Virus record (IMG/VR): IMGVR_UViG_3300027749_000112
Coordinates: 1,200 to 65,199 of that record
DNA length: 64,000 nucleotides
DNA from: a virus
Lineage: Duplodnaviria > Caudoviricetes
Strand: one strand, 5' to 3'
The position numbers were made by a program, and so were the translations under genes. Shown here piece by piece: positions 1 to 64,000 of the stretch. Position 1 is the stretch's first letter; each line of letters begins with the position of its first letter. Under the pieces are notes generated by a model, which saw only the letters and a list, made by a program, of their open reading frames with translations, did not search any database and was not told the DNA's origin.

Positions 1-431
1 CCATTTCCAGAGAATGTGCCGTCGTTGATAGGGGTTCCATTGCTTGTAAACCCACTTCCAGAGAACGTACCGTCGTTGATGAAAGAGTAGTTGGCGGTAA
101 ACCCATTTCCAGAGAACGTGCCCCCGTTGATGGTAGTAGAGCCGATGTTTATCCCGCTTCCCGTGAACGTGCCGCCGCTTATGGTAGAGAACAAGACGGC
201 AATTCCATTTATGTCACAAGAACCTGTTACTCCTTCCGCACAACCTTGAGAACCTAGTGTGATCCCAAAATCAGTAGCACTAACTAAGTTAGACGCAGAA
301 GTTGATCCATCTTGTCCAGACCAAGGAATTTCCGTTGGATTACTGCCGCTTCCATCTGCGGCGGTATTCCAGTTAGATAGGGTTTCCCACAGCTCGTCTC
401 CGCTTGCGTTGGTGTAGTAAAGGTTTGGCAT
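1..431 (-). CDS. 5' part of a putative tail fibre/adhesin with 16-aa beta-helix-like repeats (runs off the left edge)
   Basis: Read manually: ATG at 431, MPNLYYTNASGDELWETLSNW...; repeats ISGGTFTGSG/INGGTFSGNG/INDGTFSGSG/INDGTFSGNG with 48-nt period; no stop before position 1. Confidence 0.7.
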   Translation of the reverse strand, partial: MPNLYYTNASGDELWETLSNWNTAADGSGSNPTEIPWSGQDGSTSASNLVSATDFGITLGSQGCAEGVTGSCDINGIAVLFSTISGGTFTGSGINIGSTTINGGTFSGNGFTANYSFINDGTFSGSGFTSNGTPINDGTFSGN

Positions 432-441
432 AGCCTAAAAC

Positions 442-735
442 CTAATCTTGGAACACGCGGGTCAGTGCGCCATTAGCATCATAACTCAGGTCGAGATAAT
501 AGACCTCCGTGCCGTTCTGCTTGAACGTGATGTAGGTCGGCTTGGTTGGATACGAGCTGTTATTATACTGAAAAACGACATCGTTGTAGGGAGGGATTTG
601 TAGTCCAGAAAGAAACGTGACGGGGAGAGGGTTTTGCGCGGAAGCGGCTACGGGATTCCCCTGCGGATCTAAGAATACCTCAGCATCAGCTCCTACCGGC
701 TTCGTGAAACCACCTATTGTTGTGATGTCGCTCAT
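442..735 (-). CDS. small tail-associated structural protein
   Basis: 97 aa in tail gene run; C-terminal YPTKPTYITFK...LSYDANGALTRV; preceded by GTTGAC-N15-ATG. Confidence 0.6.
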   Translation of the reverse strand: MSDITTIGGFTKPVGADAEVFLDPQGNPVAASAQNPLPVTFLSGLQIPPYNDVVFQYNNSSYPTKPTYITFKQNGTEVYYLDLSYDANGALTRVFQD

Positions 736-756
736 GACTTATTCAGTCATGTCAAC
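733..756 (-). promoter_or_regulatory. GTTGAC-N15-ATG motif
   Basis: GTTGAC ATGACTGAATAAGTC ATG. Confidence 0.7.
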
Positions 757-835
757 GATAGCTTCATTAGCTCACGGGCAACCCCACTGACCAGTAGCCT
801 CGTTGTACACGAAGAAGACATCACATCCTCGCATC

Positions 836-2875
836 CTACCAACTTTCCCCCCAATACGGGGTGTCAGGGCAGTTATATTGACCAGTAGCGTCGTCGTATA
901 TCCTGAAACCGCGCCCGCATCCGCAGCCGTACTCAAAATTGAAGCTGTTGCAAACCCCATCGCAATACCATGTCTGTTCGTTATTACAGCAAGTTCCATT
1001 AGCGTCTGCTACAATTCCACTATTACAAACACCATCGCAGCCCCTATCCACATTTGCGCAATCCGCGCATCTAGTATAGCAAGTATATCCACACGAATCG
1101 CCATAGACAGACTCGGGATCTACCCCATAAGGGCAGATGTCTGGATTAACACCACCATCCTGGCACGGCGTCCAGTAATCGCAAGGATTGGGCCACCACG
1201 GGAAATAGCAGTTTGTAGTGCATGCCGTAGTTCCGCAGGCCATATAGTCAACGGGATACTGTCCTGTGTTATAGCAGTTGTTTTGATCAAACCAACCGGA
1301 GGGGCATTCCCCCCCAGAAAGGCAAGGATCAAGCGGTGGCTCGGCGCATTCGTAGCATGTGACCCCCCTGCAGCCAGCAAACTCTATAGGGATTGGGGTA
1401 CTAGATGTGCCATACGGGCAATCCGGCGAGTTGGGGGAGTGGAACCCACCCTGGCATGGACAATCAGACTTGGGTAGGCAACCACCATAGCAAGTGTTGG
1501 AATAAGTTGAGCAGGCGCAAGAGGGATAGGCAGTTGCCGGATCAACCCCAAAGGTATTTGGCCCATAGCAGTCGCTATCTGTCACAGAGCTATCAGGGCA
1601 ATCACACGGACACTCTGCCGGAACTATGACTGGAGCTGATGTAACGGATCCGTACTTACAGTCTGCCGTGAAGGTATATCTACCTCCCGAACCAGAAACG
1701 ACGCTTACGGCCTTGCCGAAAACTTGATTTTGCCCAGGTAGAAGCATGCAACTACCAAGCCCATGAACACTCACGATCACCCCACCCGATGCCCTGCCGC
1801 CAATGACTGTATCCACCGTTGTGCTCAAGCTAACTGTTATTTCGAGATGCATCACTGCATAGCACGAAGTATCGGATGTCAGGCAGCTATCGGCGCTTTC
1901 TGCGTAAATGGAGAGGGTTGGATATTGCGTTGGTTCCAAGGGAGGGCGCTTTGGCACTTCATTGCCACCGCCACCGCCACCACCACCTGCTGTTCCACCA
2001 GACCCATCTCCTCCTCCTGGCGGGTTATTCGCTCCACCGCCACCACCAGAACTACCACCAGAACTACCACCTCTGGGTGGATTTGGGTCAGCTCCCAGTT
2101 GTGGTGATGGAATACGCGGTTGCGGGGGGATGACTGGAGCGGCGATAACCAGAACTACTGCCGAATTGCCTTCTGCATCTATAGCTTCAACATTGTAATT
2201 GAGTGACCCATCAGTAGGTTGAGAGTAGCTCCAGTTTCCAGAACTATTGACCAACACAGAATGATCTACCCCATTGATGGTGAGCGTAATGGTGGAGTTG
2301 GGAGTGGCCGTGCCAACGATTGTCAAAATTCCTCCTGCAACTACAGAAGAAGTAATGCCGATCTTAACATCTGTTTGAGAGGAGTATGAGAGATCAATAT
2401 TATAGCTGGCACCGCTGCTAGAGGGTTGGGAGTAGCTCCAGTTTCCAGAACTATTGACCAACACAGAATGATTTACCCCATTGATGGCGAGCGTAATAGT
2501 GGAGTTGGGTGATCCAGTCCCAGAAATCACCAAATTGCCGCCCGTCACGACTACTTGAGTAATCACCGGAGGCGTTGGGAGTGGCGGAATAATCTGACCA
2601 GGATACGCATCGCTTGTCCAATCAGCGGCCCTCAAGTCATCTTCACTAATTTCAACAGGAGACCCTGGAATACTACCTCCATTTGGGCCTATCGAAGCAT
2701 TAGCGACTAAGCCAAAGGTTTTAACAACATGATTAGGCGAGCTTTTGACCCAGGCCCCACCAACCCAATAGATCCATCCTGATGACCATGCGGCGCGGCG
2801 GATAGGGCAACCAGCAAAGCGCGCTTCTCCCCACAGATGCGCGCCAGCAAGTTGTGCTGCCGTTAGGCGCGTCAT
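836..2875 (-). CDS. tail/adhesion protein: two Ig-like (Big) repeats, Pro/Gly linker, Cys-rich C-terminus
   Basis: Duplicated PNSTITLxINGVxHSVLVNSSGNWSYSQP; Gly-rich linker; dozens of Cys in the last ~270 aa. Confidence 0.7.
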   Translation of the reverse strand: MTRLTAAQLAGAHLWGEARFAGCPIRRAAWSSGWIYWVGGAWVKSSPNHVVKTFGLVANASIGPNGGSIPGSPVEISEDDLRAADWTSDAYPGQIIPPLPTPPVITQVVVTGGNLVISGTGSPNSTITLAINGVNHSVLVNSSGNWSYSQPSSSGASYNIDLSYSSQTDVKIGITSSVVAGGILTIVGTATPNSTITLTINGVDHSVLVNSSGNWSYSQPTDGSLNYNVEAIDAEGNSAVVLVIAAPVIPPQPRIPSPQLGADPNPPRGGSSGGSSGGGGGANNPPGGGDGSGGTAGGGGGGGGNEVPKRPPLEPTQYPTLSIYAESADSCLTSDTSCYAVMHLEITVSLSTTVDTVIGGRASGGVIVSVHGLGSCMLLPGQNQVFGKAVSVVSGSGGRYTFTADCKYGSVTSAPVIVPAECPCDCPDSSVTDSDCYGPNTFGVDPATAYPSCACSTYSNTCYGGCLPKSDCPCQGGFHSPNSPDCPYGTSSTPIPIEFAGCRGVTCYECAEPPLDPCLSGGECPSGWFDQNNCYNTGQYPVDYMACGTTACTTNCYFPWWPNPCDYWTPCQDGGVNPDICPYGVDPESVYGDSCGYTCYTRCADCANVDRGCDGVCNSGIVADANGTCCNNEQTWYCDGVCNSFNFEYGCGCGRGFRIYDDATGQYNCPDTPYWGESW
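2223..2509. repeat. ~80-bp intragenic direct repeat (2223-2302 and 2430-2509)
   Basis: gagtagctccagtttccagaactattgaccaacacagaatgat... present twice, 207 bp apart; encodes the Ig-like repeats. Confidence 0.9.
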
Positions 2876-4680
2876 GTGCCTAGCAAATTACGGGTAAGGG
2901 TTATAGGGAATGATGGAGTTATTTTTTTGAGAATAACCGGAAGCCCCGCAATCCTGACAGCATGATCGAATCTAATCTCCGCAAGTGCGGAGAATGATGC
3001 TATAGAATCTTCAGGGCCTTCAAAGACGCTATTCAAGCGCTCTCCTCGAAGCCCAAGATTGATTTCATAATGGCGAACCGTAACATCGCCAAGAGGTGTC
3101 CATTCACCCGTGCTCTCAAAGATCGTTTCCCCCGTGGAAGGATCCTTCATGACCAGTCGGAGCGTCCCAAGATTTAATACAAGCAAGTTAGGAGTAGATG
3201 CTCCATCGAAGAAGGCTATATCCAGGAGGATGTCTGTATCTGTCTTGAACGAAAACGATGGCGGCGTCAAAATCTGGCCATTTGTGGCATCTATCTTAAC
3301 CTCGATTGAGGCAGGATTGTTCCATGCGCCGGCGTAGATAGAAATGGGCAACTCGTAAGCGGCGCTCGATCCAGAGGAGTTGGTTGCCGTAACTGTAGCG
3401 ATCCAAATCCCCTGCACATTTACAGATCCTCCTATGGCTCCCGTTGCCGAATTGGCATAAATTCCAGGAGGCAAATTCGTCCAAGCCCACGAGGTAGGCG
3501 ATTTTGTCGCGCGCGGCTGAAAAATCCATGTGTCATTGATGGGGAATTCAATGACCGAAGAGGAAGAGGAAATGACGGGCACCATGGCGATGGATAGAAA
3601 TGAAGTCGTGACTTGGGCCGATGGTAAGTAGGTCGCGTTTCCATCTTGGCTTGCTGTCAACACTACCGTTCCCTCACCAATCAGTGTGATTGTGTTCCCA
3701 TCAATCAATGCTGGGCCGCTTTGGACGGCAACGGTTACTGGCAGCCCAGAGGATGCGACTGGTGGAGTGATCGTCATCACCGGCGTGTACGGAGGATTAA
3801 CGATGGTGGCAAAGGGAGCAATCGTTTGAGTGAGCTTGCCAACAGAGAAGGATGTCGTGACTTGGGTGGCCGCCGCCAGATTGGCATCTCCTGCTTGGTT
3901 AGCCGCAAGCACGACAGTTCCAGAAGCCCCCGTTAGGGTAATTGTATTGCCACTTATTGTAGCTGGGCCAGATTGGACATTTACCGTAACGGGCAGGCCT
4001 GAGCTGGATGTGGGCAGAATTATCGTGAAAGGGGCAGCTCCTGGCGTCTTGGCTGCGATGGTGGCAAAGGGAGTAATCGTTTGCACTTCATAAAAAAACA
4101 TGGTGGGCCATTCAACGCTCCCTGCGGGTCGGATCGAGCCTCCTGAATCCATCCACCAGTTTATAGCGGATGCGCTAAAGATTGCTGATGGTGACGGGAT
4201 CGGATTTGTTGGTACTAATGATCCGTACACGCCGACTGGATTTCCATTATATGAGACTCGCCCACAAGCTAAGGCGCTTCTACAAAATGCTAAACCCGTA
4301 ACTCCAGGAACCTTTACTGCTGCGTCAGCAAAATCAATATCAAGAAGATCATGCCCAACGAGTGTGCTTAAATCAAAATCACTTAACCCATATATGCTTA
4401 ATGCGTTGGGAATCGAAAGGTTTAAGTAAGCTCCAGTAGCAGCATTATTAGAGTAGAATATAACAATTTTCTTCTCTACATCTGCTTGAAGGGTTACTGA
4501 TATATTTTGATTATATACAAATTGGCTACCATTAGCCCCCGACCCAGCATACCATGCAAAAGTGTCATCTACACTGATGCGTGAAATAGTGTATGTACCA
4601 GCGACAGACGATTTAACGTATAATGGTATTACGGCTGAGAAAAGCGTATCGCCCCTAAAAAGAATGCCAATCTTAGCCAT
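2872..4680 (-). CDS. tail protein with tandem Ig-like repeats and He_PIG-like domain
   Basis: Two QTIxPFATI...SSGLPVTVxVQSGPAxIxGNTITL repeats; LPPGIYANSATGAIGG...VTATNSSGS typical of putative Ig domains. Confidence 0.7.
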   Translation of the reverse strand: MAKIGILFRGDTLFSAVIPLYVKSSVAGTYTISRISVDDTFAWYAGSGANGSQFVYNQNISVTLQADVEKKIVIFYSNNAATGAYLNLSIPNALSIYGLSDFDLSTLVGHDLLDIDFADAAVKVPGVTGLAFCRSALACGRVSYNGNPVGVYGSLVPTNPIPSPSAIFSASAINWWMDSGGSIRPAGSVEWPTMFFYEVQTITPFATIAAKTPGAAPFTIILPTSSSGLPVTVNVQSGPATISGNTITLTGASGTVVLAANQAGDANLAAATQVTTSFSVGKLTQTIAPFATIVNPPYTPVMTITPPVASSGLPVTVAVQSGPALIDGNTITLIGEGTVVLTASQDGNATYLPSAQVTTSFLSIAMVPVISSSSSVIEFPINDTWIFQPRATKSPTSWAWTNLPPGIYANSATGAIGGSVNVQGIWIATVTATNSSGSSAAYELPISIYAGAWNNPASIEVKIDATNGQILTPPSFSFKTDTDILLDIAFFDGASTPNLLVLNLGTLRLVMKDPSTGETIFESTGEWTPLGDVTVRHYEINLGLRGERLNSVFEGPEDSIASFSALAEIRFDHAVRIAGLPVILKKITPSFPITLTRNLLGT

Positions 4681-4691
4681 GACTACTCCTA

Positions 4692-5747
4692 TTAACCGAG
4701 GCTGTCCGCCTCTTTAGGGTTCGCCGCCACGTTATAGGCGACATATCCTGATGGGTCGGAGATTTGGTTTTCTATATCGAACTGAGACAGACGAACTCTC
4801 AGCACAAAGTCATCCCCGACCGGAGTAGTTCCTGGGATCAGGTTTGGAGTGCGGGAATAAAGACTTCTAAATCCGCTAATCCCTTCAACGGTTCGCCTGA
4901 ACGTAATGCCAAGTGAATGATCTGTGGTGACATCGGTGATGACCACCTGCTGATCGATTGCTGGAGGAAGGTACTCGTAGGCCTTCAAGTTAGGCCCGAT
5001 TGAACCTGGAGACACATCATCAACCCTCTGGCCGAATTCCATAATCACACTCCATACGCACGCGCTTTGAGCGCTGATTGAGCGGAAGGAAAAGACTCGG
5101 GAGAGCTTGAATTGCTCGCCTACTGGTAATCCCTGAAGTGTGAATGGAAACGTATAAATAGTCCTCTCGAAGGCTGTGGGGTAATAAGATGAGGAGGATT
5201 GCGTGTGGATCCACCCGCCCGATCCGCCTCCGCTAGAGGCATCTGAATAGATGACACCATTGGCATCAGCAATCTTGAAAGTGGTGCCGCTTGATTCAGC
5301 GATACGATACCGAACCCCCGTGCCACTGAAGTTGATTGATTGCCCATTGCTGGTCATGGTCGCGTTTACAAAACCGTGCAGCTCCAGCGTCTCCCCATTG
5401 ATAAAAAAGTGCGGCTTGGCTGTGGTGAAAACTCCCGCTTCAAGGGATACAACCTGATAAGTAAGGCTAGGCTTATTCTTGAGTCGATAGAACCCCATGC
5501 CATTACTACTGAAGTATTCTCCATTACGGATCGATCCAGCAGGGAAGTTCCCTTGAGCTGGCAGATTGATCGCGTTTCCAGTTGCGTTCTTAAAAAGCAG
5601 TCCGGTAACTTCCTGTGGATTGGGAAGCGTATACACCCCACCCGTCAGGATAATGTCCATTGCGGTTGTCGCATGAACAGCAGGCAACAGCCCCATCGAG
5701 GGCTGAGGTAGCTGTGTGATTTTTGAGAGGCCTCCAGTAAGTAGCAT
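4692..5747 (-). CDS. tail/baseplate-region protein
   Basis: 351 aa, translationally coupled within the tail gene run; resembles C-terminus of upstream gene. Confidence 0.6.
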   Translation of the reverse strand: MLLTGGLSKITQLPQPSMGLLPAVHATTAMDIILTGGVYTLPNPQEVTGLLFKNATGNAINLPAQGNFPAGSIRNGEYFSSNGMGFYRLKNKPSLTYQVVSLEAGVFTTAKPHFFINGETLELHGFVNATMTSNGQSINFSGTGVRYRIAESSGTTFKIADANGVIYSDASSGGGSGGWIHTQSSSSYYPTAFERTIYTFPFTLQGLPVGEQFKLSRVFSFRSISAQSACVWSVIMEFGQRVDDVSPGSIGPNLKAYEYLPPAIDQQVVITDVTTDHSLGITFRRTVEGISGFRSLYSRTPNLIPGTTPVGDDFVLRVRLSQFDIENQISDPSGYVAYNVAANPKEADSLG

Positions 5748-8344
5748 TATTTTGAGATGGTTAGTTGGCTCGGTGGGACATGGAGACTGAGTTGCCCCGT
5801 AGAAGGAGGATTGCTGTCGGTCTCAAACTCCTTGAGCGCAATCACCAGCACGACATCCCCTGATGGGAATGGAGCACCCGCTTGCTTTACTCCGTAAGAA
5901 GTCAGGGTGGTCTTTGATTCTCCCTCCCCGTCCGGCCTAGATACCGCTAAGGAAAAGGAGCGTGTCTCCCTGGACTGAGAGAAGCTCAGCTCGGTGCTGG
6001 CAAGAACTACAGGAGCCGAGACCAGCGAGGGAGATGCCGGGATCGCCAGAACTTGCAGGGAGTATCGAGCAAATAGATCCGTCTTCAGGGAATCAAAGGT
6101 TGCTGGAGAGAGAAGGGCCGTCGTGCTCCATGAGAACTCCAAGTTCGAACCCGCAGGGAATGCCCTGGAGGAAATGGCGACCCTTGCGATCTCGCGATCC
6201 ATCTCGACGGGATGCCAGAGGGAATCACCCCCAAGATAGACAGGGTAAAAAGTATCCCCATCACTGGCAAAATATCCCCCCGCAGGGATGGCAGCGGCCT
6301 TTCTCCCCAATGAAGAAGGGAGGGTGATGCCACCCGATGTCCGATAGACGGCGGCGGGAGTAATATTGGGGGGAGTGATGGCAGTATAGTTCACGGCGGT
6401 TCCAGCTAAGGCCCTTAGCAGTGTTGGAGGCTGGTTCTTGCGTAATGGCGGCCATGCCACAGGTAGGGCTGCCGTACCCAGGGCGAGAGTCTCCATGACC
6501 GTGATGATAGTCTTAGTGACTGCCGTAGCCCCATGGGCTGCGATCGCCTTGGCCTCTTCAATGGTGGCTCCAGCGGCTGTTGCATCGGCCACCGCTTTCT
6601 TTGCGGCATCGAGTTGGGCTTGGAGTGCGACCAGAGCGGCGGCGTTTGTGGCAAGTTGCTCTTGCAGGTCGGTACCAGGCACCGCAGCCACTGCGCTGGA
6701 GCCTTGATTGGTCATAACCTGAGACGAGATGGAAAGAGGGCTATCTTCTAGGGATGCGTCAGGTAAAATTTCACCGAAAGAGGCCACGCTATTGACGGCA
6801 TTTGGGCTTGCCGACGTGGCTGCAGGCGCGATGACTTGCGATGGAACAAGCGACATCAGGTAGGCAACCATGCCGCCTAATGAATCAAGCGTTGTTTGCA
6901 GGTTTGTTATTTGCGCAATCGTATGTGTATGAGCTTGGAATACAGAGGTCGGCCCCGCTGCGGTAATAACGATAGCAATAGACGATGGGCTTGGTGGTGC
7001 CGCAAAAGCTACCGTGAGCTGGCTGGCGCTATCAAACTCCAGGGTATAATCTTCCCCGATACGCAAAATGGTACCATTGGCTGCATTCTGAAATAGAAGG
7101 ACATTGGAGAGGTTGGCGGTCTGAAGGTTATGGATAACGTGAAAAACAGTCGTCGATCCATCACCTATGGTAGTTGTGTAACTCTGTTGGCCCGTAATGA
7201 TTTGATCCTTGGCGAACGGGACGTAAGTGTTAGTGGGAGGTTTTACCCAATCTATCTGATCAACTGATGCTAGGGCTGGAAAAATCAGGGGCGGCTGAAT
7301 TGTTACGTTCGTACTCCAGAGTTTTCTAGTAACGGTTCCTAATGAATGATCAGAAGAGATGTAAAAGTCCGCCTCTGCTTCAAAGGGAATGGTTATATTG
7401 GCTCCAGCAGCATCTCGTAAAGCTGACAGCATCTCCACTGTGCCAAGATCCAGCGTAAAGGTCAGATCACCTGGAGGCGCCGCAAACACTTGTACATTTA
7501 GAAGTGGTAGTGGCTGCGCTGATAATGTTCCGCCAAACTCAATATAGGCCACATTCGAGGTTGGATTTGTGACGATGGCTCTTCCACCTTCTGGGGCAAG
7601 CATTGCATTGAGCGCATTCTGGAGTTGCGTTGCCCCATCCGTAATGTCCAAGAGGATCGTTTTCTCGAAGTTCCTTCTAAGCTGATAAGTCCCCTGAAAG
7701 TTAGGGTTAATGGTAAGCGACTGAACCTCGTTCCATTTCGTGATGCCATCAGGCGATACACCGCCAGCTTGTACTTCAGCGATCTTTGGAGCCGGAGCTG
7801 CTATAAGCGAAGCGCCATCTGTGAAAGCTAGTGGAGCTTGACGTAATCTGACCTGGTAGAAATTAGAACCAGAAAACTCTTCAGCATCCACAACACCAAA
7901 GCTGATTGGCAGGAGTTTGTTTCCGACGATTGATAAGTTTATTACCGATCCATCTGTGCGGCTCACCATATAGCCGCCTGTTACGCCAGTGCATACGAAA
8001 GGATTTCCTGCAGCAATAGGGAGGGCATTAAGCGCGGAGGCAACAGTAGAGAATGTTGCATCAAAGGGAATGGGGGGCGTTGTATTTTCTGCAGTGGAGA
8101 CGCCACCAGATGCTTTTAGCTGGTAGGTTCCTCTTGTGGGTCGCATATCTTTGTACCCCATGCCGATGCGGACTGCCGCGATCTCGGGGTACACTTGTTG
8201 GTAGCTACCCGTGTATTCAATGAACCTTAGGGAATAGATTTGGCGGCCTCCGGCGGTTAGGGTCGGGAAACTATACGCCGTTCCTGAAGCAGCCTTGCAA
8301 ACTGTGCCTTGATATAAATCGCAGTACAGCAGGGTGGAATCCAT
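5747..8344 (-). CDS. large tail structural protein (~865 aa)
   Basis: Start moved to ATG 8344 (MDSTLLY) after GTTGAC-N15; GDGSTTVFHVIHNL and AHTHTIAQITNLQTTLD tail-fibre-type motifs. Confidence 0.7.
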   Translation of the reverse strand: MDSTLLYCDLYQGTVCKAASGTAYSFPTLTAGGRQIYSLRFIEYTGSYQQVYPEIAAVRIGMGYKDMRPTRGTYQLKASGGVSTAENTTPPIPFDATFSTVASALNALPIAAGNPFVCTGVTGGYMVSRTDGSVINLSIVGNKLLPISFGVVDAEEFSGSNFYQVRLRQAPLAFTDGASLIAAPAPKIAEVQAGGVSPDGITKWNEVQSLTINPNFQGTYQLRRNFEKTILLDITDGATQLQNALNAMLAPEGGRAIVTNPTSNVAYIEFGGTLSAQPLPLLNVQVFAAPPGDLTFTLDLGTVEMLSALRDAAGANITIPFEAEADFYISSDHSLGTVTRKLWSTNVTIQPPLIFPALASVDQIDWVKPPTNTYVPFAKDQIITGQQSYTTTIGDGSTTVFHVIHNLQTANLSNVLLFQNAANGTILRIGEDYTLEFDSASQLTVAFAAPPSPSSIAIVITAAGPTSVFQAHTHTIAQITNLQTTLDSLGGMVAYLMSLVPSQVIAPAATSASPNAVNSVASFGEILPDASLEDSPLSISSQVMTNQGSSAVAAVPGTDLQEQLATNAAALVALQAQLDAAKKAVADATAAGATIEEAKAIAAHGATAVTKTIITVMETLALGTAALPVAWPPLRKNQPPTLLRALAGTAVNYTAITPPNITPAAVYRTSGGITLPSSLGRKAAAIPAGGYFASDGDTFYPVYLGGDSLWHPVEMDREIARVAISSRAFPAGSNLEFSWSTTALLSPATFDSLKTDLFARYSLQVLAIPASPSLVSAPVVLASTELSFSQSRETRSFSLAVSRPDGEGESKTTLTSYGVKQAGAPFPSGDVVLVIALKEFETDSNPPSTGQLSLHVPPSQLTISK

Positions 8345-8365
8345 ATTACCTAACCCCATGTCAAC
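8342..8365 (-). promoter_or_regulatory. GTTGAC-N15-ATG motif
   Basis: GTTGAC ATGGGGTTAGGTAAT ATG. Confidence 0.7.
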
Positions 8366-8381
8366 CGATCCCAAGGCCTAT

Positions 8382-8606
8382 TTATTGCAGTGGAGCAAGT
8401 ATGAGGTAGGCATCACTTCCAGACATGGCTTTTTGCCAGATCGAGGGAGGGATGGGGTTTACAATAAAAGGCCATGGTGGGTCTAGCGCCAGTTGTGCAT
8501 TAGCCTCGTTTGTTGCGGCTGTATTTGCTCGCAGCCTAGCCAGCTTATTGAGCCCGTAGGCATCTGAGGGGAAAGCTGGAGCCGGAGGTCGTATGGTTAC
8601 AGGCAT
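8382..8606 (-). CDS. hypothetical tail-region protein
   Basis: 74 aa filling the gap between tail genes. Confidence 0.55.
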   Translation of the reverse strand: MPVTIRPPAPAFPSDAYGLNKLARLRANTAATNEANAQLALDPPWPFIVNPIPPSIWQKAMSGSDAYLILAPLQ

Positions 8607-8609
8607 GAC

Positions 8610-9557
8610 TTAGATAGTGTAGAAGCTGCCGGCGTTAGCGTTATCATTGGAGACAGCATCAATGATGGCTTGTTCGGCAGACTGAGCTGCCCCATATACC
8701 CCAGCCGCAAAAGTATATCGCCCAATAAACCACGCCAAGAAAGGATCTAGTTTATTCTGTTGGAGATTAAACGGCACGATATTGGGCACCTGATAGCCGA
8801 GATTCCAAAAACAATTATGCTTAACAAAAGGCATCCACGAATCGTCTAGGTTGGCACTGAAGTGCTCGTCATCTTGGTTCAACGACAAGAAGTAGACTGT
8901 TGCAATTAGGAAAGAATCCGTCCCGTCATCACCATAGGCCCCAGCCACGCGCTCCTCAAGTGTGGCGGTTTTCTTGTCAGGCATAAATGCTCCCGTCATC
9001 AGCCTGACTCGCGATCCGAAGGTATCTACCGATTTTGTGTTGTAGGTGACCGTATAATCTACCAAGTCTCCTGTGACTAGATTTGCAGGTATGTCCACTG
9101 CTACGCTGAATGTGGCCCTAGCTTGCATCACCCATATTTGACAGCTCATGAGGAGCTTCCCAGCAGTTCCTGGGCAGCAACCAGAGGCAACGATCGGCCT
9201 GTCGGTAGTTAGGGAAAGATTGCCCAGAGCTGCACCACTGGTGTTTAAGGTAGACTCATTAGTGGGAACTGCCCCTAGCTGCACGAAGAATGGTGGGATT
9301 TTTGAAACAGCCTGAACTTCGTATATGGGAATATCAGGATTATCGCATAACCCCTGATTTGTGGGCTTGTAGAGAGGATCGACTCCATTCACGAACCCAG
9401 GAGAGATATTGGCCGTCCAGATAGCCGTCGTTTTTCCATCCGGTTTAGTGAAGTTGCTATACTTCATGTTTACCGCCCAAGGGTGAGTGGGCCGCCGCGA
9501 CTTGGGCGGCATATTGTAGACTTTAGTTCGCTGGCTCTCCGTCGTGAGAAGTTTCAT
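8610..9557 (-). CDS. tail-region protein
   Basis: Start at ATG 9557 overlaps upstream TGA (ATGA coupling). Confidence 0.6.
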   Translation of the reverse strand: MKLLTTESQRTKVYNMPPKSRRPTHPWAVNMKYSNFTKPDGKTTAIWTANISPGFVNGVDPLYKPTNQGLCDNPDIPIYEVQAVSKIPPFFVQLGAVPTNESTLNTSGAALGNLSLTTDRPIVASGCCPGTAGKLLMSCQIWVMQARATFSVAVDIPANLVTGDLVDYTVTYNTKSVDTFGSRVRLMTGAFMPDKKTATLEERVAGAYGDDGTDSFLIATVYFLSLNQDDEHFSANLDDSWMPFVKHNCFWNLGYQVPNIVPFNLQQNKLDPFLAWFIGRYTFAAGVYGAAQSAEQAIIDAVSNDNANAGSFYTI

Positions 9558-10123
9558 GCAGGAATGATCATGTGGCGCCAAAATGCACGCTGCTTAAATG
9601 TCCCCCATTGATAATCGAAGTAAGAAATCTGGATAAGTCTCCCATCTTTCATAATTACGGCGATGGGATGGAAGTAGGCCGATCCATCGGCCGACGCAAT
9701 ATATGGCGAAGTTTGAATTGTGATCGTCATATCGCTCGCTTGAAGGTTTGCCTGAGTTGAGTTTTTAAGACTCCCTGTGGCGGAGTCGATAGTGATGAGG
9801 ATTCCAACCCATGCCCTCCCCTCTTCATCATACTTTGCTTGGCCGTAAATAGATGGTGGCGAGGATTGGCTGTTTCCGTTGATGGGGACAGGATTGGAGC
9901 CAACCACAGGAATTAGTCCGTTGATGTATCCGCGATCAACTTGCACTTGCAGAAAGGCGGAAGTGCCAGCCCCCATGATACCTCCCGTCACAAACCATGC
10001 GCCGCGAGATATTCCCGTTGGTGGAGTATAGAGAATCGTTTCCCCGTTGGCAGATGTTGAGAGCAACCCCTTTCCGGCGATGGGGCGCTGCTTAACTGTA
10101 ATGGGAATGGGATATAAAAACAT
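9554..10123 (-). CDS. tail-region protein
   Basis: Start at ATG 10123 (MFLYPIP), just after the upstream stop; VDRGYING resembles ISPGFVNG of the next gene. Confidence 0.6.
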   Translation of the reverse strand: MFLYPIPITVKQRPIAGKGLLSTSANGETILYTPPTGISRGAWFVTGGIMGAGTSAFLQVQVDRGYINGLIPVVGSNPVPINGNSQSSPPSIYGQAKYDEEGRAWVGILITIDSATGSLKNSTQANLQASDMTITIQTSPYIASADGSAYFHPIAVIMKDGRLIQISYFDYQWGTFKQRAFWRHMIIPA

Positions 10124-10127
10124 GGGA

Positions 10128-11138
10128 TTACCACGATCCTCCTGCGCCTGCGCCACCTGTAGAGCCCCCGCCACCCACGAAACCTGGAGATGCCGATGGG
10201 CTACCTGTTGTGACAGCAGATCCTGCGCCACTGGCACTAGGGGTTTGCAATCCCATTGGCCCACTAGATGAGCCCCCTAGAGCACGGGCTGCGGCTGCAC
10301 CTGCTACAGCGGCGCCTGCATAAGATTTAGATGGTGAATTCGCCGTGGGCGTCCAGTTAGGATCGTAGATCGGCTTTGCCCAACCACCAATGCCGCCAGA
10401 GCGCCATGATTCGGTAAGTTCAAGATCCTGACCATGCTGATTAGCAGATGCTTCGGATTTGATCCAGTTTGCGTGATTGCCATCAGCCGCCACGGTAATA
10501 ACAAAAGGGAATTGCGGGGGCGTATCGATATATCCCAAGCCATACAGCTCGTCTAGTGGCAGGGAATTGCCGCTGGTCATCTTGGTGCGTTTCAAGATGG
10601 CCTGGGGAGCGTAGTATGAATCTACTCCGTAAAAAGGATTAAGGTTGCCAAAGTAAGCGCCGGACTTGTCGTACCCAGACCGCTTTCCGCTATAGGTTGG
10701 ATCGAGCGGGGGGAAGATAAGTTGCCCTTGTTGCATCGAGCCGCCGTAGGTACACAGGAATTGTTGGATCTTTGGGTGCGATCCCAATGGCGTTTGAACA
10801 ACTGTAGCGTCCATGCCGTAAATGTAATTTTTATCACCAGCAGGGCGATTGTCATCGGGGGCACATGGCATTCCAGCGAGTCCGGCTTCGTAAACCCACC
10901 TGACCACATAATAACCTTCGGGCATTTTCTGCGCTACCTTACGAACGAGGTGCCAATTAGTAAGAAGCCCTGTTGTAGCATTTGATGGGATCACAGGGTC
11001 AGCACTGGTGTGAGGATTCAATGCCTCAGCAACAAACTGCAGCGTTGCCCTACCTGGAAGGCGGATGGATAGCCTCTCAATCCTTGCCTTTGGCAAGGTT
11101 CCATGGACTACTAATGGGCCTCCGGCTGCTGAACTCAT
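10128..11138 (-). CDS. tail tip/baseplate-like protein, paralog of 11135-11893
   Basis: Shares HPKI, PxYGVxxY, LGYIxxxPP, NW, SGxGGWxxxIY with neighbour; lies after tape measure. Confidence 0.6.
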   Translation of the reverse strand: MSSAAGGPLVVHGTLPKARIERLSIRLPGRATLQFVAEALNPHTSADPVIPSNATTGLLTNWHLVRKVAQKMPEGYYVVRWVYEAGLAGMPCAPDDNRPAGDKNYIYGMDATVVQTPLGSHPKIQQFLCTYGGSMQQGQLIFPPLDPTYSGKRSGYDKSGAYFGNLNPFYGVDSYYAPQAILKRTKMTSGNSLPLDELYGLGYIDTPPQFPFVITVAADGNHANWIKSEASANQHGQDLELTESWRSGGIGGWAKPIYDPNWTPTANSPSKSYAGAAVAGAAAARALGGSSSGPMGLQTPSASGAGSAVTTGSPSASPGFVGGGGSTGGAGAGGSW

Positions 11139-11893
11139 GGCGCGTAAATAAGTGGTTCCCAGCCGCCGAAGCCGCTGAGTAGATAGTTTTTCCTTACCAC
11201 AAAAGCGTCACCAACCTGAAAAAGTCGCACTCCTGAATAAAGCCAGTTGCGTTTCATATTGGCCCCTGAAGCGGGGATAGTTCCCAGAGCGCCGGCGCCG
11301 TTCACGTCAGGGGGATCGGTAGAAATATATCCCAGCGTCGAAACGAGATCAGCCGGCAGAGCGTCTTTGGCGAAAATATTCTCGTATGAATAGCTGGCCG
11401 TGCTTGCCAGATATGTTTCAACGCCATAGAGGGGCGAGATGTTATTGACTACCGTATTGCCATTGGCTTCCAGCCCCGTGCGACCTCCTCCGGCGCCGTC
11501 AGGATCCGTCTGTTTCCAGACAAGTGTGCCACCATCCCAGCTCTGAAGGTACTTGGAAATGAAATCATTGATTTTTGGGTGAGCCGTTATTGGCTCTTGC
11601 TGAGTCTCTCCATCGATCTCTAGTACTGGAAAATCTGCAGGGAAGAAGAGATCCTTTCTAGCGCTCTGATATGTCCAAACATAGTGCGCTACACCGTCAC
11701 GGAATTCGGCCTCAATATCTGTGAGCGGCATGCCAAAAGTTGAGTTTGGCACATAGCTCAACGCCACAGGGAGGTCGTCATTGAGTAGCTGGAAAGTGCC
11801 CAGCATGGTGGAGGTCGCGGTGTATCTATCCTGCTGATAATCCCCCAGCACAATGGAAGCAACCGGCGCTCCTGTTATGGTTTGAAGGCTCAT
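11135..11893 (-). CDS. tail tip/distal-tail-like protein
   Basis: Immediately downstream of tape measure; paralogous to 10128-11138. Confidence 0.6.
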   Translation of the reverse strand: MSLQTITGAPVASIVLGDYQQDRYTATSTMLGTFQLLNDDLPVALSYVPNSTFGMPLTDIEAEFRDGVAHYVWTYQSARKDLFFPADFPVLEIDGETQQEPITAHPKINDFISKYLQSWDGGTLVWKQTDPDGAGGGRTGLEANGNTVVNNISPLYGVETYLASTASYSYENIFAKDALPADLVSTLGYISTDPPDVNGAGALGTIPASGANMKRNWLYSGVRLFQVGDAFVVRKNYLLSGFGGWEPLIYAP

Positions 11894-13956
11894 TTTTTGG
11901 CGGCTTCTGCAGTGAGTCTCTTTGCCTCTGCTGAGGCTGCTCTTACGTCCTCAAAGCCCTTGGCCGTAGTCTCTTTGATTATCCGAACAAAATCAGCGAT
12001 GTGATCAAGCTGCTTTCCGTCCGGCCCTCCAACAACACCTGCAAACCCAGCGCTTCCACCCATCCTGGCGATGTCGCTCATCTGGGGCGCCCCCTGCTCC
12101 GCAATATCGCTTTGGACTCGACTTAGCTTCACTTCGTTCGACGCAAGCAAGGAGGCGTGTTCATTGGTGTAACCCGAGCGACTGAGTTCATCAGTCCTTT
12201 TCCGCAAGGTGATTTTATCTTCAAGATCATCAGCTTCTTTCTTAAAGCCCATCCTAGCATCTTGGTTTGGCGCATACTTTTGCTGGGTTCGTAGGGCTTT
12301 GATGTTCGTTTCTACCATCATATCCCTAGATCCCTGGCCGTCCTTCGCAGTATTCAGGGCGGCCTTTTGGAAATCATTTAAGGGGCCAGCAGCTTCAGCG
12401 CTTTGATCTATAATTGCTTGAAGTGATTTCTGTCTTTCGAGGCGCTGCTCGATGGCGCGCTGCTCATTTCTTGCATTCTTGAGTTCACTGTATTTTTGCG
12501 CTGACCCATCGACGCTGAGAAACGGATCCCTATCTGGCTTGAAATCTCCCTCCTCATCTTTTCTTCCTCGGCCCAAGAATGTCCCAAATTTATTAGGCAA
12601 ATACGCATCATTCGCCTTCTTAGCCGCGCTCACTCTTTCTTTGGACTTGGCTAGGGCATCTTCTGTGTCCGAAAGCATCCCAGCAATCTGCCCTTGCGCT
12701 ACGGCTTTTGAATCAGCGCTACTTCCTGGAGCAATGGCCGTCTTCAGCGCGTCCGTTTCTTTTGCGTTAAGATCCTGATCCTCCTTGAGTCTGAGTTTTA
12801 ATTCTGCAGGGCCGGCTTGGATAGATTTCCAAAGGTCATAGAATCGAGTAGCTAGGACTGTCAGTTCGGCGGCAAGTATAGTGGTTTTGCCAGCCGCCGT
12901 TCCTATCCAGCTAGTCCATTTAGCGCCGGCCACGGCCATAAGCTGCATGGCCGTGGACACTCCCGCAATAGCTTTGATAGTGGTGTACGCCCACACTGCA
13001 AACTGACCTCCCGCAAATATCAACCTTCCAACCATTGCCCCCAAAACGGCCACAGCCACTTGCGAGAGAGTGGCGAAGGCCACCTTTAGCGTTTCCAGGA
13101 CAGGCGATGAGGAAAGCAGGTTTGCGATCCCTTCCTTGATTGATTGAATACCCCCTACAACTGGCGCAAAAGCTCCACTGCCAATGTCATTGATGGCTTC
13201 CCTTATCCTTTCAAATGCTATGGAAGCACGGGCTCCGGCCTTTGCCCCTTCTTCAAACATCTTGCCGATCTTAATGTTTTGCGCGTTCTCCATGCCGGCT
13301 AGTTGCGCTTGCAGCCCCTCAAGCGTGCCGGCCAATTCCGCCGATGCCCCCTTGGTTCTCGAAATGTCTTTTTCAAGCACCTTGAGCGAGGACGCGCTAT
13401 TTGCTCCGGCTGAAGCAAATCTTTCAATCTGAATGGCTGTGTCTTGGCTGATAACCCCCATGCTAGCCAGTTGAGACGCTGCCTCGCCTGCGCCAGCACC
13501 TCCCCGCTTCAGGCTTTCATACAGGGCTCCAAGTGACGCAGCAACATTCTGAACTGGTGCTCCCGTTGCCGCAGCCGCATCCATGGCCTTGCGAAGGTTG
13601 GCGTTGGAATTGAGAGCGGAGCCCCCAATGCTTTGAAGAACTTTTGATGCTTGTCCAAGCGATGAAAAGGAAAAGGCACTTGAAGAAGAAAGTTTGGCGA
13701 TTTGCTCCACCTTATTTCTGGCAGCCCCAGCCGCCATTCCTATCCCTTCCAGTTGTTTCTGCAGAGCCTGGGCTCCGGCGCTTGCAGACAGCGCTGCCTG
13801 CATTTTTTGGGCATTCAGAGCGGATCCCGCTAGAGCCTTTGCAAATTGCCATGCTCCGTACTCCAGCGCCGCCAAAGGGCCGATGGTATCCTTAATCATG
13901 GCGCCAGCGGAAGCTAGCATGCTCCCTGGAGCGGTTTTATCTCTATCGTCAGCCAT
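11890..13956 (-). CDS. tape measure protein (~688 aa)
   Basis: Ala/Gly-rich helical protein with central hydrophobic stretch; QLASMGVIS motif; start MADDRDK after GTTGAC-N16. Confidence 0.8.
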   Translation of the reverse strand: MADDRDKTAPGSMLASAGAMIKDTIGPLAALEYGAWQFAKALAGSALNAQKMQAALSASAGAQALQKQLEGIGMAAGAARNKVEQIAKLSSSSAFSFSSLGQASKVLQSIGGSALNSNANLRKAMDAAAATGAPVQNVAASLGALYESLKRGGAGAGEAASQLASMGVISQDTAIQIERFASAGANSASSLKVLEKDISRTKGASAELAGTLEGLQAQLAGMENAQNIKIGKMFEEGAKAGARASIAFERIREAINDIGSGAFAPVVGGIQSIKEGIANLLSSSPVLETLKVAFATLSQVAVAVLGAMVGRLIFAGGQFAVWAYTTIKAIAGVSTAMQLMAVAGAKWTSWIGTAAGKTTILAAELTVLATRFYDLWKSIQAGPAELKLRLKEDQDLNAKETDALKTAIAPGSSADSKAVAQGQIAGMLSDTEDALAKSKERVSAAKKANDAYLPNKFGTFLGRGRKDEEGDFKPDRDPFLSVDGSAQKYSELKNARNEQRAIEQRLERQKSLQAIIDQSAEAAGPLNDFQKAALNTAKDGQGSRDMMVETNIKALRTQQKYAPNQDARMGFKKEADDLEDKITLRKRTDELSRSGYTNEHASLLASNEVKLSRVQSDIAEQGAPQMSDIARMGGSAGFAGVVGGPDGKQLDHIADFVRIIKETTAKGFEDVRAASAEAKRLTAEAAKK

Positions 13957-14770
13957 ACCCCTTCGGCCTTTCGTCAACATTAGAAACAACCCTGCTCCAA
14001 TACTGCACATCTGCCTTGGCGTGGGCTAACTCAGGGGATATGCCCGGATGCTCAGCTAGAACTTCCTGTGCAATAGCATCGATGGATGCTGCTCGTTTTA
14101 CTAGGTGCCTCTCAAAGCGCATCTGATCAGTCGGCGTCCAGATTTCCGACTTACCTCCCTCCATCTGATAGAAGACCGTATTCATCCAATAAAGCTCACC
14201 GATGCCCATATTCCATGCTTCTTTGGATGAGCGGCCGGCGGACTTGCAGTAATAGGCAACAGCCTCTAGCGAGTCATCGATCTGACGGTCGGCCCCCTCG
14301 CCCATGGCAGCCTCTGCATTGGCTCCCCTTGCTTTATTCAGGTCGCCCTCGTCCTGAGTGATGGCGTAGAGGGCTTCGTAGGCTTCGGCAAGTCGCTGCT
14401 TCGATGTCGCGCAGGAACTCCAGAGCTTAGGCGGAGAGTAGTAATCGTTCAGATACTTCGTGAACTTAACCATCTCGCGATCCCACCTGGTTCCGATGTG
14501 GCAGATGTTCCACCATAATTGCCACCAACCAGGCATCTTTGCGGATGGCAGCTTGGCTGGATGAGGGTACTCGCTTTGGCACACTTGAACCGCAAGCCAG
14601 AGATCCCAGTTGCCGGCCCCGCCTAGGAGGATCTTAGAGTTTACCCATTCAAGCTGGAGCTTATGCCAGGACGAGAAAGCTTTGAGCCTCTTTCCTAGAA
14701 TCGCGTGGGACTGAGAGTGCAGAAAGGCTTCTGCAAACCTCTCATCAAAGAGGTAGGTACGCTCCTCCAT
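13949..14770 (-). CDS. putative tail assembly chaperone
   Basis: Position between tail tube and tape measure; EAWNMGIGELYW motif. Confidence 0.5.
   Translation of the reverse strand: MEERTYLFDERFAEAFLHSQSHAILGKRLKAFSSWHKLQLEWVNSKILLGGAGNWDLWLAVQVCQSEYPHPAKLPSAKMPGWWQLWWNICHIGTRWDREMVKFTKYLNDYYSPPKLWSSCATSKQRLAEAYEALYAITQDEGDLNKARGANAEAAMGEGADRQIDDSLEAVAYYCKSAGRSSKEAWNMGIGELYWMNTVFYQMEGGKSEIWTPTDQMRFERHLVKRAASIDAIAQEVLAEHPGISPELAHAKADVQYWSRVVSNVDERPKGYG
13954..13978 (-). promoter_or_regulatory. GTTGAC-N16-ATG motif
   Basis: GTTGAC GAAAGGCCGAAGGGGT ATG. Confidence 0.75.
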
Positions 14771-14779
14771 AAAGGAGGA

Positions 14780-15145
14780 TTAAGCACCACCGCCACCACC
14801 ACCACTACCACCGCCGGACTCGACTGCTTTTCCAGTAACGCTAGCTTTGGCGAAATCTTCAGCCGTAGCCTTGAGGTTGGAAGAAACGATCTTTCCAGAG
14901 ATTCCGGCAACGGTTATGGCGCCAGAAAGGGCCGGAGGCGCAAACGTGCTGACATATCCGGTGGCGGAAAGGGTTCCCACTTTCTTGCCAATTAGCATTG
15001 CCTTGAGTTCACCTTGGCCGTCCTTAGCCTGAACGATTGTCTTAAATTCGACTTCAGCCGATGACGACGTGACTTCGCTGAGGCCAGCTACGGTAGCCGT
15101 ATTGCCAACGGCCGCGCTTGTTCCTGCAATAGTAGTGAGAGCCAT
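14780..15145 (-). CDS. tail tube-like protein (paralog 2)
   Basis: 121 aa beta-rich; SATGY...EDFAKASVTG matches upstream SVTGY...EDFTKVTYEG. Confidence 0.6.
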   Translation of the reverse strand: MALTTIAGTSAAVGNTATVAGLSEVTSSSAEVEFKTIVQAKDGQGELKAMLIGKKVGTLSATGYVSTFAPPALSGAITVAGISGKIVSSNLKATAEDFAKASVTGKAVESGGGSGGGGGGA

Positions 15146-15149
15146 GAGA

Positions 15150-15521
15150 TTAGAGGGTAGGAGCGCCTAGTCCTTCGTAAGTGACCTTGGTGAAGTCTTC
15201 GTTGGACTGAGAGGTGCTGATTTTTGTTGGATAGATATTGCCAAGCCCAGCGACTGGGTGAGTGAAGGTGCCGGAAGAAGTTAGGTCGCCAAAAGCAGCG
15301 GTGGCGCTTCCGTATCCGGTAACAGATACCTTCTGGATTTCTCCGCCAATCAAGACATCATCAAGGGCGCCATCGGAAGTCATGTGATCGATTTGGATCG
15401 AATACTCGCGGTCGGCAGTGAACTCGATTACGTCAATGCCAGCGGGGCCGGTTGCGGTTGCTCCATTATTGACGCCAAAGGCCCAATTTTTAGTTCCGAG
15501 CTTAGAAATTGCAGTTGCCAT
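15150..15521 (-). CDS. tail tube-like protein (paralog 1)
   Basis: Start MATAISK after GTTGAC-N16; synteny after head-tail genes. Confidence 0.6.
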   Translation of the reverse strand: MATAISKLGTKNWAFGVNNGATATGPAGIDVIEFTADREYSIQIDHMTSDGALDDVLIGGEIQKVSVTGYGSATAAFGDLTSSGTFTHPVAGLGNIYPTKISTSQSNEDFTKVTYEGLGAPTL

Positions 15522-15543
15522 ACCTCTTGATGGGTTCGTCAAC
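15519..15543 (-). promoter_or_regulatory. GTTGAC-N16-ATG motif
   Basis: GTTGAC GAACCCATCAAGAGGT ATG. Confidence 0.75.
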
Positions 15544-15944
15544 TACAACGCTGACGCCCCAACCTTCAGCTCCAGGATCTCTGCGCGAGAACGGGACGCA
15601 ACCTCAGAGCGTTGTGCTGGGAAGGAGCTTCCATAGATCAGAAGGGTTGCGCTTTCGTAGCCATTTAGGGGCTCACCTGCAGTTGTGGCCCAATCATGCA
15701 GGATTCGCACTGCCCCCTGTGCCCATGACACAGGATAGCCGTCCACGGGAGCCACTACACGAAGCTCTAAAGAGACAAGGAAGCGTGACCCCCTAGGATC
15801 AGCATTGCCAGCAACGACGCTGACATAGCGATCTGGACGCTCGGCATCGGCGGCCCCAGCAAAGGTTGGAACATCGAGTATTCCAGCGTTATTCAGAAAT
15901 GCCGCCAACTCGCCCTCCAATGCAGCTCGTACATCAAGGCTCAT
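15543..15944 (-). CDS. putative tail terminator/completion protein
   Basis: 133 aa, synteny between head-tail joiner and tail tube. Confidence 0.5.
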   Translation of the reverse strand: MSLDVRAALEGELAAFLNNAGILDVPTFAGAADAERPDRYVSVVAGNADPRGSRFLVSLELRVVAPVDGYPVSWAQGAVRILHDWATTAGEPLNGYESATLLIYGSSFPAQRSEVASRSRAEILELKVGASAL

Positions 15945-16297
15945 TAGAATTCAGCTCTCCCAGTGCCGGCCGTGGACTCGCAATGGAGAGCGAGCGTGCT
16001 GCCAAGGTTCTTCATGAAGACGATACGGAAGACCCCTGGTGATGCCCCTAGATTGATCGTGACCGGCATCCCGACCGAAAGGCCTCCCCATGCGGCTCCT
16101 GCAGTCAGGTCGGAAAGGCGAACCTCTACCCGTAGGGACTCAGTACGCGAGATGCCTCCATATTGGTCTACCTGCTGCCCTTTGGATTCAGGAGACACAA
16201 CACCGGTCACTGCATGCGTGCCGACCAGGATGGCCTCTCCGCACTCAGCAAAGGCCGAGTCATCAGACAAGGCAAGGGCTGCATCGAAGGGGCTCAT
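15944..16297 (-). CDS. head-tail joining protein (gpFII-like)
   Basis: 117 aa, MSPFDAALA...FAECGEAI start, beta-rich; follows capsid gene. Confidence 0.6.
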   Translation of the reverse strand: MSPFDAALALSDDSAFAECGEAILVGTHAVTGVVSPESKGQQVDQYGGISRTESLRVEVRLSDLTAGAAWGGLSVGMPVTINLGASPGVFRIVFMKNLGSTLALHCESTAGTGRAEF

Positions 16298-16320
16298 ATT
16301 CTCTTACCCCTTTCGTCAAC
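16295..16320 (-). promoter_or_regulatory. GTTGAC-N17-ATG motif
   Basis: GTTGAC GAAAGGGGTAAGAGAAT ATG, just downstream of a terminator. Confidence 0.75.
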
Positions 16321-16327
16321 AGGCACG

Positions 16328-16361
16328 AAAAAGCCCTCCGGTTACTAGAACCAGAGGGCTT
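16328..16361 (-). terminator. rho-independent terminator after capsid/tRNA
   Basis: Minus strand GCCCTCTGGTT-CTAGT-AACCGGAGGGC followed by TTTTT. Confidence 0.8.
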
Positions 16362-16384
16362 AATCTATGCGACCTACACAAAAG

Positions 16385-16458
16385 TGACAGAGGTTGGATT
16401 TGAACCAACGGCCTTCACGGTATGAGCGTGACGAGCTACCAGGCTGCTCTACTCTGTG
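16385..16458 (-). tRNA. tRNA-Met(CAT), initiator-like body, no encoded CCA
   Basis: CACAGAGTAGAGCAGCCTGGTAGCTCGTCACGCTCATACCGTGAAGGCCGTTGGTTCAAATCCAACCTCTGTCA folds as a cloverleaf; C1:C72 mismatch, A11-U24, TTCAA T-loop. Confidence 0.9.
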
Positions 16459-16471
16459 TTAATTGTTCAGT

Positions 16472-17428
16472 TTAGGCCCACTGAGTACCGATCAGGTATC
16501 CAGCATTTGGGTTGATGATCTTGGTGACACGGTTGCTGCGAACGCGGATTTTGTCTCCACGGCGAGCCTCGTCACGATACTGATCAGTAGTGAAGAGACC
16601 GCCTTCGCTATCTCCGTCCCAGATGATCGTGCGACCAACACCGCCGGCCATGAAGTCTCCACCCTGGACATCTCCAAGGAACATGTAGTTATTGCCCCAG
16701 ACAGGGAGGATGTTCGTCTTGCCCTTAATGGCGTTGTCGTAAGTCTTGCGAGCCACGATGACGTTAGGGATGCCGAAAGCATCTCCGAGCACCTGAGTGG
16801 TGATATTCGATCCACCCTGAGTCGTGTTCAGGAAGCCATACAGATAGGTCTGCATGAGCTTGCTGCGCTTGATGCGGTTGAAGAGAGAGAGTGAGAGAAC
16901 AAGGGTGTTCGGGGTCTCACCAACGCTCGACAGGGACTCAAGAGCCGCATTGATGTCCTGGGGAACGTCAATGGTGTTCAGATTAGCCTCGGTGTATGCG
17001 ACCGAACCGTTGGTGGCCGTGAACTGAGAGGGATCCATGATCGTCTGAGCACAGGCAAGCTCGTAATCAAGCATCACCTTCTGCATGCAGAAATCTGCAG
17101 TGATCATCTCGGCGTCGAAGAAGTCTTTCATCTCCTTCTTAACCTTGTCGTCCACACGCTTCTCGTGGCCGTACTCAGAAGTCGTGTAGCTGTCCCACTC
17201 GAAGGACTCGTCGCTCTCGTTGTAAGTACCGGTAGCGTTGCGGAGCTGGCTCTGATTCTTCAGAAGCTCACCCTTGGCGATACGGAACTTAGGATAACGG
17301 CCGACTTCCTTTGGGCTGTCATAGACAGGGAGGAGGAGCTGACCGATATAGTGCTCTTTCTGATGCACGGCCTCCATGAGGAGAGTGCTGATGTCCTGAC
17401 GAGGTACTGAATCTGTTGTATTGAACAT
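16472..17428 (-). CDS. major capsid protein
   Basis: 318 aa after scaffold and decoration genes; TPNTLVLS, VWGNN, NPNAGYLI motifs of lambda GpE-like capsids. Confidence 0.85.
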   Translation of the reverse strand: MFNTTDSVPRQDISTLLMEAVHQKEHYIGQLLLPVYDSPKEVGRYPKFRIAKGELLKNQSQLRNATGTYNESDESFEWDSYTTSEYGHEKRVDDKVKKEMKDFFDAEMITADFCMQKVMLDYELACAQTIMDPSQFTATNGSVAYTEANLNTIDVPQDINAALESLSSVGETPNTLVLSLSLFNRIKRSKLMQTYLYGFLNTTQGGSNITTQVLGDAFGIPNVIVARKTYDNAIKGKTNILPVWGNNYMFLGDVQGGDFMAGGVGRTIIWDGDSEGGLFTTDQYRDEARRGDKIRVRSNRVTKIINPNAGYLIGTQWA

Positions 17429-17457
17429 TGTAGTGTTTTCCTAGTTGAGTTGATTGA

Positions 17458-17817
17458 TTAGATGAACAAGACGCGAATCTGGCCGCCTCCATTGCTGCCT
17501 GCAGGAGCGGACTCCCAGGCGATTGCGACCGAAGCACCAGTTGTCTTCTTGACAAGCGTTCCGTTGGCGGACTGCTCAAGCAGATCGCCGGATGCGATTG
17601 CCGTTGCGTTTCCGACCTGAGCGAAGGAAAGACCATTGGCTTTAGTGAGGAACACTGCGGCAGCAGCACCGGTGACGGCGCCACGGACAAGGGTTCCGAT
17701 GACTAGATCAGAAGCACCTGCGACATCGACGCCGGTAGCAGTGATCTTGAGGAGGACTCCCTCTTTCCCCGAAAGGTCAGAAGCAGCGATTGCAGAAACA
17801 ACAGTATTGTAGTTCAT
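17458..17817 (-). CDS. head decoration/capsid cement protein
   Basis: 119 aa Ala/Gly-rich, AIASGDLLEQSANG...AIAWESA...IRVL; between scaffold and capsid. Confidence 0.75.
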   Translation of the reverse strand: MNYNTVVSAIAASDLSGKEGVLLKITATGVDVAGASDLVIGTLVRGAVTGAAAAVFLTKANGLSFAQVGNATAIASGDLLEQSANGTLVKKTTGASVAIAWESAPAGSNGGGQIRVLFI

Positions 17818-17841
17818 GGTTTTTTTATTTGGGGTTGAGGA

Positions 17842-19146
17842 TTAGAGAGAACGGCCTTCGTTCTTCATGGAGAGATACTTGGCGTGGGCCTCGGGGCTCT
17901 CCTTGTGAGCGAGGCGGATTGCCTCGGCTGCGGTTTTGCCGTTCGCTTTATGCTTAATGACAGTCTTCTCGAACTCGGTGATGTCCTCGTTGGAGTTGCT
18001 GAAAACAGCTTCTCCAGTTGCAGAGAATGCAACGGGGCGGGTTCCGGTACGAAGGGCGTGGGCCTGGGCGTCGCAACGAGTTGCGAGCTTGGCATTCAGC
18101 TCTTTGAGTGAGGCGTTCTCGCTGGAAAGCTCGGTGAGCTTGCCTTCGATGGCGGCGAAATGATGCTCGATGAGTGCGTTCTCACTTGCGGCGTCTTCGC
18201 GATCGAAGCGGGAAGAGAGTTCACGAACTGCACCTTGGAGGGCGGAGAACTCACCGGAAGCTGCACCAACTGCGGCGCCTGCTTCGGCTGGAGCACCTTC
18301 ACCTTCTGCAGCCTCTTCGGCTGGAGTCTCGGACTCTTCGTGACCATTGAGAGCTTCGGCCTGGAGGCCGTGGATGCCAGCAGCGTCCTCTTCGGAGATG
18401 TGACCCTCCTGGACAAGCGTGGCGATCTGCTCATGAGTGAGGGTCAGAAGATCCTCAATGGTGATGTCTTCGTCCTGCTCGTTCTGCTCATCCTGGGGAG
18501 CCTCTTGCAAGGCCTCCTGAAGCTGGGCGTTGAGTTGCTCCTGCGCTTCAAGGCGGCCCTGAAGAGAGGTGAGTTGCGCGAGCACGTCCTGGAGGGAGGG
18601 CTCGGCTTGGATAGCTGGGTTGTTAGTAGTGCTCATGTGAGTTTCATTTAGGTGTGACGTGTCAACGGAGGAGCTGAATACCGCCTCCAGTAATCCGTTC
18701 GGATTCGCAGCGGGATTCGCCACGACATCCACGGAAATTAGCTCCTTACAACGAGCGGCCGTCTTGCCGTCAGCCCTCTTCTCATCATCGCCCATGAAGG
18801 CGGCAGAGAGGCCGATGCACTCAGGCATACGGGTAGCAAGTTCAATGGCCTGCTCGTATTGGGCGTGTGATTTGAGGAGATGCCAGTCACCCAAGAGGCG
18901 GTTGCCCTCGATGTGGAAATCCGAGAGGTAGCCGCAAACTGCGTCGGCTCCGCTCCGGTGATTCCACTTGACCGGCACCTTACCCATCTTCTGGGCGCAT
19001 TCCTTGAGCTGAGTCAGCGTCTTCATGTCCACTTCGAGGTCATGCCCTCGTGCCGTAACGCCGCCCGTTATGATCGATACGTCATGGATGACGCCTGAGA
19101 GGGAATCAACACGACCAATAAGCTGCTGAAAAAACTTTGCTTCCAT
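17842..19146 (-). CDS. prohead protease fused to scaffolding domain
   Basis: VKWNH (His), IGLSAAF (Ser), SVDVVANPAANP (Asp); acidic coiled-coil C-terminus; start MEAKFF after GTTGAC-N16; possible internal start MSTTNN at 18636. Confidence 0.8.
   Translation of the reverse strand: MEAKFFQQLIGRVDSLSGVIHDVSIITGGVTARGHDLEVDMKTLTQLKECAQKMGKVPVKWNHRSGADAVCGYLSDFHIEGNRLLGDWHLLKSHAQYEQAIELATRMPECIGLSAAFMGDDEKRADGKTAARCKELISVDVVANPAANPNGLLEAVFSSSVDTSHLNETHMSTTNNPAIQAEPSLQDVLAQLTSLQGRLEAQEQLNAQLQEALQEAPQDEQNEQDEDITIEDLLTLTHEQIATLVQEGHISEEDAAGIHGLQAEALNGHEESETPAEEAAEGEGAPAEAGAAVGAASGEFSALQGAVRELSSRFDREDAASENALIEHHFAAIEGKLTELSSENASLKELNAKLATRCDAQAHALRTGTRPVAFSATGEAVFSNSNEDITEFEKTVIKHKANGKTAAEAIRLAHKESPEAHAKYLSMKNEGRSL
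18634..18666 (-). promoter_or_regulatory. GTTGAC motif upstream of internal scaffold start
   Basis: GTTGAC at 18666-18661, in-frame ATG (MSTTNN) 24 nt later. Confidence 0.55.
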
Positions 19147-19168
19147 GCCCAAAGGGGCATGCGTCAAC
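19144..19168 (-). promoter_or_regulatory. GTTGAC-N16-ATG motif
   Basis: GTTGAC GCATGCCCCTTTGGGC ATG. Confidence 0.75.
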
Positions 19169-19181
19169 TGGCTACCCAGCG

Positions 19182-19730
19182 CTAGGACTGGTTACTAAGC
19201 GCCCGCTTGAGCGCGCTATGGTGATGAATGGCGTCGGCAAGCTCTCCAATAGCGGTGCCTACTAATGCAGGTGCGATCGGATTGCCTACCGGTGCTCCAA
19301 GCACGGCTCCGGCACCGGCCCCAATGTACTTCCCAGCATTGCGCTTTAGGTGCGCTGCAACTCCCTCTCCTTTCTTGAGGCGAACCATAACATCATTGCC
19401 TAGCGTACCGGCTTCAATGCCATCATAGGCCTTAGCAAACTCCTTGGCCTCGCATTTAGCCGAAAGCTCTACGAGAAGCCGCAGGAAGTCATTGCCCATC
19501 ATGGTCGAGGATCCAGGTGAACTATTCGGCACTGTAGTTTCGACGCCACGGGCGACATTGCCTTTGCGGCGGATCCTATCCATTACCGGCGAGACTTGGG
19601 ATTGCTCCACCTGTTTACGCTGCTGGATGATGGCTGGATTGTAGGCTGCCTGCATGGTGCCCGACCCGATACCATCACCGGCTTCTGGGGAGAACTGACC
19701 TTCGGGGTTGCGGGGGCGGGAATCAGCCAT
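19182..19730 (-). CDS. putative internal head (cargo) protein with glycine zipper
   Basis: N-terminal RPRNPEGQF, LVELSAKCEAKEFA motif, GAGAGAVLGA glycine zipper. Confidence 0.65.
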   Translation of the reverse strand: MADSRPRNPEGQFSPEAGDGIGSGTMQAAYNPAIIQQRKQVEQSQVSPVMDRIRRKGNVARGVETTVPNSSPGSSTMMGNDFLRLLVELSAKCEAKEFAKAYDGIEAGTLGNDVMVRLKKGEGVAAHLKRNAGKYIGAGAGAVLGAPVGNPIAPALVGTAIGELADAIHHHSALKRALSNQS

Positions 19731-19756
19731 GGCAGTATGTTTGCTGGAATTGGAAA

Positions 19757-21013
19757 TTAGATGGCTGCGGCGACCTTGCCGGCGCCAGCGATGAATCCCT
19801 TAATACGAGAGGCTAGGCCTCCAACCTTCCTGCCGGCGACGTTGCCGAACTTTCCGGCTGCGGCAGCATTGGTCGATTCGCTCGCGATACCTGGATAAGA
19901 GGCGGGATTAAGGCCGGCTCCGAAACCGGATTTCACGTCTTTTCCAAAAGCTCCGTAAGCGTCAGATGTTTTTCCGCCAATTACGCCGTAAGAGTTCTTG
20001 ATCGCATTGTTCGCAAGGGCGGCGCCTCCAACCACTCCGCCGGCAACTGCCACATCAGCGGCAAGCCCCGTAGGGTTGGCCTCTGTCTTCACTCCTGCGA
20101 ATTGGCCGTTAGGGTTGTATGAAGGCACCTGCTTGGTCGGGCTAAAGAAGCCAAGCTCGATCTTACGGGACAGCTCGGTTGCGCGGTCGAGCGCGGATAG
20201 TAAATGCTTATTGTCGCGGATCTCTTGCGCTGACCATTTGCGAAGGGAGCGCATGTGCGCTTCAGCGTCTTCTGTCAGGTGATGGCCTGGAGCGCCAGCG
20301 GAAGTCCCCCAAAACTTGTTCATTGCCTTGCGCACATTCTTGGCGTTACCGCGAAGAGCTGGAGTTGTCGTTCCCTCCACCCCGATATTGGCGAGGAGAG
20401 AGCCCTCGTGGGTGATTGGGATGATCTTTTTTAGCGCAGGGATGGCGAAGTCTCCCCGAGCAAGCTCTTTAGCGCGGTCGAGGGCGGACAGATTGGTTTG
20501 ATCCTGATTATCGGCGATACGCTTGCGGTTGGATTCCCGTGCCCACTTGTATCCTCCGGCCGTACCTAAACCAATGCCAGCCAATCCGCCAATGACCGCG
20601 CCTTTGAGGGCGCGATTTTGAATTATCATCGGGGAAAGCATCAAGTCGCGCCCTGCTCGTTTTGCAAGTTTTTGCTCGATACCATGAGCCGCATAAGAGG
20701 CGCCGGCTCCTATGCCCGCTCCTACTTGGGAGCCAGCAATTATGCCGACATTTTGTTTTGTTCCATCAGTAAACGCATCTCGCTTGCGGTAAACCTGACC
20801 AGCCGCCCTGGCCTCGCCGGCGTTTTTTAAAGACACGGGAATCGCCGCTGGGCCACCCCCAATAGTCATATTGATGCCAACTGCTCGGGCCGAATTTCCT
20901 TCAGGAGTCTGACCCTTTTGGCGGGCAAGCTCTTGGGCTGTGATGGGAATGCCGGAAAATTCTTTAGTAGTGCAACGGGCGGAAAGTTCGACAAGGCGTT
21001 GAATGGGATTCAT
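19757..21013 (-). CDS. putative internal head (cargo) polyprotein with glycine zippers
   Basis: Start MNPIQRLVELSARCTTKEFS after GTTGAC-N16; LSALDRAxEL twice; three Gly/Ala hydrophobic segments. Confidence 0.7.
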   Translation of the reverse strand: MNPIQRLVELSARCTTKEFSGIPITAQELARQKGQTPEGNSARAVGINMTIGGGPAAIPVSLKNAGEARAAGQVYRKRDAFTDGTKQNVGIIAGSQVGAGIGAGASYAAHGIEQKLAKRAGRDLMLSPMIIQNRALKGAVIGGLAGIGLGTAGGYKWARESNRKRIADNQDQTNLSALDRAKELARGDFAIPALKKIIPITHEGSLLANIGVEGTTTPALRGNAKNVRKAMNKFWGTSAGAPGHHLTEDAEAHMRSLRKWSAQEIRDNKHLLSALDRATELSRKIELGFFSPTKQVPSYNPNGQFAGVKTEANPTGLAADVAVAGGVVGGAALANNAIKNSYGVIGGKTSDAYGAFGKDVKSGFGAGLNPASYPGIASESTNAAAAGKFGNVAGRKVGGLASRIKGFIAGAGKVAAAI

Positions 21014-21035
21014 ACCCAACCGCCGGCCCGTCAAC
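21011..21035 (-). promoter_or_regulatory. GTTGAC-N16-ATG motif
   Basis: GTTGAC GGGCCGGCGGTTGGGT ATG. Confidence 0.75.
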
Positions 21036-21481
21036 TAGGTTGCGAACCTCTTCCTGAAGTAATAGACATCGCTACCAACGTACTTCACGGGAGGTGCGTA
21101 GAGCTTAAATCCGCATGTGATGAGAGAATTCGCAGAGGCAAGATTCCAATCCATGGCATAGGTGACGATTGCCTTGAATCCCATCCTGGTTGCCATATTG
21201 ATGCGCGACTTGATCAGCTTCTTCTGGATGCCATTGCCTCGATGGGCCTTCAGGACGCCAGAGCGAACCATGTAGGCCATGTCCTTATGGCAATCCATGA
21301 CTGCGGCCCTCATGGCGGCATAGGCTATTGCTTTGCCGTCATCGTCACGGGCTATCCACCACCAAGAATCCTTGAGATCAACTTTGGGGGATCCTGCAAA
21401 GATGATCTTATCAAGGCGTACTACCTCCTTCTGCACCGATGCCGGCATGTGATCGGGTGATGCTTCGCATCGGATCTTCAT
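21035..21481 (-). CDS. GNAT family N-acetyltransferase
   Basis: SGVLKAHRGNGIQKKLI (motif A) and NLASANSLITCGF (motif B). Confidence 0.85.
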   Translation of the reverse strand: MKIRCEASPDHMPASVQKEVVRLDKIIFAGSPKVDLKDSWWWIARDDDGKAIAYAAMRAAVMDCHKDMAYMVRSGVLKAHRGNGIQKKLIKSRINMATRMGFKAIVTYAMDWNLASANSLITCGFKLYAPPVKYVGSDVYYFRKRFAT

Positions 21482-21505
21482 GGCGGCAAAGAGATGTAAG
21501 CAAAA

Positions 21506-21757
21506 TCACTTGAGGCGAAAGAAAGATGTCATTCGCCCTTTCTGCTTCTCAGTGCGCATCTCAACCAATCCTAATTGAACCTTTCGTCGTAAACGCTTAT
21601 CAACTGAATCCCTCGTAGACCCTTCCGCTGCAGCAACGGCAGTTGATGTGAACCATCCATCGTCAGCCATTTCATCTTGGCTAACGCCACCTATCTCTCT
21701 CGCTAAAGCGGAAAGGGCGGACTCTCTTATTTCATGCGCGGATGGGCGTGGTTTCAT
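21506..21757 (-). CDS. small winged-HTH-like protein
   Basis: Start MKPRPSA; GWFTSTAVAAAEGSTRDSVDKRLRRKVQLGLVE. Confidence 0.55.
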   Translation of the reverse strand: MKPRPSAHEIRESALSALAREIGGVSQDEMADDGWFTSTAVAAAEGSTRDSVDKRLRRKVQLGLVEMRTEKQKGRMTSFFRLK

Positions 21758-22565
21758 TGGGCGTGTAGGTAATAGGAATGACTGCTGGCAATCCGCCTTC
21801 TGGGGTGGCTGACCAATCCAGCATGGTGACTCCACAAGAGCAGATGGAATCGCCCACGACCTTGTGGCCGTAGCGGGTTAGCACCTGCCAAGCCGGCGTG
21901 ACGATAAAGAGCCCCCTGCCGTCAGAGTAGTGACCACCCGTATGGCGATGGCCTCTTGCATAGACCTGAGGGACGCGATGCCCGGATCTAGCATAGTTCT
22001 GGCGAGCATTGCCCATGGTGATGGACATGGCGCCTGCCTCTAGGTACGCCCTTGAAGAGGTAGCCATGTGATGGGCGACATCGATCAATGTGCCGTTCAC
22101 CTCGATTAGGGCCTTGTCGCCGCACCATTCACCCTTGAGCTGGGCACAGATCATCTTCTCGAAGTCGCCAACATGACACTCTGTACCCGCGATGAAGAAA
22201 CGTCGCGTGGCTGCCGCTGCAAGTTTTGAAAGTAAAACTACCGCAGCGGCCGCATGTTCGGTGTTCTTGGAAACCACGATTTCCGTTGTGCCATGATGCC
22301 GACCCTCCAGAAGGTCTCCATTGCAGATGAGGTAGAAGGGGCGACCTGCAAAGTGACTGAGAACTTTCTCTTCCATGTCTTGCCAGCAATCCCACAGCCA
22401 GCGCTGATGGAGATTGTTCCCTATACCAACGGTGTTGCCGGTATCGGTTTCGCAGTTATCGGGCCAGACAGCGACGGCGCTACCGCAATGGGTATCAGAG
22501 ATAAAGACTACCCCTGGCTGTTGATGGATTTTGGAAATTTCGACTACAGCCTTCTTTTTTTTCAT
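21732..22565 (-). CDS. calcineurin-like metallophosphoesterase
   Basis: ISDTHCG, NGDLLEG, GTECH, AHH, GHRH motifs. Confidence 0.85.
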   Translation of the reverse strand: MKKKKAVVEISKIHQQPGVVFISDTHCGSAVAVWPDNCETDTGNTVGIGNNLHQRWLWDCWQDMEEKVLSHFAGRPFYLICNGDLLEGRHHGTTEIVVSKNTEHAAAAVVLLSKLAAAATRRFFIAGTECHVGDFEKMICAQLKGEWCGDKALIEVNGTLIDVAHHMATSSRAYLEAGAMSITMGNARQNYARSGHRVPQVYARGHRHTGGHYSDGRGLFIVTPAWQVLTRYGHKVVGDSICSCGVTMLDWSATPEGGLPAVIPITYTPNETTPIRA

Positions 22566-22599
22566 AAAAATTAGGGTGCAGTCTTATTTTTATCAGCTT

Positions 22600-25500
22600 C
22601 TAGGCTATCTCTCGCTCAACGATATGCAGTCCCTTGCGGCGAATTTCTTCAACGGCATCTCCGTGATGTCCGGTGGGGTAAGAAGTAGATTGATACCTAG
22701 GCCCTTTTGCAGCGGCGGCAACGGGCTTCCCTTTGAGATCGAAGATCCCTTTTCCTGCATTCTTGAAAGGATTGATCGGGAGGCCTGCGTGTGCGCGTGC
22801 TCCAACGATGCCTGCGCCAACACCGGCGGCTCCAACAGCGCCAGCGGCAACCTTTAGAAGAAGCTCGCGGTTCTCCTTTTTCTCATGCCAATCCTTTTCA
22901 CGACGAACTCGAGGCCTGGAGCCTGGAGCGAAAACTCGGGCGCTACGGCCGCGAGGGTCGCGAACATCCCATCCATTGTATTCGGCCCACTGATCAAAAA
23001 GCCTGACTCCGTACTTCTTTCCGAGATCGTCGGCTTTCTTGACTAGCGGTAAGATATGTTTGCGGCCAACTGCGGTGTCCTTAGTCACTTTAGCTGCTCC
23101 GTATAGAGCGGCAGCCCCAGCGGCAGCGCCTACTGTATTCTTGAACCAAGCCTTCTCCCACTCACGTTTGCGGGGGCGACCGGCTGCATCGCGATCGCGT
23201 GGGTTACCAGCAATGACAGATGTGGCGTCACCCACGATTCCCGAGCCTCGACCGCCCCAGCGGTGGATGGCCTTTCCTTGGTTGTAAAATCCCTGAATGG
23301 ATTGACGCACAGGGACTGCAGTTCCCGCATCGTCATCAAGCCCTAGCTTCTCTCGGACAGGATTACGCCATCTGCCTTGAGAGTTTCGGGTCTGGTCAGA
23401 ATAACCGAATTCTTTGAGTAATCCCTGAACCTGAGATTGAAAAGTCTTGGGTTTTTGCTCTTGGATCGCATTCACGGTATCCACTTCCTGCCCCTCATCG
23501 GCAGCGTGCGTTCCGCCTATGATTGCTCCTGCTCCAGCACCGGAAAGTGCCGCTGCTGGAAGCGATGCATTCTTTACGAAAGCTGCTGGGCGCCAGGTCT
23601 TAGCTAGACTGCCAAGATTCAAGCCCGCTGCTTTTGCAATACGAGGAGCCTTGCGGGCCGCCAAGACGCCGGCGGTTCCGAGAACTCCACCGGCAATAGC
23701 TCCGCCAAGGGCAGCACGTTTCATGATAGGTGCCCCCTCTCCCTCTTGGGGATGCCCAAGGATTTGTGTTCCAATCGCTGTCCCGCCACCAGCTAGGGCT
23801 CCTCCTAGCAATGCTCCCTTACCAATGCTCGCCGCCGTACCCGCAAGAGTTGAACCAATCTTTAGTCCAGGGATCGCTCCAAGGACTACTCCTGATCCTG
23901 CGCCTAGAAGGGCTGCCTTGAGGGCTGGATGGATGTTTGTTTTAGGGTCAGCCTTCTCGATGGCCGCAAATAGCTTGGCCTTCTTGGCCGCAAGGATGGC
24001 AGCCGCTGCTGCTCCACCTGCTGCGGGCACGGTCTCTGCGGTCTTGGCCCAACGAGGGCGGTCTCCGTAAATGTCACGCTTGTGGTCGGTAACGGCGCGC
24101 ACACCGAGCACTGATGCCCCGCCTGCGGCAGCTCCAAGGGCTGCTCGGATACCAATCCCTAATTTCTTAGACGGCACCAGGGCTCCTGTAACTGCGCCAG
24201 CTACACCAGCGTTGCGCATATTGTGATCGCGACGATCAAGGTCAGACTCACGGATCTGCTTGATAAAGCGATCATGAGCCACGCGCCCATTGAGTGGAAT
24301 TCCATCCTCGTCCGTCTGGAGCGAGAATTCATTTAGCTCTGGAATCATTGGTGAGTTGTCGCTTGGGCAGAACACAACCTGTTGCTGAACTCGGTGATAG
24401 GACTTTTCAAATCCGCACTGAGGGCAGTAATAAACACGGGAGCGAGAAAACTCCTTGAGCTGGGCCTTGAGATTGGCCGAGAGAGCCCACTTTGGGCGGG
24501 TTTTTAGCTGCTCGACCGGCGCATTGAATCCAGAGACAAACGATTGCTTGGCGTTCTTGATTCGGGTCATCAGAGAATCGCCTGGCTTACTAAGCGGGGT
24601 TGCGGCTAGTCCTGCCTTCCATCCAGCATGGGTTTCCTTTGCCGTGTTTACGGGATCCAAGATGTTATGGACGGCTCCCTTGGCACTCTTGTAGAGCTTG
24701 CCCATATCAGAAGATGGGGCGACGGCATGGGCCGCCTGCTCTCCGGTCACCTTCAAATGGGAGGCAGCAAGGGTGGCTTGATCGAGGGCCGCATTGACTT
24801 TGCTGGAGATGGCAGGTGCATGCTCACGAACCGCAGATGTTATTGCCTTGGCAGCACCGCGAGCTTTGAACCCTGCGTACCCTGCGGCACCGAGAACGCC
24901 AAGGCCGCCAGCCAGAAGGGCACCGTCGCGAGCCTTGGAGAGGCCATCACGCTTTTCGCGGATCACGGTATCAAATTCGGTAGGGGCTGCGTTGGCTTCC
25001 TTCCAGCGGGCATGGGCGGATTTGAACTTTTCCTTCTCACCCTTGGTAAGGTTGGGGTTTTTGGCGATCTCACGAATGTCCTTGGCGTAGGCCTTACCCT
25101 TAGCCTTGAAAGCTCCCTTGGCTTCTTTAGCGGCCTGCGCTTGGGCCTCTTGCACTACACCCTCGCGGGCGATCTTAGCATTGCGCTGTGCGGTGACTAC
25201 GCGATTGACGGCGTTGCGAGCTGTCTCGTTCCTCGCGGCTTTGCCGGCCACGCCTCGTAGGGCGAGAGCCCCAATCCCTGCACCTGCTGCGATGCCAGCA
25301 CCTAGGATGCCTGTCTTGATAAACTCCCGACGCTCGCTGGAGTCGGGCTGAGTTGCATAATCGTGAGGGAGCTGAAAGTTCTTCAAGGCCATACCCAAGG
25401 TCGGGTGCGTCAACGCGCCTTCTAACCACTTGGTTAGGCCAAGGGTTTTCCTTCCTTTGTTGGTGCTCTCAATCGTTCCTGAGATCAATTTGCCGATCCG

Positions 25501-26154
25501 CGCGCCGATGGGCATTGATTTATCTGGAGCCTTCGGCCCCAGTAACTGCTTGCTATAAGCCGTAAATTCTTCACCGGCCAACTTGGCTACGGTATCGGCA
25601 GTGCCGCCACGGCGCTGCTGGAGGATGCTATGGACGATCTCGTGCCGCCTCAGTGCCTTTCGGGCTACTGATGGGTTTGCATACGATCTGACGACTCGTC
25701 CAACAGACCCTGTAGAATCTGACAGCTTACTCGTCGGGGAGAGATTGATGATGCCGCCCCTTGCGATGTTCTTAGGCTTAACTCCGGCTGCACCTGCCGC
25801 ATCGATGTAGTAACTTCGCAGGGAGTTGCCAGACTTGGCAGAAGCCTTTTTAACATTTTTCTGAACATCGGATGGGTTTAGGTAGGACGCTAATTTATCA
25901 GCACGGGTTTCATCAAGAATCCCAGGGCGAATATACCCGTCTGGCAGCATGCCCGCAAACTCTTTCGCCGGCCGTTGGTAGATATGAACAAGCCTTGATG
26001 CTTCCTCTCTCAACTTGGGCGTCACGCTGTATGGAACATCTGGATTAAATCGAATGTCATGAATCTTGATGGCCTCATGTTCGGCAAGGCCCCTGACGCT
26101 TTTGGCATACTTAAATGCGATTTCGTGAGCCTTCTGCAGAGGAGTGATCTTCAT
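22600..26154 (-). CDS. 1184-aa basic, modular internal head polyprotein (HExxH segment, Zn ribbon, several glycine zippers)
   Basis: Directly after portal; RRHEIVH; CPQC...CPSD; repeated xEF/xLF/xNF junction motifs; internal GTTGAC-N16-ATG at 25392. Confidence 0.75.
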   Translation of the reverse strand: MKITPLQKAHEIAFKYAKSVRGLAEHEAIKIHDIRFNPDVPYSVTPKLREEASRLVHIYQRPAKEFAGMLPDGYIRPGILDETRADKLASYLNPSDVQKNVKKASAKSGNSLRSYYIDAAGAAGVKPKNIARGGIINLSPTSKLSDSTGSVGRVVRSYANPSVARKALRRHEIVHSILQQRRGGTADTVAKLAGEEFTAYSKQLLGPKAPDKSMPIGARIGKLISGTIESTNKGRKTLGLTKWLEGALTHPTLGMALKNFQLPHDYATQPDSSERREFIKTGILGAGIAAGAGIGALALRGVAGKAARNETARNAVNRVVTAQRNAKIAREGVVQEAQAQAAKEAKGAFKAKGKAYAKDIREIAKNPNLTKGEKEKFKSAHARWKEANAAPTEFDTVIREKRDGLSKARDGALLAGGLGVLGAAGYAGFKARGAAKAITSAVREHAPAISSKVNAALDQATLAASHLKVTGEQAAHAVAPSSDMGKLYKSAKGAVHNILDPVNTAKETHAGWKAGLAATPLSKPGDSLMTRIKNAKQSFVSGFNAPVEQLKTRPKWALSANLKAQLKEFSRSRVYYCPQCGFEKSYHRVQQQVVFCPSDNSPMIPELNEFSLQTDEDGIPLNGRVAHDRFIKQIRESDLDRRDHNMRNAGVAGAVTGALVPSKKLGIGIRAALGAAAGGASVLGVRAVTDHKRDIYGDRPRWAKTAETVPAAGGAAAAAILAAKKAKLFAAIEKADPKTNIHPALKAALLGAGSGVVLGAIPGLKIGSTLAGTAASIGKGALLGGALAGGGTAIGTQILGHPQEGEGAPIMKRAALGGAIAGGVLGTAGVLAARKAPRIAKAAGLNLGSLAKTWRPAAFVKNASLPAAALSGAGAGAIIGGTHAADEGQEVDTVNAIQEQKPKTFQSQVQGLLKEFGYSDQTRNSQGRWRNPVREKLGLDDDAGTAVPVRQSIQGFYNQGKAIHRWGGRGSGIVGDATSVIAGNPRDRDAAGRPRKREWEKAWFKNTVGAAAGAAALYGAAKVTKDTAVGRKHILPLVKKADDLGKKYGVRLFDQWAEYNGWDVRDPRGRSARVFAPGSRPRVRREKDWHEKKENRELLLKVAAGAVGAAGVGAGIVGARAHAGLPINPFKNAGKGIFDLKGKPVAAAAKGPRYQSTSYPTGHHGDAVEEIRRKGLHIVEREIA
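25390..25414 (-). promoter_or_regulatory. intragenic GTTGAC-N16-ATG motif
   Basis: GTTGAC GCACCCGACCTTGGGT ATG, in frame within the 1184-aa gene. Confidence 0.7.
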
Positions 26155-27902
26155 TTCACTTTAGGCGTCTTGGATGGCATGGTCGGTGCTGGGGCGACCG
26201 GCTGGGGAGTGGGCTCATCTGGCACCATCTTCTCAACCTCGGACTTCTTGAGGCCGTAGAGCTGGATGATGGAGGCGACCGCACTTGCTCGATCCATCTT
26301 GCCTTCACCAACTTGCTTGAGGATCTCCAGGAGGGGCTTGGCGTCCACCTGAGCTTCGACAAGACCGGCAGGGGGAGCTGGAGGTGGCTCGTTCATGGCC
26401 GCAAGGAGTTGGGAAGGGTTGTTGAGGCGGTTGGTGAGGAGTTCGATCGGAACGCCTGTCTCAGATGCCACCTGCTGCATGTAGGTGATCTCGCTGGCAG
26501 ATTTGCGGACGACTTTCTCAAACGTGCTGCCTCTCTCTGCGATGATGTCGCTGGCATTGATGATGCCGGCCGACAGCTCCTGCATTTTGGCGGCCATGTC
26601 GTTGCCATAGTCGCCAGTGAGGGTGGCACCAAAGGCCCAGCGGCCTTTCTTCCAAAGGGGGTGAGATGGCAGGATGCCGGCAGCGATAGCGCTTCCCAGT
26701 ACCGTATTGCGGACAGGGTTGAGCCATGTGCGAGAGATGAGGTTTTGGTTGCGGACGATGCCGCGCATGGCTTGCGCTACCTCGATGCGGCTGCCATGGC
26801 CTCCTAGTTCGGAGATGTCGTGCAGGAAGCCGTAGGGATACCCGTTCTGTGTACCAGCGCAGATTTCCCTGATCATCGTCTGCACGAGCGAGAGGAAGGC
26901 TCCATTTGGCCGGTTGGTTCCAGGTGCAAACTGTACCTCGTCGCCTTGGTTGAGCCGCAAGACTTTGGCGATCTCCATGCTGATCGTGCCAGGGCCAGCA
27001 TTTGGCGTGTTGCCAGGAGAGCCAGGGGTTGCCCCACCCGTCACGCCATTCCAGGCGTTGGGATCCGACATGTTATAGGGATCAGCCTGACGCACAAAGC
27101 CAGCATGCCCCACTTGCCATTTAGCAGCTTGCTTCTCGGCCTCGTAGATTTCGTAGAGGTCGCGCGCTGGCGCAATGGCAGTCGCAAGTGCTGTCACGCC
27201 GCGATACTGATCTACTCGCTGGGGATCCATCAGGTGCAGGAACTGAGCCGCCGGCACGTCGCGATCAAATGTGTACTGAGATGTAAGCCTGTTCCTGTTG
27301 TAGATCGAATACTCCGTAGGCGCTCCATTGTCGTCGATCGTGATCCCTCCGATCTTGTTCTTCTCCGTCGTCTCGGCAGGGTTGAGTACGTTACCAATGC
27401 GATCAGCCTCGATCGGCTGGATGCGGACAGATCGAGCGTCGCTCGGATCGACGTTCAGCATGTTCCAGCCGTGGTCGCCATCCACAAGCTGTGACCAGAA
27501 CCCCATCCAGCAGAGTTCGGAGAGGGAATGCCGGCCGGTTATGTCGGCGGCCTCGGCCCATTCCGCCATGTAGTCCTGATAGATGCCATCGATCGTATCG
27601 TCGCCGGTCGAGGAGACATACTGAACTTGATCGACGGTATACTGGACGATCTTGGAGACGATCCCCTTTAGGAGGCCGAAGTTGCGGACGACATCACGGG
27701 CATCCCACATGAGCAAGACGCGATCCCGATTGGAGCGCCGGTTCTCGGGAGAGCCATTCTTAGAGGCGCCCCCTGAGTAGCCACGCTTGACGCCAGGGGT
27801 AGCGGCATCATAGCCAAACATCTTCAGGCGTTGGCGAGCCATGACCCTACCAACAGCGGCTTCGGGGTTAAAAACTGCGACGGCGCGATCGAGAAAATTC
27901 AT
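26151..27902 (-). CDS. portal protein, lambda family
   Basis: GYDAA, ARDVVRN, IEADRI, HLMDPQRVDQYRGV motifs. Confidence 0.92.
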   Translation of the reverse strand: MNFLDRAVAVFNPEAAVGRVMARQRLKMFGYDAATPGVKRGYSGGASKNGSPENRRSNRDRVLLMWDARDVVRNFGLLKGIVSKIVQYTVDQVQYVSSTGDDTIDGIYQDYMAEWAEAADITGRHSLSELCWMGFWSQLVDGDHGWNMLNVDPSDARSVRIQPIEADRIGNVLNPAETTEKNKIGGITIDDNGAPTEYSIYNRNRLTSQYTFDRDVPAAQFLHLMDPQRVDQYRGVTALATAIAPARDLYEIYEAEKQAAKWQVGHAGFVRQADPYNMSDPNAWNGVTGGATPGSPGNTPNAGPGTISMEIAKVLRLNQGDEVQFAPGTNRPNGAFLSLVQTMIREICAGTQNGYPYGFLHDISELGGHGSRIEVAQAMRGIVRNQNLISRTWLNPVRNTVLGSAIAAGILPSHPLWKKGRWAFGATLTGDYGNDMAAKMQELSAGIINASDIIAERGSTFEKVVRKSASEITYMQQVASETGVPIELLTNRLNNPSQLLAAMNEPPPAPPAGLVEAQVDAKPLLEILKQVGEGKMDRASAVASIIQLYGLKKSEVEKMVPDEPTPQPVAPAPTMPSKTPKVK

Positions 27903-28147
27903 CAGTTGATTCCGTTGGAAAAGTCAGGGACGGCGTAGTTAGGGGATCCTCTGAAGCGCCACTCATTCCGCACCCTGGTAGCGGCATGGAGGCGGTTCGT
28001 GACCAGCATCAGATCCTTGGTGTGGGACTTCTCACCGACCGACTGAGAAGTATAAAGGGTTGCCTGTTGCTTCAGCAGAGTGATCTCTGCCTGCAACTCC
28101 TCACCGGAATACTGCCGGTAAATTTCCATCCATTCGGTCGATGCCAT
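27902..28147 (-). CDS. head completion protein (gpW-like)
   Basis: 81 aa just upstream of portal, YTSQSVGEKSHT hairpin between helices; start MASTEW after GTTGAC-N16. Confidence 0.65.
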   Translation of the reverse strand: MASTEWMEIYRQYSGEELQAEITLLKQQATLYTSQSVGEKSHTKDLMLVTNRLHAATRVRNEWRFRGSPNYAVPDFSNGIN

Positions 28148-28169
28148 ACTTGCAACACCGGCAGTCAAC
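28145..28169 (-). promoter_or_regulatory. GTTGAC-N16-ATG motif
   Basis: GTTGAC TGCCGGTGTTGCAAGT ATG. Confidence 0.75.
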
Positions 28170-28190
28170 GGACGGACGAGAAAACCGGAC

Positions 28191-28320
28191 GGATCGGCCG
28201 GCCGATCCCGGCTCCTGGGGGAGATTCTTCCTGGGAACACCGAAAATGTTAGGCCGGCCCTGGCACCACCTTTTTACTGCGGATGAGGTGATATACATAC
28301 TTAGGAATAAGTATGTATAT
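28191..28320. repeat. two perfect inverted repeats
   Basis: GGATCGGCCGGCCGATCC (28191-28208) and ATATACATACTTA-GGAA-TAAGTATGTATAT (28291-28320). Confidence 0.85.
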
Positions 28321-28327
28321 GGGAGAT

Positions 28328-28516
28328 TGAAGAAGTGAATTGATTTTCCCTTATTAGTAGATGAAAGGGATTGAAAATAATTAAAAGGAAAGGTTGAAGA
28401 AGTGAATTGATTTTCCCTTATAGATGAAGGAAAGAAGATTGATAATTTCTTCAGAAAAAATCTGAAGAAGTGAATTGATTTTCCCTTATAGATGAAGAGA
28501 AAAAGGATTGATAAAT
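28328..28516 (+). repeat. three ~67-bp tandem units, probable early promoter array
   Basis: GAAGAAGTGAATTGATTTTCCCTTAT at 28329, 28396, 28464, each followed by AGATGAA...GATTGAwAA. Confidence 0.8.
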
Positions 28517-28544
28517 GATCTTTTTTCCCTTATTTTAAAACCCT

Positions 28545-29429
28545 ATGAAAACACAAATTCAGTTCACAAATTCAACCTATAACAAGGAAAGCATGGATAA
28601 GGCTTTCAAGTACTTAAATGCTCCGGATGAGAAATCCGGAATCCTAGTAAATGCAATAATTGCAAGGTTGGAAAATCCCGATTCTCTCCTCACTGGCAAT
28701 CTGATAAAGGGAGAGAATCAATCAGAAAATCAGCGGATTTCTGATAAGATAAAACGGGTCAGAGAATCCAAAAAAGGATTGATCTTTAGAGAAAAGCACA
28801 AAGGGAATTTCACAAAAGGTCAAAGCAAGAATGCGAGAATGAAGAGAATGCTTTCACTTGAAGACAAGCAAGATGTTGCGCAAACGATTTTTGCCATGCT
28901 TGCAAGTGGGATTGACCCGCAAAAATACTACACTCAGAAAATCCAAGAAACCGGAGAAGAGAAAGAGGTGCTTGGACTGTATTTACTTTTTCGGGCTTGC
29001 AGAAAAGCAATCCGTATCAACGGAGGCAATCACGATATAAGTAAAGCGGAAAGCATTGATAATATGACAGAATTTGACTTGGATAATATGATTGATGTCA
29101 ATGCGCATCCTGAAGAGCAAATCATGGGAAGGCTCGATTTGAGCGATCAACTCGAGGCAATGCGCAAATTGTGCAAAGTAGCCTTTGAAAATGATCAATC
29201 TCGCCAAAAGGCGCAAAAGTACAAGAGCGCATTAGCAAAAATCGAAGCAATCGAAGCAGGTTTTAACCTGCTTTCAGAAAAAGTGATAGTTGCGAAAAAT
29301 GCTACTGCAAGAATCAACGAAAACACAAGGTTTCTGGAATATCTGAAAGCAGGAGCGCAAAAAATCAATGCTGAAGAACTGGAAGACGCTTCCCACTCTA
29401 TGAAAATGGCGATGACGAAATTATTCTAA
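28545..29429 (+). CDS. first early-island gene, possibly sigma-factor-like regulator
   Basis: 294 aa, AT-rich; KQDVAQTIFAML...LFRACRKAIR...ESIDNM loosely recalls sigma region 2; function call weak. Confidence 0.6.
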   Translation: MKTQIQFTNSTYNKESMDKAFKYLNAPDEKSGILVNAIIARLENPDSLLTGNLIKGENQSENQRISDKIKRVRESKKGLIFREKHKGNFTKGQSKNARMKRMLSLEDKQDVAQTIFAMLASGIDPQKYYTQKIQETGEEKEVLGLYLLFRACRKAIRINGGNHDISKAESIDNMTEFDLDNMIDVNAHPEEQIMGRLDLSDQLEAMRKLCKVAFENDQSRQKAQKYKSALAKIEAIEAGFNLLSEKVIVAKNATARINENTRFLEYLKAGAQKINAEELEDASHSMKMAMTKLF

Positions 29430-29452
29430 AAAATCATAGGGAAAGCAAAACG

Positions 29453-29484
29453 GCCCTAGGCGGGAAACTGCCTAGGGCTTTTTT
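29453..29484 (+). terminator. rho-independent terminator
   Basis: GCCCTAGGC-GGGAAACT-GCCTAGGGC-TTTTTT. Confidence 0.9.
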
Positions 29485-29524
29485 GTGCCCTGAAAGCACC
29501 ATCTAAGAAAAAAAACATCCAATT

Positions 29525-29950
29525 ATGAAAATTCAATCCATCCGAAAAATTCACAATCCATCGGTTGCTCTGATGGATAACGCAAGGGAAGCCGCCCCTG
29601 CATGGAGCGCAAAAGACGACAAGCGTGCCGCCCTTGAAAAGCGTGCCGCTTTACTTGTCCCTAAAATCCCACCAGCGGGACAAGGGAAAATCGTCGGCCT
29701 TCCCTACCGGCCGCATGGCCCTGGCCCCTTTGCAATCATTGCCAGCAAGACTCATGTAGTCACGCCTGGCCGGTATGTAAATTCCACCGGCTCGCATAGC
29801 AAGCGCGGATACCATACTCCCTCCCGTCTCTATACGGCCGGAGTTCCTTTGTGCCATCGCAAAGATGAAGGCGTCTTTGTGACGCTCGAAAAATCAGTCG
29901 CTCCTATTGATTGGAGCGGAAAAAGACTGGAGCCATTTATTGCAGGGTAA
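29525..29950 (+). CDS. hypothetical basic protein
   Basis: 141-aa ORF between two terminators. Confidence 0.6.
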   Translation: MKIQSIRKIHNPSVALMDNAREAAPAWSAKDDKRAALEKRAALLVPKIPPAGQGKIVGLPYRPHGPGPFAIIASKTHVVTPGRYVNSTGSHSKRGYHTPSRLYTAGVPLCHRKDEGVFVTLEKSVAPIDWSGKRLEPFIAG

Positions 29951-29962
29951 AATCCTCAAAAG

Positions 29963-29989
29963 AGGGCGATTAAATTCGCCCTTTTTTTT
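29963..29989 (+). terminator. rho-independent terminator
   Basis: AGGGCGA-TTAAAT-TCGCCCT-TTTTTTT. Confidence 0.85.
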
Positions 29990-30032
29990 GAGACCTCTAT
30001 CCGTCCAAACACTTTTGGTGTCCCTAACAATT

Positions 30033-30227
30033 ATGCAAATCAAAATCAGCAAACAAGTTAGCCAAACTCTTTATTACGAACTGGAAAGCGGCAAGGGGGG
30101 GTCACTGACATCTTCCAGCCTGACCAATGAGGCCATCACTTCCTATCTGGAAGAGAAAGTGGACGAGGACGGATCGCCCGTCAAAAGCGCTGTCCTGCAC
30201 ACCTTAACAGAGGAAACCATAATCTAA
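30033..30227 (+). CDS. hypothetical protein
   Basis: Start MQIKISK, 64 aa. Confidence 0.55.
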   Translation: MQIKISKQVSQTLYYELESGKGGSLTSSSLTNEAITSYLEEKVDEDGSPVKSAVLHTLTEETII

Positions 30228-30228
30228 T

Positions 30229-30405
30229 ATGGACACTTACAAAATCATTCGCTTTTACGAAAAAGACTATCCATCGGAAACGATGGCCGAAGGGCTAACC
30301 CTAAAAGAAGCCAAGGCCCATTGCCAAGATCCTGAAACCAGTAGCCGAACAGCAACATGTGTCGGCCACAAGGGGGCATGGTTCGACGGGTTCGAAAAGG
30401 AGTAA
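30229..30405 (+). CDS. small conserved-looking phage protein (below ORF-track cutoff)
   Basis: Read manually: MDTYKIIRFY...GLTLKEAKAHCQDPETSS...WFDGFEKE, 58 aa, abuts both neighbours. Confidence 0.7.
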   Translation: MDTYKIIRFYEKDYPSETMAEGLTLKEAKAHCQDPETSSRTATCVGHKGAWFDGFEKE

Positions 30406-30409
30406 ATCT

Positions 30410-30826
30410 ATGAAACGCAACTACGAAATCGACGACACGCTAAAAGAGCGTGCTGATGGAGCTATCGACGAGGTGAAGGATGAACTCCTTCGCTATCTGA
30501 AAGAGAATCCCGATACGGATTCCCTCCCCTGCCTCAACAATGACCTCGACTACTCGGGGGCAATTCACGAGATCGTGGACACTTCCGTACCGGTCTACAA
30601 CAGCGAGATCGCCGACACCTGGTATCTGCACTCCAACGACCTGGAGGAGGCCTATGAGAACGCCGGCGTCGGGGACAATCCGAGGGAGAACGACGGGATG
30701 GCCGCCATCTACTTCTACATCATGGACAAGGTTCAGGAGTGGTACAACGACCACGCCGAAGATGTCTTTGAGGAGTGGCTCGAAGCCAACCCTATTAAGG
30801 AAGACGAGGAGGAGGTTGAGGCATGA
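30410..30826 (+). CDS. Ocr-like acidic DNA-mimic antirestriction protein
   Basis: GAIHEIVDTSVPVYNSEI aligns with T7 Ocr DAIHMAADNAVPHYYADI; very acidic with EDEEEVEA tail. Confidence 0.7.
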   Translation: MKRNYEIDDTLKERADGAIDEVKDELLRYLKENPDTDSLPCLNNDLDYSGAIHEIVDTSVPVYNSEIADTWYLHSNDLEEAYENAGVGDNPRENDGMAAIYFYIMDKVQEWYNDHAEDVFEEWLEANPIKEDEEEVEA

Positions 30827-31059
30827 AGACTTACGACGCTGAAATTGATGGCAAAAAAATAGCCTTTTGCGAAGAAACGGACTTCCTAGTTCAGGTGGGG
30901 CGATGGAAAGGGAGCTATCAAACTCGATACTCATTTAAGGGGAACCTTGCACAAGCCGTCCTATACTATCGTGGAATTAACATAGGCAACGGATACAAAA
31001 AAAGGCTTCTAATGCCCTCCTGCTCAAAGCGTCCCGTCTTGGCGCGATCATTTTCATGA
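30823..31059 (+). CDS. hypothetical phage protein
   Basis: ATGA-coupled; YYRGINIGNGYKKRL. Confidence 0.65.
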   Translation: MKTYDAEIDGKKIAFCEETDFLVQVGRWKGSYQTRYSFKGNLAQAVLYYRGINIGNGYKKRLLMPSCSKRPVLARSFS

Positions 31060-31155
31060 CACCTGATCATTATCGGCTAATTCGGCTCACCTGCATCCTG
31101 GGCTTTATGCTGACGGCGCTGGCCGTCCGAATTTCTTATCTAATTACTAACTAAT

Positions 31156-31404
31156 ATGAGCATAGAAATCGCAAAGTGGAAAACAAAAGGCAAGGACTTT
31201 TTGGATCTATTTAACACCTATCTGGAACATCCAGAAAAAGGACAGATTTACCAATATGTCGGCAACGGGTGCGGAGGATGCTTTTTTGCATCTACTGACC
31301 AAGAAGCCATTGAGCACATGGAGCGGTCATGGGGATACCCAGGCGGCGCAGGGCAAGCAACCGCCCTGCGATCCGACCGCCCATCACTAAAAAGAATTAA
31401 ATGA
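31156..31404 (+). CDS. hypothetical protein
   Basis: 82 aa, coupled to next gene. Confidence 0.6.
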   Translation: MSIEIAKWKTKGKDFLDLFNTYLEHPEKGQIYQYVGNGCGGCFFASTDQEAIEHMERSWGYPGGAGQATALRSDRPSLKRIK

Positions 31405-31892
31405 AATACCAAGTCATCGTTGGGAATATCGGGACAGTCTTTGATGGCGACGACCTGAAAAATGCTAAAAGCACATTCAAGGTGTATGTCGAGCAATCGA
31501 AGTCGGAGTTCGGAAGGGCTTCTGGCGAGGATGTTTGCATGATGTCCGATGGCGAAATCGTCAAAGAGCATCAAGCGCGGCCAACTCCCCCCGTCTTACC
31601 AACAATCAAAGATTTATCAGCCCTCATAGTAGAGCTGAAAAAACAAATAGGCGACGAGTATCGCGCCTATGACGACTGCGATGAGGATGATGTCACCCCA
31701 TCCATGCTCCTGACTATTGGAGCCGACGGCAAGGGGCGCGACTCCTGGGGCTGGCAAACGGGAGACAATTCCTACACCGGCGGGGCTTATGGATACGCCA
31801 ACTGGGCGGTTACAGCCCTCGATCGTCGCTGCAACTCAAAGGAAGTGGCGCGAGGCCTGATCGAGCAACTTGAAAACCTAATTTACGAATGA
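31401..31892 (+). CDS. two-module hypothetical phage protein
   Basis: YQVIVGNIGTV module plus WQTGDNSYTGGAYG module. Confidence 0.7.
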   Translation: MKYQVIVGNIGTVFDGDDLKNAKSTFKVYVEQSKSEFGRASGEDVCMMSDGEIVKEHQARPTPPVLPTIKDLSALIVELKKQIGDEYRAYDDCDEDDVTPSMLLTIGADGKGRDSWGWQTGDNSYTGGAYGYANWAVTALDRRCNSKEVARGLIEQLENLIYE

Positions 31893-32101
31893 AAGACCTG
31901 ACAAACTCAATCACTTATGCGGTTCGTTTCCTAAATAATATGTACGGCAAGGGGACGGTCACTGAAGTAGGCCTATTCTTCAACGGAGGCGGATTCTTTG
32001 TTCGGGAAAGCTATGGCTGCAAGCCTGAGAGGCGGTTGTTCCGACTCTCTAAAAACGGAAAGAGCGTCATTGCCCTTGATCATCAAAAACACCTTATATG
32101 A
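31889..32101 (+). CDS. hypothetical protein
   Basis: ATGA-coupled at both ends. Confidence 0.55.
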   Translation: MKDLTNSITYAVRFLNNMYGKGTVTEVGLFFNGGGFFVRESYGCKPERRLFRLSKNGKSVIALDHQKHLI

Positions 32102-32697
32102 AAAATACTGACCCTACAAAAGTATCGGCATCGCTGCCGATGTTCCCTGGATTTTACAACTCCATCCTCGATCACGCTATTGATTCCGAGATCGCGTCCG
32201 AGCAATGCGAAACTGGCGAGGAATATGACGCCATCATGGAGCGCTACGATATGGGCGATGCCATGAAAGCCATCTCGAAAGACTGGTCATGGGCCTACGC
32301 TCGCCGCACCGGCATCTCGATGGAGTTCGAGGAAGTCACAAGCCCAAAGGAATACAACTTCACGACCGACCGATGCTTTGTCCTGATTCCAGTCGATGAG
32401 ATCGAGCGCGTCGCCAAGGAGGTGGATGAGACCGTACTGAGAAAGGTGCTGAAGGACATGTTCACCTCTTACGATGGATTCATGTCGTTCTACTCAAATT
32501 CCTTGGAACATGAGGAGTGGCAAGCGCCCGTGAGTGAGTGGGATCACAACCAACTCCAAGCCCTGCTCTTAGCCCATCTATTGACGACCGATCCTGACAT
32601 CACGAGGGACGAACTAGAGATGGAAATGTACGAGGCTTCTTACGAGGGCGCCTATGCGGGATGGATCAAAGACCGCCCAGAAGTTTTAGCCGCCTAA
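32098..32697 (+). CDS. acidic phage protein
   Basis: FPGFYNS, SPKEYNFTTDR, FTSYDGFMSFYSN motifs; strong codon bias. Confidence 0.75.
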   Translation: MKNTDPTKVSASLPMFPGFYNSILDHAIDSEIASEQCETGEEYDAIMERYDMGDAMKAISKDWSWAYARRTGISMEFEEVTSPKEYNFTTDRCFVLIPVDEIERVAKEVDETVLRKVLKDMFTSYDGFMSFYSNSLEHEEWQAPVSEWDHNQLQALLLAHLLTTDPDITRDELEMEMYEASYEGAYAGWIKDRPEVLAA

Positions 32698-32717
32698 CAC
32701 CCAACCCAATACCAACA

Positions 32718-33083
32718 ATGCAAACTGAAGCAACTAACGCGATCGTCACGGCGATCATCAATGCCCTAGCAGATGCGGTTTATATCCGTGTGGATGAGAA
32801 ACTGAAGCAAGCGGAGTCTGTCATGCCCGATCACTTGGACATGGAGAAGCTCATCCGCCGATTCGAGGATCTTGAGAGCAACCTCTCCGATGTTAAAGAG
32901 AAGGCCCAGGACGCTTACGATAAAGCCGATGAGTTGGACGGAAAGCTCGATGATGTCGATCTGTATGATCTGTCACGCATTGATGTTAGCGAGCTTGTGA
33001 CCGAGGAGGACATTCCCTCACTCGTCCGCGAGGCCCTCTGTTCCATCCTACCCACCTTAGTGATCCAAGAGAAGAAGCACTAA
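32718..33083 (+). CDS. acidic coiled-coil protein
   Basis: Start MQTEATN after C/A-rich leader. Confidence 0.65.
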   Translation: MQTEATNAIVTAIINALADAVYIRVDEKLKQAESVMPDHLDMEKLIRRFEDLESNLSDVKEKAQDAYDKADELDGKLDDVDLYDLSRIDVSELVTEEDIPSLVREALCSILPTLVIQEKKH

Positions 33084-33095
33084 CCGATTCATTTT

Positions 33096-33356
33096 ATGAC
33101 TACTACTGCACTTAATGAGGAGGATCAGGAGACTGATCGGCCAACCAACACCTCGTTTGTGAATGACTTCATGAACTGGGGATCACCAATGAACCAAGTC
33201 TGGCTCATGGAGGCCTGCCATCGCTATGCCGCACAGCTCGTCGATAACAAAGAGCAAGTTCTGAAAGACATGGAAGGCGCATTCATCAGCGGCCCAGCTT
33301 GGGTGGCGTGCGCCGAGAAGTGGCAGAAAGATCACAAGGAGACATTTGAATCATGA
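33096..33356 (+). CDS. hypothetical protein
   Basis: 86 aa, coupled to next gene. Confidence 0.65.
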   Translation: MTTTALNEEDQETDRPTNTSFVNDFMNWGSPMNQVWLMEACHRYAAQLVDNKEQVLKDMEGAFISGPAWVACAEKWQKDHKETFES

Positions 33357-33919
33357 GCATCATTGTAGAAACCGAAGTCTTTGATCTCGCGGAGCTAAAA
33401 GAGAAGCATCCTGAAGGATACGAGAGGGCTTTCGAGGATTATCAAAAAAAGACATGGGAATGGGAGACTCCATGTATTGAAGAAACCTTCAAGAGTATTG
33501 AGTCCGTTATCGAGGCGTCTGGATTTTCCATGAGAAATTGGAGTCTTGGTAACAGCAGTAATCGAAGCCAAGACATATCGCTCCGAGAAAATTATTATCT
33601 CGACGATCTGGCCGGCCATAAGGCGCTGGCACACTTTCTAAAGGTGCTCATCAAGCATGGGTACGAACGCCCTAAGCACTTCAAAGAAATGCAGTTCCCA
33701 GGCGTCTGCGGATTTACCGGCTACTGCTTTGACGATGATTGTGCCGAGGCCGTCTGGAAGGATCTCTTGTCGGGATCTTCCCTGAGAGAAGCCCTTTCGG
33801 GTCTCGATTTTGTATATGCCAAGCAGATGGATGCTGAAGAGGAATATCAGCGCAGTGAGGAGTCCTTCGAGTGCTGGGCTGACGGAATGACCTTCACTGC
33901 CGAGGGAGAAGAATTTTAA
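33353..33919 (+). CDS. acidic phage early protein
   Basis: CGFTGYCFD and EEYQRSEE...FTAEGEEF motifs. Confidence 0.7.
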   Translation: MSIIVETEVFDLAELKEKHPEGYERAFEDYQKKTWEWETPCIEETFKSIESVIEASGFSMRNWSLGNSSNRSQDISLRENYYLDDLAGHKALAHFLKVLIKHGYERPKHFKEMQFPGVCGFTGYCFDDDCAEAVWKDLLSGSSLREALSGLDFVYAKQMDAEEEYQRSEESFECWADGMTFTAEGEEF

Positions 33920-34044
33920 CCAACCAATTATGAGCGACCCACTATCAGAAGATCCAGAGGACGGCCCTGAGCCGCAAGATAATCAAGTGTGGATCTCCGC
34001 TTGCGACCTAAACGCCAATTACTCGAACGAATAACCAACCAATT

Positions 34045-34413
34045 ATGACAACACTGACCGACAACGAAACACTCGACCGACATATCAACCAGGCCGGCAT
34101 CACGACCGGCCCCGCCAAGCTGGATCTCATCCGCAAGGCTTGCGAGCTGCGAGGCCTTCCGCTCTTCAAGGACGATGGGAGTAGCAGCCCTGTTGCCAAG
34201 GTGAAGCTCTTCGATCCCACGGGATCGTGGACATGGTATCTCTCCGAGTGGGATGGAAAGAACGAAGCCTTCGGCCTTGTCGACGGATTCGAGAAGGAAC
34301 TCGGATACATCGACCTTCAGGAACTCTCCGAGCTCAGGGGAAAGCTAGGTATCGGCATTGAAGTCGATGTCTGGTGGACGCCCGAGGCATTGGAGGAACT
34401 ACAGAAATCATGA
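34045..34413 (+). CDS. DUF2958-like protein
   Basis: VKLFDPTGSWTWYLSE...AFGLVDGFEKELGYIDLQEL signature. Confidence 0.8.
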   Translation: MTTLTDNETLDRHINQAGITTGPAKLDLIRKACELRGLPLFKDDGSSSPVAKVKLFDPTGSWTWYLSEWDGKNEAFGLVDGFEKELGYIDLQELSELRGKLGIGIEVDVWWTPEALEELQKS

Positions 34414-34811
34414 GCAATCCATTCACTCTCTGGCAAGAAACCGACGATCATATCGATTATGAGGCCGCCCTGGAGTTGCCGGCCCTGCCTAATGGTCAGG
34501 AGTGTTCGGTAGTTGTTCGCCTCACGCTAAATAAATCCAGTAACGAGGCCTACACGAGCGTCACTTACGAAACCGAGGGTGCGCACATGAGAATCAGCGA
34601 TGACTCATTTCCTGAAGATACCTTCCGAAGCATCGTCGGCATGGAACCGACACGAGAGCGAAAACTGGAAATCCAAAAAGCTGAGTTGCTAGAAGCACTG
34701 CAGGACTGCTTGGCCCTAATAGTAAACGGCCCCGAGGGATCTCAAGATTATCAAGAACGAGTCGAATCACAGGCTCGTGCCGCAATTGCCAAGGCAACAA
34801 CCAACTCCTAA
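34410..34811 (+). CDS. hypothetical protein with ELLEAL...AAIAKA C-terminal module
   Basis: Start MSNPFTL, ATGA-coupled. Confidence 0.6.
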   Translation: MSNPFTLWQETDDHIDYEAALELPALPNGQECSVVVRLTLNKSSNEAYTSVTYETEGAHMRISDDSFPEDTFRSIVGMEPTRERKLEIQKAELLEALQDCLALIVNGPEGSQDYQERVESQARAAIAKATTNS

Positions 34812-34816
34812 CACCT

Positions 34817-35131
34817 ATGCCCACACAACACACACCTGGCCCTTGGAAAGTGGCCGAGGCATTCATCAACAATCAACCCAACCGCCTCTTTGTTAGCGAG
34901 GGGAAGTGGGGCGGCAAGAACATTGCGGATTTAGGAGAGGCAGACGAAGCGAACAATGCAAACGCACGACTCATCGCCGCCGCACCCGAACTGCTGGCCG
35001 CTTTGCAGTCCCTCATCCAGTACCTCCCCGAAGAGGACATTTACTATGAGGATGCGTCTTCGTATCGGCAGATTCAACGAGCCGTCGAAAGAGCCGAGGC
35101 CGCAATCGCCAGGGCAACCCAGCAACCCTGA
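34817..35131 (+). CDS. HTPGPW...ANARLIAAAPELL family phage protein
   Basis: Signature motifs; paralog at 38797. Confidence 0.75.
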   Translation: MPTQHTPGPWKVAEAFINNQPNRLFVSEGKWGGKNIADLGEADEANNANARLIAAAPELLAALQSLIQYLPEEDIYYEDASSYRQIQRAVERAEAAIARATQQP

Positions 35132-35139
35132 ACACCTAT

Positions 35140-35493
35140 ATGAACGAAAAGACTTACACCCAAGAAGAAGCCGAGGAGATGGACGAGCTTATCCATATAC
35201 TCAGGCCAGCTCACATGAGGGCTATAGAGTGGATGGATCAGAATCAGGCTCGCACCTACCGCCTCATCCATTGCGTTGAGACAATGATGGAAGCTGGAGA
35301 AGACAACGCTCTTTGGGCTTATCACAGAGACCAGACCCGCAAAGCCATCGCGGAGATGCTGAAGGACGACATGAACGATGCCGAAGGACGGCGTGTGATC
35401 GCCAAGGCAACTCAACAACCCGACGAAAAGTTAATCGACTCGGGTTTCTGCCCTGCTGATCCGTACAAGGTCAAAGCAACCCAACAACCCTGA
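35140..35493 (+). CDS. hypothetical protein
   Basis: 117 aa; KATQQP occurs twice. Confidence 0.6.
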   Translation: MNEKTYTQEEAEEMDELIHILRPAHMRAIEWMDQNQARTYRLIHCVETMMEAGEDNALWAYHRDQTRKAIAEMLKDDMNDAEGRRVIAKATQQPDEKLIDSGFCPADPYKVKATQQP

Positions 35494-35497
35494 ACCT

Positions 35498-35719
35498 ATG
35501 AGCAAACGCAAACCACTAACAGCAGATAGACTTATTAAGAATCTGCAGAATATCTGCGATGCACAAAATGTAGATCCTAAGAAGGTAATTATTATGTATC
35601 GCCGCACTATGGATAGCGATCCCATGCCCGTGACATTCGCTGGCGAGGATCTCTTCGACTCAGAGACCAACAGCGTCCTGGAGAGCATCATCCTCTGCAA
35701 TGACCCAAGGGAACCCTGA
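35498..35719 (+). CDS. hypothetical protein
   Basis: 73 aa in tightly packed run. Confidence 0.6.
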   Translation: MSKRKPLTADRLIKNLQNICDAQNVDPKKVIIMYRRTMDSDPMPVTFAGEDLFDSETNSVLESIILCNDPREP

Positions 35720-35723
35720 ACCC

Positions 35724-35882
35724 ATGAACCCAACCGAACTTAATACCCTCCTGCGACCTTACATCCAGCGCCAACAAGCGCGGAAGGATCGGGAGCGTGA
35801 ATTCTTAATCGCCTCCGCCCTTGTCCTGGCCCTTCTGACCGCAGCCTTCTCCCTTACCTTCGCCTTCGCACTCAACCATTAA
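35724..35882 (+). CDS. small membrane protein
   Basis: C-terminal TM FLIASALVLALLTAAFSLTFAFAL. Confidence 0.55.
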   Translation: MNPTELNTLLRPYIQRQQARKDREREFLIASALVLALLTAAFSLTFAFALNH

Positions 35883-35888
35883 GATGTC

Positions 35889-36083
35889 ATGAAACGATCC
35901 AACCGAAGGTTAATTAACCGGCTGAATAAAGCCGCTCGTTACCGAAGGTGGGACGAACTGGCAACCGCAAACAAAACCCGTTGCAGGGTGTGGATTGCAA
36001 AACTCAATAACCACTGGGTTATTGGAAGCAAGGCACGGGAAGATGAATCGCAAACCACAAATCAATTAAAATTGAAACTATGA
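35889..36083 (+). CDS. hypothetical basic protein
   Basis: 64 aa, coupled to next gene. Confidence 0.45.
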   Translation: MKRSNRRLINRLNKAARYRRWDELATANKTRCRVWIAKLNNHWVIGSKAREDESQTTNQLKLKL

Positions 36084-36550
36084 AGACCTATACATCCAAA
36101 GCAGGGGGCAAGCTCCTGTACTCCCATCCATCCGACGAGCGCCGTGATGCCTGCGGGCGCGTTCATCTTTTTAGCGGATACGCCGAAGTGTATCTGACCC
36201 AGGATGAGCTGGAGGCATTTGAAGAGCAGTCCGGCATCCAGATTGATTCTGACCAACTGCCATCCAGCCGCATCCAGCAAATCGTTCAATACTTGCACGA
36301 GAACGATCTACTGGAGGGGGATCCTATAGCCTACCCTTCAGATCACCCCGAATACATCGGGGACATTATTACTGACGCCTTGTTGCGCTCCGCTATGAAG
36401 CACGGCCTCGGCACGACCTACGAGATGTTGCGCTCTGCTGTGCGCGCCTTTGCGGCTGAATACGACAAGACCAAAGAGGAGATCGACGCCCTTCCTGAGC
36501 CAAACCAAGAGATTCTCAACGCAATCATCACAACACTTTGCCGCGAATAA
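36080..36550 (+). CDS. hypothetical protein
   Basis: 156 aa. Confidence 0.65.
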   Translation: MKTYTSKAGGKLLYSHPSDERRDACGRVHLFSGYAEVYLTQDELEAFEEQSGIQIDSDQLPSSRIQQIVQYLHENDLLEGDPIAYPSDHPEYIGDIITDALLRSAMKHGLGTTYEMLRSAVRAFAAEYDKTKEEIDALPEPNQEILNAIITTLCRE

Positions 36551-36568
36551 CCCAACCAACCCGACGCA

Positions 36569-36832
36569 ATGAAGAACCGAACCACCACCACCCACCAGGA
36601 AGGTAGCCATGAGATTAACATCTCAAGGACTGACGGCGTACCCTACGCCTTCGAGATTTATCACAAGGACACTACCAATGACGCCGGCTATCACGCCGAA
36701 GGCTGCCTTGAAGTCATTGAGGGGAAACTTGAGGACTACGACGGCGTGTATTGCCTCCCCAATGCTGTCGCCAAGATCCTGCGCGCCGAAGGGATCTTTG
36801 TGTCGGACGACTGCCTCTCAATCACCCATTAA
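36569..36832 (+). CDS. hypothetical phage protein
   Basis: LEDYDGVYCLPNAV motif. Confidence 0.65.
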   Translation: MKNRTTTTHQEGSHEINISRTDGVPYAFEIYHKDTTNDAGYHAEGCLEVIEGKLEDYDGVYCLPNAVAKILRAEGIFVSDDCLSITH

Positions 36833-36835
36833 ATC

Positions 36836-37294
36836 ATGACCACCAAAACCCTCTCCTTTCAGTCACCCCCAAATCGTGCCATGGTGAAAGCCATGAATAC
36901 GATCAGCCACATCTCAGCCTATAGACTGCCATACGACCGGTCATTCTGGTGCTTTGATGACGCCCGATTCGGGCTCAAGGAGGAATTGTTTCTCAATGGC
37001 GCCTCTGACTTTATCTCGCGTATCGTCGGGGATTCCTGCGAAAAGGCCGGCCTTATCTTTTCCACAAAGCCATTCCCAGGTCAGAATGCCGTCTTGATTT
37101 CAGAGTGGTCTGGCATCCTCCCTGACGAAAAAGGATGCGCTTATCACGGGATGTATCCAACCGAGCAGCCAGGAGACCCTTATCTTCCTAGTACCGTGGA
37201 TGAGGAGCTATGGCTATGCCCTGCCATGTGCCATTACTTCGGCACTGATAAGGCGCCCGACCGGATCTACGCCAAGATCACTCCTGCTTCTTAG
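36836..37294 (+). CDS. DUF6717-like protein
   Basis: WCFDDARFGLKEELF..GA, FSTKPFPG, WLCPAMCHYF..APDRIY. Confidence 0.75.
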   Translation: MTTKTLSFQSPPNRAMVKAMNTISHISAYRLPYDRSFWCFDDARFGLKEELFLNGASDFISRIVGDSCEKAGLIFSTKPFPGQNAVLISEWSGILPDEKGCAYHGMYPTEQPGDPYLPSTVDEELWLCPAMCHYFGTDKAPDRIYAKITPAS

Positions 37295-37835
37295 GCGGCA
37301 AGAGGAGGTGTTGTCCGAAAGCACCACCAGACCGATAGCGAAAACCGCTCTTGGCTGCACCCTTGATGTAGTGCTGATTGAGTTTTTCAACATCTACAAT
37401 TCCTGGCTCACCTTCAGAGGCCATCGGTAGTGGGTCATACTTGAGTCGCGTCTTATTCTTTGCGTGATGACGCATTAGAAAATCCGAAAGGTTAGAGGCG
37501 CTCTTGCCTCCAGTGAATGTCCCCCGAAGGGCAGGTCGATCCTCGAATGGAAGCTCTTCAAACCCGGGTTTCTTTATTGGGACGTGGATCATTCCGATCT
37601 CCGTATATGGCTTTCTCCGTTGTCCATGATAACTGCGTTTAGGATCTACTTTGTTGTAGTTCGTCCACGTCCCAAGTTTTGGATCTTTCACAACCGTCGT
37701 CATCTTAACTCCCTGTGCTGCCGCTCCATCCTTCAAATGTTCCCCTGTGGCAACGATAAATTTGTAGCCATTTGCAAGCGTTCCGCCTTTCAACGCAAAC
37801 TCTACACATCTCTCCAATCGCTCCATGAAATCCAT
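37278..37835 (-). CDS. antisense late gene, putative capsid cargo protein
   Basis: Own GTTGAC-N15-ATG; leader MDFMERLERCVEFA; basic 185 aa. Confidence 0.7.
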   Translation of the reverse strand: MDFMERLERCVEFALKGGTLANGYKFIVATGEHLKDGAAAQGVKMTTVVKDPKLGTWTNYNKVDPKRSYHGQRRKPYTEIGMIHVPIKKPGFEELPFEDRPALRGTFTGGKSASNLSDFLMRHHAKNKTRLKYDPLPMASEGEPGIVDVEKLNQHYIKGAAKSGFRYRSGGAFGQHLLLPPKKQE

Positions 37836-37856
37836 ACTAACTACCAACAGGTCAAC
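37833..37856 (-). promoter_or_regulatory. GTTGAC-N15-ATG motif
   Basis: GTTGAC CTGTTGGTAGTTAGT ATG. Confidence 0.75.
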
Positions 37857-37859
37857 TTT

Positions 37860-38075
37860 ATGACGACAGACACACCACCGAAAAAGATCCGCATCTGCGG
37901 GATCACCAACACTGCCGGCATCAAAAAATACGCCTTTGATGTCCTAGCTGATAAAGGGCGTCTCCAATTCACGCAAGTGAGCAAGGAGTTTACCGACCGA
38001 GCCGAGGCGCATCTGCGCTCCTGGATCCGCAATGAGCTTCACATGCACCCAGCAATGGGGAAGACAATCCGATGA
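37860..38075 (+). CDS. small basic protein, possible truncated histone fold
   Basis: Start MTTDTPP; AGIKKYA...QVSKEFTDRAEAHLRSWI...GKTIR. Confidence 0.6.
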   Translation: MTTDTPPKKIRICGITNTAGIKKYAFDVLADKGRLQFTQVSKEFTDRAEAHLRSWIRNELHMHPAMGKTIR

Positions 38076-38275
38076 GCCTATCCATTCCACAGATTATTGA
38101 ATGCGCGTCTTTACGGGGATTCTCACTAGGAGCCGACGACGCCATGGACATTATCCAGTTTGCTAAGGCCGGCGAATCGGCTGAAAGCGCAACGTGCGAG
38201 TGGCTTTTGATTAACGAAACCTGTGACCCCAACTTAGAAGTGAAGTTCGGATTGCCAGCCAGTACATTTGCATGA
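38072..38275 (+). CDS. hypothetical protein
   Basis: ATGA-coupled at both ends. Confidence 0.55.
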   Translation: MSLSIPQIIECASLRGFSLGADDAMDIIQFAKAGESAESATCEWLLINETCDPNLEVKFGLPASTFA

Positions 38276-38565
38276 GCTTTCAACCCACCAACGACATCAG
38301 GCTCACCGCCTCCGAATTCAACAAGCGCAACGGATGGGACATAAATGCAGCCATCGAGCTTGCCCAGGAAGTCCTCACCGATACCAACGCTCATCAGGAG
38401 CGCCGGTATCTGGATAATGGCGAGGAGATGTGGGCTGTCCTCATGAAGGTCTATGAGGATATGTGCCCCTACGAAGCACGGGATCAGGATGAAGAGGAAA
38501 TATACGATCGCGTCGCTGATGTGATTCGCAAAGTTAAACCCAATTATGATGAGCCAGATTTATGA
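38272..38565 (+). CDS. hypothetical acidic protein
   Basis: 97 aa. Confidence 0.6.
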   Translation: MSFQPTNDIRLTASEFNKRNGWDINAAIELAQEVLTDTNAHQERRYLDNGEEMWAVLMKVYEDMCPYEARDQDEEEIYDRVADVIRKVKPNYDEPDL

Positions 38566-38800
38566 GTACGCAACCCCACACCACAATCCGATGAGCCCTC
38601 AAGACAAGAAGCACTACGAGAAGAACTTCAAGCGCATGCACACGCGCGAGCATGAACAATGCAAAGACGAATTGTTCAGGACGATCGGCCTCTTCTACGG
38701 AACCATCCGTGGAATGAAGGCGGATATTCATGATCCCGACATGGTTCAGGATCTTGAGAGTGCAGTGGAAGAATTAGATTTAACTTATTCCAAGTTATGA
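38546..38800 (+). CDS. hypothetical protein
   Basis: 84 aa, coupled to next gene. Confidence 0.55.
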   Translation: MMSQIYEYATPHHNPMSPQDKKHYEKNFKRMHTREHEQCKDELFRTIGLFYGTIRGMKADIHDPDMVQDLESAVEELDLTYSKL

Positions 38801-39111
38801 AAGCAACTCACACGCCTGGCCCTTGGGGAGTCCTAGACGAACCTGGACACCCGCCACTCATCACCGCTTGGAATGATGCGGATGGCAGCACCGACGACAT
38901 TGCAGAAGTTTTTGAGGAAACTACTCAGTCCTTTGCAAACGCTCGACTCATCGCCGCCGCACCCGAACTGCTGGCTGCGTTAAGGGGTGCTCGTGATTTC
39001 ATTCTCGGCTTCCGTGAAGACGAGGCTCCAGCCGGACTTCTTGACGAAGTTAAATCCGCCATTGCCAAAGCAACGCGAGCTGACCCCTTTTTAACCCCCA
39101 AAGAATCCTAA
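38797..39111 (+). CDS. HTPGPW...ANARLIAAAPELL family phage protein (paralog)
   Basis: ~44 bp near-identical DNA shared with the 34817 gene. Confidence 0.75.
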   Translation: MKATHTPGPWGVLDEPGHPPLITAWNDADGSTDDIAEVFEETTQSFANARLIAAAPELLAALRGARDFILGFREDEAPAGLLDEVKSAIAKATRADPFLTPKES

Positions 39112-39133
39112 GACAAAAACCAAGAAATAATTT

Positions 39134-39535
39134 ATGAAAACAACAACTAAACCCAAGTATCGCTGGAAACTAGCCTTCGGAAACCCCGACAAGGATCACT
39201 CTTACTGGCTTGACCAGGACAGCGGACGCATCTCCCTCAAGGATGAGTCCGGAGACCTGCCACACCAGGCCGACGATGGAGTTCTATGGTTAGACAAGAA
39301 CAGGTCTCTGGTCGCCCATCGGCATGACGGGAAAACCTATGTCTCTATCCCGCTTACGAGTGAGAAGAATAACGAGGAGACCAGCTCAATCACCAGCGTC
39401 TCTAAGGCTATCCGCCTAGCCGAACGCTTCCACATGAAGCTCGTCTTCAAGGATGTGTTTGCGATGGAGCTGAAGGCCCATCCACTGATAAGCGCCGCCC
39501 GCAAGGGCGAGGACTTAGTAATCTCGTTCTCCTGA
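39134..39535 (+). CDS. hypothetical protein
   Basis: 133 aa. Confidence 0.65.
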   Translation: MKTTTKPKYRWKLAFGNPDKDHSYWLDQDSGRISLKDESGDLPHQADDGVLWLDKNRSLVAHRHDGKTYVSIPLTSEKNNEETSSITSVSKAIRLAERFHMKLVFKDVFAMELKAHPLISAARKGEDLVISFS

Positions 39536-39548
39536 TCCCAACAACACT

Positions 39549-39863
39549 ATGCCACTAACAACCGAAGACCTAGCCAACCGAGTAAACATCGACGACTGGG
39601 AGCCGAATCTCGACCCGTCTGAGTACGCAGATGAGGCGCGAAGGTACGATACCTACGGCACAGACCTTGCCGAAGTTCAAGCCGCCGACCCGAAACACGT
39701 CTGGACGTGTATCTCCTGCGATACCTGCGACCGATGCGACGAGGCGCTGCAGCCCGACTGTGACTGCACCCCGCTCCGAATTGTGGCGGGACTTCACTAC
39801 GTCAATCGTGAGTATTACATCATCACCAAGAAGCCCTGGGTCACTGGGCATGAGTGGGAGTAA
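39549..39863 (+). CDS. phage protein with Cys-cluster insert
   Basis: HVWT-CISCDTCDRC...CDC-...GLHYVNREYYIITKKPW. Confidence 0.7.
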   Translation: MPLTTEDLANRVNIDDWEPNLDPSEYADEARRYDTYGTDLAEVQAADPKHVWTCISCDTCDRCDEALQPDCDCTPLRIVAGLHYVNREYYIITKKPWVTGHEWE

Positions 39864-39931
39864 CCCTAGTATTTATGACCCGAAAACAAACCCCAGTAAT
39901 GCCTCGCATTCACCTACAAAACCAACCAACA

Positions 39932-40384
39932 ATGCCCAAGCGTACAACACGCATCTATATGCCCGAACCTGAACTGACGCCCGAACAAGAACAACATAGA
40001 ATGGAGCTTCTCATCCTTGCCGCCGAAGCCTCTGGCATCGGGTCGAACAAGTCTCTCGATCAAGTCCTTCGTGAAGCGGAGGAGAAGTGCATTGGCAACC
40101 CGCCGGCGCCCAACCTCCACGGTGAATGCCCTGGTGAGGAAGTGTATGTGGCAGTTCCGGTATGCGTGAAAGACGCGATCCGCGATGCCGTGGAAGCTGG
40201 GCGCCTTCCCATGGAAACCCCTTTCATCACATGGATGGAGAAGAAGGTTGCCGAGTTCAATCTAGTTGATCCTGATTGCATCGCCGCCAGTCACAGCATC
40301 TTTAATACCGGCAAGAGTTGGTCGTTCTGCCCAGAGATTGCCGACATCTGCACCGGATTCACCTACTACCCACCTGAGAAATGA
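39932..40384 (+). CDS. hypothetical protein
   Basis: Start MPKRTTR after aaccaaccaacaATG leader. Confidence 0.6.
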   Translation: MPKRTTRIYMPEPELTPEQEQHRMELLILAAEASGIGSNKSLDQVLREAEEKCIGNPPAPNLHGECPGEEVYVAVPVCVKDAIRDAVEAGRLPMETPFITWMEKKVAEFNLVDPDCIAASHSIFNTGKSWSFCPEIADICTGFTYYPPEK

Positions 40385-40605
40385 ACATCCACCTAACCAA
40401 GCTACAACTCGAAGCGCTCCAAACATTTGAACCCCAGGAAGGCACATGGGAAGGAGCTGCTGGACACGAACAAGTCGAAACCTTCGTCGCTGATGAGATT
40501 AAGCTCCGTACCGGCCTTAATGTCTCTGTTCAGCTCTTCCGAGAAAACGGGGAGCACCTGCAGGGTGATGAGCGCAGTGGGACAATGCTGATCACTCGAA
40601 TCTAA
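40381..40605 (+). CDS. hypothetical protein
   Basis: 74 aa, coupled. Confidence 0.55.
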   Translation: MNIHLTKLQLEALQTFEPQEGTWEGAAGHEQVETFVADEIKLRTGLNVSVQLFRENGEHLQGDERSGTMLITRI

Positions 40606-40608
40606 AAT

Positions 40609-40800
40609 ATGAACCCTACATTCAAATTAAAAGTAACGCGCCTCGTTGCCGGCAAGGAGGAATCGGATTTTGTGCGCACAAAGTACGGAAAGATCCGAGA
40701 GATGAACCAGCAAGAGCTGGATGAGGAACTCTCCAACCAAAACCGCATCATGTACCAATGGGAGTCCGAACTGCCGACGCTGGAGGTGCAATCATGCTAA
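40609..40800 (+). CDS. hypothetical protein
   Basis: 63 aa. Confidence 0.55.
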   Translation: MNPTFKLKVTRLVAGKEESDFVRTKYGKIREMNQQELDEELSNQNRIMYQWESELPTLEVQSC

Positions 40801-41087
40801 AAGACAACTACACCAGCGACACTCTTGTTCTCCCGCCGCCCCTGGAAATCACCCAGTCTCAGATGCGCAAAATGCTCACTGAGCTGAATCTTGATACGGA
40901 GGGTTGCCGCCAAAGTGTCCGATTGCATCGGAGATATAAACTTCATTACAAGGCTCCATATATTCACGTTTATGATCCTGACGAACCAGAGCGCGTTGCT
41001 AGGTTTCTGGTTCAGGCAATGGCCTTGGCTGAGTTCCATGGGGAAGTAAAACTGAAAAACTCGCCGATAAATAAAAATATAAAATGA
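40794..41087 (+). CDS. hypothetical protein
   Basis: Start MLKDNYT. Confidence 0.55.
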   Translation: MLKDNYTSDTLVLPPPLEITQSQMRKMLTELNLDTEGCRQSVRLHRRYKLHYKAPYIHVYDPDEPERVARFLVQAMALAEFHGEVKLKNSPINKNIK

Positions 41088-41362
41088 AACCCAACACAAC
41101 AACCCGCAAGCGATCCACCACCCCGCGAAAACCCAAGGCAGAAAAAGTTGCCGAGCCCAAGCTAGAGACTCTCGCGCCGGCGATAGTGGAGGAAGACCTC
41201 AGCAAGCTATATCGCGGTATTGGGCTTCTCCTAGTATCTGTCCCTCTCCTTCTCCAGGGACACAAGAATGCCGGCCCCACCCTCCTCGAAGGAGCCATGA
41301 ATATCATCGATCATATCATTCCTGATATGCCGAAAGAGGTACTTGCAAAGGTAACCGGTTGA
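41084..41362 (+). CDS. hypothetical protein, last of island
   Basis: 92 aa, basic N-terminus, one hydrophobic segment. Confidence 0.6.
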   Translation: MKPNTTTRKRSTTPRKPKAEKVAEPKLETLAPAIVEEDLSKLYRGIGLLLVSVPLLLQGHKNAGPTLLEGAMNIIDHIIPDMPKEVLAKVTG

Positions 41363-41606
41363 CCTGCCCAGCAAAAATCGGGGGAAGCATTGAGGGGGGA
41401 AAAGTGTGGCTGAAACGATAAGCCATACGGATTACCAGCGACCTGAACTTCCTCCGACCTTTTGTTAATAAAACGAATGCGAATTCTTAACAGACACTAC
41501 AGTGGATAGCGCCCGATACATCAGGCAAGTGTAGTGAGTTATAGCTTGATGTTTCATCGACACGTTCCTGAAACGTGTACACGAAACGGGTTTTTATCAA
41601 CACGAC

Positions 41607-43463
41607 TCACTCCACCAATTCCTCGACCTTGAAAGCTGCTGGCACGTTCGCCAGATCCGCATCGTCCTGTATCACTCCCCCACTCTGGCCCATGACCAAC
41701 TGCATGCTCTCGCAATCGAATAAGTGGTTATCCCTCCTCACGCGCTTCCAGTAATACGTCATCCTCCCCGTGATCCGATTCACCTTCACCTCCCTCCGCT
41801 CTGAGTTGAGCTGATGGATGTAATCCTTGGAGATTGTATTCGGGACATGCCACCTAGCGGGATCCGCATACCGCATGACCTCCAAGCGATCCTTGATCCG
41901 ATCGTTGCTCCAGAAAATGAACATCGCCTTGTTGTTCTGCTCGCTCTGCAGCACCGTGCCCAAGTGAGGGTCGCGGTATTGAACCGGCGAGTATTCCTTG
42001 AGTACCCGCTGCCCCCTACCCTGACTATGAGTAAAACCACCCTTGTCGCTTCCCCATAATCCACGCCACCCATTCTTTACCAGGAGGGCGCTGACCATAT
42101 TCGGTCTGTGAGCCATATCTAGCCCCACCCTCCTAGCCTCCACGCCAAAGTCGATCTGGAGCTTTTCCAGTTCTTCCGGTGTCTCCACCCTGCCCTCATA
42201 CAGCAACCAACTTTGCTGGCCTCCCTCAAACTTAGGATTGCTCCAGCTCCGAATCACAACCCAGAAGTGATTCTCCTGAACATCCACCGTCATGATGTTG
42301 ATCTTGTCGCTAGGCAACTGAGCCGTCACATACCCCGTTGTGCTGATTGGCTCGTTGTCGATGCTCTGCTCGTCATCATACGGCTCTGCTAGCGTCGAGT
42401 TGATGAATGCCTGTCTTCGAGTCATGCTCGTCTTTGACTGGATCCATTTCACGGCCAAGATCCCCCATTGGCATTCCTTCAGCGGAGCATACAGCGAGTT
42501 CAGGTGATAGCTGCGCCGGCCAAGCAAAGCGTTAGGATTCGTGGGGATCCATTCTCCCTGCTGCAGCATGTCCAGCTTCTGGTGATCCAAAATCTTTCCA
42601 TCACACTCCTGGCACCGGTAGTAGGTATTCCTCCTGACCTTTTCCTCGTCCCAGTCGCCATTCGTTTTGCTCTCGCTGGCGTCCTCATTCCACCACCTGA
42701 CCTGACCCCACTTTAGTGCAATCATCTTTTTGCAGTGAGGGCAGGGCAAATGAAAATACCTTTGATCTCCCCTCTCAAACTCTTGCCAGATTTCTCCAAA
42801 CTTTGTCGTCGGAGTCGAAGTTTTGACCCGCAGCGGGTAAGGAAAAGTTTTTGTTCGCTCCTCGGCATTCTGTAGGGCGCCGGCTTCCCTAGTGCTTTTC
42901 TGCCCCAGCTTATCCGTCTCATCAACCAGGAGGAGTCCGCATGGACGTGACGCCAAATTTGCAGGACTGTTACTGCCGGCGAAGGTCAAAATTGCCCGAT
43001 CAAAGTATTGCTCTAAAATCTTGAAGTACATCCGATCTGTACTCTTTTGTTTTTTCAGCGGGGCAATCGAGTCTATGAATGGGATCCACCGGCTCTTGGA
43101 AAAGCTCTCAGCAAGGTCAGTGTTGGGCATCACCCACAACGCATTCATTGGGTCGTTGCAAAGTTTCCAAGCCGCCCCTCCCATGACCGTCAGCGTTTTC
43201 CCCACCTGCGTTCCAAAACACAGAACTAAATCCGTCACCTGCTTGTCCTGAAAACAGTTAAGTGGCTCCCTTACATAGGGGCGCGAAGATGTGTTGAATT
43301 GCCCTGGAGAACTACTCTCCCTCTCCGACAAGTACGCATTTTCCTCCAGCCACTCCCAGACACTGAGCGGCGGGGGTGACGAGAGAGTCTCAAACATCGC
43401 ACTCTCAACGCGATGGATGGAATCTGGATCGTCTATCGGTAACTCTTGGAGGGGATGGCTCAA
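41607..43463 (-). CDS. terL: terminase large subunit, lambda GpA family
   Basis: GTQVGKT Walker A, LLLVDETD Walker B, STPT, PCPHC, TVDVQ, DNHLFDC. Confidence 0.95.
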   Translation of the reverse strand: MSHPLQELPIDDPDSIHRVESAMFETLSSPPPLSVWEWLEENAYLSERESSSPGQFNTSSRPYVREPLNCFQDKQVTDLVLCFGTQVGKTLTVMGGAAWKLCNDPMNALWVMPNTDLAESFSKSRWIPFIDSIAPLKKQKSTDRMYFKILEQYFDRAILTFAGSNSPANLASRPCGLLLVDETDKLGQKSTREAGALQNAEERTKTFPYPLRVKTSTPTTKFGEIWQEFERGDQRYFHLPCPHCKKMIALKWGQVRWWNEDASESKTNGDWDEEKVRRNTYYRCQECDGKILDHQKLDMLQQGEWIPTNPNALLGRRSYHLNSLYAPLKECQWGILAVKWIQSKTSMTRRQAFINSTLAEPYDDEQSIDNEPISTTGYVTAQLPSDKINIMTVDVQENHFWVVIRSWSNPKFEGGQQSWLLYEGRVETPEELEKLQIDFGVEARRVGLDMAHRPNMVSALLVKNGWRGLWGSDKGGFTHSQGRGQRVLKEYSPVQYRDPHLGTVLQSEQNNKAMFIFWSNDRIKDRLEVMRYADPARWHVPNTISKDYIHQLNSERREVKVNRITGRMTYYWKRVRRDNHLFDCESMQLVMGQSGGVIQDDADLANVPAAFKVEELVE

Positions 43464-43678
43464 TCTAGTACCAGGTCGTTGTCGTGAATGAGATCGTTCA
43501 GATGCTTCCGAGTAGCAATCAGAGCCTCATGAGCGTCCTCAAAAGTATGCCCGTACTTGATCCAGTTGCGGAGTTCTCCCTCTAGCTCCTGAAGGCAGTA
43601 TCGAAAAGTTCCTCCATTGATGGCGTTGTAATGTTCGGTCTGCTCGTCCGGTAGATTAAATTCGAGTGTAGCTTTCAT
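43460..43678 (-). CDS. conserved small phage protein
   Basis: MKATLEFNLPDE...LRNWIKY. Confidence 0.7.
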   Translation of the reverse strand: MKATLEFNLPDEQTEHYNAINGGTFRYCLQELEGELRNWIKYGHTFEDAHEALIATRKHLNDLIHDNDLVLD

Positions 43679-43809
43679 TTAATTAGAATGTTGTAGGCGA
43701 ATTTCAGCATTACGATAGTGAAGGATGAAAGTAGCCCCAGAAGGATGAGAAGCATCCAGCCCATGACTAAGTGACCGACGATTATCGTGAGTTTATCTTG
43801 CCAGTTCAT
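43675..43809 (-). CDS. small membrane protein
   Basis: Start MNWQDKL, hydrophobic, coupled at both ends. Confidence 0.5.
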   Translation of the reverse strand: MNWQDKLTIIVGHLVMGWMLLILLGLLSSFTIVMLKFAYNILIK

Positions 43810-44411
43810 TTGTTGGTTTTTTTGAAACGCTCCATAGCGTCTTGGTAATAAGTCGGGCAATAAACACGGATTACGTTTAGGCAATCCTCTGTGAGTTTGG
43901 ATAGCCTATCGACTTCGGCCTCGTGCTTTCCTTCCATTTCCTCGGCTTCGTATGATTTGCCTTTCCAAAACTCAACATCGGCTTCTGCTTTCTTTGCTCG
44001 TTCTTGCTCTCGTTTTGCATGAGTGCCGTAGTCCCAAGCATCTAGCTCTTTTTTAAGCCTCTCAACCTCGGCCTCTGCTTTCTCGGCTCTTTCCCTGCAA
44101 GGATGAGGGCCGAGGATGTGTTCGTAACCATCCCACGAAAGCCCAGCAATTGTGCCTCGCAACGTGTTGATGTGGACTGCAGATGGATCTTTTAGGAGTG
44201 TCTTAATGTGTTCAATCTCTGCTTCTGCTTTCTCGGCTCGTTCTCTCCACTCGTTCCGTTCCTCGATCTCACAGCAAAGCGAGGATCGTGCAGGATGGCA
44301 TCCCTTGGTGTGGTAAGTGCCGCAGACATACCAAGTGCGGTTTCCTTCTGTATTGTTTTCCATACTGCCGCAATGAGGACATACATCAGTTCGTGGTGTG
44401 TCGGTGGTCAT
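43806..44411 (-). CDS. Zn-finger plus coiled-coil protein
   Basis: Start MTTDTPRTDVCPHC; repeated RERAEKAEAE. Confidence 0.65.
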   Translation of the reverse strand: MTTDTPRTDVCPHCGSMENNTEGNRTWYVCGTYHTKGCHPARSSLCCEIEERNEWRERAEKAEAEIEHIKTLLKDPSAVHINTLRGTIAGLSWDGYEHILGPHPCRERAEKAEAEVERLKKELDAWDYGTHAKREQERAKKAEADVEFWKGKSYEAEEMEGKHEAEVDRLSKLTEDCLNVIRVYCPTYYQDAMERFKKTNK

Positions 44412-44412
44412 A

Positions 44413-45105
44413 TTAAGCGGTAGCATATCCCTTCTGGCCCTCAGCAATCGCCAGCTCGATCTCTTTCCGAATCGCGGCCTCGGCCAGGATGTCATTTTGC
44501 GGGTTTGCCAAAATTGCTGCATTTCTGGGGCAAGCCCGTAATCTGGACAAAAACGGCCCCCATACACGATTTATGATGCCACGGGCCGCATCATGAGTAA
44601 TGAGCGTTCCTTTCTCCTTTTGGATCTGCATGACCCTCTTCTCGGTATCCATCCGGTTCGACTGAGCTTTGTTATATGCGTTGATTGCGGTCAGGAGTTT
44701 CCCTGGCATTCCGCTCAACCGCTCTACTTCTTCGGCGCAATGCCTCTCAATCCGAATCGCTTGCTTTAGGCTCCCCTCAATCGTCGAGACATCGATCCGG
44801 CTACTCCTTTCCTTTTGCATCCTCTTCTGCTGCTCTTCATAGTTCGCAAGTGACTTCTCCTCATACTCTTGCTTTATACTCTTTACGTCAGGCGCAGCGT
44901 CTTTCGTGCGGTATCCGACGCCCCTTGGAGAGTTTGCATCTCTCCACTCGGTAGCTTTTAATATCAAATCCTCTATGCTTTGGCCCTCACTTAGCGTTAC
45001 TGGGCATCCCTTTTTCCTGCATGCGTAGACATAAGTTCGGCTCGTGCCCCAGGCGGCAGCGATTGAGGGAACCGGACTTAGTGTGGTTTCTGCTAATGTG
45101 CTCAT
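44413..45105 (-). CDS. terS: terminase small subunit (Nu1-like)
   Basis: N-terminal wHTH IAAAWGTSRTYVYACRKKGCP; coiled coil ending KGTLI; upstream of terL. Confidence 0.75.
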   Translation of the reverse strand: MSTLAETTLSPVPSIAAAWGTSRTYVYACRKKGCPVTLSEGQSIEDLILKATEWRDANSPRGVGYRTKDAAPDVKSIKQEYEEKSLANYEEQQKRMQKERSSRIDVSTIEGSLKQAIRIERHCAEEVERLSGMPGKLLTAINAYNKAQSNRMDTEKRVMQIQKEKGTLITHDAARGIINRVWGPFLSRLRACPRNAAILANPQNDILAEAAIRKEIELAIAEGQKGYATA

Positions 45106-45222
45106 GATGTGTAATTTATGAAATAAATAATGTTATTAAAGATAAGATGACTATGCTATAAGCAGACCTATTGATTTGCTATTACAAAGAGATTCCTTGC
45201 CCACCATGGTGGATGACATCTC

Positions 45223-45501
45223 TCATTGGTCAGAGTTAGGGTCATGTGTAATAGAGTGTAACTGCCCGTTACAGATGCGATCATAACATTCAGACGTTAG
45301 TGCCTCATCTACCCATGCAGCGAGGCGCTTGGTCTCATGCATCTCGACTGCCTTGCCGGCCTCGATAAGGCAACGAGCAAGCCCATTACATCGTTCATGC
45401 TTAAAGGTAGTGATCAATTCTCGATTGATTCTCACCTCATAATTACGTTCCCCATGTGGATCAGACGCATCGCCCCCTCCTATGTTAATTATGGAGATCA
45501 T
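45223..45501 (-). CDS. hypothetical protein
   Basis: 92 aa, coupled. Confidence 0.6.
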   Translation of the reverse strand: MISIINIGGGDASDPHGERNYEVRINRELITTFKHERCNGLARCLIEAGKAVEMHETKRLAAWVDEALTSECYDRICNGQLHSITHDPNSDQ

Positions 45502-45731
45502 AACATCAACTCATTATCGAGCGTCTTCAGCGCATCCGTAGCCGCTGCGAACGCTGCATAGTTCGAGTAGTTCGAGTAATCTCTAGGGAATGAGGATTGC
45601 TCGAACATGCGAGCAATCTCCATGGCCTTATCTCTCTGCTTCTCAATCGCAGTGATTTTGTCGCGAAGCCTAAGCAACTCGAAGAGAGGTGCTTCCCCGC
45701 TTGGGCCAAAGTTGATGTTGCCTACATTCAT
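45498..45731 (-). CDS. hypothetical protein
   Basis: 77 aa, coupled. Confidence 0.55.
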   Translation of the reverse strand: MNVGNINFGPSGEAPLFELLRLRDKITAIEKQRDKAMEIARMFEQSSFPRDYSNYSNYAAFAAATDALKTLDNELML

Positions 45732-45973
45732 GGCTTTTTTTTCCTTGTGCTGTTGTTGTACCGGACACTTTCCGCATTCTGGCGACTATCCACTATGCCC
45801 CTATCAGCGAAAAATCGACTGCATGCCCTACAGACCTCGGCAAACAATCGGGCATAGTAATTGTACTCCTGGGTCGCCTCCCTAGCCGTGTGCTCCCACT
45901 TGCTATGAGGCGTGTAGTTGCGGTAATAATCAGGCTTCTTCATGCTGATTAGATAAACAGGGCTTTGATCCAT
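45728..45973 (-). CDS. hypothetical protein
   Basis: 81 aa, coupled. Confidence 0.5.
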   Translation of the reverse strand: MDQSPVYLISMKKPDYYRNYTPHSKWEHTAREATQEYNYYARLFAEVCRACSRFFADRGIVDSRQNAESVRYNNSTRKKKP

Positions 45974-46173
45974 CCGGTTGCCTGAAGGAGCGCTTTAAAA
46001 GCGGGATTCATTGGATGGGCATCAACCATACTAGCCAGCTCGTAGTTGTCCTTACGGCAGGGGCCGCAAATACGAGGTGTATCAACTGCAGTTGTACGGC
46101 GTTTGTTACCGCAGGAGAGGCAGGTATAGGAGCGTGAGCGTTTGGGTGATACCTTGGGTTGCTTTTTTTTCAT
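45949..46173 (-). CDS. small Zn-finger protein
   Basis: CLSC...CGPC. Confidence 0.55.
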   Translation of the reverse strand: MKKKQPKVSPKRSRSYTCLSCGNKRRTTAVDTPRICGPCRKDNYELASMVDAHPMNPAFKALLQATGWIKALFI

Positions 46174-46191
46174 GGGATTCTTATTTGATGG

Positions 46192-46548
46192 TTATTTGAT
46201 GACCGACTTTAAGTGTGCCAGAGCTATAATGGCTTGTTTCTCTTCCGAGTATCCCTCCTCGTCTTCGAGGAAGCGTTGGGATTGCTCGCGGTGCTGCAAA
46301 TGGTATCGGAGAAGGGATTCGAGCTTGTCGGCAATCGCAAGAGCACTGTCACGTTGCTTCCGTGCTAGGCAAGCCGGACGCTTGCATTGTGGGCCGCAAG
46401 AATGGATGCCGGCAGCCCACAGGTTATCCATTTCCTCTTTGAGATCCTTTAACTCGATCTCCAGCTTACGGACAAGCGCCTCAGAAGTGTCAGCCTTCAT
46501 TCTTTGTTCCTCCATTCGTTCTCCTCCATCGGCTTTTCGGGCCGGCAA
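46192..46548 (-). CDS. hypothetical coiled-coil protein with HSC..C...C motif
   Basis: GIHSCGPQCKRPAC; true start may be 46516 or 46500. Confidence 0.55.
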   Translation of the reverse strand: MPARKADGGERMEEQRMKADTSEALVRKLEIELKDLKEEMDNLWAAGIHSCGPQCKRPACLARKQRDSALAIADKLESLLRYHLQHREQSQRFLEDEEGYSEEKQAIIALAHLKSVIK

Positions 46549-46685
46549 AATCCGATGTCGTAGAAGCCCATGGCGAGCATGTCCTGAATGGTAAGGGTTG
46601 GATCGACAAACCGGCTCTCGCCCTTGCTGTTCACGAACTCGATGGCGTTGGGGCGCCTCAATGGGTAGGCAATGTCTGGTGTCAT
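46497..46685 (-). CDS. hypothetical protein
   Basis: 62 aa. Confidence 0.5.
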   Translation of the reverse strand: MTPDIAYPLRRPNAIEFVNSKGESRFVDPTLTIQDMLAMGFYDIGFCRPEKPMEENEWRNKE

Positions 46686-46803
46686 GTTAATGTTATATCT
46701 TTATGGCCGCAGCGGACGCATTGAATAAGATTCATGTTTTGGTGCCAACGCTTCATGATCCACAGATGTCCAGATACAAAGCATTGAATTTTGTTAAAGA
46801 TGT

Positions 46804-47460
46804 TCATTTCTCAATCCCTTCGCATTGGGCGATACAGCGAGCATAGCCACATATATCAACGATATTATCACGTTTAGGCGTATTGACGTGACGAGCTATC
46901 TTGGTCAATAACATCATAAAGCCTGTATCGACGGCATTGATGGGGGCTGTAGTGTCCTGCCTGATGCCAAGGTATGAGTTCCATAGGGATGCTAGGCGAT
47001 CAAAGTTCACCAAGGGATGTCCATAATCCCTCTGACGATCCCCACTTGTGATGCGGGCTGCCTCTTCAAGAATGGATTCTGGTTCAGGACTTTTCTCCAA
47101 CATGGGATTCTCAGCAATCATCAAGGGGGTCTGATATACGACATGTAAGCCGATCCACTTGGCTACTGCCAACTCTGCCGTAGCACCCTTGGATTGCTGC
47201 CAGCCATCCAGCATGAAGATGGCGTCACATCCAGCAATGGCCTCCACATCGCGAACTGCCACGCGAGCTAGGAAGGCCCTATCGATGGCGTCTGGCGGAA
47301 GTGACTCGACATCGGGGTTGTGTTCGCGATCGATGTCTGCAGGTGAGATGGCTACATCCCATCCGATCTCCTCTAGCCATTTTTTGGCTAGGTCGAAGGC
47401 TGGGAAGTTGTATTTTTCGTAGCCGCGCATGGGGCCGGCGATATAGATGGATTTGTGCAT
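46804..47460 (-). CDS. DUF4406-like (nucleoside deoxyribosyltransferase fold) fused to DUF6378-like domain
   Basis: IYIAGPMRG...NFPAF...WQQSKGATAE; SILEEAARITSGDRQRDYGHP...DNIVDICGYA. Confidence 0.8.
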   Translation of the reverse strand: MHKSIYIAGPMRGYEKYNFPAFDLAKKWLEEIGWDVAISPADIDREHNPDVESLPPDAIDRAFLARVAVRDVEAIAGCDAIFMLDGWQQSKGATAELAVAKWIGLHVVYQTPLMIAENPMLEKSPEPESILEEAARITSGDRQRDYGHPLVNFDRLASLWNSYLGIRQDTTAPINAVDTGFMMLLTKIARHVNTPKRDNIVDICGYARCIAQCEGIEK

Positions 47461-47485
47461 TGTGTAGGGTTGTAGGGTTGGTAGG

Positions 47486-48004
47486 TTACAGATTGATTTC
47501 GTACACCTGAATCTCTGTGCGCTCGTCAATTCTGGGGCACTTTTGTTGGTGAAACTCCATGGTTACAGCGGCGGGATTGTCATCGGTTATCAGTTCTGCT
47601 CTCCTGATGGCGTCGATAAGAAACTTGCAGCCGCCGGCAAAATTGTCGGCGTCGAGAAGTCTGCTGGAATACCTGGTGATGATAAGGCGGTATGGGGGCG
47701 CCTTGGGCTCCAGGAGGGCCGCATTCTTCGTTTTCCCCTTAGCCTTGGGCTTTACGGCTCCATATCCCTTCTCGACCTCCACAGCGCCGCCTGCGCCTCC
47801 GCCTTGGCTTTTTGGATTACTGACCAGTGCTTTCGTAGCAGTTGGTTCAGGGAGGGTGTCAGGTAGCCGGTTAGTACGAGGCTGTGTTTGAGAGTATACT
47901 GAGGTGGGTTTGTTAGTGTCATTAGTAAGGTGGGGTGAGTCATAACTTCCATCGGGATTTTTTGAGAAGCCCATGGATTGCAGTTGGTCGTGAGTTAAAG
48001 TCAT
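47486..48004 (-). CDS. RusA-like Holliday junction resolvase
   Basis: LLDADNFAGGCKFLIDAI...LITDD. Confidence 0.75.
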   Translation of the reverse strand: MTLTHDQLQSMGFSKNPDGSYDSPHLTNDTNKPTSVYSQTQPRTNRLPDTLPEPTATKALVSNPKSQGGGAGGAVEVEKGYGAVKPKAKGKTKNAALLEPKAPPYRLIITRYSSRLLDADNFAGGCKFLIDAIRRAELITDDNPAAVTMEFHQQKCPRIDERTEIQVYEINL

Positions 48005-48016
48005 AATAAATAGGTC

Positions 48017-48165
48017 TGCGGAGTTTGCGGAGTTTTAGGGGGTCAATCAGCATCCTCTATATAGAAACCCTTTTTTTAATACCTCTCTACTTTGATAAGT
48101 TGTGAAAAGTATTGTGAAACTCCGCAAACTCCGCACTTTTTGGGTGTTTTTGGGTGTTTTGGGGT
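48017..48165. other. candidate replication origin
   Basis: 19-bp perfect inverted repeat TGCGGAGTTTGCGGAGTTT (48017-48035)/AAACTCCGCAAACTCCGCA (48117-48135) around AT-rich core, then TTTTGGGTG repeats; downstream of primase-helicase. Confidence 0.6.
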
Positions 48166-48269
48166 TGATGGGTTGGTAAAAAGGAAGAAATGTCCGGTCG
48201 GCAAGCATGGTCGAAATTCCAACGCTGGCCGGATTTTCTGAAGTTAAGTATGTAAAGCAGTTCATGGGA

Positions 48270-50684
48270 TTAGATAAGATCCGAGTCCTCATATCTCTCA
48301 TCCTTTAACTTGAGCGCCATGACCATCGGATGCTTGTTCCTATCTGGCTTAATAACATAGTCTCTTTCCTCCATTACTTTTCGTATCTTTCTTGTACCAT
48401 TATAGCGGGGAGTTTCGCTGTTCCTTTCGCACCAAGCCTTATAGGCTTGTGAGAGACGCTCGATCTTGACGGCGGCTAGGACATCATTATCGGTACACTC
48501 GGAAAGGAATGTGCCGAACTGATCGCTCTCCTCACGATACTCTCGGGTCGCCTCGACAACCTGCTCTGGGGCACAGAGTCCAATGTCACGGGATTCGATC
48601 AATCCCCTTATAGCCCAGTTAAGGATCCCGGCTGCCTCACGCGAGAATTCGGTCATCAGCTCATGACGTGGCCGGCGCTCGCTCTCCTTAATGGTGACAA
48701 GGAATGGGATGGCATTTACACGGCGCCATATACCCTCATCAGTACCCTTGACCTCTGGCTTGTGGTTACCCATGAGCCAGAGCTTGTGGGTGGGAATGAA
48801 GACATAGGGATTCTCGAAGGGGCGACGAGCATTGATGGCGTCTCCTCCGGTAATGGCTTTTACCTGAGAATCTTGCAGAGTACGTCCCTCGGGAATCTCA
48901 TCGGTGAGGACGACACGCTTTCCCTCCATGGATGCCTTATGGTAATCGAAGTTGCTATCCGACTTGGCGGCCAAGAGGGCAGCGATCGGCACAGTAGTCA
49001 TCAGGTCTCCCAGGAGGATCTTGAGGACACCAAAGAAGGTGGATTTGCCATTGGCTCCCTTTCCGTAGGAGAAGAACAGGGCGTCATGGTTTACAAGGCC
49101 GGTAAGGCTGTATCCAATGGCCCTTGCTAGATACTGCTGGGTCTCTACGTCAGGGATGAAGCGATCGAGGAAGGCATCCCACATGGGGCACTCTGCCTCG
49201 ACATCGAAGGTGATAGGACTACGAACAGTGGCATTGTCTACAGGACGATGCTCACGGAAAAGACCTTCCTTGAAGTCTAGGGTGCCATTCTCGACGACAA
49301 GGATCTCAGGGTTCGAGTCGAAGTCGGTAGCTGGGAGCGCGAGATGGCGCAGGGCAAACTTCTCAACGCAAGTGACGTAGCTCCAATCGGCCAGTGATTT
49401 GACACGAGCTTGGATAGTGCTGATCTCCTTCTCGCGCGGATCCTTCTTAGCATCCGGTGGGGGATTGGCTGCAATCTCGTCATGGATAGATGAGATGACC
49501 GACTTGTAGAGGGAAGATAAGGTTTCGCTGATGTCCCAAGGAGTGCTGTTCGACGCATCGCGGCGCCAGATACCATCACAATAGATCATCCACATCTTGG
49601 CATGGATATTCCACACACGATGTCCAGTTCTGAGTTCACACCATAGGGCGGCATCTCCAATCTGGCCGTTGCGATAGGCAGTCATGATACGCTCGCGGGT
49701 GACTTCGATCGTGACCGGCTCTAGGTCATCTTCGGCATCATCCTTATGGAAGGGTGAACGCTCAGAGTCAGCGAATCGGATACGGCCAGCCCATCGCCGG
49801 CGTCTATAGGCTTCCTTGGCATCAAAGCCATGCTCGGCTGCCATCATGGCAAGGGTGCCTACACCGATCTGGGCTAGGCGAGCTTTGTGCTTGCTGACAT
49901 ATTCTCCATCCCTCTCTTCTGGTGACCAGGCATTGAGTAGCATGGCGCCTTCGAGCATGGGGAGGACTGACCAGACGGCTGATGCGATCCGCAGCCATGT
50001 GTCATAGTCTGGGCGCGACGGGATATAGTTGAGCATCTCCTTGATGTCCTCGGCCGTGCTTTCAATGGGAGGATGCCAAGTGGAAGCCTCGACCTCTACC
50101 TGATCAGGGACAGGCAGAACGGTGTAAGAGTCAGAGACTTCTGCAAGGGGGTCATGCGAGACGAAGCAGAGACGCATGGGATCCTTGGTCGCCTTGTCGA
50201 GGCGTAGGTTATGCTTGTCTTTGAAGTAGAGTTCGGCAGCGAACCATGAGTCCTTGTGACGGGTGGGATCGATCTGGACGACAGCCTTGAGGCCCTGACC
50301 GGATGGGCCAACGAAGACGGCACAGATATAGGGATCATTGATGAGGGACTCGCGCATCGCCATGGCGGTCTCGGGATCATCAAGAATAGGGTTGTCGGCT
50401 AGATCGAAGTCAGCCTGGAGCCAACCTGAGTGAGTGATCGACTTGGCCTCCGGCGAGAGTTCTCTGGCGCGCGAGAGGCAATGACAGGAGATCGTCACTG
50501 CTGGCAGTAGGCGTTTCTTGGCGTCATATCGGACACGATCATCGCGGCGAATATGTTCACGAAGCGGCGTGATTATTGATGCCCATTTCCCCTTGATAAC
50601 ATCATCAAGGAATGAGGAGAGAGGGATAGCTTTGTCGGGCTCGCTAGCGAGGGCCGATGGGAAGATTGAGATAAGGGACTGCAT
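48270..50684 (-). CDS. primase-helicase (VirE-N/BT4734-like primase, PriCT-2, D5/P4-family SF3 helicase)
   Basis: KKRLLPAVT, QADFD, GPSGQGLK; YDTWLRIASA; GKGANGKST, KAITGGD, NHKP. Confidence 0.9.
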   Translation of the reverse strand: MQSLISIFPSALASEPDKAIPLSSFLDDVIKGKWASIITPLREHIRRDDRVRYDAKKRLLPAVTISCHCLSRARELSPEAKSITHSGWLQADFDLADNPILDDPETAMAMRESLINDPYICAVFVGPSGQGLKAVVQIDPTRHKDSWFAAELYFKDKHNLRLDKATKDPMRLCFVSHDPLAEVSDSYTVLPVPDQVEVEASTWHPPIESTAEDIKEMLNYIPSRPDYDTWLRIASAVWSVLPMLEGAMLLNAWSPEERDGEYVSKHKARLAQIGVGTLAMMAAEHGFDAKEAYRRRRWAGRIRFADSERSPFHKDDAEDDLEPVTIEVTRERIMTAYRNGQIGDAALWCELRTGHRVWNIHAKMWMIYCDGIWRRDASNSTPWDISETLSSLYKSVISSIHDEIAANPPPDAKKDPREKEISTIQARVKSLADWSYVTCVEKFALRHLALPATDFDSNPEILVVENGTLDFKEGLFREHRPVDNATVRSPITFDVEAECPMWDAFLDRFIPDVETQQYLARAIGYSLTGLVNHDALFFSYGKGANGKSTFFGVLKILLGDLMTTVPIAALLAAKSDSNFDYHKASMEGKRVVLTDEIPEGRTLQDSQVKAITGGDAINARRPFENPYVFIPTHKLWLMGNHKPEVKGTDEGIWRRVNAIPFLVTIKESERRPRHELMTEFSREAAGILNWAIRGLIESRDIGLCAPEQVVEATREYREESDQFGTFLSECTDNDVLAAVKIERLSQAYKAWCERNSETPRYNGTRKIRKVMEERDYVIKPDRNKHPMVMALKLKDERYEDSDLI

Positions 50685-50685
50685 A

Positions 50686-50901
50686 TTATTGAACTGCTGG
50701 AGTAGGCTTGGCTTGGGATGCCTTGATGGATTCGTAAAGGGCTAGGAGCTTCGGCTCCTGTTGGATGATTATCTCGGGTGCGCGGAGGCCGATGAGTTCG
50801 ATGGTCTCGGAAAGGATGAGGATGGCTTGATCTCGCTGGCTCTTCATGAGGCTTAGGGTCTCAAGGAGGGCGTTGAAGTTCTTTTCGGAGAAGGCAGTCA
50901 T
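50686..50901 (-). CDS. hypothetical protein
   Basis: 71 aa. Confidence 0.55.
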   Translation of the reverse strand: MTAFSEKNFNALLETLSLMKSQRDQAILILSETIELIGLRAPEIIIQQEPKLLALYESIKASQAKPTPAVQ

Positions 50902-50905
50902 GGGA

Positions 50906-51127
50906 TTAGTAATCGCGGGCTTCGAGGCGCCGCTTCTGGCATTGAGTCTTGTGCTCGTAGAGGTCGTTCATATTGCCGGCAAAGGTGCCTTGCCTGATGC
51001 TCAGGGGATTGCCGTTGAGTCTGCCGCCGCCGATGTCGTGGTAATTGGGAAGGATGACTACCTTCTCCATCATCTGGGGCAGGTAATAGGTTGGGCCGTA
51101 GTAGCCTGAAGTACGGCGCCCGTTCAT
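50906..51127 (-). CDS. hypothetical protein
   Basis: Start MNGRRTSG, ATGA-coupled to helicase stop. Confidence 0.5.
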   Translation of the reverse strand: MNGRRTSGYYGPTYYLPQMMEKVVILPNYHDIGGGRLNGNPLSIRQGTFAGNMNDLYEHKTQCQKRRLEARDY

Positions 51128-52536
51128 AAAGCGCGGTAGAAGCCGATAGCCTCTGGAGAGACATGGATGCCCTTGATCCATTCTTTTAGGTAGAGGCCAG
51201 CGAGGGATTTGAGTCGGGATAGGGCGACATAGGCTTGTCCAGGCTCGCGAGCGGCGCGGATGTCGATCACGGCAGAGTCAAGGGTGAGGCCTTGGCTCTT
51301 GTGAATGGTCATTGCGTAGGCCGGCCTGAGGGGAATTTGCTCCATACTGGCGGAGTCTTCCCGCTGGGGGTCGAACGTCCATTTACGAGGCTCCAGCATG
51401 ATCTCTGTCCCATTGTCAAGTGCCACCTCGACGCATCGCTCGTTCCAATCTGTTACAGCCCCAAGCTGCCCGTTTACAGCCGCTAGCTCGCTATGCTCGT
51501 TGATGATATTGGCGGTGACCATGACACGGGCACCGGCCTTGAGTTTTAGGATATGGGGAGTGATGGAGTTCTTGCGGAGGAAGTCCGTCTCATGCTCCGC
51601 CCCTGAGAACGTGGCATTGAAGATGGTCTCTGGCCCCTCGATCTCTCCGATCTGATACTCGTTCCACTTGTCCACTTGGACGTTGTGCGTCATGAGGCGG
51701 ATTATCTTGCGATCGGTGAACATCTTGACTCGGGAGGCAAGGACATCGGCTACTGCCTGGGAGATGCGACCCTCTCGGAAGTTGTTGAGCGCCTCGATGA
51801 AGATTGGCTCGTCTTGGCGATGGATGTTGGTCAGGTAGGCGTTGCGAAAGCCGCCGCCATGCCATGACTTCGACAGGAAGGCCCAATCGTAGAGGCCGGT
51901 CTTGGAGACGGGCGGGAGCTGTAGGAAATCGCCGACGAGCACCATCTGGATACCGCCAAATGGCATCTCAGAGCTGCGGATCTTGCGGAAGTGGAAGTCG
52001 AGATAGTCGAGAAGGCGCCCTGGGAGCATAGAGACCTCATCAATGACAAGGCATTCTGCGTACTGAACGCGCCTGAAAGCATTGCCACGAGAACGCGACA
52101 TGTTGTTACTCAGGAAGGCGAAGTAATGCTCGAAGGACTGACCTGGGGCTGGGCCTAGGGCTATACCGGCCCATCGATAGATCGTATGAGCTGGCAGCCC
52201 CATGCCGGCCTTCTCGCGGAACTGATCCTGCAAGTTGAGGGCCGCGATGCCGGTTGTGGCGCAGACATCGACCCGCTGATACGCTTGGCCGATGAAAGCG
52301 ATGAGGGTGGCGGATTTGCCCGTGCCAGCCATGCCGGTTAGGAAGACATTGCCTCCGCCTTGCATGAGATCGATGGCGCGTTGCTGGCCGGCGTCTGGTC
52401 TAAAAGTCTTCGACGGTGGCGTTGAAGAAGTGGATAAGGGTCGCGATGTCTGCGACTTCTTGTAGGTCTGATCCGTTAAGCCAGCCCATGTTGTGGGCGG
52501 CTCTAAGGTTGCGAGCGATGCGGTGAGATTCTTCAT
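51124..52536 (-). CDS. Pif1/RecD-like SF1B helicase
   Basis: GMAGTGKS, IDEVSM, PFGGIQMVLVGDFLQLPPV, AYAMTIHKSQGLT, YVALSR. Confidence 0.95.
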   Translation of the reverse strand: MKNLTASLATLEPPTTWAGLTDQTYKKSQTSRPLSTSSTPPSKTFRPDAGQQRAIDLMQGGGNVFLTGMAGTGKSATLIAFIGQAYQRVDVCATTGIAALNLQDQFREKAGMGLPAHTIYRWAGIALGPAPGQSFEHYFAFLSNNMSRSRGNAFRRVQYAECLVIDEVSMLPGRLLDYLDFHFRKIRSSEMPFGGIQMVLVGDFLQLPPVSKTGLYDWAFLSKSWHGGGFRNAYLTNIHRQDEPIFIEALNNFREGRISQAVADVLASRVKMFTDRKIIRLMTHNVQVDKWNEYQIGEIEGPETIFNATFSGAEHETDFLRKNSITPHILKLKAGARVMVTANIINEHSELAAVNGQLGAVTDWNERCVEVALDNGTEIMLEPRKWTFDPQREDSASMEQIPLRPAYAMTIHKSQGLTLDSAVIDIRAAREPGQAYVALSRLKSLAGLYLKEWIKGIHVSPEAIGFYRAL

Positions 52537-52542
52537 CTTCCG

Positions 52543-52944
52543 TTAAAAGGGTTGGCCTGGTGAGGGGCAGTTGAGGAGCGGGAGCTTGAGGAGTAGGATC
52601 GGCTTTGGTAGGCCCTGTGGCTTTACGGCGATCCACCCTTGGGCGGCTATTGGATCGATCACGATCCCGAGATCCGTGTCGAACGAGTGCAGTGAGCGAA
52701 ACCACTGCAGGGCGTCTTCGGCACTGCCCTGTGGCGGGTAATCCATTGGGAATGTCTCCCCCAGTTGAGTGTTCCCCAGCTCGCGGGGAGCTGGGGGTAA
52801 GACTTTTGGGGCTAACTCATCCAGCGTGTACTTGATGGAGGCAGCCATCTTTGCCTTCTCGTCGGAGGCGCGGATAACTACTCCAGAAGACGGAGGGACT
52901 GCGGCTGCAGCTTTTGCAGCCATGATTTCGGCTAGGGTTGGCAT
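52543..52944 (-). CDS. hypothetical protein
   Basis: Start MPTLAEIM. Confidence 0.6.
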   Translation of the reverse strand: MPTLAEIMAAKAAAAVPPSSGVVIRASDEKAKMAASIKYTLDELAPKVLPPAPRELGNTQLGETFPMDYPPQGSAEDALQWFRSLHSFDTDLGIVIDPIAAQGWIAVKPQGLPKPILLLKLPLLNCPSPGQPF

Positions 52945-52949
52945 GGCCG

Positions 52950-53267
52950 TTATTTCTCCTGCCAATCCCCGCAGTAATCATCGTGGACGACCATGGGCCA
53001 TAGCGCACGAGGCTGATCGGGAGCCGTCTCTTCGGTTACGGTCGGCCTCGGGGCGAATCGATGGCAGGAGAAGTAAGCGTCTCCCGTCTTGCCGTCAGCC
53101 CACAGGCAAGTGCAGCACATGGTCATGAGGCGCGGCTTCTTAACCCATGTGACAAACTTCCCGTCCTGATCAACCTCCTTGCCGTAATGCATGAGTTCGG
53201 GAGTAAGAACGATACTGTTGTTTGGATCTTTTAATGCGTGTTTCATAGAATCGTGGTTAGGGATCAC
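52950..53267 (-). CDS. Cys-motif protein
   Basis: CCTC...CHRFAP...WPMV..DDYCGDW. Confidence 0.6.
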   Translation of the reverse strand: MIPNHDSMKHALKDPNNSIVLTPELMHYGKEVDQDGKFVTWVKKPRLMTMCCTCLWADGKTGDAYFSCHRFAPRPTVTEETAPDQPRALWPMVVHDDYCGDWQEK

Positions 53268-53390
53268 TTAACGTCTCCAGTACAGATGCAATGGAGGTTG
53301 CGGAGGTATCTCCCCCATCGGTTCCAACAGACGTTGCAGCAACCATCTGCTGGGGTTTGCGGCTTATTGAGAGGTCTCATAAGTGTTGGA

Positions 53391-53690
53391 TTAGTAATCG
53401 AATTGAGGGATCCGACTTGGGATCATCACGGGGATGATCTTCCTGCCCGTTAGTGAGCAAGGGCGCCTGTCGCACTCGACAAGCCGGCCCTTCTTCTTCA
53501 GGCCGTTGACTCGACCTGAGACGGCATTGATTGCGATCCCTGTCAGATTACTCAGTTCCTTGAGTGAATAGTTCCACGAAGGCTTGATGACATGGAGAAT
53601 GGCTTCCTCCTGATTGGCGAGCTGACCTTCACCGCGAAGGGAAGCGTATGACTCATGAGAACTGCTGCGGACGTTTGTGTGTAGGCGCAT
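53391..53690 (-). CDS. winged-HTH DNA-binding protein
   Basis: SLKELSNLTGIAINAVSGRVNGLKKKGRL...RPCSLTGR. Confidence 0.75.
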   Translation of the reverse strand: MRLHTNVRSSSHESYASLRGEGQLANQEEAILHVIKPSWNYSLKELSNLTGIAINAVSGRVNGLKKKGRLVECDRRPCSLTGRKIIPVMIPSRIPQFDY

Positions 53691-53695
53691 GGTTT

Positions 53696-54442
53696 TTAGT
53701 AGTCGTATTTCTCGACCTTGATTACGGGAGCATTGCGAACGACGGCTGATGCTTCAGACCAAATGCGGAGTCCTGGGATGGGCTTGCCATTGGTCGTCTT
53801 GATGATTGCGCGGATGGCCGCGCTGGATGGCTCGATGACGCATAGGTCAGGACGTGCGGCGTAGAGGGCTTCCACATCGCTCACCTCGAACTTCCAAGTG
53901 GAGCGGGTTGTGATGTTGTCTACTCGCGGCCCTTGGGCGGCTATGAGTGCCAGTTGGCTCTCGGCAATCTTGTCGGCTGCCTCGGCGCGCGCGGCATCTG
54001 CTGCCTCTGCATCGCCGGCCTCTACGGCTGCGCGCTGCTTCTTCTGCATCTCGATCATGGCCTCGTTTTGGGCATGAGCTGCTATCTCCTTCTCCTTCTC
54101 CGCCTTGCGGCGGTTCGCCTCTTGATGAGCACCTATCATGGAAGACAGACGGCCGGCCTCATCTTCGAGGGGCATCAGGTAATCCTTGGCGATCGAGTCA
54201 ATACGACGAGAGACTTCGAGAACCGGCGCTTTGACTTGCTTGCGCGAGTCTTCAATGGAGCGAGTGAGGCTCTTGATGGCAGTCAGTGCGGAGGCCGCAT
54301 TGTCCAGATCGGTCACATTCTCAATGACCGTGATAGATTCGGCCGTGGTGAGAGCCACCGCCCGCGCATTATACGCAGACGGGGCTAACTCGACCTCGGG
54401 TTGTGGCAGGGAGCCACAAACGATGATCTCTAGGCTGTTCAC
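53696..54442 (-). CDS. coiled-coil phage protein (Gam/Gp157-like)
   Basis: IEDSRKQVKAPVL...WKFEVSD...IPGLRIW; GTG start overlapping upstream TGA. Confidence 0.65.
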   Translation of the reverse strand: MNSLEIIVCGSLPQPEVELAPSAYNARAVALTTAESITVIENVTDLDNAASALTAIKSLTRSIEDSRKQVKAPVLEVSRRIDSIAKDYLMPLEDEAGRLSSMIGAHQEANRRKAEKEKEIAAHAQNEAMIEMQKKQRAAVEAGDAEAADAARAEAADKIAESQLALIAAQGPRVDNITTRSTWKFEVSDVEALYAARPDLCVIEPSSAAIRAIIKTTNGKPIPGLRIWSEASAVVRNAPVIKVEKYDY

Positions 54443-54759
54443 AGGGAAAATTCCTCCTGTGCTGGATTCTTGACCGAGCACTCAGCCTCATCAGATGTCT
54501 TCTGAGAGAAGGAGAGCTTGGCATGCAGGTCGCGGTTAGCTCCTGAGTGATCTAACTTGAGCGAGATGGAGACGCTTCCGGTGCCATCTTCACTACGAGC
54601 GATCGTTGTGAGGATGCCGTGCCAGTTGCTATCCAGAAGTTCTGCAATCAGCGTTTGGGCTGTCTGCAATTCCTTGGTGTTGAACTCCTGCGCCAGAAGC
54701 GCAGGAGTTATATCAACCTTCTCCCCTGTGGGGGACGTGATGGATACGGTGGTAGACAT
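54439..54759 (-). CDS. hypothetical protein
   Basis: Start MSTTVSIT. Confidence 0.6.
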   Translation of the reverse strand: MSTTVSITSPTGEKVDITPALLAQEFNTKELQTAQTLIAELLDSNWHGILTTIARSEDGTGSVSISLKLDHSGANRDLHAKLSFSQKTSDEAECSVKNPAQEEFSL

Positions 54760-54760
54760 C

Positions 54761-55510
54761 TTAGTAAGGAGATGACTCCGTTCCGATGGCTTCGACCGCC
54801 AGCTTGAGAGCCGCAGCGAGACGCTTATCGTCGGCCGTTGGCTTCTTGTTGGCCGTGTGAGATGGCAACCAATTCTCGTTGAGCTTGGTGATGGCCTCGG
54901 CATCGAGATCGCGCATCTCTACTCCCGAGTGCTGACCAACGTGCACCTTCACCTTCGTCCAATCGGAGCCGGCAGCGGTATCGTCGATCGACTCGACAGA
55001 TGCCATGCCTTCGGACGGCTTTGCAGCACCGCGATAGGCAGTGCCTTCGCCGCCCTGATCCACCTTGGCCTCCTTGTCCTTCTTGCGGGTGAACTTACCT
55101 GTCGCTGCCATGGGCTCGCCCTTGTGGGGAGTACAGGCGGCGATGTTGGCATAGACCTTTTCGCCCACTTCCTCGTGGACGATCGTAAGGCTAGCGTTCT
55201 TGCCGATGAAGGCCTCGGTATCGAGTTCCTTCTCTTCGGCGGCAGTGAGGTCGCGGCCATTCCACTGGCGCAGGAACTTCCTGAATGATGCCTTCTCATT
55301 AAGGCTAGGTGTGAATCCCCTGCTCCAGATGAGCTGCTTACTACCATCCTTGCGGAGCGGCGCATTGGTCTCGAAGACCAGGCGGAACTCTTCCTTCGGG
55401 CCAAAGTTCGTCTGGCGTGTTGTCGGCGGGGTGACATCGACGCAGACCCCGATAAAGGTTCCGTCGTCGTGTGGGAGGAAATCCCCTCCTCCTGATGTGC
55501 TTAGTTTCAT
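54761..55510 (-). CDS. SSB-like/replication protein
   Basis: FTPSLNEKASFRKFLRQW.GR...IGKNASLTIVH...YANI. Confidence 0.7.
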   Translation of the reverse strand: MKLSTSGGGDFLPHDDGTFIGVCVDVTPPTTRQTNFGPKEEFRLVFETNAPLRKDGSKQLIWSRGFTPSLNEKASFRKFLRQWNGRDLTAAEEKELDTEAFIGKNASLTIVHEEVGEKVYANIAACTPHKGEPMAATGKFTRKKDKEAKVDQGGEGTAYRGAAKPSEGMASVESIDDTAAGSDWTKVKVHVGQHSGVEMRDLDAEAITKLNENWLPSHTANKKPTADDKRLAAALKLAVEAIGTESSPY

Positions 55511-55758
55511 AGTGTTGCGTTGCGTTTCCTTGTGTTATGCTCTGAGCCGGTTTTTCCCGACATGGGCGTTTTGTTGTTCTGCTAAACTCGGGCTACTTAA
55601 CCCGAGAAATTGGTTTAATTGGGAAGGCCGTGGATCGAATCTTCAGCCCTGTTTTCCGCTGCAGGTCAGCCCTCTCAAACCCTGTTATGCGCTTGTATCC
55701 ATCCCACATCCGAGTGAACCAAGCCGGTTGTTTTGAGGGCGTCACTGACATCGGGTAA

Positions 55759-55995
55759 TTAGGCCTCCTGATAGAGGTGGAACTCTTCGTCCTCACAAAG
55801 ATCAGTGTAGGTGTCGTAATTGTCCAAGGCGTCCTGGACGAATTCCGAAACGATTCCGTTTACATAGCCTCCAGCCATCTGGAGGGTGGATAGGGCGACG
55901 GCGAGGTCACGGGCAATGACTTCTAGGTCGAATTCCGCGTCGCAGATGATGTCTTCGACTTCGATAGGGGGTGCGGGTTTTGATTTGCAGCTCAT
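55759..55995 (-). CDS. hypothetical acidic protein
   Basis: Start MSCKSKP. Confidence 0.5.
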   Translation of the reverse strand: MSCKSKPAPPIEVEDIICDAEFDLEVIARDLAVALSTLQMAGGYVNGIVSEFVQDALDNYDTYTDLCEDEEFHLYQEA

Positions 55996-56000
55996 GGTGT

Positions 56001-56657
56001 TTACTTGGTTGGTTTGGTGTTGGACTGACGAAAGAGAAGCTCCTGCTTGACGGCTTCGATGGTGGAGTGGACTTTCTCCACATCGGCCACCCAGCGAGTA
56101 AGCACGTCGGTGGGCCAGGTCTTGATGGCCTGGGTGCCGCCAACCTTGTTCTCCCAGCGCTCCCATTGGTTCACCATGCCGTGATAGTTCACGATGCCGC
56201 TCCCGCGACCTGATAGCTCTGCAATCTCCTCCTTGGTGATGATGCGGCCGGCCTCGATGGAACGCTTTAGCTCCATGGCGTTGAGCTTGTGATCAAGGGA
56301 CTGTTGGAGCCATCCGGTCTGATCGTAGGTGGATAGGCGGGATACGACGAAGTAGTGTTCGGCGGTCAGGCTTGGATGGCGCAATCCTTTGGGCACGGTG
56401 GCTATGCCAAGGGCCTTGCTGACCTCGACTGGCGATATGTCGATCTCGACGAAGACACCCTGCAGCTCTTCGAGCATGTCTTTGCGATGGGCGAACTCCA
56501 GAATGTCAGCCAAAGCGATCGAGCTGATATTCTCCCATGCTGCGAAGTTGCGTAGGAATGAGCTGATCTCATCGATTGTCGTCTCCTCTGGGATGACGAC
56601 TTGGTTCTTTTCCCATTTAAGGATGGGGGCGTTATTGCCGAGTAGGGACAGTTCCAT
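56001..56657 (-). CDS. LmbU-like DNA-binding protein
   Basis: Start MELSLL; RHPSLTAEHYFVV...QTGWL...ELKRSI. Confidence 0.55.
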   Translation of the reverse strand: MELSLLGNNAPILKWEKNQVVIPEETTIDEISSFLRNFAAWENISSIALADILEFAHRKDMLEELQGVFVEIDISPVEVSKALGIATVPKGLRHPSLTAEHYFVVSRLSTYDQTGWLQQSLDHKLNAMELKRSIEAGRIITKEEIAELSGRGSGIVNYHGMVNQWERWENKVGGTQAIKTWPTDVLTRWVADVEKVHSTIEAVKQELLFRQSNTKPTK

Positions 56658-57339
56658 AAGATTTCTTTCTCCAGTGTTTTGTTTTTTGAGCCTCGCTATA
56701 CGCTTGGCAGGTTTTCTCATCTCGCATGTGGCTACCACCAAGCAGCCCCAGCTCTCTCTTCCATCGATTTGCTACCTTGCTAACGGCCTGACGGCTCAGT
56801 CCGTGCTTGCGAGCCCATGAGTCCATGGAGCCCATCCCGTAAACGAGTGCCAGGTCAGCGGCATAAGCGAGGCCGGCGGCAGTGAGGCGGACGTTGGAGT
56901 CTCTTAGAAAAACCCCTGCAAATGTCACAATCAGAGACGCCTTGCTGGTCGTGGCCTCACGGGCCAGAAGCGCCTCATGCCACATACCCACCTTGACGAC
57001 GACATCGCGTGGCACTCCCATCTCCAGCAGCTCGTCTAGCTTGGTATCGACTGCGGCAGCCATGTCTGGGCGCTCGCAAGCAAGGGAGGAATCAGCGGCA
57101 TCCTTGGTGATGCCCATCATCATGCGGTGAGACCCAGTGACGGCCTTGTGCTCTTCGATTTCGGGGGCTACATGGCGCATGGCACCAGAGCGAAGTAATT
57201 TGGAGCGCTCCTCGGGAGTGAGGGCAGCCTCGAAGCGCTCAAATTCGATGGCATAGAGGGCGTTGGAATGGATCACATGCGTCTCATAATCGCCCGTAGG
57301 GATTTCCATCTCCTCCTCATCCATGTAATCGTCGTTCAT
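56632..57339 (-). CDS. protein with C-terminal HTH (regulator)
   Basis: SMDSWARKHGLSRQAVSKVANRW. Confidence 0.7.
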   Translation of the reverse strand: MNDDYMDEEEMEIPTGDYETHVIHSNALYAIEFERFEAALTPEERSKLLRSGAMRHVAPEIEEHKAVTGSHRMMMGITKDAADSSLACERPDMAAAVDTKLDELLEMGVPRDVVVKVGMWHEALLAREATTSKASLIVTFAGVFLRDSNVRLTAAGLAYAADLALVYGMGSMDSWARKHGLSRQAVSKVANRWKRELGLLGGSHMRDEKTCQAYSEAQKTKHWRKKSYGTVPTRQ

Positions 57340-57341
57340 GG

Positions 57342-57539
57342 TTAGGCAGAAAGGTTGGCCTCAAAGAGGGCGTCCAGATCGGTGGACTTGAAACGGGTGA
57401 CCCCCCTCCCCTTGCCGGCCGGCTTGATCTTGTAGGTCTTGATGATTCCGGCATCTACCCAGCGGCAGATGGTGGACTTTCCGACTTTCGCCCATGCAGC
57501 GGCTTCGTCGCGGGTGAGCCAGGGTGATTGGATCGCCAT
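57342..57539 (-). CDS. excisionase-like HTH protein
   Basis: WLTRDEAAAWAKVGKSTICRW...RFKSTDLDA. Confidence 0.8.
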   Translation of the reverse strand: MAIQSPWLTRDEAAAWAKVGKSTICRWVDAGIIKTYKIKPAGKGRGVTRFKSTDLDALFEANLSA

Positions 57540-57543
57540 ACTA

Positions 57544-57702
57544 TTAAGCAGCAAGTTCCTTGATGAGGAGTTCGCGGATGAGACCTGAAAGACTACGCCC
57601 TTGCTGGGCGGCATGCTTGCGGGCGCTGCGTTGAAGGGGAAGTGGGAGGCTGATGCCAGTCGTCTTAGACTTCTTGTGGTCGGGTAGCTTCGGATTCGCC
57701 AT
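57544..57702 (-). CDS. ribbon-helix-helix regulator (below ORF-track cutoff)
   Basis: Read manually: MANPKLPDHKKSKTTGISLPLPLQRSARKHAAQQGRSLSGLIRELLIKELAA. Confidence 0.8.
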   Translation of the reverse strand: MANPKLPDHKKSKTTGISLPLPLQRSARKHAAQQGRSLSGLIRELLIKELAA

Positions 57703-57715
57703 ACACAACGGATAA

Positions 57716-57785
57716 CAACCCTTGTGTAGGGTTGTCTAGGTGAATCTAAGGGTTTCCATTAGATTCCCAACTATTGACAATAGTT
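57716..57785. promoter_or_regulatory. divergent control region with three inverted repeats
   Basis: ACAACCCT-N5-AGGGTTGT; GAATCTAA-N9-TTAGATTC; AACTATTG-A-CAATAGTT overlapping TTGACA. Confidence 0.7.
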
Positions 57786-57813
57786 ATTGAAGTGCGAAAA
57801 TATCCTTGCAAAG

Positions 57814-58062
57814 ATGAGTGCCAAGAAAGATCCCAGCCAAAGAGCTATTCCGCTGACCATATCTCTTCCCCAATGGCTCTGGGAGAAGATTGACGCGCAA
57901 GGAGAACCAGGAAGCCTGACTACAGGCCGATCTGCAATCGTAAGACTAATCTTGGAGAAATCAGTTGAGGGCGATTACTACGAAGTGACTTCTCCAGATC
58001 CAGGCGCAAAAAAAGCGCCTTCCGTGAAAAAGAAGGCGCCTTATCGGGCTAAAAAATCCTAG
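57814..58062 (+). CDS. ribbon-helix-helix repressor candidate
   Basis: PLTISLPQWLWEKID...GRSAIVRLIL; divergent orientation. Confidence 0.7.
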   Translation: MSAKKDPSQRAIPLTISLPQWLWEKIDAQGEPGSLTTGRSAIVRLILEKSVEGDYYEVTSPDPGAKKAPSVKKKAPYRAKKS

Positions 58063-58068
58063 CTGGAT

Positions 58069-58272
58069 CTATCTGCGGAAGTATTCCGCGAGGATTGATT
58101 GGATGTATTCGTTGAGTTCCTGCCCGTTATTGATGGCAGCATTTCGTGTCTTTAGGAGCAAGGGCTCAGGAAGGGAGATTCGTTTGGCAACACCATCCTT
58201 GGTGTTTATACCGCTGGTTTTTTTGGCAAGTGAGATGGAACGAGTAATGTTGTGAGAGGGGTGGTTTTGCAT
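58069..58272 (-). CDS. ribbon-helix-helix-like protein
   Basis: KRISLPEPLLLKTRNAAINNGQELNEYIQSIL. Confidence 0.55.
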   Translation of the reverse strand: MQNHPSHNITRSISLAKKTSGINTKDGVAKRISLPEPLLLKTRNAAINNGQELNEYIQSILAEYFRR

Positions 58273-58354
58273 AGGGGAAATCTGAGGGGTTGGAGTACCT
58301 GAAAATACCACCCCCAAGTCAACACCTTAAACACTTTTATAGTTATATTGTATA

Positions 58355-59398
58355 TCACAAGGCCCAGTAGCGGGAGGCCTCATCGCGTGTCACTCGATTT
58401 GCATAATCGCGGTACACTTCATCGGCACTCGTGTGGCCCATCTGGTAGGCTGTCTTATCGCCGCTTTTGTACTGCGATAAATGGAAGCTGGCAAAAGAAT
58501 GCCTCAGAGCGTTGTGCGGCCAGCGTTTAAGACCTAAGGCATCGAGAACTTTTTTCCTTTCTTTATCCCAGGCAGTACGTTTGACCTTTTCTTTAAGTAG
58601 CCCCTTGCCTCTGGGCATGTGGCGGCTCAGGGCTGGGTAAATCGTCATCGATCGAGGACGCGCTGCTTCCCCTTGCTTAGAATCCTCGTAGCGCACATTG
58701 ATTTCCTTGCGCTTGTAATCGAAGGCCTCGTGACTCATGCGCTCAAACTCAATGGTTCTCATGCCGCAAAAGGCTCCCGCTACCACCCAGCTCTTGAAGA
58801 AACTCTTCAGGGGGAGGGCGAGAATGATCTCCATCTGCTCGACGGAAAAGATCGGCAGTCGCACTCCCCTCTTCTTCTTGGGCGGCGGGTCACGGAAGGG
58901 ATTGATGGGTTGGAGGTCGCGCATGGTTCCCCAGTTGAAAAAAGTGCGGCCGGCGCAAAAAACATTAAAAATCCCCCGAGTCTCCAAATTGGGCAGACTT
59001 TTAATCCAATCATCTCCCATGCGTGGGGTGAGTTCCTTGGGGTCGAGCGAGCCGAAACGCCCGTTCACATAACCTAGTCCCCAGGTAAGCACCTTAAGAT
59101 TGCCCTTAGTGGCGTCATTCTCGCGCATAGCGAGGTAGGCGGCGATGAGTCCTGAGATCGTGTTGCCCGACTGCTGGGGGCCGTCAGGGATGCGGGTGCC
59201 TCTTCCTTGCTCCATTTCCCCAGCAATGGTTGCGGATGCCAGCAGGGCATCGCTTTGGTTCTTAAAAAAGCGCCGCTGCCGTGTTCCGGCAACCGAAGCG
59301 GGGAGGTCAATAACCCACCTGCCGGCATGGGGTTGGTAGAAGGGGGCGAACGAGTGCTTGCGAGGGCGACCTTTGCTCATAAAAGTACCATTGCCCAA
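58355..59398 (-). CDS. int: tyrosine integrase
   Basis: GMRTIE (R), SKQG (K), HNALRHSFAS (HxxR), MGH, YRDY (Y); ATG start may be 59380. Confidence 0.92.
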   Translation of the reverse strand: MGNGTFMSKGRPRKHSFAPFYQPHAGRWVIDLPASVAGTRQRRFFKNQSDALLASATIAGEMEQGRGTRIPDGPQQSGNTISGLIAAYLAMRENDATKGNLKVLTWGLGYVNGRFGSLDPKELTPRMGDDWIKSLPNLETRGIFNVFCAGRTFFNWGTMRDLQPINPFRDPPPKKKRGVRLPIFSVEQMEIILALPLKSFFKSWVVAGAFCGMRTIEFERMSHEAFDYKRKEINVRYEDSKQGEAARPRSMTIYPALSRHMPRGKGLLKEKVKRTAWDKERKKVLDALGLKRWPHNALRHSFASFHLSQYKSGDKTAYQMGHTSADEVYRDYANRVTRDEASRYWAL

Positions 59399-59498
59399 AT
59401 TGGCAGAAAGTCAACAAATGCCCCGTTACCCCATTTTACCCCATCCTTGTCTAAGGGCTTAAATACTAGCTCTGCGGGTTTTTCCATGACAGAGAAAA

Positions 59499-59524
59499 TG
59501 GCTCCAGCGGTAGGACTCGAACCT
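59499..59524 (-). other. attP core: 3' end of a host tRNA (Asn-like)
   Basis: AGGTTCGAGTCCTACCGCTGGAGCCA = T-arm, acceptor strand and CCA without 5' half; ~100 bp upstream of integrase; flanked by ATTGCCCAAA arm-like repeats. Confidence 0.85.
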
Positions 59525-59660
59525 CCTATCCTACAGAGAAGCTAGTACGATATTGCCCAAAGTCAGGCACAAAATCAAAGATAATGGCTTGGGGCGACAT
59601 GGAATCATGTGGGTACTCTACGTCCCACTCGCCGACCTTGGCAAGGAAAAGAGACCTTCC

Positions 59661-60323
59661 TCAGTCGTACCTCAGACCCTTGAAGATTGGTGCATGAGGG
59701 ACTCCCTTTTCCGTCTTACGATTGTAGGCAATCGTGGCTGGCATCCCTATCGGGTTATCCTTTACGACATGGGATGGTGCCTGCACCTTGAATCCCCTCC
59801 CCTGGGCGTCTTGCACATGGAGGATCCCATGGGCTTTTCCATGTTTGGCGTGGGTGACTTGGAATTCTTCATCTTGTAGCGGCTTGCGCTTGAGAAGCTC
59901 TCCATCGGGCGTCTGGATAACCTGCCCCTCGAAGCCAGCGTTAAGCGCAGCCGAGTAATGTTCATCTGCCTCACCCTGAGTTCGCACGCGAGCCGCATGG
60001 ATATGGGAGATATTGCCGCCGGCACGAGGCTTGGGCTGGTTGGTTGGGTGTAGATGAAAGTCTAACTCCCCCTTGCCGCTCTTGAGATCGGATACGATAT
60101 GTTCTAGGGGCGCCCCATGCCGGTAGAGTTCTCCATGCAACTCGGATTGCGGGTGCCGCTGAAAGTGAGACTTGAGGCGCTCAATGAGATGGGGCTGAGT
60201 TCCAATACTGATGCCTGCCTTAGAGTAAAGCCCGTCCTTAGTGGCCCTTGCGTAGACGCCATCGAGCTTTGGTGAGACAAGGCTTCCAGGCTGTATGGGG
60301 TCGGATTCGGAATGTGTCTTCAT
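59661..60323 (-). CDS. minimal ATP-dependent DNA ligase-like protein
   Basis: SPKLDG, LHGELY, GFEGQVI, LLKRKP and C-terminal OB-like region. Confidence 0.8.
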   Translation of the reverse strand: MKTHSESDPIQPGSLVSPKLDGVYARATKDGLYSKAGISIGTQPHLIERLKSHFQRHPQSELHGELYRHGAPLEHIVSDLKSGKGELDFHLHPTNQPKPRAGGNISHIHAARVRTQGEADEHYSAALNAGFEGQVIQTPDGELLKRKPLQDEEFQVTHAKHGKAHGILHVQDAQGRGFKVQAPSHVVKDNPIGMPATIAYNRKTEKGVPHAPIFKGLRYD

Positions 60324-60324
60324 G

Positions 60325-60492
60325 TTAATCGTGTTGGTAAGCTCGTTGGATTGATTTTGGCTCAGTGACTAGGAAAAGGCAGATGGCAATGTCTCGTGGT
60401 GTGGCATCTCCTGAGTGCAGCATGCGGGCGAGGATGCGCACTGTTTCGTACACCTTTTTGGTGTCTTTGCAGTGGTGGCATTTCTCATTCAT
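60325..60492 (-). CDS. small hypothetical protein
   Basis: Read manually: MNEKCHHCKD..., 55 aa filling the gap. Confidence 0.4.
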   Translation of the reverse strand: MNEKCHHCKDTKKVYETVRILARMLHSGDATPRDIAICLFLVTEPKSIQRAYQHD

Positions 60493-60494
60493 GG

Positions 60495-61019
60495 CTAGCT
60501 GATGGGTGGGCCGAAGTTTGGGGTGATTACTAGGGACGGAGGATCGGCTTCTGGATCTGAAACCCCAAGGATCTTGGCGGCGCCCAGGATTCGGAAGCTG
60601 ACGTTCAATCTTCCTGCCTTTAGCTTACCGCCTAATGCCTTGAAGGCGGCTTGCGTTAAATCGATGGCAGCAGTGGCTTGCGGAGGCGCCGAAGGGCCTA
60701 AGTCGATCAGTTTCACATGCACATCTATGCCGGTATCGGCACTGGTCACCACAACACTGGTAAACCATGGTAGCTTGGGAATAGGGCTCCCTGCACAGGG
60801 ATTGTGATGGGAGCGGCCGTAATCCATAGGAAGGGCGCAACCCATCATTTGCGGGTTTGACTTGGTGCTCATGCCGCTAGCGGTAGAACCATCGTCTATG
60901 GGATCATCACTACCGCCAAACCATGTGGCATGTACTCCTGTGACAACAAGGTCATTGCCATCTATGGTTGCAGGCCATGGGTAGCGAGCCCCAGTGAGTA
61001 TGTTGTTGTGTCGGCTCAT
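60495..61019 (-). CDS. RlpA-like double-psi beta-barrel protein, candidate endolysin
   Basis: ATWFGG...STASG...CALP...VKLIDLGP...IDLTQAAF. Confidence 0.75.
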   Translation of the reverse strand: MSRHNNILTGARYPWPATIDGNDLVVTGVHATWFGGSDDPIDDGSTASGMSTKSNPQMMGCALPMDYGRSHHNPCAGSPIPKLPWFTSVVVTSADTGIDVHVKLIDLGPSAPPQATAAIDLTQAAFKALGGKLKAGRLNVSFRILGAAKILGVSDPEADPPSLVITPNFGPPIS

Positions 61020-61255
61020 GGAACCTTATTGTCGATGGAATCTCCCCACTTGATTAGCGCGCCTAAAAGAACTGGGAGGCCTCCCATGAATACGGCAAAT
61101 GCTGAGTCGATCATGGGGCAGGATCCGGTGTAAATAAGCCTCCAAGTGACAGCGTTGATGAAGATACAGACAGATAGGACTACCAGACTAAGGAGTACGC
61201 GAAGGATCGACGCATTGCCGCTACGTCCAGAAAAAGCGGAGATCCAAAAGTTCAT
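61016..61255 (-). CDS. candidate holin (2 TM)
   Basis: Start MNFWISAF, ATGA-coupled at both ends, two hydrophobic helices. Confidence 0.65.
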   Translation of the reverse strand: MNFWISAFSGRSGNASILRVLLSLVVLSVCIFINAVTWRLIYTGSCPMIDSAFAVFMGGLPVLLGALIKWGDSIDNKVP

Positions 61256-61644
61256 AGCGCAAAACGCCAAGTTGTTTTTAATCCGATATACCCGGCTACA
61301 CATAAGATTCCCGAAAGTGCGATCAAACGCCATGTCCACAACTCTTTCAGGGCTTTTTGATGCTTGCCTTGAAAATAGAGAACATCGTTTTGTGCCTTGG
61401 AGAGATCCTGAGCTTGCTGATCAACCTGGACTTCGTAGGCAGTGATGGCAGATTCAAGGTTGCTAATAGCCTTTTGGCCTTCTGGACTAGCGAGAGGCAC
61501 AAGTGGCTTGAGTCGTTCGATGGAAGACCGCACGGCCACCACGGAAGGTGCAACGTAGCGAGCTTTTTCTTGGTGGGCGCAACCTAAAGTCGTAAGTGCG
61601 ATAGCTAAAGTCGCAAGCGCGAGAGTTAAAGTCGTATGCTTCAT
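61252..61644 (-). CDS. candidate unimolecular spanin
   Basis: Lipoprotein signal ...TTLG-C, coiled coil, C-terminal TM LIALSGILCVAGYIGL. Confidence 0.7.
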   Translation of the reverse strand: MKHTTLTLALATLAIALTTLGCAHQEKARYVAPSVVAVRSSIERLKPLVPLASPEGQKAISNLESAITAYEVQVDQQAQDLSKAQNDVLYFQGKHQKALKELWTWRLIALSGILCVAGYIGLKTTWRFAL

Positions 61645-61925
61645 TTTCTCTGGATGAGCGTGTCCTCTATCCTTTTGGTGCGCTCGTTGATCTGAGTCAG
61701 CGTGGCGATGGCTGCCGCTAATAGCTCGCGCCTTTGGGCGGCATCATTGCGAAGCTCGACAATCTGAGCATCGTGAACTTTATCATAAGCCTCCAGGCGA
61801 TCTACCCGCGCCGGCATCCCCAGATATATGGTGAGAAATGCAATGATCGCGCAAAACCCGCCGCCGCCACCAAGTAGCGCAGAGAAAAAAAGAGGCGCGT
61901 TGTTCTTAGGTGTAGGTTCGCTCAT
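61641..61925 (-). CDS. membrane-anchored coiled-coil protein (holin-like)
   Basis: N-terminal TM then heptad pattern; heads the lysis cassette. Confidence 0.6.
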   Translation of the reverse strand: MSEPTPKNNAPLFFSALLGGGGGFCAIIAFLTIYLGMPARVDRLEAYDKVHDAQIVELRNDAAQRRELLAAAIATLTQINERTKRIEDTLIQRK

Positions 61926-61996
61926 GATATGGTGAAAAGTTTTGAAACCCCAGACAGCTCACGCCCCACTATTAGTAGGGCGTGGCTATCGTGAGA

Positions 61997-62191
61997 TTAC
62001 TTGGCGAAGCGGACGTTCAGGACACCGGAGCCGTTAGGCTGAATGGTGACATTCACGGCGATGGCCTTGTCCAGGGAGTCACCTTCAGGCAAGGAGATCA
62101 CGGGAGCGACGGCAGCAATCAAGGCAGCCACATCATCGGCAGCGAGTGAAGCAGATGCGGTGACGGGCGAGGGAGTTAGTTTGATAGGCAT
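61997..62191 (-). CDS. small hypothetical structural protein
   Basis: 64 aa with strong codon bias. Confidence 0.6.
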   Translation of the reverse strand: MPIKLTPSPVTASASLAADDVAALIAAVAPVISLPEGDSLDKAIAVNVTIQPNGSGVLNVRFAK

Positions 62192-62310
62192 TGTTGTTTT
62201 GTCCGGTTTTTAGTCAGTTGGACTCGTCTGTTTTCTTGCCTTGGCGGGGCCGTTCATCCCGACCGCTTTGCGGTAAGGGCTAGGGTTGTCCGTTGTTGGC
62301 TGGAAATTCG

Positions 62311-62559
62311 TTACCATTTTGGGGGAGTTGCGGCACAAGAAGCTGATCGGAAGCCCGTTTTCGCTTCCATATTGCAACCGCAGAGAAGGCATCTGCCGTT
62401 GTCGTAGTAGTCGCACGGAATACAGATCGAAAGACGAGCGTGTTGTTCGTCTGCCGTGACGGGATCTTGTCCGTTGAGGATAGCCCCAGCCTCGGCTACG
62501 AGAGCCGCGCCGAACGAGGCAATCTGAGCGGTGATCGGTGGAGGTGTTGTGGTGGTCAT
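62311..62559 (-). CDS. DUF6171-like Cys-rich protein
   Basis: RLSICIPCDYY...CLLCGCNMEAK...SC...KW. Confidence 0.75.
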   Translation of the reverse strand: MTTTTPPPITAQIASFGAALVAEAGAILNGQDPVTADEQHARLSICIPCDYYDNGRCLLCGCNMEAKTGFRSASCAATPPKW

Positions 62560-64000
62560 AATTGAATAAAGGGCGGGAGGCCGATGAGTTGGCCTATGTT
62601 GATTGGAGGCACTTCGACATTTCCCCCGCCACCGACGCTAAGTTTCTGCCATCCGTAGCCGAGACTCGGGCGACCACCTACAGTCCATCCACCCGTACTG
62701 ACTAGAAGCCATAGGAATCCGTCCTCGCTAATAACATCTCCTTGGTAGTAGTTGGCGTAGTTGTCCCACTCCTTTGGAGCGTTCGGACTAACAAGCACTC
62801 CGCACCCATAACCGACATCGACGGCTCCGCTGAAGCAAATGCCATCGCATCCAAGCAGGTTGGGACAGCAATAAGTACCATTGACATCGGGAGATGAACT
62901 GATGCCGTAACAAAGTCCATCACAAGTTCCACGCTCACCATTACCGCAACAAATTCCATTCGGGTCGGGCGAGACTCCGCTATAGCAAAATCCATCGCAA
63001 CCAAGCAACCAGCTTGCACAGCAAGTTCCGTTGGCGTCGGTTACGGCTCCGCTATAGCAAAATCCATCGCAACCAAGCAACCAGCTTGCACAGCAAGTTC
63101 CGTTGTAGTCGGTTACGCCTCCGCTATAGCAAACTCCATCACAACCAAGCAACCAGCTTGCACAGCAAGTTCCGTTGTAGTCGGTTACGCCTCCGCTATA
63201 GCAAATCCCATCACATCCCTTATCCCAGCTTGCACAGCAAGCTCCGTTGTAGTCGGTTACGGCTCCGCTATAGCAAAATCCATCACATCCTTTATCCCAG
63301 CTTGCACAGCAAGTTCCGTTGTAGTCGGGCTGACTATTTTGATCGCACCCACAGTACCCACCCATAGAACCATAACAAAGGTTGTCGCATCCAATCTGCC
63401 AGAAGGGGCAGCAAGTTCCGTTGGCGTCAAAAGCATTGAATGAATAGCAAAGTCCATCGCAGCTTTGTGTTTGTTGGTTTCCACAGCAGTTTCCGTTAAT
63501 GTCGGGTATCCCTATAACACCACATCCGCATCCAGTATCAAAAACACCGCACTCGCAGGAGCCGGAGCCTACATAAGCAGGGTCTTGGCATGGCATAATT
63601 GCGTTTGCAAAATATCTTTTACCATCCCACCAACTATAATCAGGAACAGAACCCGTATAAGAAACCCCGGCAGGGATCGGCGCAATCGGTTGGGTTGTCC
63701 CAAAACTAAAAAAGTTAAGATTTAATGACGTTGCGTAGGGGTCAGTTGCTAGAGTTCCCGAGGAATCTGACCCAATAGGTGATAAAACAAATACGCTGTC
63801 GCCTGAAACTGGGAGGGCATTATGTTGGACATAACGCCGAAATAGGTTGTTCGTCCTCGTGTACCAATTCCCCGGAAGCCCCGCGTCTGTGGAGTTGTTG
63901 AGTGCGCCGATGAAGTAGAGAGTTTGTGGAGGTGGAACTACAGAAACCCAAGCTCCGGAAGACCAAATCTGGCTTTCCCACCTTCCAGTAAAGGGGGTTC
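62556..64000 (-). CDS. 3' part of a large Cys-repeat tail-fibre/adhesin-like protein (enters from right edge)
   Basis: Frame of the 346-aa ORF stays open from 63596 to the window end when read manually (...TPFTGRWESQIW...YFANAIMPCQDP...). Confidence 0.75.
   Translation of the reverse strand, partial: TPFTGRWESQIWSSGAWVSVVPPPQTLYFIGALNNSTDAGLPGNWYTRTNNLFRRYVQHNALPVSGDSVFVLSPIGSDSSGTLATDPYATSLNLNFFSFGTTQPIAPIPAGVSYTGSVPDYSWWDGKRYFANAIMPCQDPAYVGSGSCECGVFDTGCGCGVIGIPDINGNCCGNQQTQSCDGLCYSFNAFDANGTCCPFWQIGCDNLCYGSMGGYCGCDQNSQPDYNGTCCASWDKGCDGFCYSGAVTDYNGACCASWDKGCDGICYSGGVTDYNGTCCASWLLGCDGVCYSGGVTDYNGTCCASWLLGCDGFCYSGAVTDANGTCCASWLLGCDGFCYSGVSPDPNGICCGNGERGTCDGLCYGISSSPDVNGTYCCPNLLGCDGICFSGAVDVGYGCGVLVSPNAPKEWDNYANYYQGDVISEDGFLWLLVSTGGWTVGGRPSLGYGWQKLSVGGGGNVEVPPINIGQLIGLPPFIQL
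62979..63330. repeat. five 72-bp tandem repeats encoding GxVTDxNGxCCASWxxGCDGxCYS
   Basis: gctatagcaaa... units start at 62979, 63051, 63123, 63195, 63267. Confidence 0.95.

Follow-up and report, generated by a model that had tools for sequence, protein, structure and literature searches.

The prohead protease of phage T4, gp21, cuts after the Glu of an (L/I)-x-E motif. Capsid-targeting leaders of 10-20 residues, which gp21 removes, are short N-terminal sequences common to unrelated, basic head-internal proteins of T4 (IPI-III, Alt), according to passages of PMC5694885. The locus described here is alike in these respects, and it shares with T4 a protease of the same predicted fold and a motif that occurs also in scaffold/core proteins. 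It differs in its putative P1 residue, a Phe or Leu preceded by a longer, helix-like element, in the recurrence of leaders inside polyproteins of up to 1184 aa (2052 aa in relatives), whereas the T4 proteins are separate small products, and in a protease that is fused to a scaffold and has no match to a Pfam protease family. In phiKZ and SPN3US, a gp21-like protease cuts the portal and a large number of head-internal proteins at one short motif, and a single protein often has several such sites (passages of PMC5694885); these are, however, jumbo myoviruses whose motifs are of the AxE/SxE type and whose propeptides are long, whereas the present genome has 65 kb and a Phe/Leu-based motif, and its leaders appear to separate functional modules and not merely to be discarded propeptides. 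Processing as in 80alpha, with a cut after Phe before a small residue and an N-terminal motif common to non-homologous proteins (passages of PMC5744158), is also similar; the 80alpha sites are, however, N-terminal only, and the cysteine protease concerned, Prp, comes from the host and is tied to ribosomal protein L27, whereas the present phage has a protease of its own with a predicted gp21 fold and no Prp gene (PF04327, 0 matches in the genome).

The second theme is that of the 'polyvalent proteins' of phages and conjugative elements (Iyer, Burroughs, Anand, de Souza, Aravind 2017, PMC5512222), which in the passages concerned combine many unrelated domains in one polypeptide, are encoded beside the portal and are predicted to be delivered with the DNA. 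The largest protein studied here, Q, is alike in all three; its homologs carry InPase (PF18823, E 3e-42 to 7.5e-45), a domain named in that paper, and DUF6321, and Q has an HExxH module. Q itself, however, has no Pfam match. Moreover, PMC5512222 proposes processing by an MPTase domain, its text does not contain the word 'linker' and its relevant passages describe no junction motif, whereas in the present proteins a defined leader stands at the borders, occurs also in portal and scaffold and is independent of the HExxH module.

Gene order and modular architecture of Q, B and C

The window, a stretch of 64,000 nt, belongs to an uncultured phage genome with 104 ORFs, in which the head genes of interest all lie on the minus strand (Table 1). 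The clade comprises at least 522 viral contigs, and no cultured relative was found in the phage collection with head-region DNA, Q or the protease as queries. The initial annotation had proposed three basic proteins between portal and protease. All three are present and basic (pI 10.2 for Q and B, 9.3 for C), but they are not contiguous, as three genes intervene between Q and B. These three contain no strict motif (defined below) and are outside the motif system; the related contig L003 lacks them, its Q homolog directly preceding a short B homolog. The Gly/Ala-rich modules proposed earlier were recovered, with 26-30% Gly+Ala in Q, B and C and nine, five and three uncharged stretches of at least 16 aa, respectively.

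Table 1. Head-region genes and Q modules, with their positions in the window
Feature	Position	Strand	Remarks
Portal, 583 aa, lambda family	26151-27902	-	PF05136, E 8.9e-45
Portal Phe29 codon, putative leader site	27816-27818	-	
Q, 1184 aa, basic modular protein	22600-26154	-	start overlaps portal stop
Q module 0, aa 1-66	25957-26154	-	ends PAKEF
Q module 1, aa 67-260	25375-25956	-	HEIVH; ends ALKNF
Q module 2, aa 261-394	24973-25374	-	one Gly/Ala uncharged stretch; ends APTEF
Q module 3, aa 395-569	24448-24972	-	ends KWALSANLKAQLKEF
Q module 4, aa 570-610	24325-24447	-	41-aa CPQC...H...CPxD mini-module
Q modules 5 + 6, aa 611-729 + 730-905	23440-24324	-	end KAKLF, KPKTF
Q aa 906-1184	22603-23439	-	11-aa spacer (906-916, ends LLKEF) + modules 8, 9
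277-aa ORF	21732-22565	-	between Q and B
109-aa ORF	21506-21835	-	between Q and B
GNAT acetyltransferase, 148 aa	21035-21481	-	between Q and B; PF00583
B, 418 aa	19757-21013	-	425 aa from upstream TTG
C, 182 aa	19182-19730	-	
Prohead protease + scaffold-like tail, 441 aa	17842-19167	-	
Protease domain, aa ~19-151	about 18715-19113	-	
119-aa head protein + 318-aa major capsid protein	16472-17817	-	phrog_673, E 8e-09; phrog_1005, E 1.1e-34

Nine x-x-F/small sites (a slash marks the bond after Phe or Leu) divide Q into ten putative modules. No homolog in our set reaches into module 0 beyond its last ~15 residues. Modules 5 and 6 together hold seven Gly/Ala uncharged stretches. Module 4, flanked by KEF/S and NEF/S and containing CPQC...FCPSD, is relocated in the homologs P0003 (q567-611 = s192-235) and P0009 (q564-617 = s110-163); of the Zn ribbon suggested earlier, the CxxC at Q 570-610 stands, but only one further Cys is present, with His/Asp neighbours. 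The most broadly conserved part of the family is formed by modules 8 and 9 (GWDVRDPRGRSARVFAPGSRPR), and the most distant homologs have only q913-1118 in common, with 59-69% identity over q1041-1118.

B consists of a 19-aa leader, MNPIQRLVELSARCTTKEF/, followed by three modules with junctions LSALDRAKEL/ARGDF and LSALDRATELSRKIELGFF/SPTKQ; the three modules are found separately in relatives, in proteins of 108-668 aa. The peptides LVELSARCTTKEFS and LVELSAKCEAKEFA and the two copies of LSALDRAxEL are present as first listed, although the second junction in B falls after KEL (KEL/ARGDF) and not after GDF, to judge from relatives in which this module directly follows a leader. In C, an N-terminal module is followed by the element LLVELSAKCEAKEF/ and a C-terminal Gly-zipper module, with weak matches to glycine-zipper families (TIGR03789, E 0.0015, far below the family cut-off); the L003 counterpart has the N-terminal half only.

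The motif, its enrichment and its match to module borders

All nine Q tetrapeptides named by the initial annotation are present at the borders, at residues 64, 258, 392, 567, 608, 727, 903, 914 and 1051. The original pattern occurs nine times in Q (2.08 expected from shuffles), and the strict motif, K[EQMNTL]F[SAGDQ], six times (0.27 expected); none of 500 shuffles reached either count, so the motif is commoner than chance predicts, with the reservation that the strict pattern and the leader patterns were drawn up after inspection of the data. Genome-wide, 9 of 11 strict matches among the 104 ORFs fall in Q, B, C and the portal; the major capsid protein and the 119-aa head protein have none. 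Among 3-mers enriched over composition in the cargo ORFs of 30 loci, IEF (9.7-fold) ranks second, KEF (6.8-fold) third and EFA (4.5-fold) fifth. The 152 instances are followed by A (44), S (40), G (33), D (24) or Q (11), the only five residues that the search pattern permitted. Since the codons vary among sites (GAG TTT, GAA TTT, GAA TTC, AAC TTT and others), the motif is conserved at the protein level. The number of copies is only 0-3 in the large cargo proteins of more distant loci. The 2307-aa protein of Rhizobium phage RHph_TM3_14A, which bears InPase and served as an outside control, showed no enrichment (1 observed, 0.37 expected); the 18-kb locus of that phage contains no relative of the present protease or portal.

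A longer element of 12-20 aa, [LF]SAx[LD]RxL-K-E-[FL]/small, terminates in the motif; it is probably helical, and its best-scoring junction copy is the end of Q module 3 (PSSM 19.6 bits). In 18 of 32 small B-family proteins this element is present in full as an N-terminal leader within the first 45 residues, and across 30 related loci its core, [LIVMF]xEL[SA], lies within the first 40 aa of 9/76 cargo-region ORFs versus 2/325 other ORFs. Because the element alone heads many small single-module relatives, the long cargo proteins look like fusions of leaders and modules.

Comparison with 42 non-identical Q homologs (759-2052 aa, coverage partial and re-ordered) showed that modules are swapped at the motif. 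Of 217 internal HSP ends, 116 are no more than 8 aa away from one of the nine motif Phe (27.0 at random positions, maximum 90 in 5000 draws); draws on the other 18 Phe give 12.8 (maximum 24). In 50 unique clean insertions, Phe followed by a small or polar residue was sought within 7 aa of the edges and found at the left edge in 38, at the right edge in 33 and at both in 28, against 11.1, 11.0 and 2.4 (maximum 10) in 2000 random draws; as the homologs share kinship, neither the alignment ends nor the insertions are independent events. P0006 AKKAKLF/ASRPSE, e.g., corresponds to P0011 AKKAKLF/ARGDYVR...RRPKKEF/ASRPSE, with the insertion exactly after KAKLF/, and P0167 IKEL/GLLTKN to P0166 IKEL/ADKEK...NKEF/GLLTKN, exactly at the junction. 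Relatives thus shuffle, duplicate, insert and delete modules exactly at the motif. Other alignment ends recur away from it, at q439-443 (11), q1094-1103 (15) and q1127-1133 (10), and in several homologs module 1 passes into the InPase domain with no motif between.

These borders bear on whether the element marks a cut. It might be a docking or packaging helix only, binding scaffold, portal or capsid interior, with the Phe/Leu a contact residue and not P1, and the proteins staying intact as multivalent 'beads on a string'. An element of 12-20 aa with an amphipathic look and a likeness to a scaffold-tail helix, FSALQGAVRELSSRF, would suit such a role, and the N-terminal sequence of the 80alpha scaffold is needed for assembly while its cleavage is not (abstract and passages of PMC5744158). 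However, because insertions and deletions break exactly after Phe or Leu, a scissile-bond unit fits better than a binding helix; the following residue is, within the five permitted by the pattern, restricted to small or acidic ones, the 11-aa spacer at Q 906-916 between two sites has no obvious docking use, and a protease of predicted gp21 fold is fused to the scaffold. We consider docking alone unlikely.

Putative portal leader, scaffold-fused protease and candidate cutting enzymes

The N-terminal ~29 residues of the portal end in RQRLKMF/GYDAA, and Phe29 is a putative leader cleavage site. As the initial annotation had noticed, the pattern is present here: it is the best match in the genome outside Q (13.7 bits with a matrix trained on other phages), a score that is modest alone, as ~0.34 matches of at least 12 bits are expected per shuffled proteome, and portals throughout the set of 30 related loci conserve L-x-x-F/x-YDAA. 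Where a lambda-family portal is paired with a ClpP or S49 protease, it has IKA-YEAA or ILA-YEAA, without Phe. Lambda gpB belongs to the same portal family and its record annotates a 22-aa portal leader; MAFFT sets LREYA/GY over LKMFG-Y, in a weak alignment with 14% identity over the stretch, and the lambda protease differs in being an S49 peptidase.

The 441-aa protein joins the protease domain to a scaffold-like, acidic tail (pI 4.8). Its AF2 model (pLDDT 75.9; below 50 for residues 1-16 and 162-185) superimposes over 130 residues on T4 gp21, with Z 11.7 and rmsd 3.3 A, and on herpesvirus proteases with Z 6-8; Foldseek gave prob 1.00, and H42, H70, H101 and S121 are invariant, which argues that the protein called a prohead protease at first sight really has the gp21/assemblin fold. 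The pattern also claimed for it is not enriched in this copy (1 versus 1.33 expected), but homolog comparison reveals conserved Phe sites in the scaffold tails of the family (AAVKEF/AKSFG, LKEF/A, VRMF/S), and in related loci the strict motif reaches 1.33 per 1000 aa in protease/scaffold proteins versus 0.31 in other ORFs. The present protein has Phe sites in its disordered parts (KFF13/Q, EAVF164/S), and its tail holds the element-like FSALQGAVRELSSRF.

A further candidate enzyme lies within Q. The HExxH segment reported initially is HEIVH at Q 171-175, with Glu-Glu 20-21 residues past the second His, a zincin-like signature, and H111, E112, E135 and E136 are invariant in module-1 alignment A3. 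In the module-1 model (AF2 pLDDT 82.6; residues 1-10 mean 66; 185-191 and 197-205 below 50), the motif sites lie in lower-confidence flanks of a folded core. Since KEFAG-x-x-P-x-GY is invariant at the module start, the motif there could be part of the fold. The sites might be cut by this internal module or by a host protease, as in 80alpha, where Prp cleaves capsid and scaffold proteins at a Phe-Ala bond (passages of PMC5744158); weak fold matches of module 1 (Z at most 5.5), which among unrelated rows include YbeY, SPRTN (5.1), ArdC (4.5) and Wss1 (4.3), and the processing of polyvalent proteins into units, proposed for the MPTase domain in part of PMC5512222, are in line with the former. However, module-1 HExxH is found in 13 of 42 homologs, and 16 of the 28 without any HExxH keep 3-7 strict motifs; where the module is present twice, the second His is missing from some of the second copies; B, C, portal and scaffolds have sites but no HExxH; and sites are kept in clade branches where the only peptidase domain in the scanned large cargo proteins is Peptidase_S74 (chaperone of endosialidase). 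With the Prp gene missing from the genome as well, cutting by either enzyme seems unlikely.

That the element has no role in processing or targeting, being the conserved end of a module, or a linker that favours recombination, passed on with mobile modules in what may not even be virion proteins, would agree with evidence that is all comparative, with counts inflated by kinship and with the invariant start of module 1, but we hold it to be improbable, as recombination on DNA identity is unlikely given the differing codons, the element precedes modules that are not homologous, is present in portal and scaffold too and forms the very N-terminus of the 18 small proteins, where a linker links nothing, and cargo genes sit between portal and protease in 27 of 30 unique loci (the gap being empty in the other three).

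A proposed route from leader to ejected cargo

A leader-like peptide ending in Lys-Glu-Phe most likely marks head-protease cuts in packaged cargo, judging from the sequences. With moderate confidence, we favour a reading in which the leader serves procapsid targeting, the protease of gp21 fold cuts Q, B and C after Phe or Leu, and the pieces are ejected. Q, B and C would be head-internal cargo, strings of independent modules, each behind a leader of 12-20 residues. This leader would draw the protein into the procapsid during assembly, along with the acidic scaffold, in which a similar helix is present. The scaffold-fused protease would then cleave after Phe or Leu, yielding about ten pieces from Q, two or three from C and, from B, three modules plus the leader (~17 if every site were cut, in keeping with the ~15 small products first envisaged), and the same protease would trim the scaffold and the portal N-terminus. 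We infer that the basic, Gly/Ala-zipper-rich pieces, the zincin-like module and the pyrophosphatase module of relatives would stay with the DNA in the head and enter the host at infection, where they may act as effectors on membranes or host defence. The cargo system of these phages would thus be a variation on the themes of the T4 capsid-targeting leader and of the 'polyvalent protein'.

Late module and its basic modular proteins

The source viral record has 65,199 bases, of which the window covers 64,000, and is rated 100% complete; its late module consists of minus-strand genes and extends between 28240 and about 800. The start of Q, the 1184-aa basic modular protein, overlaps the portal stop, and this portal-adjacent order is also found in the related viral locus L003 and in other loci. 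The initial annotation had placed Q, B (418 aa) and C (182 aa) as one set between portal and protease; the set is not uninterrupted, as three unrelated genes separate Q from B. L003 lacks these three genes; there, a shortened B (180 aa) comes directly after the Q homolog, with a gene homologous to the N-terminal half of C and then the protease gene behind it.

Principal features of the late module and of other regions mentioned in the text (window coordinates)
Feature	Position	Strand	Annotation or context
112-aa ORF		minus	first gene of late module, before portal
Portal, lambda family	26151-27902	minus	PF05136, E 8.9e-45
Q, 1184 aa	22600-26154	minus	
277-aa ORF, 109-aa ORF and 148-aa GNAT acetyltransferase (PF00583)	21035-22565	minus	between Q and B
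B, 418 aa	19757-21013	minus	
C, 182 aa	19182-19730	minus	
441-aa protein (protease/scaffold)	17842-19167	minus	
119-aa head protein		minus	phrog_673; between 441-aa gene and major capsid gene
Major capsid protein	16472-17428	minus	phrog_1005; tail genes after
tRNA-Met (CAT)	16384-16458	minus	between major capsid gene and next head-tail gene
Large terminase	41607-43463		GpA ATPase PF05876, E 7.1e-56, and nuclease domain
D5-like primase/helicase and PIF1-like helicase	48270-52536	minus	D5_N, DUF5906, BT4734-like N domain in the former

No match to a Pfam or NCBIfam family above cut-off, or to a PHROG with a known function, was obtained for Q, B, C and the 277-, 109- and 441-aa proteins; relaxing Pfam to E up to 10 yielded no meaningful match for the 277- and 109-aa ORFs. 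Inspection by eye shows phosphoesterase-like DxH, GD and GH motifs in the 277-aa ORF, a resemblance that no Pfam or PDB sequence match supports. The large terminase gene lies ~13.7 kb away from the portal with a plus-strand gene block (about 28.5-40.4 kb) in between, and none of ten proteins scanned from the tail/connector regions (5747-15944 and 27902-28240), among them a 706-aa Ala/Gly-rich putative tape-measure protein, matched a PHROG (E up to 0.001).

Q, B and C have basic pI values (10.2, 10.2 and 9.3) and many uncharged Gly/Ala stretches, in agreement with the initial annotation: stretches of 16-28 aa number nine in Q, five in B and three in C, and [GAS]xxx[GAS]xxx[GAS] matches Q 78 times. 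Such lengths would suffice for crossing a membrane or lying embedded in one; the membrane activity is putative. All tetrapeptides previously listed at module borders were found, and the underlying pattern, x-[E/N/L/T]-F-[S/A/G/D/Q], is indeed enriched in Q (9 observed, 2.08 in shuffles). A strict motif, K[EQMNTL]F[SAGDQ], occurs six times in Q (0.27 in shuffles), and nine of its 11 matches in the genome (104 greedy ORF calls) fall in Q (the six), B, C and the portal. A DNA-level cause (shared restriction site, cloning artefact or recombination hotspot) was rejected because codons differ among the 11 motif sites of Q, B and C, only two of which contain GAATTC. As a sequence feature, the motif is real, strongly supported by statistics and not annotated before. 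No description of the junction element was found in a limited literature search that covered passages of PMC5512222, PMC5744158 and PMC5694885; architectures relevant to novelty may be given in the supplementary material of PMC5512222.

A recurring leader-like element and module exchange

As read from homologous sequences, the motif is the terminal part of a longer leader element, approximately [LF]SAx[LD]RxL-K-E-[FL]. The 152 unique strict instances in homologs have Leu at -3 and -6/-7 and Ala/Ser at -9, as in LSAKLRGLKEF/G (the slash marks the inferred cut position), and the B family has LSAKDRLKEL/A or RLxELSxxxxxxKEF/. The KEF sites of B and C were not scored at 8 bits or more by a matrix trained on Q homologs; their upstream parts are an 'LxELS' variant of the element. 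An exhaustive HMMER search returned 31 relatives of B (108-668 aa) with one, two or three B modules, and in 18 of the 32 B-family proteins the element forms an N-terminal leader, e.g., MNHVNRLIELSSKCKEF/AGIPITAQ, MNLKTQLRELAARSEQIKEL/ARGDYAIPALKK and MNNPYAVRRLTELSRKIEMGVF/SPTKQ; the modules behind these leaders are the same three that follow internal copies of the element in B. Across 30 related loci, 9 of 76 ORFs from the cargo region (encoding putative head-internal proteins) have the core [LIVMF]xEL[SA] in their first 40 aa, against 2 of 325 other ORFs, and in an unbiased 3-mer count of the cargo ORFs IEF, KEF and EFA were among the top five enriched words.

The expectation that homologs would have swapped modules at the motif was borne out by segment ends and clean insertions. 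The 42 non-identical Q homologs (759-2052 aa, all metagenomic) each cover parts of Q only, and their shared segments are re-ordered, duplicated and inserted. Of the 217 BLASTP segment ends inside proteins, 116 are no more than 8 residues away from a Phe of the nine Q motifs (27.0 for nine random positions; 12.8, maximum 24, for nine of the other 18 Phe), and in 50 unique clean insertions, taken from all pairs of the Q and B families, Phe plus a small/polar residue stands at most 7 residues from the left edge in 38, from the right in 33 and from both in 28 (11.1, 11.0 and 2.4 at random places), neither set of counts representing independent events because the homologs share kinship. A 41-aa CPQC module with KEF/S and NEF/S borders sits at a different position in the homologs P0003 and P0009, and module 1 (Q aa 67-260) is present twice in P0002, P0004 and P0013. 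Borders are exact, as two insertions illustrate: AKKAKLF/ASRPSE of P0006 corresponds to AKKAKLF/ARGDYVR...RRPKKEF/ASRPSE in P0011, with the insertion after the Phe, and IKEL/GLLTKN of P0167 to IKEL/ADKEK...NKEF/GLLTKN in P0166, with the insertion after the Leu. The mobile unit therefore starts directly after Phe/Leu and finishes with its own x-E-F. Recurrent segment ends without the motif occur at Q residues 439-443, 1094-1103 and 1127-1133, and some junctions, e.g., from module 1 to InPase, also lack it.

The best-conserved piece of the Q family is Q aa 1041-1089 (window 22888-23034), GWDVRDPRGRSARVFAPGSRPR, with 59-69% identity in the most distant homologs, and a similar RPRNxxGQF/SPE string is found at C aa 1-13 (window 19692-19730) and at the N-termini of C relatives. 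These strings may be sites of a second type that is not helical, or may serve for anchoring.

The initial pattern had also been reported in the protease/scaffold protein; in the 441-aa protein itself it is at chance level (1 match, 1.33 expected), and the scaffold tails of its clade have conserved AAVKEF/AKSFG, LKEF/A or VRMF/S. Strict-motif rates per 1000 residues are 1.33 (protease/scaffold proteins), 0.81 (cargo), 0.31 (other ORFs) and 0.05 (portals), the last value being low because the residues before the portal Phe vary. Portal N-termini of the clade are conserved (FLDRA..SPEA..RR..AR..L-x-x-F/x-YDAA), and with a matrix trained on other phages only the portal site of this phage was the top match outside Q (13.7 bits). 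Lambda-family portals accompanied by ClpP or S49 proteases have IKA-YEAA or ILA-YEAA at the same place, and according to the lambda record a 22-residue leader is removed from the portal at the corresponding position, in a weak alignment of 14% identity. In one branch (L053, L057, L060, L068, L071, L072, L075, L078 and L079), the portal ORF has 733-1073 aa versus 583 aa here, which suggests that cargo domains were fused to the portal itself.

The prohead protease and other candidate processing enzymes

An AF2 model of residues 1-185 of the 441-aa protein, built with 35 homologs, reached a pLDDT of 75.9 (residues 1-16 and 162-185 disordered), and its best Foldseek matches were herpesvirus proteases and T4 gp21 (prob 1.00, E about 2e-3); VIA-align gave Z 11.7 for T4 gp21 (rmsd 3.3 A, 130 aligned) and Z 6-8 for herpesvirus proteases. 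His42, His70, His101 and Ser121 are invariant in the family, and His70 and Ser121 are the presumed catalytic residues. By its predicted structure, the head module encodes a gp21/assemblin-fold prohead protease, and the remainder of the protein is acidic and scaffold-like (whole-protein pI 4.8). PF10123 (Mu-like_Pro) had no match in the genome, none of the 120 listed homologs of the 441-aa protein carries a precomputed Pfam domain, and a PDB sequence search returned nothing for Q and only a chance-level match for the protease (E 0.092). With at least 522 members from viral contigs, these gp21-fold proteases define a sequence family that goes undetected by Pfam, NCBIfam and PHROGs. In the phage collection, megablast of 16000-28000 and tblastn of Q, the protease and the L053 protease found no cultured relative; the L041 protease matched nothing but unannotated proteins of Bacteroides and Phocaeicola phages (26-29%), and for the capsid protein the matches, some of them in Mu-like Burkholderia phages, stayed at 22-26%. 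Portal and protease occur together in 33 (30 unique) of the 80 loci kept; the gap between them ranges from nothing to about 8 kb and is filled by Gly/Ala-rich proteins, with DUF6321 in two of the seven large gap proteins scanned.

We rate the chance that this prohead protease cuts the sites as slightly better than even. If all were cut, Q would yield 10 pieces, B four and C three. A complex prediction of protease residues 17-165 with Q 548-590 (score 0.03, mark 0.32) tells neither for nor against their binding. It is unlikely that the element serves for docking alone, without cleavage.

Cutting by another protease is about as unlikely. The genome has no Prp gene, and a candidate is found in Q itself: module 1 has an invariant HEIVH with an equally invariant Glu-Glu 20-21 residues past the second His and is plausibly a small, MPTase-like zincin. 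Its AF2 model (pLDDT 82.6) found nothing in the PDB by Foldseek at E up to 0.001, and the VIA-align matches were weak and mixed (YbeY Z 5.5, SPRTN 5.1, ArdC 4.5, Wss1 4.3, among unrelated helical/membrane-helix matches); the ESM Atlas gave no score above 0.78, an LPD23 cluster at 0.75 being no more than a lead, and modules 1 and 8-9 of Q had no Pfam match even at E up to 10. Iyer et al. 2017 (PMC5512222) proposed that MPTase processes polyvalent proteins. However, 28 of the 42 Q homologs have no HExxH, and 16 of these keep 3-7 strict motifs; B, C, portals and scaffolds likewise have sites and no HExxH. The 2307-aa InPase-bearing protein of the cultured Rhizobium phage RHph_TM3_14A shows no motif enrichment, and its 18-kb locus has no such protease. 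Taken together, these observations indicate that the motif travels with the gp21-fold protease and not with the zincin or InPase domain. On the one Rhizobium phage control, we rejected the motif as a general property of InPase polyvalent proteins. In the same temperate phage (L090, MN988472, 1906-13353), an N-acyltransferase gene lies ~4 kb upstream of the 2307-aa gene, echoing the GNAT gene beside Q. That the element has no such role at all is less likely still.

Relation to T4 internal proteins and polyvalent proteins

Most likely, the element is part of a T4-like cargo system: by analogy, leaders would target unrelated proteins to the procapsid and then be removed by the head protease. As among T4 internal proteins, otherwise unrelated putative head proteins share an N-terminal leader here, and the motif is also present in other putative protease substrates (portal, scaffold tails). 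The T4 cleavage motif is (L/I)-x-Glu, whereas the leader here is helix-like and ends in Phe or Leu; leaders are, moreover, repeated inside proteins, giving polyproteins of up to ten modules. In T4, leaders direct unrelated proteins into the procapsid and the head protease removes them (PMC5694885). Q and its relatives also resemble polyvalent proteins, with unrelated domains in one polypeptide, an architecture that varies among relatives and a gene among virion genes, by the portal; InPase and/or DUF6321 were present in all five Q homologs scanned. Three features are new relative to T4: the Phe/Leu leader, the internal leader repeats and the link to polyvalent proteins.

In the mechanism that we propose, the leader (about M-x3-6-L-x-E-L-S-x5-8-K-E-F/) would be both an entry ticket to the procapsid and the cut site of the gp21-fold protease; leader-plus-module units would be strung into effector polyproteins, with cargo gained, duplicated and swapped by insertion of a unit after any Phe. 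Gene position, composition and analogy suggest that the proteins are packaged, cleaved, ejected and active on membranes or against the host. That a portable leader both targets and marks the cut, and that this clade, so far represented by viral contigs alone (at least 522), strung such units into polyproteins is a tentative reading with somewhat less than an even chance. If true, it would represent a natural, modular and programmable system of cargo loading for phage heads, and a processing of polyvalent proteins unlike that by the proposed self-cleaving metallopeptidase. If the leaders are cut and also target, they would provide a short transferable tag to load foreign proteins into a non-T4 capsid, and a testable answer to how giant polyvalent proteins are split, namely by the head protease at leader junctions and not by their own peptidase. 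They would also provide a sequence rule that picks the genes of packaged, injected proteins in uncultured phages, by which unannotated effectors (Gly-zipper peptides, the zincin-like module, pyrophosphatase and DUF6321) could be recognised by sequence alone.
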